Assembly: GCF_000020385.1 (NCBI RefSeq) | Contig: NC_010814.1 | Location: forward strand, 1,170,001-1,202,000 | DNA length: 32,000 nucleotides | Direction: 5' to 3' | Source: Trichlorobacter lovleyi SZ | Lineage (GTDB): Bacteria > Desulfobacterota > Desulfuromonadia > Geobacterales > Pseudopelobacteraceae | Shown: positions 1 to 32,000 of the stretch, one piece after another | How the letters are laid out: the number at the start of each line of letters is the position of its first letter | How positions within the stretch are numbered: the stretch's first letter is position 1 | The notes under the pieces: generated by a model | What the model saw: the letters and a program-made list of their open reading frames with translations, nothing else | Told to the model about the DNA's origin: nothing | Databases searched by the model: none | Program-made: the position numbers and the translations under genes

Positions 1-324
1 CTGCTGCCCGATTCCAATCTGCTGACCGCTCCGGTCATGTCAAGTGTGTACCTGTTTTCCTTCAGAAACAATATCCCTGTGCTTGGTATTTCAGAAGCCA
101 ATGTGAAGCAGGGCTCGCTGTTTGCCCTGGTTTTTGACCCCAAGGCCGTCAGCCGTCAGATCGGCGAAAAGGTGCAAACCATCTTGAACGGTGGTGATGC
201 CGGAGAGCTGCCTGCTTCCGCACCCAGACGGTATAACCTCTATGTGAATAGCAATACCGCCCAGAAAATGGGGGTTGAAATACCCGATGAGGTGCTGAAG
301 AAGGCGAAGAAGGTCTATCAATGA
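1..324 (+). CDS. Periplasmic solute-binding protein (ABC_sub_bind-like), C-terminal fragment; 5' end lies outside the window
   Basis: The frame of ORF 37..324 stays open back to nt 1 (LLPDSNLLTAPV...). The C-terminus (GISEANVKQGSLFALVFDP...YNLYVNSNTAQKMGVEIPDEVLKKAKKVYQ) resembles solute-binding proteins that often precede sensor kinases. Confidence 0.55.
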   Translation: MLPDSNLLTAPVMSSVYLFSFRNNIPVLGISEANVKQGSLFALVFDPKAVSRQIGEKVQTILNGGDAGELPASAPRRYNLYVNSNTAQKMGVEIPDEVLKKAKKVYQ

Positions 325-337
325 GATCATTCCGGTT

Positions 338-2650
338 ATGAAAAATACTGATATGCATAGCAACCAGTTGGTGCCGGAGGAACAGCAGCAAGGATTGTCC
401 GGACGATTGGCGGCGTTGGTACCCCTGACCTTCAGGGGGCGTGCGATGCTGTTTCTGTTCCCAATGATTGTTATTATTTCAATGGTTTATACCTTTGAGT
501 CGATTTCAACCGAGAGGAAGATTCTCAAGAGCGAAATCATCAAAAAAGGGGAGACCATTGCTGCAATTGCTGCACGGAATGCCGAGCTGTCGTTGCTCTC
601 TGAAAATTTTGAACAGCTGAAAATTTCTGCCCAGCCGTTGATGGAGATCAAGGATGTTGCCTTTGTTTCATTCCTCAACAAGCGTTCTGAGATCCTGCTT
701 CATGAAGGGAAGCAGTACCCGTTGACGTCACCCCTGACACTGGGAAGTGACCGCTTGATCAGCTTTTCCGAACATGATGACGTCTTTGAATTTATTGTGC
801 CGGTGATAACGATTAAGGCTGCAGAGGGATTCTTCCTGTTGGAAGGGAATGGTGCTGATGCAACGGTCAGGGAACAGATCGGCTGGGTCAGGATCGGCCT
901 TTCCAAGGAGGTTATGAGCCGCTCCGAGCATCGTATTATCATTCGGGGCAGTATGCTGGCAGTCGCTTTTTCTATTGTTGGCGCCCTGTTGCTGTACCTG
1001 TTTGTCTCCCTGGCAACCAGACCGCTGTATGCGCTCATCGATGCGGTCAAAGAGGTCCGGGAGGGTGAGCACCCGGAGGTTCCCGTTTTGTCGCCCAAGA
1101 GCGAAATAGGCCGCCTTACCGCAGAATTCAACCGGATGAGCCGTGCCATAAAGGAGCGGGAAGATGAGCTGAAGCGGCATCGCGATCATCTTGAAGAGCT
1201 GGTTGCTGAACGCACAGCTGAGTTGACCATTGCAAAGGAACAGGCCGAGTCAGCCAATCGGGCTAAAAGTGATTTTCTCTCAAGTATGAGTCATGAACTG
1301 CGCACACCGCTGAATGCCATCCTGGGCTATGCCCAGATACTCCGGCTGCATAACAATCTGTCGGATATACAGCGGCAACAGCTGGATATTATGCGGAACA
1401 GTGGTGAACATCTGCTGACATTGATCAATGATATCCTTGATGTGGGCAAAATTGAAGCCAACAAGATGGATGTTGAAGATGCCGTGTTCGATCTGCCGGC
1501 CCTGATTGCCCAGGTCTTTAATCTTACCAAACTGCAGGCGGAAGAGAAGGAGCTGCAGTTTCACTACGAACCGGAAACCCCGTTACCGGCGTATGTGCAC
1601 GGGGATGAGCGCAAGTTGCGCCAGATTTTACTGAACCTGCTTTCAAATGCGGTTAAATATACCCGCCGGGGCAGTGTTACCATGCGGGTGAGCTATGGCC
1701 GTGCCGGAGACGGCCTGTTTCGCTGTGAGGTGGCGGATACCGGCATTGGTATTCCTGCTGATAAACTGGGTGTCATCTTTGAACCGTTTACCCAGCTCAC
1801 CAATGACCGGCAGGGCCGCGAAGGGACCGGACTCGGGCTTAATATCACAAAGCGCCTGCTGACACTCATACAGGGTACCATGGGGGTGGAGAGCATACCC
1901 GGTAAAGGCAGCACATTCTGGTTGGAGGTGCCACTGGCGTCATTGCTGGACGACGAAATTTCCCAGGAAATGAATGAATGCCATATTGTCGGTTACCGGG
2001 GACCACGTAAAAGAATTCTGGTTGTTGATGACACGGTTGGGAATACTGCCCTGCTGGTTTCGTTACTGGAGCCTTTGGGATTTGATCTTGATACGGCCCA
2101 GAACGGTCAGGAAGCCCTGTTGCAGGCGTCGGAGCAACGGCCTGATCTGGTCCTGCTTGATCTGGTGATGCCTGAAGTGGACGGATTGGAGGCGGCCAGG
2201 CTTTTACGACAGGATACCGCGTTGGCCTCCACAAAAATTATTGGTGCCTCGGCCACGGTGACGGATAGTAATCATAAGGAGGCGTTTGTTAACGCTTGTG
2301 ATGATTTTGTGACCAAGCCGATCCGTATTGACCTCCTGCTTGAAAAAATATCCGGACTGCTGGGGATTGAGTGGGAAACGGCGGTGGTTACAACCGCACG
2401 AGATGACCGTGAGCCCAAATCATGGAAAGACGATGAGCCGTTTGTGGTTCCTCCATCAGCAGAGTTGGAGGTGTTGCATGAATTAGCCATGATGGGCGAT
2501 ATGTTGGAGATTGAAGCGTGGGCAACGGCGCTGGAGGCACAGGACACTACCTACCGGTGCTTTGCCGAAAGATTGCGTGAACTGGCAAAGGCCTTTAAGG
2601 CAAAAGCAATTCTGGCGCTGGTAGAACAATGCCGAGGAGCAGCTACATGA
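338..2650 (+). CDS. Hybrid sensor histidine kinase/response regulator (2 TM, HAMP, HisKA, HATPase_c, REC, and a C-terminal extension of about 90 aa)
   Basis: The 770-aa ORF has an H-box SHELRTPLNAILGYAQIL and a G-box GTGLGLNITKRLL. The receiver has RILVVDDTVGN...DLVLLDLVMPEVDG...TKP. TM segments flank a region of about 150 aa, followed by a HAMP-like linker. Confidence 0.9.
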   Translation: MKNTDMHSNQLVPEEQQQGLSGRLAALVPLTFRGRAMLFLFPMIVIISMVYTFESISTERKILKSEIIKKGETIAAIAARNAELSLLSENFEQLKISAQPLMEIKDVAFVSFLNKRSEILLHEGKQYPLTSPLTLGSDRLISFSEHDDVFEFIVPVITIKAAEGFFLLEGNGADATVREQIGWVRIGLSKEVMSRSEHRIIIRGSMLAVAFSIVGALLLYLFVSLATRPLYALIDAVKEVREGEHPEVPVLSPKSEIGRLTAEFNRMSRAIKEREDELKRHRDHLEELVAERTAELTIAKEQAESANRAKSDFLSSMSHELRTPLNAILGYAQILRLHNNLSDIQRQQLDIMRNSGEHLLTLINDILDVGKIEANKMDVEDAVFDLPALIAQVFNLTKLQAEEKELQFHYEPETPLPAYVHGDERKLRQILLNLLSNAVKYTRRGSVTMRVSYGRAGDGLFRCEVADTGIGIPADKLGVIFEPFTQLTNDRQGREGTGLGLNITKRLLTLIQGTMGVESIPGKGSTFWLEVPLASLLDDEISQEMNECHIVGYRGPRKRILVVDDTVGNTALLVSLLEPLGFDLDTAQNGQEALLQASEQRPDLVLLDLVMPEVDGLEAARLLRQDTALASTKIIGASATVTDSNHKEAFVNACDDFVTKPIRIDLLLEKISGLLGIEWETAVVTTARDDREPKSWKDDEPFVVPPSAELEVLHELAMMGDMLEIEAWATALEAQDTTYRCFAERLRELAKAFKAKAILALVEQCRGAAT

Positions 2651-4005
2651 TTTCTGAGGGGCAGCAGGTGACTTCATCCGGTGAACGGCGGCCGGTCATT
2701 CTTGTCGTTGATGACGATGCCAATAATCTCGCTGTGGTGCGTGATTGTCTTGTGGCTTTTAACTATACCATTCTGGTTGCGGAAGATGGTGAAAGCGCTG
2801 TCAAACGCGCTGACTATGCCCGGCCGGATCTGATTCTGCTTGATGTCATGATGCCGGGGATTGATGGCTACGAAACCTGCCGCAGGTTGAAGGCCTTAAA
2901 GAGTACCCATGCTATTCCTGTTCTGTTCATGACAGCCCTGGCGGAAACAGGAAACAAGGTAAAAGGACTTGAGGCCGGGGCTGTTGATTATATTACCAAA
3001 CCTTTTCAGCGGGAGGAGCTGCTGGCCCGCATTGCTGTCCATCTGCACAACCGGGAGCTTACGAAAAGGCTTCAGGAAGCAAAGGAACTGCTGGAATCCA
3101 GAGTGGAAGAGCGGACCGCTGAATTGGCCCGGGCAAACAATGAGCTGCATGAAAAGGCGCTGCTGCTTGAAGCGGAGATCGCTGACCGCGTGCTGGCAGA
3201 ACAGGAGCTGCATGTCAAACAGACCCAGCTTGAGGCCCTGAACCGGACCCTTGAGACACGGGTGCAGGACGAGGTGCAGAGAAACCGCGAAAAGGATGCC
3301 ATGATGATCCAGCAGGGGCGTCTGGCGGCTATGGGTGAGATGATTTCCAATATTTCCCACCAATGGCGCCAGCCCCTGAATGAGCTGGGTATCATGATTC
3401 AAATGCTGCGGGTTGATTATGATGAGTCGTTGCTGGATGATACAAGGATTGATGAGTTTTCAAGAGGCTGCATGGAGATTATTCAGCATATGTCTCAGAC
3501 CATCAATACCTTCCGTAATTTTTTCCAGAAGGGGCAGTCTTCCGATCGCTTCGAGGTTGCAGCTGCCATTACGAAAACCGTAGAGCTGGTGCAGGCCTCG
3601 TTTCAAACTGCCGGAATTGCCTTAAACCTGAAGCTGGAGCCCGGCGGTCTGATCCAGGGCAGTGCCAATGAATTTTCCCAGGTCATACTCAATCTCTTTA
3701 ACAATGCCCGTGACGTTTTGGTGGAACGCGACATTACCGCCCCGGAAATATCGGTGGCCATGCAGTTGGGAGACGGGCAGATCATGGTGACTATGGAGGA
3801 TAATGCCGGCGGCATTTCAGAAGAGATCAGCGGAAAGATATTTGACCCCTACTTTACGACCAAACATAAGTCTCAGGGGGTTGGTCTGGGGCTGTATATG
3901 TCAAAAATGATCATTGAAGGTAAAATGGGGGGGAGTATTGAGGTCGGCAACACCTCTGGCGGGGCCTGTTTCCATCTTACGCTGCCTGCTGCAGCTACTA
4001 TCTGA
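2629..4005 (+). CDS. Response-regulator receiver fused to a histidine kinase (REC, coiled coil, HisKA-like, HATPase_c)
   Basis: The 458-aa ORF has a receiver (VILVVDDDANN...DLILLDVMMPGIDGYE...ITKP), an H-box ISHQWRQPLNELG, an N-box LNLFNNARDV and G-boxes DNAGGI and GVGLGLYMSK. An alternative ATG at 2647 gives an ATGA overlap with the upstream stop codon. Confidence 0.85.
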   Translation: MPRSSYMISEGQQVTSSGERRPVILVVDDDANNLAVVRDCLVAFNYTILVAEDGESAVKRADYARPDLILLDVMMPGIDGYETCRRLKALKSTHAIPVLFMTALAETGNKVKGLEAGAVDYITKPFQREELLARIAVHLHNRELTKRLQEAKELLESRVEERTAELARANNELHEKALLLEAEIADRVLAEQELHVKQTQLEALNRTLETRVQDEVQRNREKDAMMIQQGRLAAMGEMISNISHQWRQPLNELGIMIQMLRVDYDESLLDDTRIDEFSRGCMEIIQHMSQTINTFRNFFQKGQSSDRFEVAAAITKTVELVQASFQTAGIALNLKLEPGGLIQGSANEFSQVILNLFNNARDVLVERDITAPEISVAMQLGDGQIMVTMEDNAGGISEEISGKIFDPYFTTKHKSQGVGLGLYMSKMIIEGKMGGSIEVGNTSGGACFHLTLPAAATI

Positions 4006-4037
4006 AACTCACCGTTATCCGGCCATAATGGCTAAAA

Positions 4038-4076
4038 AGCCCACATCATGGCTTCGGGGAGGGCATGATGTGGGCT
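4038..4076. terminator. Bidirectional rho-independent terminator between convergent genes
   Basis: Perfect 13-bp stem AGCCCACATCATG / CATGATGTGGGCT, with an A-tract upstream and T-rich sequence downstream. It lies between the kinase stop (4005) and the hisG stop (4095). Confidence 0.6.
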
Positions 4077-4094
4077 TGATTGTTTCACAGGGTA

Positions 4095-4970
4095 TCAGAT
4101 GATCTTGCTCAACGGGTATTCAATGATCCCCTCGGCCCCCAGGCGCAGCAGTTCCGGTACGATCCGGCGCACCTCTTTTTCAGGCAGGATGCTCTCAATC
4201 GAAACCCAGTCTGATTTGTAGAGGTGGGCAACGGTGGGCGCCTTCTGGCTAGGCAGGATGCCGGTGATCGCTTCAACCTTTTCAGCCGGGGCATTCAGTT
4301 TCAGGCCGACCATCCCCTCGGCCCGCAGGGCGGAATTGAGCAGGGTTGCAATCTGCTCAATCTTGGCCCGTTTCCAGGGGTCTTCCCAGGCGGCCTTGTT
4401 GGCCACCATGACCGGCACCGATTCCATCAGGTCACAGACGATCCGCAGGTTATTGGCCCGGATTGTGGAGCCGGTCTCGGTGACCTCAACAATGGCATCA
4501 CAGAGGCCGTCAACCACTTTGGCTTCGGTGGCGCCCCAGGAAAATTCGACATTGACCTGGATGTTGCGCTCCTTGAAGTAGCGCTTGGTAAACTCCACCA
4601 GCTCAGTGGAGATGGTGGCACCCTGCAGGTCTTCCGGTCCCTGAACCGGTGAGTCCTGAGCCACCACCAGCACCCAGCGCACCGGGCGGCGGGAGACTTT
4701 TGAGTAGACCATCTCGCAGACTTCCACCACATCGGAGTCGTTTTCACGAATCCAGTCACGGCCTGCAATTCCTACATCAATGGTGCCGCGCTCCACATAT
4801 TTGCCCATCTCCTGCGGCCGGATCAGGTGGCATTTCATCTCGCCGTCATCAACGGTGGGGAAGTAGCTGCGGGAAGAGATGCCGATCTGCCAGCCGGCCT
4901 GTTTGAACAGATCGACCGTGGCCTCTTCCAGACTTCCTTTAGGGATACCGAAACGTAGTACGGTGCTCAT
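4095..4970 (-). CDS. hisG: ATP phosphoribosyltransferase (long form)
   Basis: [27 protein letters not shown]...[12 protein letters not shown]... is typical HisG. I place the start at the ATG at 4970, which forms an ATGA overlap with the hisI stop, rather than at the ORF-track start 5036. Confidence 0.9.
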
Positions 4971-5344
4971 TTCTTGTAAACCTCCTCGGGGTTGAAGAGC
5001 GGGTTGGAATGCTCGACCCACTGACCATCCTCCCACTTGACATAGAAACAGCTGCGGTTGCCGGTGTGGCAGGCTGCCGGACCGTTCTGTCTGACCTTGA
5101 TTACTACCGTGTCGGCATCGCAGTCGGTCAATACCTCCATCACATCCTGGGTATTGCCGGATTCCTCCCCCTTCATCCAGTACTTGTTGCGGGTGCGGCT
5201 GAAGAACCAGGTCTTGCCGTCCCGCAGGGTCAGATCAAGGGTCTTTTTGTCCATGAAGGCCACCATCAGCACTTCACCATTCTCGTAATCCTGGATCACG
5301 GCTGGGATCAGCCCGCCCATTTTGTCGAAATTAATCTCAATCAT
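4967..5344 (-). CDS. hisI: Phosphoribosyl-AMP cyclohydrolase
   Basis: The 125-aa ORF ([26 protein letters not shown]...[18 protein letters not shown]...[11 protein letters not shown]...GPACHTG) is HisI-like and translationally coupled to hisG. Confidence 0.9.
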
Positions 5345-5505
5345 GCTGCGCCTCCTGAAAAATGTCCGGGCAGTATAGGAGCCGGAATGGGAAAATGCAA
5401 GACCGCTTACGGCCTAACATGCAAGAACCGTTTGTTTTACGGTGATTTTGCGGTATAAGGAAAACCACTCTGACACGTCACCAGGCATCGCGTAAGGATA
5501 ACGTC

Positions 5506-7179
5506 ATGGCAAAGAACCTCGGATTTGGATCTCAGCTCATCAGAATTCTGCTTGTTAGCGGCATCCTGCTCTCACTCGCCGGTGGTCTTGCAACGCAGAT
5601 TCCCTCGGATGGTCTACGTTTTTTCTTTGTCATCAACGCGCTGATCTATCTGGCGGTCTTTCTGGTGCTGGCCAGCCGCAAACTGGCAACACGGGTCAAG
5701 CGCCTGGCTGCTGTCATGGACCAGGCTGCCGAAGGAAACCTCACGGTGCGGGGTAACGATCTTTCAGCTGATGAAGTCGGGATGCTGAACAGTAACTTCA
5801 ACGAGATGCTGGAGCGTCTGGGAGGGGTTGTGACCAGCATCCGCAGCGCGGTTGATGAACTGCGGATGATCGGTGCCAATGTCGGCAACGTGGCAGCCCA
5901 GGGGCTGTCGCTGGCGGAGGGACAAAAGGATACGGCTGACCGGACCAAGGCGGCTGCCCGCCAGATCAGGCAGTCAGTGGAGGAGGTGACCTCGTCGGTG
6001 GAGGGACTTTCCGGTGCAGCCGGCACCAATGCCGCCTCTATCCAGCAGATGGTCTCCAGCACCGTGGAAATAAATCAGCTGGTGGAAGATCTGCTCCGTT
6101 CCGTAGAGCTGGTCAGTGATTCGATTGTCAGGATGGCTGAGGGGCAGAACGAGATCAACGGCAATGTGCATCATCTGATGGAAAATGCCACCCGTACCAC
6201 CGTGCTGGTGGCTGATATGGAGCGTTCAGTGCGCCAGATCGAAGAGAGTGCCCAGGCCACGGCCCGTATCTCGTTTGATGTGTTGCGGGATGCGGAATTG
6301 GGCAATACCTCGGTTGAGAGTACCATCAGCGGCATCCATCAGATTCGCAGTGCCTCCCACACGGTGCAGCAGGCGATCGGCAACCTTTCGGTGTATGCCG
6401 CCAGCATCGGTACCATTTTGCAGGTGATTGACGAGGTGACGGAGCAGACCAAACTGCTTGCCCTGAACGCCTCGATCATTGCAGCCCAGGCCGGGGAACA
6501 TGGCAAAGGGTTCGGCGTGGTGGCCCACGAGATCAAGGAACTGGCCCGCCGGACCACGGCTTCAACCCGCGAGATTGCCGAGATCGTCAATGGCGTGAAG
6601 GAAGAGACCGACAAGGCGGTTATGGCGATTACCCTTTCGGAGCAGGCCGTGGTGGAGGGGGAACAGCTTTCGCACCGTTCCGGAGAGGCCCTGCACAAGA
6701 TCGTCAAAGGGGTCAAGATCGCCACCGAGCAGGTCAACGAGATCGCATCGGCCACGGAACAGCATGCCCAGCAGGGTGAAAAGATGCGGCTTGCCATGGA
6801 AGAGATGGGGGCCATGGTTGAGCAGATTGTACGTTCATCAAGCCACCAGACCCGGGATGCCGAGGTGATCAACCAGGCCTCTGCCAGCATGCGCCAGCTG
6901 GCCACCAATGTCCATATCAATGCCCGTTCCCACAACGATGCCGGCTCTGCCATTGCAGACTCAACCGAGACCATTGTCAGGATGATTGAAGAGATCAGGC
7001 GGGCCTGTATGGTGCAGCTGGAGGGCAGTGAACAGATCGTCCATACGGCAGAGGAGATGGAAGAAGCGGCAACCGGCAACCTCAAGACCACCCGGGTAAT
7101 GGAGGAGGCGGTCAGCGGTCTTTCTCGTCAAATCAAGAGCCTTGAACAGGAAATGGCAGGCTTCAAGACCGTATCCTGA
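5506..7179 (+). CDS. Methyl-accepting chemotaxis protein (2 TM, HAMP, MCP signalling domain)
   Basis: The 557-aa ORF has N-terminal hydrophobic segments, a HAMP-like region ([29 protein letters not shown]) and the conserved signalling hairpin [35 protein letters not shown]. Confidence 0.9.
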
Positions 7180-7473
7180 CAACGGGTTGCAACTGAAGAG
7201 AAGAAGGCTAAAGTCTCTGCCCCGGATGCACGAAAAGATAAGTAACAGGGTATTTCGATAATGTTTGTGCAGCGAGAGTGGTCTTGAAAGAAGGTGAGCC
7301 GGATGGCATTCGGTACAGTCGTTACACTGTTCACATCAGGGAGGGTCTCCCTTGAAGCGGCTGTTGACATGCTGGTACATACTCTTGGTTACCGTGACCG
7401 TGCCATGGCCTATGCCCTTCTTAATGCGGCCCGGAGTTCTTGCTAGAAACGTTCTGTTGGCGATATGAATGAC

Positions 7474-7510
7474 AAAAAGCCCTGCACCATAACTGGTTGC
7501 AGGGCTTTTT
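7474..7510. terminator. Rho-independent terminator hairpin, usable on both strands
   Basis: AAAAAGCCCTGCA-loop-TGCAGGGCTTTTT: an 8-bp GC-rich stem with extra inner pairs, an A-tract 5' and a T-tract 3'. On the minus strand it directly follows the tRNA 3'-end remnant at 7518-7542. Confidence 0.7.
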
Positions 7511-7517
7511 GTTGTTT

Positions 7518-7542
7518 GGTGGTGCTCAGTCTCTTGAACTGA
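7518..7542 (-). repeat. Decayed copy of the tRNA-Met 3' end (distal att site / displaced tRNA end)
   Basis: The minus strand reads CAGTTCAAGAGACTGAGCA-CCACCA; the tRNA 3' end at 16810-16834 reads GGTTCGAGTCCCTGAGCAGCCACCA. Hand alignment gives about 19/25 identical with a 1-nt gap. The T-loop GTTCxA, CTGAGCA and CCACCA are retained. Confidence 0.5.
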
Positions 7543-7595
7543 TTGTGTAATATGCTGTTTTCTTTTGCAGTAAATTTGTTTTTAAGATTATATGT

Positions 7596-7617
7596 ATCCC
7601 CAAAAACATCCCCAAAA
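7596..7617 (+). repeat. Two direct copies of ATCCCCAAAA, 12 bp apart (candidate integrase arm-type sites)
   Basis: Exact decamers lie at 7596-7605 and 7608-7617. The same decamer recurs in both orientations next to the integrase gene at 16645-16700. Confidence 0.4.
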
Positions 7618-7667
7618 CTGTTGTTGCTTATCCGTTTTTAGATCAGACAGGCGGCTCTGTTGTAGGG

Positions 7668-7880
7668 CTATTCTGCTGCTCCGCTATCCTTTTGACAACA
7701 GCCTGCCTCTTCGTCGGATATCTGCTTGATGGTTAGCGTCAATACTCGCAGGTCGCTGATTCGGTCAAGCTGTTCATCCCGTGGCAGATCAATAAACTCT
7801 ACGGCAAAGTCGTAGGTCTCGCGTTCCAGTATGTTGATCAGGGAGCGAAGTTCTACTTCGGGGCTATTTGGGTAGATCAT
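7668..7880 (-). CDS. Hypothetical small acidic protein (70 aa)
   Basis: The ATG at 7880 overlaps the upstream gene's TGA (ATGA). A strong SD (AAGGTGGTG) sits 5-11 nt upstream. I recognise no family. Confidence 0.55.
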   Translation of the reverse strand: MIYPNSPEVELRSLINILERETYDFAVEFIDLPRDEQLDRISDLRVLTLTIKQISDEEAGCCQKDSGAAE

Positions 7881-8242
7881 TGTTCACCACCTTTTCTAAG
7901 ATTGCTTATTTGTCCAATATAGAGCTTTTCCCATTTTTCTGATGGTCTCAATGCATGGGGCGCACAATGTCGTACAGGTGTTAAGTCGTTAAGGTGACGA
8001 TGAATGTCATCGGTAATAGAAACCAAGTCATTAATAATAAGTTTAAATATTTGATTGGCAGAATCTTCTGAATAAGTCCTTAACTCATCTAAAGCATAAT
8101 AATACGCACCAAGAGCCCCTGTTGTTTCTTCAAGTTCATAATGAAGCTCTTGCAGTTTACTGTAATGGTGGTCTGCTACTGAATTGTCTTCGCTGGCAGG
8201 TAATGGAGAAGCCTGTTGTGGTTTGGTTGCTTTTTGTGCCAT
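7877..8242 (-). CDS. Hypothetical protein (121 aa)
   Basis: The ATG at 8242 has AAAGGA 9 nt upstream. The gene is AT-rich, helical-looking and translationally coupled to the 70-aa ORF. I recognise no family. Confidence 0.6.
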   Translation of the reverse strand: MAQKATKPQQASPLPASEDNSVADHHYSKLQELHYELEETTGALGAYYYALDELRTYSEDSANQIFKLIINDLVSITDDIHRHLNDLTPVRHCAPHALRPSEKWEKLYIGQISNLRKGGEQ

Positions 8243-8445
8243 GGCGTTTGTCCTTTCAAATGTATGATAACTATACCTTCATGCTACCCACAAAAATTGC
8301 ATTGTATAAGCTGTTTTCTTTTGATAGGCTATGTATAACATTTTGATGTTATTGTATTTTATCCGCATTAATTGCGGACAAAATGTTTGATTGTTGCGTG
8401 TATATTTGCTTGAATCTGTCTGAAAAATGCACGCATTACCAATGG

Positions 8446-8481
8446 CAAGAGCCGCCCAGGGGATCCCCGGAGCGGCTCTTG
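8446..8481 (-). terminator. Long GC-rich hairpin 30 nt downstream of the 749-aa gene (possible terminator, but no clear U-tract)
   Basis: CAAGAGCCGC...GCGGCTCTTG forms a 10-bp perfect outer stem enclosing the palindrome GGGGATCCCC. Confidence 0.4.
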
Positions 8482-8510
8482 TGTTTCAACGTGCTGAAAA
8501 TTAAGCCGGT

Positions 8511-10760
8511 CTACCTGTACGCCTGTTTGTACCAATCAACCGCAAGCTTGATGTTGTCCAGGTCTTGCGCTGAAAGGCTGGTAAGAAACTGCTGCCGCAT
8601 GTGCAGGGGCATACCTGCCAGCGGGTGCTGACGCTTGATGCTCTGGTACAGGTTTTCCGGCTTGCCGCCTGCCTTCAGATATTCTGCCTTGTACTTGTCC
8701 ACCGCTTCTCTGTCACGGTACTTCATGGCCTGCCGGAAGTAGTACAGGGCCTTGCTCCGTTCGGTGGGCTCTGCTGTGGTCTGTTCTCTGCCGTGCTTCT
8801 CAAGGAAGCGACCAACCTGTTGCTTGATGTCGTGATAGGCGTTCTCGCCGGGGTCTGACTCGTACACCACCATATTCTTCAGGCTGTTCAGGTAGCCTTT
8901 ACCCGGCTTGTCTGCCAGTGCCTTGTACTCTTCATCCAGCGCAAAGAAGCGGGCTACATGCTCGGTTCTGTCCCTGATCGGCATAGGCTTGGTCATATCA
9001 GGGTAAATGCTTTTACCGGTCATCAGTTCACCGGCCAGTTTGGTAAAGGGGCTGGCGGCGTTCACTAGCTTGTTTGGGGTTGCCAGTGCCATCTTCTTCA
9101 GCATTTCCTTGGCATCCATCCGGCCTGTTTCCAGCTTTTTGAAGCTTTCTGGGTAATCTTCCAGCCCTGCCCATGCAAGCACGTCTGAGAAGGCACCAGA
9201 GAAACGCAGGGTTAACGTCTTTCCGTCGCTAGTGGTGCCAAGGATCAGGTGCAGCTGTCCCCGTACCTGTGCGCTTAACTTTTCTTCCTCTTCCGGGTGA
9301 AGCAGATGATTGAAGGCTGATACCGCTGCAAACAGCAGGTGGGTCAACAGTACCTTTTCACCAATGCCCAGGGCTGCCCCTGCTGCCTTGCGAGTGCCTA
9401 CCCCTGCCATGCGTGCCGCTGTGCTGCCTGCTTCCCCTTGGGTGGCGGCATTCTTGAACAGGCGGTAATAGCGTGGGGCGTTAATCTCCATCCAGCTCCA
9501 GAACGGAATCAGGCTGGTTCTGATCTTCTCCCCATGTGCAGACAGGTTGCCGTAATCCCCCAGCAGTTCCCGGCTAAGTTTGGCGGCCTTGTCCCTGGTG
9601 TTGGTCAGGCTGTTAATCTCTGCAGGTGTTGAGGCCCAATAGACCGGCTTGCCTTGGTCAAGCAGTTCCTTGGCTCGCAGATAGGCGGCTTCCCTTAACA
9701 GCCCTTCCCGTAACTGGGTCAGGCTGGAAACCTTATCAAAGTATTTGGCAATCAGGTTTGCCGGAGCCAGCTTGGTAAGATCCCCGGTTTTCAGGGCCTC
9801 CAGCAGTTTGACGTCGCGGGTGCCTTCCTTCAGGTGCTGGAATCCGGGTAGTTTGGAGATGTCGGGGATTTCATTGATGCTGATACCGGCATCAATGACG
9901 CCACGGTCAAGCATGGCCAGCTCTTCAAAGGTCATCGGCTGGCCTGCCTTGCGGTTTAGGGCATTCTTCCAAGCAGTGCTGAAGTGCTTCATAATGCCGG
10001 GATCAGCAGCAAGAACGATATCAAGGTCACCTGACATATTGTTCAGGTTGTACTTCAGTGCCCGACGTGGAGAGAGCAGCGTCCAGACCTTCCAGCCACC
10101 AATCAGCTTTTTATTGATGGTGTCCAGGGTGGCATCTTCCCGGTTGGTTCTCAGGTTATCAAGGGTCTTTGCCAGCCCTGCAGGAATAACCACCTCTTCT
10201 TTTCTGCCGCCAAGGATCAGCACTTCTTTAAACTTCTGCGCCACTTCAGCAAAGGCCGGGTTCTGCTCTACAAAGCGGGTAATGATACTTTCCGGCATGG
10301 TCTGACCTTTGTAGAAGACGCTGCCCTTTTCCGGCTGCCATGTGGTGTAGCCTTCGGGGATCAGGGATTTCCAGTCAGCAGCCCCTTCCTGTTTGGCCTG
10401 TTCCCGCAATGCCGGGGCAAGGTCATTAATGCTCAGTACCTCGTCCAATGCCTTCTTGGTTGCCAACTCTTTCATGGCCTGGCTGTAGTATTCAAACTCT
10501 GCTTCAAGGAAGTTGGTATTAATGTCCAGTTCTGAACCTTCCCGGCCTTTCTGCCAGCCCCGCTGCTTGTTGCGTACCTCTCCGGCTGTACTGATTCCAG
10601 CCCACTTGCGGGCGTTGGCATGTTCAAGTACCTGGTGCCTGAAATAGCCGGTGTTAATGTCATCTGCAGTGTATTTGCCGGTCTGTTTGTAGTTCTCCAG
10701 CCCTTCAGGGGTCAGCACTGATTCAACCGGCAGCAGGTTGTTATCTACCAGTTCAAGCAC
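8511..10760 (-). CDS. Large hypothetical protein (749 aa), no recognisable domain
   Basis: A long uninterrupted ORF with a GTG start, 29 nt downstream of the Rep-like gene on the same strand. By eye there is no Walker A motif and no obvious nuclease or primase motif. One Gly/Ala-rich plus hydrophobic segment (AARMAGVGTRKAAGAALGIGEKVLLTHLLFAAVSAFNHLL) is present. Confidence 0.85.
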   Translation of the reverse strand: MLELVDNNLLPVESVLTPEGLENYKQTGKYTADDINTGYFRHQVLEHANARKWAGISTAGEVRNKQRGWQKGREGSELDINTNFLEAEFEYYSQAMKELATKKALDEVLSINDLAPALREQAKQEGAADWKSLIPEGYTTWQPEKGSVFYKGQTMPESIITRFVEQNPAFAEVAQKFKEVLILGGRKEEVVIPAGLAKTLDNLRTNREDATLDTINKKLIGGWKVWTLLSPRRALKYNLNNMSGDLDIVLAADPGIMKHFSTAWKNALNRKAGQPMTFEELAMLDRGVIDAGISINEIPDISKLPGFQHLKEGTRDVKLLEALKTGDLTKLAPANLIAKYFDKVSSLTQLREGLLREAAYLRAKELLDQGKPVYWASTPAEINSLTNTRDKAAKLSRELLGDYGNLSAHGEKIRTSLIPFWSWMEINAPRYYRLFKNAATQGEAGSTAARMAGVGTRKAAGAALGIGEKVLLTHLLFAAVSAFNHLLHPEEEEKLSAQVRGQLHLILGTTSDGKTLTLRFSGAFSDVLAWAGLEDYPESFKKLETGRMDAKEMLKKMALATPNKLVNAASPFTKLAGELMTGKSIYPDMTKPMPIRDRTEHVARFFALDEEYKALADKPGKGYLNSLKNMVVYESDPGENAYHDIKQQVGRFLEKHGREQTTAEPTERSKALYYFRQAMKYRDREAVDKYKAEYLKAGGKPENLYQSIKRQHPLAGMPLHMRQQFLTSLSAQDLDNIKLAVDWYKQAYR

Positions 10761-10789
10761 CAGATGCTTGCTGACTTCTGCTCGGTGTT

Positions 10790-11383
10790 CTACTGCTGCC
10801 TTAATGTCCGGGTTTTTGAAGCGACAAGAGATTCTTTTTTTCCTTCTTTTAAATGGTGTGGGGTCCGGGCGGGTTCCGGGGTGGTGTCCGGCGTGGGGTC
10901 CGGTGTAGACATTTGTTGACTTTCCCTAACAATCCCTAACATTTCTGGCCGTTCTTTGGTGGGTTCCGGGGTGGTGTCCGGGATGGTGTCCCGTGTGGGG
11001 TCCGGGTTTTGGTGGGGTCCGCAACTGTCGGAAGCTTGATAAGTGTCATATTTGATTATTGAAATCAGCAATCCTCTGGTGGTGTCCGCCACTTTTATAG
11101 CCCCTGTCTGTCTCATCCAGCCGTATGCTGCCCGTACCTGATCAACTGATAATTTGCCGGTCAGTCGATTACCTGATTTGTATGCCCCTACCTCTTGCAT
11201 TTCCTTGATGCTGGTCAGCAGTTGCCCACGTTTAAGCCCCTGCCCATCCTGCCAGCGGGCTTTTAATAACATCCAGATCCACAACTTCAGGTAGTGGGGC
11301 GGTTTGCTGAATAGGTCAGAGTCCAGCAGCTGGCGGAATAGTCTGATGTACCCGCCTGATATGTGTGTGTCTGGTAGTTGCAT
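10790..11383 (-). CDS. Putative winged-helix DNA-binding / replication-initiator-like protein with a Pro/Thr/Asp-rich repeat tail
   Basis: The ATG at 11383 has an AGGGG SD. The N-terminus GYIRLFRQLLDSDLFSKPPHYLKLWIWMLLKARWQDG resembles N-termini of phage/plasmid replisome-organiser-type HTH proteins (from memory). The C-terminus carries PDPTRDTIPDTTPEP and PDPTPDTTPEP repeats. The coding call is firm; the function is tentative. Confidence 0.65.
   Translation of the reverse strand: MQLPDTHISGGYIRLFRQLLDSDLFSKPPHYLKLWIWMLLKARWQDGQGLKRGQLLTSIKEMQEVGAYKSGNRLTGKLSVDQVRAAYGWMRQTGAIKVADTTRGLLISIIKYDTYQASDSCGPHQNPDPTRDTIPDTTPEPTKERPEMLGIVRESQQMSTPDPTPDTTPEPARTPHHLKEGKKESLVASKTRTLRQQ
10858..11022. 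repeat. Iteron-like repeat cluster inside the Rep-like gene
   Basis: The exact 21-mer GGGTTCCGGGGTGGTGTCCGG occurs at 10871-10891 and 10961-10981, 90 bp apart. GTGGGGTCCG(G/C) occurs at 10858, 10893, 10995 and 11012. Tandem TCCCTAAC lies at 10923 and 10933. An AT-rich tract follows at about 11033-11075. Confidence 0.45.
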
Positions 11384-11502
11384 GAAGCCCCTGCTATGGT
11401 GTCCCCTGGTTGAATCTGCGGGCAGCAGAGCCGGGGCAAGCTCTGTTTTCGGGTGGCCTCCCTAGCCCGCAAAACTGTAAATCCCTAAGTTAACCTAAGT
11501 TT

Positions 11503-11898
11503 TTAGGGTGCTTGCTCGTCTGCGGTCTCGGGATTATCCTCTGCGTCCATGCGCCAGACGGCATCCCAGCCATACGCCTCAATCGCCAGCTCCATCAGGT
11601 CAGAGCCACGCCATAACCAGACTTCGCCATGCCGGATAAGATCGGGACGCTGTAGTTTGCGCCCGGTCCTCTGGAAAATTTCAGCTTTAGTAAATGCCGT
11701 GGAGATCGCGTTGCGGACACTTTGCGGAACATTGCCGCCAATTGTAGGCCGGTGGTTAGGATCAGCGGCAGCGTCACGCCAGCCAAAATTCTCGAAGTCT
11801 GGCAGCGGTGGCCCATCATCACCGCGTGGGCCGGGTGGTTCTTGGGCCTGCAGCTCTTGAATCTGCCTGATCAACTCGTCTATGCGCGCGCGACTCAT
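11503..11898 (-). CDS. Hypothetical protein (131 aa)
   Basis: The ATG at 11898 overlaps the TGA of the AlpA-like gene (ATGA). I recognise no family. Confidence 0.65.
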   Translation of the reverse strand: MSRARIDELIRQIQELQAQEPPGPRGDDGPPLPDFENFGWRDAAADPNHRPTIGGNVPQSVRNAISTAFTKAEIFQRTGRKLQRPDLIRHGEVWLWRGSDLMELAIEAYGWDAVWRMDAEDNPETADEQAP

Positions 11899-12092
11899 TG
11901 GGTGATGCCTCTCTCGATCAGGTTGATGATCTCGTCAGTGCGGAAGCGGGTGGTCTTCCCGGTCAGCTTCACCGGGTTGAGGTGTCCAGCCTTCGCAAGG
12001 TTCCAGACCGATGTCCGGCATATGCCCAGGGCTGCGGCTGCGTTTTTGTCGGTGGTCAGTGTGCCGGGGGTTAAGTGTTGGCGGGTGTCCAT
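11895..12092 (-). CDS. AlpA/excisionase-family helix-turn-helix protein
   Basis: The 65-aa ORF has an AAGGAGG SD 9 nt upstream. LTTDKNAAAALGICRTSVWNLAKAGHLNPVKLTGKTTRFRTDEIINLI matches the AlpA/MerR-type HTH_17 pattern typical of P4-like islands. Confidence 0.8.
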   Translation of the reverse strand: MDTRQHLTPGTLTTDKNAAAALGICRTSVWNLAKAGHLNPVKLTGKTTRFRTDEIINLIERGITQ

Positions 12093-12124
12093 TTGGGGTG
12101 CCTCCTTTGTTTATGGTTGATGTT

Positions 12125-12169
12125 CTATTTGTAGGGCGGTATAAGTCGATCTATCACTATTTGTAGGGC
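12125..12169. promoter_or_regulatory. Operator-like direct repeat in a divergent intergenic region
   Basis: CTATTTGTAGGGC occurs exactly at 12125-12137 and 12157-12169 (32-bp register), between the divergent AlpA-like and HTH genes. Confidence 0.45.
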
Positions 12170-12187
12170 ATCGTCAAATATTTTTTA

Positions 12188-12958
12188 TTGGGGGGTATTG
12201 TGGCTAAGGGACGTGGTGGCGGAAACACTCCGAAACTTGTTACATATTTGCTGAAAGATGCTGTTGAAAAAAGCAGCATACGTGCGGTCGCAAGAGAAAG
12301 CGGCTTAACACAATCAGCTGTTTATAGATATCTGCAAGGTATTGGCGAGCCATCGCTTAGCACGCTAGAAAGGTTAGCAACTTATTTTCAGGTAAGTGTT
12401 GCGTATTTAAGGGGGGATGTTGACAGCACTGAAAATAAGCTAAAGCAGTTTATCAAAAATCACACTTCTGAAATTAGGTCTCGGTCAGATGATGCTGAGC
12501 TGATGCAGCTTTTTGAAAACTTCATCAAAAACAATCCTGATGCAGGGTTTGCAGTAGCAGATGTATTTAATACAAAAAAAATGGAATCAATTGTTTTTGC
12601 CTTAAATATAAATCAGGAACGTCTTCAGGCTGAAATAGAACGTCTTCAGGCTGAACGTGATGCTCTTATTAATTCTGAAAAGCGTCAGGGTCTTGACGAT
12701 GAAGCCGATGTTTTTATAGAAATTTTGAGTTGCTTGTTGGAAATCTACGAAATAGTCCCCGAACGATTAAAAGATACTTTTAAGATCGTTATTGAAGGAT
12801 ATCGTGATGATGCTTCCAATATTGATTTTACAAAAATTCCGTGTGAAAAATATAAGCAGTTAGATGCGCTGACTTCAAAGGCTTGGGATATTTTCTATGG
12901 TGATGCTGAATTTGATACAGATGGAGTTTTATTAGGGAGAAATAAGGAGAAGGAATAG
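12188..12958 (+). CDS. XRE-type HTH protein with an uncharacterised C-terminal domain of about 170 aa
   Basis: The HTH is IRAVARESGLTQSAVYRYLQGIGEPSLSTLERLATYFQVSVAYLRG. The track start is a TTG at 12188; the in-frame GTG at 12200, preceded by GGGGG, is the more likely start. The gene is markedly AT-rich. Confidence 0.75.
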   Translation: MGGIVAKGRGGGNTPKLVTYLLKDAVEKSSIRAVARESGLTQSAVYRYLQGIGEPSLSTLERLATYFQVSVAYLRGDVDSTENKLKQFIKNHTSEIRSRSDDAELMQLFENFIKNNPDAGFAVADVFNTKKMESIVFALNINQERLQAEIERLQAERDALINSEKRQGLDDEADVFIEILSCLLEIYEIVPERLKDTFKIVIEGYRDDASNIDFTKIPCEKYKQLDALTSKAWDIFYGDAEFDTDGVLLGRNKEKE

Positions 12959-13012
12959 CCGGTTTCTCTTCTCCCGGAAAAAGCAGAAAAAACAAGAAGT
13001 TTTAAGCAGAAA

Positions 13013-13037
13013 GGGCAGCCGTTACCGGTTGCCCTTT
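13013..13037 (+). terminator. Rho-independent terminator after the HTH gene
   Basis: GGGCAGCCG-TTAC-CGGTTGCCC followed by TTTGGTG. Confidence 0.55.
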
Positions 13038-13156
13038 GGTGTGTGTGGGTAGGGTGAAAGAAGGCGAAAAAAGGCGAAGGATACAGGCTGTACTGCTAAC
13101 CGAGAAAAAGGCGACATTTTGCGACGGTTCTGCTGTTGCCGGGTGAATGGGGTGGG

Positions 13157-13486
13157 TCAGGCTGCTGCGACTCTCAAGCTGCCCAGTTGCCGTGAACGTG
13201 CCTTGGGCTTGATAACGATCTGGACATCCCGGCCCAGCAGGTTCAGGAAGTGAAACAGGCGTTCCATGGAAAAGCCTTTCAGGCGTCCACGAATTAAGGC
13301 TGATACCTTGGGCTGATCTATTCCCAGCAATTCTGCTGCCTGTGCCTGGGTCAGGTGCCGCCTTTTGATGATATCATGTATCTGGATAGAGAGCAGGGCC
13401 TTTGCCTGCATTTCTTCGGCATCAGGTAGTTCAAGGTCTGCAAACACGTTACCGCTGCTGTGGTATAATTCAATCTCTTCTTTCAT
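13157..13486 (-). CDS. XRE-family HTH antitoxin (HigA-like)
   Basis: NVFADLELPDAEEMQAKALLSIQIHDIIKRRHLTQAQAAELLGIDQPKVSALIRGRLKGFSMERLFHFLNLLGRDVQIVIKP is the usual partner of Gp49-type toxins. It starts 7 nt after the toxin stop. Confidence 0.85.
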   Translation of the reverse strand: MKEEIELYHSSGNVFADLELPDAEEMQAKALLSIQIHDIIKRRHLTQAQAAELLGIDQPKVSALIRGRLKGFSMERLFHFLNLLGRDVQIVIKPKARSRQLGSLRVAAA

Positions 13487-13492
13487 ATCTTG

Positions 13493-13858
13493 TTACCTCC
13501 CTTTGCCCCGGTGCAACTCTTCAGCCATCTTCAACCGCGTCTTGATCTTCTCTATTTCTGCTTGAGGCGTGGCAATCCCTGTTTTTGATTTCTTCTGAAA
13601 TACATGCAACACATAGACTACATCCGCAAAGCGTACCGTATAGACAGCCCGGTATGTATCGCCGTCATGATCTTCAACAATCTCTAGTACACCAGCACCT
13701 GAAAAGCCTTTCAGCGGCTTGGCGTCGGGATGCTTACCGCCTGCCTGGGCCATGAAGAGAGCAACACCAAAGAAACGCCTGACGTCTTCCGGCATTTCTT
13801 TTAGGTCTTTCAGGCTGCTGGCAATCCACTCAAGAGGTTTTGTAGGCTTGTTATTCAT
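13493..13858 (-). CDS. Type II toxin, phage Gp49-like/HigB-like (RelE/ParE superfamily)
   Basis: KPLEWIASSLKDLKEMPEDVRRFFGVAL...YRAVYTVRFADVVYVLHVFQKKSKTGIATPQAEIEKIKTRL is the Gp49/DUF891 pattern. I use the ATG at 13858 rather than the track start at 13909. Confidence 0.85.
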   Translation of the reverse strand: MNNKPTKPLEWIASSLKDLKEMPEDVRRFFGVALFMAQAGGKHPDAKPLKGFSGAGVLEIVEDHDGDTYRAVYTVRFADVVYVLHVFQKKSKTGIATPQAEIEKIKTRLKMAEELHRGKGR

Positions 13859-13909
13859 TGCGTCCCCATTATGCCATAATTGGCATAAATATAAACAACA
13901 AAAATTCAA

Positions 13910-14464
13910 TCAGGCTTTTGCTGCCTTGGCTATCCGGTACACGCTGGCAATACCTATTTCCAGTTCATCAGCTACCGCCTGCTTTGTCTTGCCCTGGGCC
14001 AGCAGTTCAAGTGCCTTGTCAGACAGTGCCCGTGCTGTTGCCTTGCGGCCTTGGTAGCGCCCTGCATCTTTGGCCAGCCTGATCCCTTCCCGCTGCCGCT
14101 CCAGCATCATTTCCCTTTCAAACTGTGCGATTGATGCCAGCATGGAAAGCATCAGCTTGCCGGTGGGGGTGGAGGTGTCCAGGTTGATGTTCAAGACCTT
14201 GAAGGAAACCTTTCTGGCTTCAAGTGACTCTACGATCTCTAACAGGTGTTTGGTGCTGCGGGCTATCCGGTCCAGCTTGCAGACTATTACCGTGTCACCT
14301 TCCCGGAGGTGGTCAAGCATTGCCGCCAGCTGTGGGCGGTCTTGCTTCACGCCTGATGCTTTTTCTTTGAAGATCTTATCAACACCAGCACCGTTTAGTT
14401 GCTCAAGCTGTGCGGTCAGTTCCTGGCCTTCTGTGCTTACCCGTGCATATCCGATGATTGCCAT
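13910..14464 (-). CDS. Serine recombinase (resolvase/invertase family)
   Basis: MAIIGYARVSTEGQ...DTVIVCKLDRIARSTKHL...LASIAQFEREMMLERQREG, with a C-terminal HTH (KTKQAVADELEIGIASVYRI). I use the ATG at 14464. Confidence 0.9.
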   Translation of the reverse strand: MAIIGYARVSTEGQELTAQLEQLNGAGVDKIFKEKASGVKQDRPQLAAMLDHLREGDTVIVCKLDRIARSTKHLLEIVESLEARKVSFKVLNINLDTSTPTGKLMLSMLASIAQFEREMMLERQREGIRLAKDAGRYQGRKATARALSDKALELLAQGKTKQAVADELEIGIASVYRIAKAAKA

Positions 14465-14518
14465 GATAGTTCCTCTCTGTGCGGTTGCTATCAACAAGTT
14501 AAATACTATGTGATAAAC

Positions 14519-14647
14519 CTATCAATAGGGTTAAGGATTGTCAAGGTTTTTCAAAAATCAGCGGTTTCAAAGTTTGTAAGTTGCTGATTTTACATAAACG
14601 GAACCTATCACGTTTTTGCTATCAATAGAGCAAGGGCTATTGATAGC
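14519..14647. promoter_or_regulatory. res-like recombinase binding sites upstream of the serine recombinase gene
   Basis: CTATCAATAG occurs at 14519-14528 and 14619-14628, exactly 100 bp apart. A perfect 11-bp inverted repeat GCTATCAATAG / CTATTGATAGC lies at 14618-14628 and 14637-14647, with an 8-bp spacer. Confidence 0.45.
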
Positions 14648-14663
14648 GTTTGGGCATGGATAT

Positions 14664-14693
14664 AAAAAGGCGACTACGTAAACTGTAGTCGCC
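14664..14693 (-). terminator. Rho-independent terminator after the second TA operon
   Basis: GGCGACTAC-loop-GTAGTCGCC, followed on the minus strand by TTTTTATA. It lies 34 nt downstream of the antitoxin stop. Confidence 0.6.
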
Positions 14694-14726
14694 TCTGGTG
14701 GGAACTGTTGTTGATTCAGTGTAGAG

Positions 14727-15071
14727 TTATAGGAGCCGTCTGTAATCGCAGTGCAGGGCCTCAGCAAGCCGCTTGGCGCTGACAATACCAATAATACGCT
14801 TACCGTTCTCCATTTCGCTGATGTGCCGCTGGGGAATGCCGGTTGCTTCTGCAAGCTGTGTCTGGGTCATGCCTTCCCGGTGCCGGAATCCTGATAGGGT
14901 TGTGCCCGCCTCATTGCCTGCAAATTCGGGAAAGGCTTCACGCCATGGAATGCTGTCGTCAGCTTCCTGCAGGCCGATCTTGGCAGCGAATGCCCGCAGC
15001 TCTTGAACCTTGTTGACTGATCCAATAAAGCGAACTGAATCAGTATGGTGCTTTTTCATGCGTTCCAGCAT
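14727..15071 (-). CDS. HTH (XRE) antitoxin of the second TA pair
   Basis: The C-terminal HTH is GMTQTQLAEATGIPQRHISEMENGKRIIGIVSAKRLAEAL. It overlaps the 3' end of the upstream toxin gene. An alternative ATG lies at 15059. Confidence 0.8.
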   Translation of the reverse strand: MLERMKKHHTDSVRFIGSVNKVQELRAFAAKIGLQEADDSIPWREAFPEFAGNEAGTTLSGFRHREGMTQTQLAEATGIPQRHISEMENGKRIIGIVSAKRLAEALHCDYRRLL

Positions 15072-15318
15072 ACGTAACCTCCACCAGCTTAATCTTCCCG
15101 TCCTTTACTTCCCAGACTGCTACATAGGTTGGATTGCCCTTTTTAAGGTGGCAGTGGTGCCTGGCACTGGAAAGCTTCCCGTAGTTCGGCCAGTCTCCAC
15201 GGACGGGGCCACCGGCTTCAATATCTCCGATCAACGCATACAGGATCTGACGTAGCGTTTTAGGGAGTTTGCTTTTTTGCTTTTCTGCTGCTCGTGACAG
15301 CTTAACTGTCCAAGTCAT
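15040..15318 (-). CDS. Type II toxin, RelE/ParE family
   Basis: The 92-aa ORF (...WPNYGKLSSARHHCHLKKGNPTYVAVWEVKDGKIKLVEVTYAGTHEKAPY) shows the characteristic RelE/ParE-superfamily C-terminus. The toxin-first operon matches a HigBA-type layout. Confidence 0.8.
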   Translation of the reverse strand: MTWTVKLSRAAEKQKSKLPKTLRQILYALIGDIEAGGPVRGDWPNYGKLSSARHHCHLKKGNPTYVAVWEVKDGKIKLVEVTYAGTHEKAPY

Positions 15319-15367
15319 AAAATATACCTTTCAGAAGTATAAATCAAGCCTCTGTATTTATCCCCGG

Positions 15368-16630
15368 TTACACCACCTGTCTGATCGAAATAACCTTCGC
15401 CCCGGCCTTTAATCCGTCCAGGTAGTCAGCCCATTGCTGCATCATCTGACGCCGATCTTTAAGGAAAGAGGTTCGATTGTAGGCCCTGCCGTTTGCATCC
15501 CTTACCGCGTGGGCTAGCTGGTGTTCAATTATGTCAGGCCGGAACCCTAATACTTCATCCAGAATGGTTCGGGCGGTTGCCCTGAATCCGTGACCGGTCA
15601 TTTCGCTTCCGGTATACCCAAGACGGCGCAAGGCTGCAGTAATGGCGTTTTCACTCATAGGTCGTAATGGGGTGCGGTGGCAGGGGAAAACATATTTGCT
15701 GTGTCCAGTCAGGGGGTGCAGCTCTCGAAGTATCTGGACGGCTTGAGAGGAGAGGGGGACAAGGTGGAACTGCCCCTTGCGGTCTTGCTTGGTCTGGTTC
15801 TTCAGCTTCATTCTTTCAACGGGTATGTTCCATTCGGCAGAATCAAGGTTAAGCTCTGCCCACTCCATGCCCCGTAGTTCCCCAGGGCGGCAGAACAGCA
15901 TAGGGGAAAGCTGTAAGGCGCACTTGACTACAAAACTTCCCTGAAAGCTGTCTATGGCTCTTAACAGGGGGGCAACTTCTTTCGGGTCTGTCAGTGCCCC
16001 GAAGTGCTTTGCTCTTGCCGGGGGTAATGCTCCCCTTAAGTCTGCTGTACAATCACGGTCTGCCCGGTGTCCGTGGGCTATGGCGTAGCGTAATACCTGG
16101 CTGATGATCGTCTTTACCCGGTGAGCGGTCTCAAGTATCCCTCGTGATTCAATCCGTTTCAGAACCTTCAGCACGTCCGGGGCCTTAATCTCTTCAATCG
16201 GCATTGCCCCGATATAGGGGAACAGTTCCCTTTCCAGCCGGCTAAAGAGCTTGGTGGCGTGGCCGGGAGTCCATTGGTTCTGAAAGGCTCCAAACCATTC
16301 CCGTGCTATTACCTCAAAACTGTTTGCTGTCCTGTCTTCACCGGCTTGCTTTTGTGCCTTCTTTAGATTTCCCGGATCAGTACCGTTTGCGACGAGCTTC
16401 CGGGCTTCCTCTTTCCGCCTTCTTGCATCTGCCAAAGAGATCTCAGGATAAGATCCAAATGCAATCCGGCGCTCTTTACCTTCAAAGCGGTATTTCATCC
16501 GCCAGAGTTTGCCGCCTGTTGATGTAACGAGTAGGTAGAGGCCGCCACCGTCAAATAGATTGTAGTCTTTGTCTTTGGGTTTGGCCTTGGAAACTTGAAT
16601 GTCGGAGAGGGGTACAATCCTTTTAGGCAT
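15368..16630 (-). CDS. int: Tyrosine integrase, P4-type (N-terminal DUF4102-like arm-binding domain plus catalytic domain)
   Basis: MPKRIVPLSDIQVSKAKPKDKDYNLFDGGGLYLLVTSTGGKLWRMKYRFEGKERRIAFGSYPEISLADAR... and the C-terminal HGFRATARTIL...HQLAH...AYNR. I use the ATG at 16630, which has a GGAGGA SD. The track's upstream extension to 16741 crosses the promoter repeats. Confidence 0.9.
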   Translation of the reverse strand: MPKRIVPLSDIQVSKAKPKDKDYNLFDGGGLYLLVTSTGGKLWRMKYRFEGKERRIAFGSYPEISLADARRRKEEARKLVANGTDPGNLKKAQKQAGEDRTANSFEVIAREWFGAFQNQWTPGHATKLFSRLERELFPYIGAMPIEEIKAPDVLKVLKRIESRGILETAHRVKTIISQVLRYAIAHGHRADRDCTADLRGALPPARAKHFGALTDPKEVAPLLRAIDSFQGSFVVKCALQLSPMLFCRPGELRGMEWAELNLDSAEWNIPVERMKLKNQTKQDRKGQFHLVPLSSQAVQILRELHPLTGHSKYVFPCHRTPLRPMSENAITAALRRLGYTGSEMTGHGFRATARTILDEVLGFRPDIIEHQLAHAVRDANGRAYNRTSFLKDRRQMMQQWADYLDGLKAGAKVISIRQVV

Positions 16631-16644
16631 GGCGCTTTCCTCCG

Positions 16645-16700
16645 TTTTGGGGATACCCAAAATGCTATGGGGATATTTTGCTGAAAATATATCCCCAAAA
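16645..16700. repeat. Cluster of ATCCCCAAAA-type sites in both orientations upstream of int
   Basis: TTTTGGGGAT lies at 16645-16654 (inverted), ATACCCAAAA at 16653-16662 (1 mismatch) and ATCCCCAAAA at 16691-16700 (exact). There is also the palindrome-like GGGGATATTTTGCTGAAAATATATCCCC. Confidence 0.4.
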
Positions 16701-16744
16701 AACGTGGATTCAAGCATATCAATATAGACTTGTATGGACAATAT

Positions 16745-16775
16745 AAAAGAAAAAGCCCTTGAATTTTCAAGGGCT
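16745..16775 (-). terminator. Rho-independent terminator downstream of tRNA-Met
   Basis: AGCCCTTG-loop-CAAGGGCT, followed on the minus strand by TTTTTCTTTT. Confidence 0.6.
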
Positions 16776-16809
16776 TTTGGTCTTGTCTGGACTATCCCAG
16801 ACTGTCTAA

Positions 16810-16886
16810 TGGTGGCTGCTCAGGGACTCGAACCCCGGACCTCACACGTATGAAGCGTATGCTCTAGCCAGCTGAGCTAAGCAGCC
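16810..16886 (-). tRNA. tRNA with anticodon CAT (elongator Met, or Ile2 if lysidine-modified)
   Basis: The reverse complement folds by hand as a 77-nt cloverleaf. The 7-bp acceptor is GGCTGCT/AGCAGCC and the D-arm is GCTC...GAGC. The anticodon stem is TACGC/GTGTG with loop TTCATAC. The T-arm is CGGGG-TTCGAGT-CCCTG, with discriminator A and an encoded CCA. Confidence 0.9.
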
Positions 16887-16931
16887 ATTTGAAAACGCCC
16901 CTTCGGTAGACCAAAGAGGCGGTTGGTGATT

Positions 16932-17008
<77 letters not shown>

Positions 17009-17023
17009 ACGTGAGGAATTGAA

Positions 17024-17053
17024 GTTATAGCAGGAACGGCAAGGTGAAGTCAA
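17024..17053 (-). promoter_or_regulatory. Sigma70-like promoter for the tRNA pair
   Basis: The minus strand reads TTGACT (17053-17048), an 18-nt spacer, then TATAAC (17029-17024), with an AT-rich UP-like tract upstream. The -10 element ends about 15 nt before the tRNA-fMet 5' end. Confidence 0.45.
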
Positions 17054-17066
17054 TATAAAATTTTAC

Positions 17067-17801
17067 TTATTCCTGATCGGGCAGCACTTTTGCGCCGCCG
17101 CCTACCCGGCTGGCGATCTCGGATGCGGCTTCTTTATCAAGGTGGCGGCCGATACGGACGCGGTACCAGGTGCCTTTATCGTTCAGATTGGTTTCTGCAA
17201 CCGTGGCGCTGTAGCCCTTGGCAGCAAGTTTTGCCTTGGCGCTTTCTGCCTCCTTTGCGTTGGTGAAGGAGGCTACCTGGACCAGAAAACCGGAGCCTGC
17301 AGTCTTGCTGTCGGGCGCTTTGGCTGCAGCTCCTGCTGCCTGAGGTGGTTGCGGGGCAGAGGGGGCTGCAGGTTTTGGTTTTTCATTGATACCGCTGCCA
17401 AGCACTGTCTGCTTTTGACCTTTGGGCAGACTTTCAAAGAAGGAAAGCGGTACCTGCCCAGAGGGTGATGCCTGTTGAGCTGTTTGTCCTGTTGCTGTCA
17501 CAGTGGGTGGTGTCGCACTGGCCTGGGGCGGTTGTTGTGCCGGTTGATCCGCCGGTTTTTTTCCGTCCTTTAAAGTGGACTCAAGGCTCTGTTGCTCCAT
17601 GGCGGCCCTGAATGCCTTTTTGGTGGCTTTTTGTGAAAAAAACCAGCCGGTGCCAAAACCGGTGAAAAATATGACTCCTGCAAGAATGCACCATAACAGC
17701 AGGCTGCCGGAGGATGATCTGTCTGCCTTGCGTGGACTGCCGCCACTGCTTGAACTGCTGGAGCCGTAGGATTGCCGTGGCTCACTATAGTCGATCCGCA
17801 T
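17067..17801 (-). CDS. SPOR-domain protein (N-terminal TM, Pro/Ala/Gln-rich linker, C-terminal SPOR)
   Basis: The TM is LLLWCILAGVIFFTGFGTGWFF. The C-terminal SPOR signature is GFLVQVASFTNAKEAESAKAKLAAKGYSATVAE...GTWYRVRIGRH. Confidence 0.85.
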   Translation of the reverse strand: MRIDYSEPRQSYGSSSSSSGGSPRKADRSSSGSLLLWCILAGVIFFTGFGTGWFFSQKATKKAFRAAMEQQSLESTLKDGKKPADQPAQQPPQASATPPTVTATGQTAQQASPSGQVPLSFFESLPKGQKQTVLGSGINEKPKPAAPSAPQPPQAAGAAAKAPDSKTAGSGFLVQVASFTNAKEAESAKAKLAAKGYSATVAETNLNDKGTWYRVRIGRHLDKEAASEIASRVGGGAKVLPDQE

Positions 17802-17811
17802 GGCTGACCTC

Positions 17812-19506
17812 CTACATCTTTTCCGGGGCTGATACGCCCAGCAGGGTGAGGGCGTTTTGTATAACCTGCCTGGTGCGGGCCAACAGGTAGAGTCGTGCGA
17901 TACTCAGTGAGGTGTCTTCCGTCACTACCTTGGACTTGTTGTAATAGCTGTGGAACTGGCCTGCCAGTTCGGTCAGGTAATAGACGATCTTGTGCGGTTC
18001 AAACTCCTGTGCCGCGTCATCAACGGTTTCCGGCAGGCTTTCAAGCCACTTGATCAGACGCAGTTCTTCAGGGGTCTCAAGTTGAGCGAGAACAGCTGCG
18101 TCTGGCGTCTGATCAGGCAGGTGGATGCCTTTGTCTGCCGCATTCTCAAAGATGCTGCAGATACGGGCATGGGCATACTGGATATAGTAGACCGGGTTGT
18201 CCAGTGATTGCTGTTTGGCAAGGTCTATGTCAAAGACCAGTTGCGAGTCGGGCTTACGCATTACAAAGAAGAAGCGGGTGGCGTCACGACCGACCTCGTC
18301 GATCAGATCCCGCAGGGTGACATAGCTGCCGGCCCGCTTGGAGATCTTGACCTCTTCGCCACCCCGCATGACGGTGACCATCTGATGCAGGACGTATTCC
18401 GGCCAGCCCTTGGGAATACCGGCGTTCAGGGCCTGCAGGCCGGCCCGCACCCGGGTGATGGTACTGTGGTGGTCGGCTCCCTGCTCATTGACGACCCGCA
18501 GGAAGCCGCGCTGCCATTTGTCCAGATGGTAGGCCACATCCGGTACGAAATAGGTGTAGCCGCCGTCGGTCTTGCGCATGACCCGGTCCTTGTCATCACC
18601 AAAATCGGTGGTGCGCAGCCAGAGTGCTCCCTCCTGCTCATAGGTGTGACCATTGGCAATCATCTGCTGCACTGCTGCCTCCACCTTGCCGTCAGAGTAG
18701 AGGCTTGATTCGAGGAAGTAGTGGTCAAAGCGGACATCAAAGGCCTGCAGATCCTGATCCTGTTCCCTGCGCAGGGCTGCAACGGCAAAACGCCGGATGG
18801 CATCCAGATCGTCCGGGTCGCCGCTGGCAGTGACCTGCTGGTCTCCGGCAACAACGGTCTCCCCGGCAAGGTAGGCCGTTGCCACCTCTTTGATGTACTC
18901 TCCCTGGTAGCCATCTGCAGGCCAGCGCGGGTCGTCGGTTTCAATCCCGAGGCAGCGGGCCTGGACCGACAGGGCCAGGTTGCTGATCTGGGCACCGGCG
19001 TCGTTGTAATAAAATTCACGGGTGACCTGCCAGCCGGTTGCAGCCAGCAGGCGGCAGAGCACATCACCGATGGCAGCACCCCGACCATGGCCGATATGGA
19101 GTGGCCCGGTGGGGTTGGCACTGACAAACTCAACCTGCGCCTTGCGACCGGCGCCGCTGTCCGTGGTGCCGTAGGCCGGGCCGGCCTGTTCAATCAGTGG
19201 CAGGCACTGTTGCCAGGCAGACGGAGCAATAAAAAAGTTGATGAAGCCCGGACCGGCTATTTCAGCCCGGCGAATCAGTCCGTCAGTGTCCTGGAGGTGC
19301 AGCAGTACACTTTCAGCCACCTGGCGGGGGGACTTGCGTTCCGGTTTTGCCAGTTGCAGGGCGATGTTGCAGGCAAAATCACCGTGGGCTTCCTGGGCAG
19401 GGGTGCCGATAACGACATCAGGGAACAGTTCTGAACAAAGGACGCCTGCATTGCGGGCAGAGGCAAGGGCTTGGGTTACCAGTACAGCAAGTTTCTGACG
19501 GATCAT
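17812..19506 (-). CDS. argS: Arginine--tRNA ligase
   Basis: The 564-aa ORF has the class I HIGH motif ([14 protein letters not shown]) and typical ArgS N- and C-terminal domains. Confidence 0.95.
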
Positions 19507-19679
19507 TGTTGGGGAGGTTCCTTGGAAGAATCATTGGTCGCAGGCAGCTCGGCAGTGTCCTGATCTTTTATGGTGATATCCCGTGAAAAATCGGGGCAGC
19601 GGGCACCGCTGTCCGAGACGGAAAAACGTTTTGCACAGGTTGCGCGCCAGGCACAGATAATACAGTTTTGTCGTTGCAT
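19503..19679 (-). CDS. Small Cys-rich hypothetical protein (58 aa), below the ORF-track size cutoff
   Basis: Hand translation gives [58 protein letters not shown]. Its TGA overlaps the argS ATG (ATGA). A GAGG lies about 10 nt upstream of its ATG, and it starts 12 nt after the ftsB stop. Confidence 0.45.
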
Positions 19680-19691
19680 GGGGTCGTTGCC

Positions 19692-19991
19692 TCACTTGCT
19701 CCCGGACGGCGGAAACTGATAGATGACTTCATTGGGGCGGACCAGCCCCAGCTCTTTACGGGCAATCCGCTCAAGCTGATGACGGTCACTGCGCAATGCC
19801 TCGATTGAAGAACGCAGCTTCTGGTTTTCGATACGCAGGTCAGCCACAGTATGTTCAATGCGCTGTTTTTCCTGCCTCATTTCGTAAATGCGCAAAAGAC
19901 CGCGTTCGCCGAATACCGTGAAAAACAGGATAAAGGCAAGGCAGATGGCTGGGATCAGCCAGGTGCGGCGTGTGATGCGGATTCCGGTCAT
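19692..19991 (-). CDS. ftsB: Cell division protein FtsB/DivIC family (septum formation initiator)
   Basis: A TM segment (WLIPAICLAFILFFTVF) is followed by a coiled coil and ...ERIARKELGLVRPNEVIYQF. I use the ATG at 19991. Confidence 0.8.
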   Translation of the reverse strand: MTGIRITRRTWLIPAICLAFILFFTVFGERGLLRIYEMRQEKQRIEHTVADLRIENQKLRSSIEALRSDRHQLERIARKELGLVRPNEVIYQFPPSGSK

Positions 19992-19992
19992 A

Positions 19993-20931
19993 TCAACCCC
20001 TGTTACAGCGTGCTGCAAAGTAGTCCGCTGTGGCCTTCAGGCCTGTTTCAAGGTCTATGGACGGCTGCCAACCAAGTTTCTCCTGCGCCAGGGTGATGTC
20101 CGGTCTGCGTTGTTTCGGGTCATCCTGAGGCAGCGGTTTGTATATTATCTTTGATTTTGAGCCGGTTATTGTAATGATTTTTTCAGCAAATTCAAGGATG
20201 GTGTTTTCAACCGGGTTCCCCAGATTGACCGGGCCGATGAAGTCCTGCTCATTTTCCATCATCCTGATCATGCCGTCGATCAGGTCGCTGACGTAGCAGA
20301 AGGAGCGGGTCTGCCTGCCTTCGCCGAAGACCGTAATGTCTTCGTTTTTCAGGGCCTGCAGCATGAAGTTGGATACCACCCTGCCGTCGTTTTCCGCCAT
20401 GCGGGGGCCGTAGGTGTTGAAGATCCTGATGATACGGATATCAACCTTGTTCTGGCGATGGTAGTCCATCATCAGGGTCTCGGCTACCCGCTTGCCTTCA
20501 TCGTAGCAGCTGCGAATACCGATCGGGTTGACGTTGCCCCAGTATTCCTCCTTCTGGGGGTGGACCTGGGGATCACCGTAGACCTCCGAGGTAGAGGCCT
20601 GCAGGATACGGGCCTTGACCCGTTTTGCCATCCCCAGCATGTTGATCATCCCCATCACGCTGGTCTTGACGGTCTTGACCGGGTTGTACTGGTAGTGCAC
20701 CGGCGAAGCGGGACAGGCCAGATTGTAGATCCGGTCCACCTCCAGCAGGATCGGTTCCACGATGTCGTGACGGATCAGCTCAAAGCGATGGTTGTCCATC
20801 AGGTGGATGATGTTGTCTTTGCTGCCGGTAAAGAGGTTGTCCAGGCAGATGACGTCATTGCCTTCATTGAGCAGCCGCTCACAGAGGTGACTGCCCAGAA
20901 AGCCCGCGCCGCCGGTGACGAGAATACGCAT
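19993..20931 (-). CDS. uxs: UDP-glucuronate decarboxylase (UDP-xylose synthase; SDR family)
   Basis: [21 protein letters not shown]..., catalytic YDEGKR, and full-length similarity to UXS/ArnA-C-type decarboxylases. It lies close to ugd. Confidence 0.9.
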
Positions 20932-20953
20932 AATTCAAAACCTTTCTAGCAAT

Positions 20954-21046
20954 AACAGGGATACAAGGGATGGAGGGGATACACAATCTGTATGAAGTTT
21001 ACCCTCTAAGTTAAAACAAATCTCCTCTATTCCCTCTATCCCTGTT
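20954..21046. repeat. Imperfect inverted pair of 9-bp-periodic GGGAT/ATCCC pentamer arrays spanning the 3' end of the GxxExxY gene
   Basis: GGGAT lies at 20958, 20967 and 20976. The mirrored ATCTCC, ATTCCC and ATCCC lie at 21020, 21029 and 21038. AACAGGGAT (20954-20962) is the exact reverse complement of ATCCCTGTT (21038-21046). Confidence 0.5.
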
Positions 21047-21412
21047 GAATTTATTGTCAAACCGTCTGTATTCAAGTCGTGGCATGCCAAAATTAATCAA
21101 CAATCCAACTGGTAGTCCTGATGCCTTTAAATAATTTAAAAGTTGGGCTTGGTGTTCTGGTAACAGACTTTTTACCGCTTTCAACTCCAATATCACGGTT
21201 TTGTTAACAATAATGTCCGCATAAAAACATCCAACATTTTCGTTGCGGAATGAAACTGTCAGCTGGTGCTGATTTTCAGCTTCAAGCTCCTTGTCTTTCA
21301 AGGCAATCATCAGCGCCTTTTCATAAACCGACTCAACAAAACCGACTCCTAGTTCATTGCTTACTTCAAAACAGGCCGCCAGAATAGCTTCAGTCAGTTC
21401 AGACAATATCAT
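21011..21412 (-). CDS. GxxExxY protein (PD-(D/E)XK-superfamily, TIGR04256-like)
   Basis: The 133-aa ORF has the motif GVGFVESVYEKAL and a conserved ...VILELKAVKSL...HQAQLLNYLKASGLPVGLLINFG core. It is AT-rich relative to both neighbours. Confidence 0.85.
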   Translation of the reverse strand: MILSELTEAILAACFEVSNELGVGFVESVYEKALMIALKDKELEAENQHQLTVSFRNENVGCFYADIIVNKTVILELKAVKSLLPEHQAQLLNYLKASGLPVGLLINFGMPRLEYRRFDNKFNRDRGNRGDLF

Positions 21413-21418
21413 TGAACT

Positions 21419-21445
21419 ATCCCTTAAATCCCTTTCATCCCTGTT
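21419..21445 (+). repeat. Three ATCCC pentamers at exact 9-bp spacing, ending in ATCCCTGTT
   Basis: ATCCC lies at 21419, 21428 and 21437. ATCCCTGTT at 21437-21445 duplicates 21038-21046. The array fills the gap between the ugd stop and the GxxExxY start. Confidence 0.5.
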
Positions 21446-22803
21446 TAGTTTGTTTCAGAGATGCCGTTACCGGCCCTGCCGAGCGGGATGTAGCGGATCT
21501 CCATCTCCTGCATCCGGTCCAGTTTGTAGAGGTTGCGGCCATCAACAATCAGGGGTTGTTTCAGCAGACCCTTGATCCGCTCAAAGTCGGGATTGCGGTA
21601 TTCGTGCCAGTCGGTGATAACCGTCAGGGCGTCGGCATTGTTCAGGATGTCGTACTGGTTGCTGCTGTACTCGATCCGGTCGCCGAACAGCTTCTTTGCC
21701 TCTGTCAGCGCTTCCGGGTCGTGGGCCCGCACAACGGCCCCGGCAGCCAGCAGACGTTCGATGATGGTCAGTGATGGCGCTTCGCGCATATCATCGGTAC
21801 GGGGTTTGAAGGAAAGCCCCCAGCAGGCGATGGTACGACCGGCCAACGGTCCTTCCTTGTCGCCGGAACCCAGGGCCTTGATCAGTTTGTCAGCCAGAAC
21901 CTCTTTCTGGCGCTCATTGGCTTCTTCCACTGCCTTGAGCAGCAGGAAATCGTAGTTGCATTCTTCGGCCGTGCGGATCAGGGCCTTGACGTCCTTGGGA
22001 AAGCAGGAACCGCCGTAACCGGGACCGGGGAAGAGGAAGTCGTAGCCGATGCGGGAGTCTGAACCGATCCCTTCCCTGACAGCCGCTACATCGGCCCCCA
22101 TCCGTTCGCAGAGGTTGGCGATCTGGTTCATGAAGGAAATCCGGGTGGCCAGCATGGCGTTGGCAGCATACTTGGTCATCTCGGCGCTGCGGATATCCAT
22201 GATGATCAGCCGGTTCTGTTTGCGCATGAACGGGTCGTACAGTTCTTTCATGATCTCGGCGGTGCGGACGTTGTCGGTGCCGATCACGACCCGGTCAGGC
22301 TGCATGAAGTCGTCAATGGCGGCGCCTTCCTTGAGAAATTCCGGGTTGGAGACAACATCAAACTCCAGATGTGAGGCCCGCTTTTCAAGCTCTTCCTGTA
22401 CCGCCAGCCTGACCTTGTCAGCCGTGCCGACCGGCACGGTGGATTTGTCAACAATGATCTTGAAGCCGTTCATATGACGGCCAATGGTGCGGCCAACGGA
22501 AAGCACGTACTGCAGATCGGCGGAACCATCTTCTCCCGGCGGCGTGCCAACGGCAATGAACTGGATCAGGGACTGTTCGACCGCTTCAACCATGTCGGTG
22601 GTAAAGGAAAGACGGCCTTCAGCCTGGTTACGCAGGATCAACTCCTTCAGGCCGGGTTCATAAATCGGAATGATGCCGTTTTTCAAACCTTCAATCTTCT
22701 TCTGATCAACATCAACGGCGATAACGCTGTTGCCGCTCTCAGCAAAGCAGGCCGCAGCAACCAGGCCGACATAACCGGCACCAAATACGGAAATTTTCAT
22801 CAA
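21445..22803 (-). CDS. ugd: UDP-glucose 6-dehydrogenase
   Basis: MKISVFGAGYVGLV..., catalytic GGSCFPKDV, 452 aa. Confidence 0.95.
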   Translation of the reverse strand: MMKISVFGAGYVGLVAAACFAESGNSVIAVDVDQKKIEGLKNGIIPIYEPGLKELILRNQAEGRLSFTTDMVEAVEQSLIQFIAVGTPPGEDGSADLQYVLSVGRTIGRHMNGFKIIVDKSTVPVGTADKVRLAVQEELEKRASHLEFDVVSNPEFLKEGAAIDDFMQPDRVVIGTDNVRTAEIMKELYDPFMRKQNRLIIMDIRSAEMTKYAANAMLATRISFMNQIANLCERMGADVAAVREGIGSDSRIGYDFLFPGPGYGGSCFPKDVKALIRTAEECNYDFLLLKAVEEANERQKEVLADKLIKALGSGDKEGPLAGRTIACWGLSFKPRTDDMREAPSLTIIERLLAAGAVVRAHDPEALTEAKKLFGDRIEYSSNQYDILNNADALTVITDWHEYRNPDFERIKGLLKQPLIVDGRNLYKLDRMQEMEIRYIPLGRAGNGISETN

Positions 22804-22827
22804 AGCAGCTCCTTGCAGGGGTATATC

Positions 22828-23664
22828 TTACAGATTGGTTCTCAGCAGCAATGCCTGCGCATACAGTTCACGCCGCGGCAGGCCGGTCGCCGCCGCCACC
22901 AGGGCGGCAGTCTCTTTGACGGTGTGCCCTTTAAGCAGAGCGGCCCGCAACTGCTCTTCCGGAGAGGGTCCCTCCAGTGCTTGCGTGTTCTCGTCGGCAG
23001 GTGCGATCAGGATCACCATTTCGCCACGTTCACGTCCCTCGCGAGCCTGTTCCCGCACTTCGCGGGCCGTGCCGCGCAGGCATTCCTCATACAGCTTGGT
23101 CAGCTCCCGCGTTACCACCACCTGACGATCTCCCAGGATGTCGGCTATATCGGTCAGGGTTTCTGTAAGGCGGTGCGGGGCTTCGTACAAAACCAGTGTG
23201 CCGTGGGCGTTCAATAATCCGGCCAGGAACGACCGGCGCTTACCTTCTTTATTCGGCGGAAAGCCGGCAAAAGTGAAGGAGTCAGTGGGGAGTCCGGCTA
23301 CAGAAAGTGCCGTTATGGCGGCACAAGCTCCCGGTATCGGCGCAACTTTGATCCCCTCGACCAGGGCATCCCGCACCAATTGATAGCCCGGGTCGGAGAT
23401 GCAGGGCGTTCCGGCATCGGAGATCAGTGCCACCTGCTTGCCATCCCGCAGGGTTGCCAGGATACGTTCCCCCTTCAGGGACTGGTTGTGATCGTAGTAC
23501 GAGGTCAGCGTCGTGGTGATGCCGAAATGGGAGAGCAGCTTGCGGGAATGACGGGTGTCTTCCGCGGCGATCAGGTCAACTTCCTGGAGAATACGGACAG
23601 CCCGAAAGGTCATATCCTCCAGATTACCGATCGGTGTGGCCACAATGTAGAGGGTTCCGGTCAT
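22828..23664 (-). CDS. rsmI: 16S rRNA (cytidine1402-2'-O)-methyltransferase
   Basis: GTLYIVATPIGNLEDMTFRAVRILQEVDLIAAEDTRHS...SDAGTPCISDPG is typical RsmI. Its ATG overlaps the amiC stop by 1 nt. Confidence 0.95.
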   Translation of the reverse strand: MTGTLYIVATPIGNLEDMTFRAVRILQEVDLIAAEDTRHSRKLLSHFGITTTLTSYYDHNQSLKGERILATLRDGKQVALISDAGTPCISDPGYQLVRDALVEGIKVAPIPGACAAITALSVAGLPTDSFTFAGFPPNKEGKRRSFLAGLLNAHGTLVLYEAPHRLTETLTDIADILGDRQVVVTRELTKLYEECLRGTAREVREQAREGRERGEMVILIAPADENTQALEGPSPEEQLRAALLKGHTVKETAALVAAATGLPRRELYAQALLLRTNL

Positions 23665-24947
23665 TATTTCAGCGAGCTGATATAGCCCCGGATACCATCC
23701 AGGATGCCGTCGGCAGCCAGATCATGAAAGGATGGGTCCTTCAGATGGCTCTCTTCGGTACTGTTGCTGATAAAGGCAACCTCTGTCAGGATGCTGGGCA
23801 TGCTGGCACCGACCAGCACATAGAAAGGGCCCTGCTTGACACCCAGATTTTTGGTGTCAGGGTATTTTGACCTGCTGGTTTTGTAGAGCGCCTTCTGCAC
23901 CTCTTCCGCAAGATGGGCCGAGTCATTCAGTTTGTAATTGGCCATCAGGTCAAACAGGATCGCCTGCAGCGTGCTGACCTTTTCCAGCGAGGTGCCGTTT
24001 TCCTTGGCAGCCAGTTGGGCCACCTTCTCGGTTTTGGCCAGATTCAGGTAGTAGGTCTCGATACCGGCAGCGTTTCGATTGGGGGCGGCATTGGCGTGGA
24101 TTGAGACAAACAGGTCGGCGTTGACCTTGTTGGCAATGGCGGTCCGTTCTTCCAGCGGAATAAAGATGTCGGTCGAGCGGGTCATGACCACATCCAGCCC
24201 CAGCTCTTCCCGCAATTTTTCTCTCAGTTTCAAGCCAATGGACAAGACCACATCCTTTTCCTGCAGGCCGCTTTGACCTACTGCACCGGGGTCGTGGCCG
24301 CCATGACCCGGATCCACCACAATCCGGCGGATCTTGGAGATGGAAGGGTGCTTTTTGGTTGATCTGGGAGTCCGTTCTGCCTTTGGCTCCTCCGTAGCGG
24401 TCCTGGCGGGGGCTGTCGCAGCTACGCCGTCCAGGCTGTGGCTGGCCAGGGAACTCTCCAGCCGGCTGATCTCGGTTCTCCGGTCACCTCTGACATCGAT
24501 AATCAGGCGAGCCGGGTCTGAAAGGGGAAATATCTTGTAATCCCTGATGTTGTCGGTGTCCAGTACCACCCGTACTACTCCCGGCTTGTACAGTGCAGTC
24601 CGGACGCCTTTCAAAAGGCCGTCGCCGATCGTGATATCACGCATGCTGTTGCCCAGCCGGGCGTTGTGAAGGTCAATGAAGATCCGGCCCGGTTTGCCAC
24701 TACGACCGGCAGACTTGTCCAGTTCGTGGCTTTCCCAGGTCACATCGCGGTCAAGGGTAATGGCAATCCGGGTATAGTCAGGGTTTGACCAGTATTTCAG
24801 GTCCAGTACCTGGGCCGGTGGTGCTATTCTGTTTTCTGCAGTGGATTGTTTTCTGGCTGTTCTGGCGGCGTGGACAGGTGAGGTAGCGGTTGTCAGTGCA
24901 AACAACGCCAGTAACAGGTATATAATCGGTCTTGGTCGGATCGTCAT
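23664..24947 (-). CDS. amiC: N-acetylmuramoyl-L-alanine amidase with signal peptide and AMIN domain
   Basis: The signal peptide is [27 protein letters not shown]. An AMIN-like region (YTRIAITLD...RVVLD) and an Amidase_3 core ([13 protein letters not shown]...SIHANA...) are present. There is an ATGA overlap with the mutS stop. Confidence 0.9.
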
Positions 24948-27562
24948 GCCATTTTCTTCAATTCATCAAGCAGATTCAATGCTTCCAACGGTGTCATAAC
25001 AGAAATATTCAATTTTTTCAACCGTTCACGCAGCAGATCTCCCTGTTGTTCAAACAGGGTAAACTGCGCGGTTTCCTTTCTGGGCGGGGCGATGCTGCTC
25101 TTTGAGAGGCGCGGCGAGCCTTGTTCAAATTCCCCTTCTTCCAGGGTTTTGAGCACTTCTTTGGCCCGCTCGATCACGTTACGGGGCATGCCGGCCAGCC
25201 GGGCCACCTGAATGCCGTAGGAGTGAGAGGCGGCACCGGGAATGATGGTGCGCAGGAAGATGACCTGGTCGTTCCATTCCTTGACCGCTACGGTCAGGTT
25301 GGTGATCCCTTCACGGGTGGCGGCCAGATCGGCCAGTTCATGGTAATGGGTGGCAAAAAGGGTGCGGGCCTTGCAGTGGTTGGTGTCGTGCAGGTACTCG
25401 GCCACGGCCCAGGCGATCGAGAGGCCGTCGAAGGTGGAGGTGCCGCGGCCGATCTCGTCCAGTACCACCAGACTTTTGGTGGTGGCACTGCGCAGGATAT
25501 GGGCGGTCTCCATCATCTCCACCATAAAGGTGGACTGTCCGCGGGCAAGATTGTCACCGGCGCCGACCCGGGTGAAGATCTGGTCGGCAATGCCGATGGT
25601 CGCTCTGCTGGCCGGTACAAAGGAACCGACCTGGGCCATCAGGGTAATCAGGGCCACCTGGCGCATGTAGGTGGATTTACCGGCCATATTGGGGCCGGTG
25701 ATCATCAGTAGCTGGTGCTGTTCCTGATCCAGGCGGGTGTCGTTGGGGACAAAACGTTCCCCCAGATTCATCGCCTCCACCACCGGATGGCGCCCCTCAA
25801 TGATTTCGAGGGTGTCACCGTCATCCACAACCGGTTTGCAGTAATCCCGTTCCTGGGCCACCAGGGCCAGGGAGGCCAGTACATCAAGGCTTGCCAGGGC
25901 GGATGCGGTGCGGCTGACCCTGCCCCCCTGGGCGGCGGTCCGTTCCCGTACCTCCTGGAACAGGGTGTATTCCAGTTCGCAGATCCGGTCCTCGGCGCCC
26001 AGTACCTTTTCCTCGTAGCTCTTCAGCTCTTCGGTGATGTAACGCTCACCGGTGGCGATGGTCTGGCGGCGGATGTAGTTGTCCGGCACGCTGGAGAGGT
26101 TGGATTTGGTTACCTCGATGTAGTAGCCGAATACCTTGTTGTAACGGATCTTCAGTGAGCTGATCCCGGTCCGGTCGCGTTCCTGTGCCTCCATCCGGGC
26201 GATGTACCCCTTGCCTTCGCGGCTTATGGCGCGCAGTTCGTCCAGTTCGGCATGGTAACCATCGGCGATGATGCCGCCTTCCCGCAGCGAAAAGGGCGGG
26301 GCCGGGGCAATGGCCTGATTGATCAGGCTGCGTATATCCTGCAGCGGGTCCAGTTCTTCGGTCAGATCCCGCAACAGCGGGGCAGTGGCCTCCGTTAGTG
26401 CCAGTCTGATCTGCGGTACCTGCTCCAGCGAGTCATGCAGTGAGCGCAGGTCGCGGCCACCGGCACCGGCCATGCTGACCCGGCCGTTCAGGCGTTCCAG
26501 GTCATGCACCCCTTTCAACTGCTCCCGCAGCTGATCCTGCAGCGCCGGGTTCTCTTTCAGCTCTTCCACTGCCTCAAGACGCCGCCTGATCGGCGCCACC
26601 TGAACCAGCGGGTAGGAGAGCCACTGTTTGAGGGTGCGGGCCCCCATGGCCGTGGCCGTGCGATCCAGACAGCCCAGCAGCGAGCCGCTCTTCTTGTTGT
26701 CGGTCATGGTGGCGGTCAGTTCAAGATTACGGCGGGTAGCCGGATCAAGAGCCAGATGGTCGTTCTGGCGTACAATGGTCAGATCCCGCAGGTGGGGCAG
26801 TGTGGCGTGACGGTTTTCCTGCAGGTAATGCAAGACCATACCGGTTGCCAGGAGTGCCTCAGACAGCTCAGTGACGGCCAGTCCCAACATTTCCGGCGAG
26901 GCCACCCCGAACTGGCTGCAAATCAGTTTGGAGCAGTAGTCTTTGTCCAGTACCCAGTCAGCCACCGCGGCCCGGGGGCGGTCACCTGCCACCAGGGCCA
27001 GTTCCGGCGGCAGGTCACGGCGCAGCTGGTCCGGCAGCAGCAGTTCCCGGGGGGCTATGGATGCCAGCAGGGTCGCGGCTCCGGCAAGGTTGTCACTGTT
27101 GGCGGTGAGGAATTCTCCGGTGGAGAGATCAAGCCAGGCGCAGCCCCAGCGCTGCCCGCTGCTGCAGAGGGCCAGCAGAAAAGAGTTTTCATCCGGGGTC
27201 AGGCTCTCGCTTTCGGTCACCAGGGCCGGCGTAACCACCTTGACCACATCCCGTTTGACAAGTCCCTTGGTTTGCTTGGGGTCTTCGATCTGTTCGCAGA
27301 CCGCCACCCGGTAGCCCGCCTCCACCAGCCGGGCGATATACGGCTGGGCCGAGTGAAACGGCACGCCGCAGAACGGAATCTCATCGGCACTGTTCTTGTT
27401 GCGGGAGGTAAGGGTGATATCCAGAATGCGGGAAGCGACCAGGGCATCATCCAGAAACATCTCGTAAAAATCTCCCATGCGGAAGAACAGGATGCTTTCG
27501 GGGTGCTGGGCCTTGATTTCAAGGTATTGCCGCATCATGGGGGTCTGAAGAGCTGAACTCAT
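24944..27562 (-). CDS. mutS: DNA mismatch repair protein MutS
   Basis: [30 protein letters not shown]..., Walker [15 protein letters not shown] use the ATG at 27562 ([10 protein letters not shown]...) rather than the 24-codon upstream extension. Confidence 0.95.
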
Positions 27563-27657
27563 AGCACGGTTTGTAGCACACAGGCGCTTGCCATTGCAAG
27601 GAGGCGAGGCACAGTGTATAGGTGAGTCAATCAAATCCAGCGGGGGGGGAGCAATTT

Positions 27658-27888
27658 ATGAAGATTCTGATTCAGTACTGTGCATCCTGAGGACAACAAC
27701 AGCTGGCGGCAGGTCTTGCCGCTGAACTTGAGAAGAACCTTGAAGAAGTAACCGTAGAAATTGAGCGTGGTCCCAAGCAGAGTGAGCTGGCGGTACTGGT
27801 GAATGGTGAGCAGATCTTCTCCCGGCTGGAGCAGATGCGCTACCCTACTGTACCGGAACTGATTGCGGCCTGCCGTAGCAGGCAGTAG
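27658..27888 (+). CDS. Selenoprotein, SelW/Rdx-like thioredoxin-fold protein with a CxxU motif (in-frame TGA at 27688-27690 read as Sec)
   Basis: Hand translation gives MKILIQYCAS-U-GQQQLAAGLAAELEKNLEEVTVEIERGPKQSELAVLVNGEQIFSRLEQMRYPTVPELIAACRSRQ (76 aa). A GGGGGGA SD precedes the ATG. The frame stays open for 66 codons after the TGA. A SECIS-like hairpin starts 10-15 nt after the TGA. Confidence 0.7.
27700..27724 (+). promoter_or_regulatory. Bacterial SECIS element (SelB-binding hairpin)
   Basis: GGCGGCA-GGUCU-UGCCGCU forms a 7-bp stem including one G:U pair. The apical sequence GCAGGUCUUGC resembles the E. coli fdhF SECIS apex GCAGGUCUGC (from memory). The loop GU lies about 22 nt after the UGA. 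Confidence 0.6.
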
Positions 27889-27895
27889 CTGGTAT

Positions 27896-28819
27896 TTACA
27901 GTCTGATCGCCTGATCCAGGCAGAACTCCACACACAGACCGCAGCCGGTGCAGCGTTCCTGCACAAACTCAGGGTGTTCTTCCTGTACGTTGCTGACCAG
28001 GGCGCCGGTGGGACAGATGGCGACACAGCCCTGACAGGCGCTGCAGGCTGTGTTGAACCTGATGCTGTGATCAAACTGTTTTGCTGCTGTCGCCTGTTGC
28101 TCTTCAGGCAGTGAACTGCGTGTTTGGTTCAGTAGTTCTCTTCTTTGCGGTATTCGTTTGTCTCCATAGCTGCTGCTGCGTTCCACCGGTTTTGCGCTGG
28201 TCTGCATGACGTCTGCTGCGGCCTGAAACAGCGAGTTGCGGAATGACGTGAAAAAGCTGCGTCGGTCAACGGTTTCAGGCTGGTACTGCAGTTCTACCTG
28301 AGACGTTGCCGTGACAAGGTTGCAGCCACCTGCGGTCAGTCCGCTGGCCGTCATCCGCTGCAGCCGTTCCTTCAGCAACGGCAGTATGGCGCTGTTGGGG
28401 CAGTCATCACAGTGAATCAGATTCAGGGTCAGAGCGCCGCTTAACCGCTGGCTCAGTGTCAGCAGGTGTTCCTCTGCAAGCCCCCCCAGACAGGATAGCC
28501 AGGCATGTGCCTGTTCTTTGCTACGGCAACAGCCCAGAACCGGTTTCGGGACTTTTCTGAGTTGCAGGATGATGGCCTGAAAGTCTGCCTGTTGTTCAAG
28601 TGCGCCGGAGGGGCAGACGGTGGTGCAGAGCAGGCAGCCACTACACTGTTCCTGATTGATGACCAGTCCGTCTTCCAGCGACAGGGCTGCAGCAGGGCAG
28701 ATTGCTTGACAATGGTTGCAGACGCTCTCACTGAAGCGTGTTCGCAGACAGCGGGAAGGGTCGATCTGCAGATCATCCCGGCTGCCGACAGGCACCTGTT
28801 TTTTTGCACTGCTAGACAT
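27896..28819 (-). CDS. Poly-ferredoxin-like 4Fe-4S cluster protein (307 aa)
   Basis: CxxCxxCxxxCP-type motifs occur at both ends (CNHCQAICP, CSGCLLCTTVCP, CSACQGCVAICP, CTGCGLCVEFC), with extra Cys pairs in the middle. It overlaps the TorD-like gene by 8 nt. Confidence 0.8.
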   Translation of the reverse strand: MSSSAKKQVPVGSRDDLQIDPSRCLRTRFSESVCNHCQAICPAAALSLEDGLVINQEQCSGCLLCTTVCPSGALEQQADFQAIILQLRKVPKPVLGCCRSKEQAHAWLSCLGGLAEEHLLTLSQRLSGALTLNLIHCDDCPNSAILPLLKERLQRMTASGLTAGGCNLVTATSQVELQYQPETVDRRSFFTSFRNSLFQAAADVMQTSAKPVERSSSYGDKRIPQRRELLNQTRSSLPEEQQATAAKQFDHSIRFNTACSACQGCVAICPTGALVSNVQEEHPEFVQERCTGCGLCVEFCLDQAIRL

Positions 28820-29450
28820 GGGCGGCTGCGTTCAGGTTACGGGCATCAGCGGTGACAAACGCGGCGGTACAGCGGGCAATCGCCTGATAAAACGGGGCCT
28901 CAGCGTCTTCAATGATCGTATCGGTAAACGGCCCTAGCCAGGGTAAGAGGAAGGTACCCAGAAATTGACGCTGCAGGTCTCTCAGCCGGTCTGCCTCCGG
29001 AGTATCTCCGGCAGCGGCGGCTTCCCGCTGTTTAAAGGCCATGTACGACATGAACTCCAGCTCAACGGCAAAATGATCCGGCAGTTCATGGAAGTCATCG
29101 GCCAGATGCAGGCCGTTGGCGTGGTAGAAGGCAGCCACCTTTGCCGTGGAATCCCCCATCACGGACTTCTGCTCATCCAGCCAGACTGAGCCATAGGGTG
29201 GGGCTACCAGTTTAAACGGTCCCATAAAAAGGCGGGAGTGTTCCACCACCAGTTCATCAAGACTTATTTTGTGTAAAAGTTCAGCAGCTTCTGCCGCTGA
29301 AGCAGCTGCATCCGGCACCATGTCCGACAGCAGGCCGGCCAGTGAGATACAGCAGTTTTCTTCAAGCAGGGCCTGGCTGGGTGAGTAGTAACAGGCAGCC
29401 AGAAGCCGGTAGCTGTCTTCGCGGCAGGTGGTGGCGGTTTGTTCCGGCAT
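28812..29450 (-). CDS. TorD/DmsD-family redox-enzyme maturation chaperone
   Basis: SYRLLAACYYSPSQ...EHSRLFMGPFKLVAPPYGSVWLDE...LPDHFAVELEFMSYM matches the TorD-like family pattern. Confidence 0.85.
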   Translation of the reverse strand: MPEQTATTCREDSYRLLAACYYSPSQALLEENCCISLAGLLSDMVPDAAASAAEAAELLHKISLDELVVEHSRLFMGPFKLVAPPYGSVWLDEQKSVMGDSTAKVAAFYHANGLHLADDFHELPDHFAVELEFMSYMAFKQREAAAAGDTPEADRLRDLQRQFLGTFLLPWLGPFTDTIIEDAEAPFYQAIARCTAAFVTADARNLNAAAHV

Positions 29451-29524
29451 GGTTGGCTCCTTAGCAAAGCGGGATGGGACTTTCGTCCCATCCCGTTAGT
29501 ACAGTTAACAGCTTAACAGTATGG

Positions 29525-30295
29525 TCAGATCTTGGCAGTTGCCTTGAAGGAACGGATATAGGCCACATTGGGCCTGGTCTTCTTATCTTCCTTCAGGCGT
29601 ACGGCCTTGTACTTCTTGAGCAGTTTTGCCGGTTCTGATGAGGCATCATTCAGGTCGCCGAAGACACGTGCCCTGGAAGGGCAGACCGTCACGCAGGTGG
29701 GCTGCTCGCCTTTGGCCACGCGGTGGGCACAGAAAATACACTTTTCAACCACACCCTGCTTGCGGATGCTGGCGTAATCAGGGTGGCTGTACTTGTTGTG
29801 ATTGGGGATGACGCCGCCGGCAGCCTTGGCGGTCTCCGCACCGGAGGCGGTGCAGCCCTTGATCAGTTCGGTAGTATCACGGGAGGCCTTGTGCGGGGCT
29901 TCAGTGCCACTGTTGGCGCTGATCACCGAATACTCGGCCTTTTCCTTTGCCACATCCATGGCGCTGTAGGGACAGGCCTTCTGGCAGCGGCGACAGCCGA
30001 TACAACGCTCATCATTATGCATGGTGATGCCGTCCGGCGTCTTGAACATCGCCTTGGGTTTCACCGGGCAGGCCTTGACGCAGGGGGCGTCACTGCAGTG
30101 GTTGCAGAGCACCGGAATCGCTGAAAAGTTTACCTTGGGGAATTTCCCCTCTTCTTTGTAGATGAAGTCGGCCCAGTTAAAGGTCTGGCCGTTTGTGCGG
30201 GCCTGAGTGTTGTTCTCGGTCTTGCAGCCCAGGGCGCAGGCGCCGCAGCCGACACATTTTTGCAGGTCTATGACCATTCCGTATTGTTTTGCCAT
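29525..30295 (-). CDS. 4Fe-4S ferredoxin-type electron-transfer subunit of a molybdopterin oxidoreductase (DmsB/PsrB/NrfC-like)
   Basis: MAKQYGMVIDLQKCVGCGACALGCKTENN...CNHCSDAPCVKACP...CIGCRRCQKACPY...CIFCAHRV...PTCVTVCP shows four cluster motifs. Confidence 0.9.
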   Translation of the reverse strand: MAKQYGMVIDLQKCVGCGACALGCKTENNTQARTNGQTFNWADFIYKEEGKFPKVNFSAIPVLCNHCSDAPCVKACPVKPKAMFKTPDGITMHNDERCIGCRRCQKACPYSAMDVAKEKAEYSVISANSGTEAPHKASRDTTELIKGCTASGAETAKAAGGVIPNHNKYSHPDYASIRKQGVVEKCIFCAHRVAKGEQPTCVTVCPSRARVFGDLNDASSEPAKLLKKYKAVRLKEDKKTRPNVAYIRSFKATAKI

Positions 30296-30314
30296 CTATC
30301 AGATCCCCCCTTTC

Positions 30315-32000
30315 CTAAGCTTTCTCGATCTTGACGCCGGTGAAACCGCCGTTACGTGCCGTTGCGCCGCTCAAACGGTCAAAGTCTGACGGCATCAGTT
30401 CGTTGTTGTTGCCACCCAGGGGTGTCTTGCCGTACTCCTTGGCAGCTACACGGCCGTAGGCCCAGTGACCCTGGCCATAGCACTTGGCCACCGTACCCTG
30501 CCGCACGCCCTCCCAGAGACGGGCCTTGCAGGTGATTGATCCGGTGGTGGAGGTCAGGCGGATGGTGTCGCCATCCTTGATCCCCAGCTTTTTGGCATCC
30601 AGCGGGTTGATCTTGGCCACGTCATCCCAGCTCTTGTCCCCCACATCCACCTTTTTGAATTCCTGGTACCAGACCGTATTGGCGGAGCGGCCTTCACGGT
30701 TGAGGCGTGATTTATGGTCAATAAAGGTGAAGGGATATTCTTTTTCACTGCCGTGACGCTTGGGCGACTCGTAGTGCGGCACAAAGACCAGTTCGCCCTG
30801 GGCCTCATAGCCACTGGCCTTGAGGATGTCATCAATGCTGGTCTTGTGTTTGGCAGCGAACAGGGTCAGGGTTTTTTTCAGGGTCTCGCTGTAGAACTCG
30901 AACTTGTGGGTAACAGTCTTGAACTTGCCCCAGTTCTTTTTGTAGGCATAGGTCTCGGTGTTGTAGATCCCTTTTTTCTTAAACTCGGCCCAGCTGCTGA
31001 GTTTATCGCCCTTCAGCTTCTCCTTGCCGTTCCAGGCCTTCTGACTGGAGATTTTTGCGGCGATCTCACAGAACTGCGCAGCATTGGTCGGCTTCTGCTT
31101 GGTCTCTGGATCTTCAAAGGAGGCATAGTAGTCATACTGGTTGGCAAAACCCCTTGCCTTGAGTTTTTCGGCCAAAAGCCACATCACCTCGGTCTCTTCG
31201 GCCTTGACGTTCCAGAGCGGTTTGGCGACCTGTTGCTGGATGGAAAGGTGGCCATGCAGGTTGGCCATGTTGGAGATAACCGAGAGCTTTTCAGTCGGCG
31301 CAAAGGTGGCCGGCAGCACGATGTCGGCAAACTGGGTCATCTCCGAGGCATTGGTGACCATATGCACAAAGAACGGTACCTTGGCCATGGCCTTGTCCCA
31401 ACGCTGGGCACCGGTGGCGGAGAAGTTGAAGTTGGACCAGGTGCTGATGAAGATCTGGCAGGCGGCCGGATCTTTCAGGATGCCGTCGGCCACTGCGTTG
31501 GTGACCACGTTGGCCTTGGCGCTTTCAGTTACTTTGCCATCCTTGTCTTTCTTGGAATCAAAGCCACCCATAATAGCTGGCATGTCCTTGGCGCCTCGAC
31601 CGTCCAACTTCTTGCCCTTGCTGCCTTTCTTGGCAAGCTCATCAATAAAGATATCCTTGATTTCAGGAAACTTCGTGCCTGGTGCGCTGGAAGACTGGAA
31701 TACCCCACCCTCGGTCTCAATTGATCCGAGGATACCGTTTAAGGCATAGACGGCCATTGATGCGTAGGTGCCCCGCGGGGTCATGGCCACACCAGGCCCC
31801 ATCCACACCGCACAGGCAGAACCGGCTTTGCCCATGGCTCGGGCAACCTTGATGATCTGTTCAGCCGGGATCAGGGTCTTCTTGGCAGCCCAGGCCGGGG
31901 TCTTGTCCTTCAGTTCAATGTTCCAGTACTTGACGATCCCGTAGGTCTGCTTCTCGGCAAAGGCTGCTTCATCAACCGTGGCACCGGCCTTGAACAGGTT
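30315..32000 (-). CDS. Molybdopterin (bis-MGD) oxidoreductase catalytic subunit, C-terminal ~560 aa; 5' end lies outside the window
   Basis: The frame of ORF 30315..31835 stays open to nt 32000 (hand translation upstream: ...AEQIIKVARAMGKAGS...). The C-terminal molydopterin_dinuc-binding-like region reads DGDTIRLTSTTGSITCKARLWEGVRQGTV. Substrate specificity cannot be called. Confidence 0.9.
   Translation of the reverse strand, partial: NLFKAGATVDEAAFAEKQTYGIVKYWNIELKDKTPAWAAKKTLIPAEQIIKVARAMGKAGSACAVWMGPGVAMTPRGTYASMAVYALNGILGSIETEGGVFQSSSAPGTKFPEIKDIFIDELAKKGSKGKKLDGRGAKDMPAIMGGFDSKKDKDGKVTESAKANVVTNAVADGILKDPAACQIFISTWSNFNFSATGAQRWDKAMAKVPFFVHMVTNASEMTQFADIVLPATFAPTEKLSVISNMANLHGHLSIQQQVAKPLWNVKAEETEVMWLLAEKLKARGFANQYDYYASFEDPETKQKPTNAAQFCEIAAKISSQKAWNGKEKLKGDKLSSWAEFKKKGIYNTETYAYKKNWGKFKTVTHKFEFYSETLKKTLTLFAAKHKTSIDDILKASGYEAQGELVFVPHYESPKRHGSEKEYPFTFIDHKSRLNREGRSANTVWYQEFKKVDVGDKSWDDVAKINPLDAKKLGIKDGDTIRLTSTTGSITCKARLWEGVRQGTVAKCYGQGHWAYGRVAAKEYGKTPLGGNNNELMPSDFDRLSGATARNGGFTGVKIEKA

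Follow-up and report, generated by a model that had tools for sequence, protein, structure and literature searches.

A two-gene cassette at the edge of a decayed island in Trichlorobacter lovleyi is a reduced copy of a rare, modular accessory operon

Two small overlapping genes, here called B and D, lie at the end of a decayed island in Trichlorobacter lovleyi SZ, and comparison with related loci identifies them as a reduced copy of a rare, shuffled and lineage-restricted accessory operon. The window analysed is a 32,000-nucleotide stretch of this genome (NC_010814.1, positions 1,170,001 to 1,202,000), and all positions given below refer to it. We read the cassette as a moron-like accessory operon carried at the edge of phage- or satellite-like elements in Trichlorobacter/Geobacter-type hosts, whose products would act by binding, and put the probability of this reading at roughly 45%. 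For the present it stands as a narrowly distributed prophage cargo operon in a truncated and decayed element, and annotation of B-D as a toxin-antitoxin pair is unwarranted.

An earlier note on this DNA, made from the letters alone, had described two minus-strand ORFs of 121 and 70 amino acids coupled by an ATGA overlap, and both lie where it placed them (Table 1): the plus strand reads TCAT at 7877–7880, giving ATGA on the minus strand. Each start has the credible Shine-Dalgarno-like sequence that had been proposed for it, with AAAGGA ending 8 nt 5′ of the B ATG and AAGGTGGTG ending 4 nt 5′ of the D ATG. The D product is indeed very acidic (pI 4.25, net charge −9.5) and ends in DEEAGCCQKDSGAAE. 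The larger protein had been called basic, but B has a pI of 5.6 and a net charge of about −6, and its basic residues are confined to the first ∼10 positions. The base composition of B is atypical and AT-rich relative to the surrounding element; the leader upstream of it has 40% G+C and the neighbouring ORFs about 52–56%. The two G+C counts of the earlier note are exact (19 of 60 in 8281–8340, 44 of 60 in 18421–18480), but its ranking of the cassette as the most AT-rich part of the window is not: G+C is slightly lower at 12,350–12,950, in a cI-like repressor gene (34–36% against 37% at the cassette, in 300-nt windows).

Table 1. Features of the cassette and its surroundings
Feature	Position	Strand	Description
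Perfect hairpin, 15-nt arms	7472..7512	.	Host DNA between MCP gene and element end
Terminal arm and degenerate attR	7516..7667	minus	Repeats, part-copy of leader motif, tRNA-Met 3′ remnant
Gene D	7668..7880	minus	ORF of 70 aa, G+C 50%
Gene B	7877..8242	minus	ORF of 121 aa, G+C 39%, GC3 25%
Intergenic leader, AT-rich	8243..8510	minus	Holds terminator of upstream ORF (probable) and conserved regulatory leader
Conserved 68-nt leader core	8286..8353	minus	Perfect palindrome and block AAAACAGCTTAYGCAATG
Hairpin/palindrome ATTTTGTCCGCA-N5-TGCGGATAAAAT	8356..8384	minus	Core TCCGCA-N5-TGCGGA
GC-rich hairpin, 18-nt arms	8446..8481	minus	Directly 3′ of stop of 749-aa ORF
Giant-gene 3′ fragment	8511..10862	minus	Called ORF 749 aa, homology spans 784 aa

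Both proteins are predicted to be soluble α-helical hairpins. The AlphaFold (AF2) model of B has a disordered N-terminal tail followed by a long α-hairpin (H19–57 and H59–87), and that of D is a two-helix hairpin (H7–31 and H34–66, pLDDT 84). Catalytic motifs, transmembrane segments and signal features are absent from both (GRAVY −0.34 for B and −0.71 for D). The B family is very rare, with 7 clusters among the 1.84 billion representative proteins searched; homologues reach down to 34–48% identity and share a conserved C-terminal motif (DDIxRHLxGxxPxRxxAPxALRPPExWE). The D family comprises 13 homologous clusters of 58–70-aa acidic hairpins with a conserved core (ELRxLINILERETYDFAEEFIDLPxxEQLDRISDLRVLxxTIKQ). 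Both genes are thus conserved in relatives, a point that the earlier note had put up for checking, and they are real genes of rare, uncharacterised families. The dN/dS ratio of D is 0.24–0.46 in six of seven comparisons and 1.1 in the remaining one, where there are only 4 synonymous changes, which indicates purifying selection. B is fast-evolving, with a dN/dS of 0.76 against its closest relative, a value that could equally reflect relaxed constraint in a decaying module.

B and D have no match in Pfam, NCBIfam, PADLOC or PDB sequences, in keeping with the earlier note, which had recognised no toxin-antitoxin family, and hhalign detects no relationship between the two. The other small proteins of related operons (A, C, X, Y, W and Z, see below) and neighbouring proteins gave nothing above noise in Pfam, PHROGs, NCBIfam or PADLOC. 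PHROGs likewise returned nothing above noise for B, and for D only phrog_30050, an 86-position profile of phage proteins of unknown function. This profile picks up 10 of 14 D-family members weakly and below threshold (best E 5.8e-4), from the second half of helix 1 onward through helix 2; these weak matches are in favour of a link to phages. Searches by tblastn produced no match for B, D or the 749-aa fragment in INPHARED phages and none for D or the fragment in PLSDB plasmids, and the D profile retrieved nothing from IMG/VR and a single, spurious match from the GTDB representative genomes. A literature search for a G. lovleyi prophage or satellite with a polyvalent protein brought up nothing relevant.

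The fold and profile checks that had been suggested yielded no confident match to a known family. PDB profile searches with B and D returned chance matches only, and Foldseek returned generic helical hairpins only (E > 0.3), from the PDB for both models and from BFVD for D. That every fold match is a generic hairpin, giving no homology-based functional anchor, counts against the moron-like reading. The second-ranked Foldseek match of B is Rip1 of prophage HK446, a small helical defence protein, described as a single protein, which caps the small-terminase ring (PMC12908700, PDB 9oox). B is likewise small, helical and prophage-encoded, but the match is non-significant (E 0.77, r.m.s.d. 12.6 Å, no sequence similarity); it was rejected together with the small-terminase matches of B and serves as a lead only. 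HEPN (Rx4–6H), Doc, WXG100 and Rop-like identities were rejected too, the motifs or matches being absent, and inspection of the B sequence did not reveal the Rx4–6H motif. WXG100/ESAT-6-like proteins are hairpins of ∼100 aa that have WXG in the turn and are linked to a type VII secretion locus. Unlike these, B and D have no WXG in their turns (TYSEDS and DLPRDE, respectively) and no Pfam WXG100 match, and no type VII secretion components were found among the window ORFs submitted to Pfam.

In relatives the operon is modular: a terminator and a 68-nt leader with palindromes are followed by one to three variable genes for small helical proteins, drawn from A, B, C, X, Y, W and Z, and by D. D is invariably the last gene and is coupled or fused to its upstream neighbour. 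In the window and at loci L001, L011, L014 and L017 its start overlaps the stop of the gene before it or directly adjoins it, and fusions (C.D and C′.D) are found in two lineages. The apparently full-length element L001, which has DnaB and a 2081-aa giant protein, carries A-B-D. L037 has A-B followed by the C.D fusion, L034 has B followed by the C′.D fusion, L045 has B-C′-D, and L011 has a lone D after the giant gene in addition to a separate B-C-D; further pairings are X-D, Y-D, W-D and Z-D. At L034 and L045 an integrase gene and a resolvase gene flank the operon, and the short contig recovered has no giant gene. The gene content 3′ of the giant gene differs among L001, L011, L014, L017, L037 and L040.

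In the co-occurrence comparison that the earlier note had suggested, B shares an operon with D in 6 of 8 distinct contexts. About half of the contexts of D include B; in the others its partner is X, Y, W, Z or C, or it has none. D has five other, unrelated upstream partners and stands once by itself, and B is twice found without D (L033 and L046), there adjoining a conserved 255-aa protein. The window operon has neither the C gene, present in four fuller B-containing operons, nor the A gene. Because its leader and 5′ UTR match the type of L011 in which the leader runs directly into B, the idea that the window copy differs from L001 by a clean loss of gene A was dropped; it is better regarded as a mosaic and need not be a deletion. 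L042, a deletion derivative, retains Z-D and has no giant gene; the module has stayed whole in two elements that decayed independently, those of the window and of L042.

Independent transcription of the cassette, which the earlier note had proposed, is supported by a terminator hairpin and a conserved leader, but no sigma-70 promoter was found in that leader. The GC-rich hairpin behind the 749-aa ORF is kept in 6 of 6 aligned relatives, in several of which a T-run follows, and is probably a terminator that insulates the cassette. The stem of the second hairpin shows compensatory changes at one position among relatives (CG in three, AU in two, UA in one), and this element may be either a second terminator or an operator. 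The 68-nt core contains a perfect palindrome, TAACAT-N4-ATGTTA, at 8336–8351. The core is kept upstream of related operons at at least seven distinct loci, with one copy per locus where detected, ahead of operons that start with A, B, X or W. Further copies of either leader palindrome, which might have tied them to an island regulator, were not found elsewhere in the window, and Rfam searches of 7200–8800 gave only sub-threshold matches on the host terminator. A sigma-70 consensus scan found no convincing promoter within 8243–8510, and this speaks against the moron-like reading. Terminator and leader make it very probable that B-D has its own transcription signals. The hairpin in host DNA beyond the element end is a candidate bidirectional terminator that would end the B-D transcript too.

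The island itself is a decayed deletion remnant of a phage- or satellite-like element of ∼18–19 kb and has lost about 10 kb internally. It also encodes a cI-like protein (12188–12955) and an HTH_17 protein (11898–12092). Its 749-aa ORF is the C-terminal third of a polyvalent protein of 1765–2081 aa: the fragment shares 94% identity with residues 1298–2081 of the L001 protein, and a truncated DnaD-like gene adjoins it across the deletion junction at about 10,814–10,862. The N-terminus of the giant protein matches DarB-like and polyvalent PHROGs, and its C-terminal 749 aa share 31–41% identity across distant phages without a B or D homologue. In L020, the sole distant IMG/VR phage inspected, an integrase gene lies directly 3′ of the giant gene with no small gene between. 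At the distal end the element stops directly after D. The operon lies ∼140 nt inside the distal boundary, in agreement with the accessory module at the distal tip that had been proposed. The distal att remnant of the earlier note exists, in degenerate form: GTTCAAGAGACTGAG-CACCACCA, at about 7516–7540, resembles a tRNA-Met 3′ end, and from about 7525 outward the sequence is ∼100% identical to that of a full-length element occupying the same site.

Prophage morons are autonomous extra transcription units in lambdoid and HK97-type prophages. Like them, the operon stands at the element edge after the last conserved gene, varies in presence among relatives, lies between terminator-like hairpins, and possesses an upstream region of its own and an AT-rich first gene. 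Unlike them, B-D falls into no described moron family, its promoter is presumptive, and in place of a single inserted gene there is a modular operon of several genes, whose leader is conserved and whose last gene is invariant. The atypical composition of B, the patchy presence of the operon and its absence 3′ of the L020 giant gene favour a moron; the form without C, shared by the window and L001, does not. The giant gene is followed by D or Y-D after only 3–22 nt in two lineages, a spacing more in line with a function linked to the giant protein than with an autonomous moron.

In the moron-like reading, B and D would be expressed in near-equimolar amounts from their own regulated leader promoter and may assemble into a helical-bundle hetero-complex, a step for which translational coupling and the C.D fusions are the sole basis. 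Target specificity would come from the variable partner, here B, with D as the shared adaptor or a stabilising subunit. The complex might then bind a host or phage protein stoichiometrically in phage-host or phage-phage conflict (exclusion, defence or counter-defence) and would not be an enzyme toxin. If the operon is functional, it adds two new small-protein families and, for mobile elements in organohalide-respiring Trichlorobacter/Geobacter, a recognisable architecture in which a conserved leader comes first, variable genes next and a conserved gene last, and D and the 68-nt leader could serve as anchors for harvesting further accessory genes. A bolder proposal, which we consider doubtful, is that B-(C)-D and its leader form an undescribed modular conflict system, in which an invariant hairpin adaptor, D, pairs or fuses with specificity subunits that evolve fast and can be exchanged (B, C, X, Y and W) to block incoming phages or neutralise host defences. 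The phage-blocking variant would be a new exclusion or abortive system, possibly a toxin-antitoxin-like one. On this proposal D could become a genomic anchor for the discovery of new small effectors.

First among the alternatives, and in our view unlikely, is a novel toxin-antitoxin or abortive-infection module, in which one protein inhibits growth, its partner neutralises it by binding, and the pair stabilises the island or aborts infection. The form most like known pairs would have D as a conserved toxin and B, C, X, Y and W as swapped antitoxins; in the converse arrangement D would be a shared acidic antitoxin. Two small co-directional overlapping genes on a mobile element, one strongly acidic product, leader palindromes of the type used in autoregulation and the survival of the module in two degraded elements all suit this idea. 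Fused toxin-antitoxin systems, such as the CapRel type, are known, and the partner shuffling and C.D fusions recall mix-and-match and fused designs; the acidic small partner and the fused forms are compatible with such unusual designs. Type II systems, including tripartite and fused ones, share the overlapping small genes, acidic partner, upstream palindromes and occasional fusion. B-D differs from them in having no known toxin fold, no DNA-binding antitoxin domain (RHH, HTH, AbrB or Phd), promiscuous partner use and members that sometimes occur alone. Family searches name no toxin or antitoxin (Pfam, NCBIfam, PADLOC, PDB), and both models are plain hairpins with neither a DNA-binding domain nor a catalytic motif. 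The lone D directly 3′ of the giant gene in L011 and the occurrence of B without D tell against the pair, and the use of one small acidic hairpin with five unrelated partners is hard to square with cognate specificity. The island, moreover, already has a canonical Gp49/HTH_37 (HigB/HigA-like) pair at 13160–13909. The toxin-antitoxin or effector-immunity pair of the earlier note is unsupported: toxin-like fold or motif, antitoxin-type DNA-binding domain and secretion signal or system are absent for B and D, the pairing is non-exclusive, and the larger protein is acidic where the proposal had it basic. Polymorphic toxin-immunity loci are a poor model as well, because the giant C-terminus is conserved in phages that have neither D nor B, the L020 giant gene has no small gene behind it, and terminator and leader intervene in the window.

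Ranked next, and improbable, are accessory or chaperone subunits of the giant polyvalent (DarB-like) protein, which would bind it or help load it or small cargo proteins into particles, much as the multi-component P1 Dar system or small acidic chaperones of hairpin form do. The operon lies directly 3′ of the giant gene wherever the upstream region is included (the window, L001, L011, L014–L017, L037 and L040), L042 excepted. The gap is 22 nt for the lone D of L011 and 3 nt for Y-D in L016 and L043, which implies co-transcription with the giant gene. P1 Dar, a multi-component anti-restriction system, and the T4 internal proteins offer a comparison: here too small accessory proteins lie near a giant DarB-like protein, and a basic N-terminal tail rich in Q and P (K..KPQQ..P), similar in B, C and X, could be a targeting signal. 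No homology to these systems was detected, the tails may instead reflect recombination at operon 5′ ends, and in the window, as at most other loci, the operon is set apart from the giant gene by a conserved terminator and a leader of its own. The L034 and L045 operons, the Z-D of L042, the distant phages that have the giant C-terminal domain and no D or B homologue, and the integrase that directly follows the giant gene in L020 weigh against this proposal too.

An acr-aca-like counter-defence operon, in which variable genes inhibit host immunity and D is a regulator acting on the leader palindromes, is more improbable still. Aca proteins are HTH repressors, and aca genes have served as anchors for anti-CRISPR discovery. 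The resemblance lies in the promoter-proximal inverted repeats, the variable and (in B) fast-evolving small genes, the conserved last gene and the small acidic proteins, which recall DNA mimics; the operon also adjoins a DarB-like, anti-restriction-type giant gene. The differences lie in D, whose net charge and two-helix hairpin without an HTH make DNA binding implausible. No known Acr, Aca or anti-defence family is matched by B or D, and no link of the operon to CRISPR or another defence system was found. Counter-defence genes in a dead remnant would give the host nothing, although the deletion may be recent.

That B and D are leftovers without present function, drifting in a dead prophage, is the least probable alternative: the ∼10-kb loss, the dN/dS of B and the missing C gene agree with it, but both ORFs are intact with Shine-Dalgarno sequences and a coupled ATGA start, the same B-D form occurs in the apparently full-length L001, D shows purifying selection and the leader is conserved.

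The terminal arm beyond D holds two copies of AAAAACATCCCCAAAA at 7590–7617, and a third copy lies near the integrase gene at 16685–16700. A partial copy of the leader motif is found in the same arm at 7550–7567.

Comparison with relatives shows that the two small genes at the distal end of the island, B and D, form a real operon that is rare and modular. The leader is conserved, a hairpin gene invariably comes last, and the operon lies at the edge of phage- or satellite-like elements; in the window the element has decayed and carries the operon in reduced form. B and D are new protein families; the operon itself, accessory, uncharacterised and at the edge of a prophage, is of a familiar kind.

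Judged by sequence, both ORFs are genes. Their coordinates and common ATGA agree with the earlier note, both starts follow Shine-Dalgarno-like sequences (AAAGGA-N8-ATG for B, AAGGTGGTG-N4-ATG for D), and its G+C counts (19/60 and 44/60) were exact on recount. The 70-aa protein is very acidic as claimed (D, pI 4.25, net charge -9.5), but the supposedly basic B is acidic on the whole (pI 5.6, net charge ∼-6), and the locus, described as the most AT-rich in the window, is slightly exceeded by a cI-like repressor gene (∼12.35-12.95 kb). B (39% G+C, GC3 25%) and D (50% G+C, GC3 54%) differ markedly in composition. Both ORFs are conserved in relatives. A word-indexed search returned a single B relative (74% identity), and exhaustive phmmer against 1.84 billion cluster representatives located 7 clusters at E < 1e-3, six of them new (34-48% identity), with the common motif ILKLIxxDxxSIxDDIxRHLEGxxPxRxxAPxALRPPExWE. 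The D family comprises 13 clusters (57-99% identity) with an invariant core, ...N.L.R.T...A.....L....QLDRI.DLR.L...IK...D. Six of the seven dN/dS comparisons for D give 0.24-0.46; the other gives 1.1 and has only 4 synonymous changes. For B versus its closest relative the ratio is 0.76.

The AlphaFold2 model of D is a two-helix hairpin (pLDDT 84); that of B, from a 2-sequence alignment (pLDDT 72), begins with a disordered tail, continues as a long hairpin and ends in a C-terminal helix of lower confidence. Foldseek searches of the PDB and BFVD, a check proposed earlier, returned generic hairpins only (E > 0.3), and we found no transmembrane segments, signal peptides or catalytic motifs in either protein. 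Weak matches to phrog_30050, a family without known function, came from ten of 14 D members.

Features of the window by position
Feature	Positions	Strand	Remarks
Element/host boundary	∼7525		from comparison with L011; beside degenerate copy of tRNA-Met 3' end
18-nt leader piece, second copy	7550-7567		beside att remnant
AAAAACATCCCCAAAA, two tandem copies	7590-7617		near island distal end
D	7668-7880	minus	ORF call, 70 aa
ATGA	7877-7880		common to B and D
B	7877-8242	minus	ORF call, 121 aa
Intergenic region	8243-8510		268 nt, four elements
Leader block AAAACAGCTTAYGCAATG	within 8243-8510		strongly conserved
18-nt leader piece	8306-8323	minus	CAAAAGAAAACAGC[T/A]TAT
TAACAT-N4-ATGTTA	8336-8351		perfect palindrome
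TCCGCA-N5-TGCGGA	8356-8384		hairpin or palindrome; one stem position with compensatory changes across relatives
GC-rich hairpin	8446-8481		directly past giant-gene stop; kept in 6/6 aligned relatives, several with T-run after
Deletion junction	∼10,814-10,862	minus	within 8511-11383
12-nt-period repeat	10856-11020		seven overlapping GGTGTCCGGGGT-like copies
cI-like HTH_3 repressor gene	12188-12958		34-36% G+C, window's most AT-rich stretch
Exact 18-nt direct repeat	12617-12634, 12638-12655		within repressor gene
Gp49/HTH_37 pair	13160-13909	minus	PF05973/PF13744
Serine resolvase/invertase	13913-14497		adjoins Gp49/HTH_37 pair
AAAAACATCCCCAAAA, single copy	16685-16700		between integrase start and tRNA
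Tandem tRNA-Met (CAT) genes	16810-17008		two, differing sequences
Downstream tRNA-Met	16810-16886		3' end abuts island

A profile of the 68-nt leader core finds, by nhmmer, one copy each in the window and in 21 of the relatives' loci, every copy just upstream of an operon starting with A, B, X or W. These loci represent at least seven distinct element types, and independent, regulated transcription of B-D appears supported. The earlier note had proposed independent transcription from this region; the conserved leader and hairpins favour it, but a sigma-70 consensus scan found no promoter there. The leader palindromes have no further copies in the window. The 18-nt piece may be repeated as a protein-binding site common to both places or as a relic of cassette shuffling.

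Operon arrangements in the window and relatives' loci (L handles); letters are small genes, bracketed numbers their lengths in aa
Locus	Arrangement
Window	giant-fragment / leader / B-D
L001	giant / leader / A(114)-B(116)-D(66)
L011	giant - D(70, 22-nt gap) / leader / B(108)-C(87)-D(58)
L037	giant / leader / A(113)-B(110)-C.D(fused, 136) / integrase
L034	integrase / leader / B(138)-C'.D(fused, 153) / resolvase
L045	integrase / B(97)-C'(83)-D(60) / resolvase
L017, L018, L039	giant / leader / X(63)-D(64)
L014-16, L041, L043	Y(73-78)-D(58-72); Y starts 3 nt past giant gene in L016 and L043
L040	giant / leader / W(151)-D(60)
L042	xis-146-118-Z-D (second deletion derivative)
L033, L046	DnaB ... B(101)-255/259-aa protein, without D

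D is always last in the small-gene set, coupled or fused to the preceding gene, and six of the eight distinct contexts of B have D in the same operon. Among the upstream partners B, C/C', X, Y, W and Z, BLAST, jackhmmer and hhalign show no relationship, except for a common basic Q/P-rich N-terminal tail and for the weakly B-like 108-aa protein of L011, which a profile search confirms as a B member. C is absent from the 'B-D' form of the window and L001. The window copy is itself a mosaic: its leader and first codons of B match the L011 type (86%), and B from codon ∼18 through D matches L001 (90%). In L033 (10001-11070) B lies directly downstream of a DnaB(-like) helicase gene, in L046 (2742-3823) two small genes further; in both it overlaps, in place of D, a conserved protein (54% identity between the two) that is an alternative partner.

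Because of the coupling and two independent C-D fusions, D would bind its upstream neighbour physically, and the two would probably form a helical bundle. The partners are variable and fast-evolving, which suggests specificity subunits in a conflict-type function acting by binding. We give this reading, of an operon in a decayed element with D and variable partners so acting, a probability of roughly 0.45; D might further prove an anchor for a new modular defence or anti-defence system. The toxin-antitoxin pair suggested earlier is unlikely: operon architecture is its sole positive evidence, D also occurs alone and B without D, the partners are promiscuous, and no toxin or DNA-binding folds were found. 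A canonical toxin-antitoxin pair, HigB-like Gp49 with HigA-like HTH_37, is located elsewhere in the island.

The giant is a 1765-2081-aa polyvalent protein, whose N-terminus matches PHROGs with 2900-4647-position profiles, including 'DarB-like antirestriction'. Its C-terminal domain also closes a 4039-aa polyvalent protein on an IMG/VR phage contig, where an integrase gene comes directly after. That the operon encodes an accessory or chaperone of the giant is slightly less probable still; constant adjacency to the giant gene and co-transcription in two lineages speak for it, but a terminator lies between, some operons sit beside integrases, and L042 retains one. In L042 (Ga0302238_1010502, 2153-3861) Z-D directly follows a run of three genes, one xis-like, one for a 146-aa homologue of the 131-aa ORF in the window, and a 118-aa ORF; L042 has no giant gene, retains the D operon again and is a deletion derivative independent of the window's. 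An acr-aca-like counter-defence operon, lower again in our estimate, matches in architecture but fails on the nature of D. Pure decay, of the window copy in particular, is the least credible.

The parent elements (L011, L017, L033, with L001, L039; ∼18-19 kb) carry, in order, integrase, HTH repressor, xis-like, small terminase (Terminase_2), DnaD-like, DnaB, ∼5 unknown coiled-coil or Gly-rich proteins, the giant and the small D operon. Pfam and PHROGs recognised no capsid, portal or large-terminase genes; the elements look satellite-like and are integrated at tRNA-Met or beside SmpB (ssrA). From the downstream tRNA-Met, the island reads on the minus strand P4-type integrase, HTH protein, resolvase, Gp49/HTH_37 pair, divergent cI-like repressor, HTH_17 excisionase-like protein, 131-aa ORF, DnaD-like 197-aa ORF, 749-aa ORF, B and D. 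The 749-aa ORF shares 94% identity with residues 1298-2081 of the 2081-aa protein in L001 and with the C-terminus of the 1765-aa protein in L011; by alignment it is an incomplete gene, the C-terminal third of a giant with a DarB-like N-terminus. Giant homology extends upstream of its called start to 10862, into the 3' end of the 197-aa ORF, whose similarity to a 307-aa DnaD-like protein is confined to its first ∼115 residues. The island is therefore an internal-deletion remnant missing ∼10 kb (DnaB, ∼5 genes and ∼4 kb of the giant gene). The full-length element L011 occupies the same host site (MCP/HisI/HisG flank, 98.6% identical); the D stop codon lies ∼140 nt inside the boundary, which bears out the placement of B-D directly within the distal att remnant. 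L001 is integrated elsewhere, and its homology to the window stops ∼25 nt past the D stop. The AAAAACATCCCCAAAA copies are candidate arm-type integrase binding sites marking both island ends. The 12-nt-period repeat within the 197-aa ORF encodes a Pro/Thr/Asp/Glu-rich repeat (PDTTPEPT...); in another sample (L008) this gene has a 160-aa call, so copy number or start site may vary.

Both families are very rare. Cultured phages had no match to B, D or the 749-aa fragment, PLSDB plasmids none to D or the fragment, and GTDB species representatives none; IMG/VR gave no D-family match, the B profile being too variable for a scan. JGI metagenomes contain only 6 loci. One D homologue carries the NCBI annotation Trichlorobacter lovleyi, and the window's proteins are also present in the KB-1 dechlorinating-culture metagenome.

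Follow-up and report, generated by a model that had tools for sequence, protein, structure and literature searches.

At positions 27658 to 27888 on the plus strand of the window (the whole stretch of 32,000 nucleotides of Trichlorobacter lovleyi SZ DNA that was analyzed), a reading frame that begins with ATG meets a TGA codon after ten codons and then stays open for most of its length. The question raised by this locus is whether that TGA ends a short peptide or is read as selenocysteine (Sec) within one longer protein. We regard it as highly probable that 27658-27888 is a single gene encoding a 76-residue thioredoxin-fold oxidoreductase of the Rdx family, with the predicted active site Cys8-Ala-Ser-Sec11 and with its UGA recoded by means of a SECIS element.

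The reading frame around the TGA codon

The coding sequence (27658..27888, with the TAG stop at 27886-27888 included) starts with the ATG at 27658-27660, reads MKILIQYCAS up to the TGA at codon 11 (27688-27690), and continues through 65 sense codons to the TAG. The Shine-Dalgarno region on the same strand (27642..27651) consists of a run of eight G residues followed by AG, and its GGAG core (27648-27651) lies 6 nt before the ATG. The TGA is the last codon of the motif C-A-S-U (27679..27690, plus strand), whose Cys8 is encoded by TGT at 27679-27681. The initial annotation of this DNA had described an ATG at 27658 behind a G-rich Shine-Dalgarno sequence, an in-frame TGA after ten codons in a frame open to the TAG at 27886, and a CxxU motif, YCAS-U, directly after MKILIQY, and every element that it described was found in its place. 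The mechanical list of open reading frames holds no plus-strand entry for this frame and gives an antisense ORF there instead.

The coding sequence is identical at 231 of 231 nt in three independent assemblies, and the TGA is therefore not a sequencing error. Phase variation of the run of eight G residues in the Shine-Dalgarno region was considered, but the run did not differ in length among three independent assemblies. Both the Shine-Dalgarno sequence and the ATG are kept in all 15 Geobacteraceae orthologues, with a motif of the GGAG or GGAGG type at the same distance from the ATG; a sigma-70 promoter scan of the 95-nt intergenic region between mutS and the Rdx gene gave no match.

The window holds 18 Pfam-supported genes, and 8 of them end with TGA; the genetic code here is therefore not one in which TGA is a sense codon. 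When all TGA triplets of the window were considered on both strands, the one at 27688-27690 was the sole site that combined a G+C-rich hairpin carrying an xGU loop with long open frames on both sides. None of the other SECIS-like TGA sites in the window was flanked by long open frames on both sides.

Protein family, fold, and conservation across the TGA

For the HMM scans, the U of the 76-residue product was replaced by C. The resulting sequence matched the Pfam family PF10262 (Rdx) with 47.2 bits against a cut-off of 22.6 (E = 2.6e-12), the alignment running across the TGA from residue 2 to residue 71 on profile positions 1 to 71 of 74, and it matched TIGR02174 (CXXU_selWTH) with 40.7 bits against a cut-off of 34.2. 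The equivalog NF041051 (SelTWH_Campy), a Campylobacter model, gave 40.3 bits, below its cut-off of 88, and the protein is therefore filed under the broader subfamily only. Solved structures were also matched at the sequence level: MIEN1 (2ljk) with E = 3.4e-5 and, weakly, 3dex (SAV_2001) and 2p0g (a Vibrio SelW-related protein). A Cys aligned with the TGA position in both alignments displayed, those with 2ljk and 3dex.

An AlphaFold model of the orthologue P0001, which is 75% identical to the window protein, was built from a 97-sequence alignment and had a mean pLDDT of 87.4. It predicts a thioredoxin-like beta-alpha-beta-beta-beta-alpha fold in the order beta1 (residues 2-7), motif, alpha1 (residues 14-27), beta2, beta3, beta4, and alpha2, the CxxU position lying between beta1 and alpha1. 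In a Foldseek search of the PDB with this model, the top 22 matches were all SelW-related (TM-scores of 0.72-0.87) and included 2obk, 2fa8, 2p0g, 2oka, 3dex, 2ojl, and mouse SelW (2npb); classical thioredoxins ranked after them, with TM-scores of about 0.55-0.6. The solved SelW-related CxxC proteins (2fa8 from Agrobacterium, 2p0g from Vibrio cholerae, 2obk and 2oka from Pseudomonas, 3dex from Streptomyces, and 2ojl from Bordetella) have the fold (rmsd of 1.2-3.0 Å against the P0001 model) and the position of the redox motif in common with the window type, at a sequence identity of 19-30%. Where the window gene has Sec, 3dex has Cys according to the alignment, and 2fa8, 2p0g, 2obk, 2oka, and 2ojl carry Cys there as well. 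The Rdx fold and the CxxU/CxxC position are likewise common to the window protein, mammalian SelW (2npb), and MIEN1/C17orf37 (2ljk). Mammalian SelW is also a selenoprotein.

Cys and Sec alternate at this one column. Among the best 120 relatives, 34 carry Cys there and 73 carry W, which is a misread TGA; at the DNA level, the column is TGT or TGC in the loci L093 and L094 and TGA in L001 and L095. Membership in the Rdx/SelW-like family, whose column is either CxxC or CxxU, had been proposed from the layout of the protein, and it is borne out by the two profile cut-offs passed, by the fold predicted for P0001, and by the Cys in 2ljk, in 3dex, and in those 34 relatives. By sequence and by the model of its orthologue, the predicted protein is a bacterial SelW-like member of the Rdx family.

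The DNA was read at six distinct orthologues and then at 80 further loci from a scan with one genome per species; the related loci examined number 89. A TGA occupied the CxxU position in 89 of 89 loci, a set that was retrieved partly via the peptide pattern AA[GS]LAAE[LI]E and is biased to that exact peptide. Ahead of the TGA, every one of these loci has a Shine-Dalgarno sequence, a start codon, and some ten codons that are conserved, and the conserved Rdx body comes after it. They come from at least six phyla, their sources being Geobacteraceae, Planctomycetota, Acidobacteriota, Gemmatimonadota, Myxococcota, Actinomycetota, and others. Among named genomes, the nearest is that of Trichlorobacter thiogenes ATCC BAA-34 (92% protein identity), and contig JBNLSA010000014.1 of a metagenome-assembled genome (GCA_050171295.1) is 99.99% identical to the window.

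Orthologues that end at the TGA, with nothing conserved after it, had been named beforehand as evidence against a selenoprotein; instead, all orthologues keep both the TGA and the conservation downstream of it, and their frames contain no further stops or frameshifts. Within Geobacteraceae, dN/dS was about 0.15 before the TGA (codons 2-10) and about 0.12 after it (codons 12-73). These values are alike on both sides of the TGA and thus point to similar purifying selection on one frame.

The hairpin downstream of the TGA

The hairpin spans 27704..27724 on the plus strand, with a core stem of 27706-27711 paired with 27717-27722 (GCGGCA/UGCCGC), a GGUCU loop at 27712-27716, and possible extensions of the stem by the pairs G27705-U27723 and U27704-G27724. 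The 7-bp form given in the initial annotation, in which GGCGGCA (27705-27711) pairs with UGCCGCU (27717-27723) around the loop GGUCU and which begins 14 nt past the TGA, is present and is supported by covariation. The hairpin sequence at the same time codes for the peptide (L)AAGLAAE. The distance from the UGA to the apical loop is 21 nt in the window; the bSECISearch model has this distance at 16-37 nt.

Single-sequence folding of 56 nt gave a stability that was not above that of shuffled sequences (z = 0.22), and the hairpin therefore rests on comparative data and not on folding energy. The comparison used an alignment of 77 distinct homologous segments of 69 nt. All 89 related loci have kept the hairpin, with the consensus GCNGCN-(G/A)GUCU-NGCNGC at 15-18 nt after the TGA, the spacing being a constant 15 nt, or 18 nt (one extra codon) in Actinomycetota. 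Four of the stem pairs are fixed by Ala codons, and the remaining two (columns 30-42 and 33-39) fall at third-codon positions, where changes are synonymous. Neither of these two variable pairs was broken in any of the 77 sequences, although six pair types occurred at columns 30-42 (CG, GC, AU, UA, GU, and UG) and four at columns 33-39. Overall, 96.5% of the cells were paired compared with 80.7% in column shuffles, and none of 500 shuffles reached the observed pairing or covariation score; in controls in which the 3' partner was slid by one to three columns, pairing was 18-65%. RNAalifold independently predicted the same helix. The loop was GGUCU in 52 of the 77 segments, AGUCU in 17, GGGCU in 5, and AGUUU in 3.

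Because the retrieval pattern fixed amino acids and not wobble bases, this covariation is not an artefact of how the sequences were selected. Retrieval via AA[GS]LAAE[LI]E does mean that the universality of the exact hairpin is overstated, and a wider protein search returned family members with the variant peptides ASSLKAE and AAGLADE. Taken together, these results reveal purifying selection on one frame across the UGA and a conserved G+C-rich hairpin of 6-8 bp with a GGUCU apex 15 nt downstream. SelB-dependent recoding has as its signature just such a hairpin, conserved, co-varying, and set at a constant distance from the UGA.

A match to a SECIS covariance model, which the initial annotation had put forward as a check, was not obtained. 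No SECIS covariance model of Rfam 15 matched at E ≤ 10 over 27400-28100, and none matched at gathering score over the whole window, the two Rfam searches having given just two chance hits; the element is therefore filed under no Rfam SECIS family. These models are not a general definition of the bacterial SECIS, whose diversity makes it difficult to model (PMC12013277).

The apex of the hairpin had been likened to that of the Escherichia coli fdhF SECIS, and the resemblance is real. The E. coli sequence used for the comparison (beginning TGA CAC GGC CCA TCG GTT GCA GGT CTG CAC C) is 100% identical in 5,419 of 5,426 E. coli genomes, where it lies under annotated fdhF. Against this sequence, the fdhF apex GCAGGUCUGC and the window apex GCAGGUCUUGC are one U apart, and the two elements have in common the in-frame apex octamer GCA-GGU-CU (GCAGGUCU), which codes for Ala-Gly-Leu. 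Both hairpins lie within coding sequence, shortly 3' of the UGA. They differ in the loop, which is GGUCU in the window (or a GUC triloop closed by G-U) and GGUC in fdhF, and in the location of the loop GU, which is at positions 26-27 in the window and at 23-24 in fdhF, that is, one codon farther from the UGA in the window. The stem of the window hairpin is perfect, whereas fdhF has a bulged U17, and unlike fdhF the window hairpin is without a long lower helix. E. coli SelB contacts G23 and U24 in the loop of the fdhF SECIS. The window hairpin thus resembles the fdhF element without being the same element, and by analogy it probably works like it.

In all likelihood, the window gene is decoded by the standard SelB/SECIS mechanism. 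The hairpin would act as the SECIS, as in E. coli fdhF: SelB carrying Sec-tRNA(Sec) would bind it, Sec would be delivered when the UGA is in the ribosomal A site, and after its insertion translation would run on to the TAG at 27886. To judge by the fold and by what is known of the family, Sec11 should lie immediately behind strand 1, at the N-terminal end of helix 1. There it probably attacks an oxidized thiol substrate and goes on to form a selenenylsulfide with Cys8. The Cys8-Sec11 selenenylsulfide would in turn be re-reduced by a cellular thiol system. In eukaryotic SelW, the SECIS is in the 3' UTR and works with SBP2 and eEFSec. In the window gene, by contrast, the recoding signal is part of the coding sequence and comes directly behind the UGA.

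Bacterial precedent for such a gene is close at hand. The SelW-like proteins are an established bacterial selenoprotein family that has been recorded in Geobacter sulfurreducens, and the Sec-decoding trait is present in Geobacter species (PMC1794560); 13 selenoprotein genes are known in G. sulfurreducens (PMC12013277). Like the window protein, bacterial SelW-like selenoproteins such as that of G. sulfurreducens (PMC1794560) have about 75 residues with CxxU directly after beta1, and in their genes, too, a hairpin inside the coding sequence comes after an in-frame UGA; both occur in Geobacteraceae. We see no essential difference between the two, the G. sulfurreducens genome having lain outside the loci compared. 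In the collection of papers searched, none mentioned Trichlorobacter together with selenocysteine.

Two Cys-form loci were read, L093 and L094, and both keep a weakened hairpin: that of L093 is without the loop U, and both variable pairs of L094 are G-U. In these two sequences, the degraded hairpin is compatible with a recent conversion from Sec to Cys.

The opposite history, in which the second active-site Cys codon (TGT or TGC) mutated to TGA in a gene that now makes a 10-residue peptide while the rest decays, is very unlikely. Such a pseudogene would fit the use of TGA as an ordinary stop in the window (8 of 18 genes), and a single transition has been given as enough to convert TGT or TGC to TGA. 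It would also fit a window without Sec-machinery genes: selA, selB, selC, and selD were sought there, a tRNA scan found two tRNA-Met genes only, and no sel domains were found. It does not fit a TGA kept in 89 of 89 loci from several phyla, a dN/dS of 0.12 over the downstream 62 codons, a hairpin that co-varies at synonymous sites, or orthologue frames free of further stops and frameshifts. These observations argue for a maintained gene in which the UGA is recoded as Sec.

The public record and the genomic neighborhood

That gene callers would miss this gene had been anticipated in the initial annotation, and this is what the public record shows. Of the three loci with the identical coding sequence (231 of 231 nt), L096 was called as a 61-residue fragment and L097 and L098 were not called at all. 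Among the 22 closest database entries, 21 are without the N-terminus and start after the TGA (mostly 61-63 residues, three of them 44-53), and P0001, the sole entry of full length, is stored with W for the Sec residue, where its DNA reads TGA.

Taken at face value, these records describe two products, a short peptide that ends at the TGA and a separately initiated 61-residue protein that starts at codon 16, and GenBank and metagenome pipelines annotate the orthologues in this way. An ATG does stand at codon 16 in several orthologues. In the window, however, codon 16 is CTG with no Shine-Dalgarno sequence ahead of it, so that the 61-residue annotation has no canonical start here, and among the orthologues the codon varies between Leu, Met, Val, and Arg. 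The fragment would moreover be missing beta1 and all of the family-defining CxxU/CxxC motif, whereas the Pfam alignment begins at residue 2, and the Shine-Dalgarno sequence, the ATG, and the ten upstream codons are conserved (dN/dS 0.15). We therefore give separate initiation very little credence and favor a single 76-residue product with Sec at residue 11.

The W stored at the Sec position in 73 of the best 120 family entries could instead suggest that the UGA is read as Trp, Cys, or another standard residue, through an alternative code or near-cognate suppression and without SelB or Sec. Under both W entries that were checked, however, the DNA is TGA, and translation with table 11 does not give the stored protein. 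With TGA terminating 8 of the 18 window genes, with a conserved, co-varying hairpin whose distance from the UGA is constant, and with CxxW being no redox motif, we consider readthrough to a standard residue extremely improbable, and Sec remains the residue that we assign to the UGA. Finally, no ORF in the mechanical list runs uninterrupted for longer over this interval than the 147-residue antisense ORF at 27631..28074 (minus strand, TTG start), which, as the initial annotation had pointed out, is offered there in place of the gene. There is next to no chance that this ORF is real and the plus-strand frame fortuitous. We judge it spurious: it has no Pfam match, its equivalent frame is scattered with stops in most orthologues, and with its 5' part it runs, in another frame, over the 3' end of the well-supported ferredoxin gene at 27896-28819, while on the plus strand the frame matches its family strongly and is under purifying selection.

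The SelW-like gene lies between a divergent mutS and a convergent molybdoenzyme operon, both of which are present as first described. mutS (24944..27562, minus strand) matches all five MutS domains, and its start at 27562 was placed from the 872-residue call in L096, which is 99.99% identical. On the other side, 7 nt separate the SelW-like stop from the stop of a polyferredoxin gene (27896..28819, minus strand, 307 residues), the last gene of an operon for an ArrA/ArrB-like molybdoenzyme. Its ArrA-like product scored 642 bits on a partial sequence of 561 residues, below the cut-off of 1600, and its ArrB-like product 251.6 bits, below the cut-off of 450; the operon further encodes a TorD/DmsD-like chaperone besides the polyferredoxin. 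A second selenoprotein was considered in the neighboring molybdoenzyme gene, which runs off the end of the window, and was dropped, as the part inside the window contains no in-frame TGA.

Within Geobacteraceae, mutS is the sole constant neighbor. L001, L002, L003, L005, and L008 all have it upstream and on the other strand, and in some genomes a TetR gene or an RND pump is inserted between it and the Rdx gene. In L001 and L002, ArsR and an Acr3-type transporter come after the Arr-like operon. A coupling of the SelW-like protein to this operon in the Trichlorobacter lineage, for example, as a selenol reductant or protectant in arsenate or selenium-oxyanion respiration, is unlikely because the operon is missing at the equivalent position in L003 and L005. 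The neighborhood search over the 80 loci found no neighbor common across phyla, only clade-specific ones. Among the latter were a phosphofructokinase-like gene (from the appearance of the sequence and a PF00365 match in L095), a putative transferase (from the appearance of the sequence), and a sigma/anti-sigma-like pair.

In biological terms, this is an ordinary small selenoprotein gene of a well-known family, and it holds no new biology. The family, its Sec/Cys alternation, the recoding mechanism, the occurrence in Geobacter, and the annotation problem have all been published, the last as systematic mis-annotation of selenoprotein genes (PMC13326102). The case is particular in its public record, in which the gene is a fragment, is uncalled, or, in other genomes, has Trp falsely entered for Sec. 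It should be entered as a selenoprotein of 76 residues in which residue 11 is Sec, and the same correction applies to many related records, including the 73 of the best 120 with a false W. The comparison also provides a covariation-supported SECIS consensus for the SelW-like family, drawn from at least six phyla, that can be converted to a covariance model. As a second possibility, weaker than the coupling to the Arr-like operon, the near-universal GCNGCN-GGUCU-NGCNGC hairpin of this family may represent a distinct, easily modeled class of SECIS elements that could be used for automatic gene finding.

A probable mobile island at tRNA-Met

Comparison with L096, the contig of GCA_050171295.1 that is elsewhere 99.99% identical to the window, revealed that an insertion of about 9.3 kb (7530-16809) is missing there. 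The insertion adjoins the 3' end of a tRNA-Met gene (16810-16886), which is followed by a second tRNA-Met gene (16932-17008), and it is flanked by a 14-nt direct repeat (copies at 7516-7529 and 16810-16823). It carries a tyrosine integrase (15368-16741) and a serine resolvase (13910-14497), both on the minus strand, an HTH protein on the plus strand (12188-12958), and two large minus-strand ORFs (8511-10760 and 10790-11383) for which no Pfam match was found. The insertion looks like an integrated mobile island.

Neighbors of the Rdx selenoprotein gene

On the upstream side, only 95 nt separate the divergent mutS from the Rdx gene in the window. This interval has gained different cargo in different Geobacteraceae, either just a TetR regulator or an RND efflux pump that is sometimes accompanied by TetR (L001, 9334-9978; L002, 5018-9929; L008, 5739-9937). 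The selenoprotein gene has a Shine-Dalgarno region that includes a G8 homopolymer (27642-27649), a possible slipped-strand site. Since the run was of equal length in all three independent assemblies compared, we observed no sign of phase variation at this site.

Convergent with the Rdx gene, on the minus strand (27896-32000), is an operon encoding an ArrA-like protein, an ArrB-like protein, a TorD/DmsD-like chaperone, and a 307-aa polyferredoxin. The two Arr-like proteins scored below the NCBIfam equivalog cut-offs, with 642 bits on a 561-aa partial sequence versus 1600 for the ArrA-like protein and 251.6 bits versus 450 for the ArrB-like protein. A small c7-type cytochrome and a sigma-54 activator precede the operon in L096, and in the copies of the relatives (L001, 10267-16866; L002, 10221-16835) ArsR and an SBF/Acr3-type transporter come after it. 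The operon possibly encodes a respiratory arsenate reductase that belongs to a divergent clade.

The selenocysteine column and the probable SECIS hairpin in Rdx relatives

Among the 120 best Rdx relatives in a large public protein collection (P0023-P0142), 73 have a tryptophan at the selenocysteine column. The underlying DNA was checked for two of these entries (loci L001 and L095), and the codon was TGA in both; therefore, many metagenome pipelines translate these Rdx genes with a code in which TGA is Trp, and the false CxxW proteins are the product of this translation.

As a separate observation, in L049, a Thermoanaerobaculia MAG, the Rdx frame, from about 3019 onward, meets no stop and continues over more than 200 residues into the gene downstream, which from its sequence alone looks like a transferase. 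Possible explanations are a fusion, a frameshift, and an assembly error.

In the 80 loci L009-L088 (alignment A2; among them L045, L065, L067, L076, L077, and L079), which were retrieved partly by a peptide pattern, the distance from the UGA to the hairpin is fixed at 15 nt, with a spacer longer by exactly one codon in the Actinomycetota members. In genomes of at least six phyla, the peptide AA[GS]LAAE on helix 1 is imposed by the SECIS hairpin of this SelW-like family. Because this hairpin falls under no Rfam family, it would lend itself to a compact covariance model.
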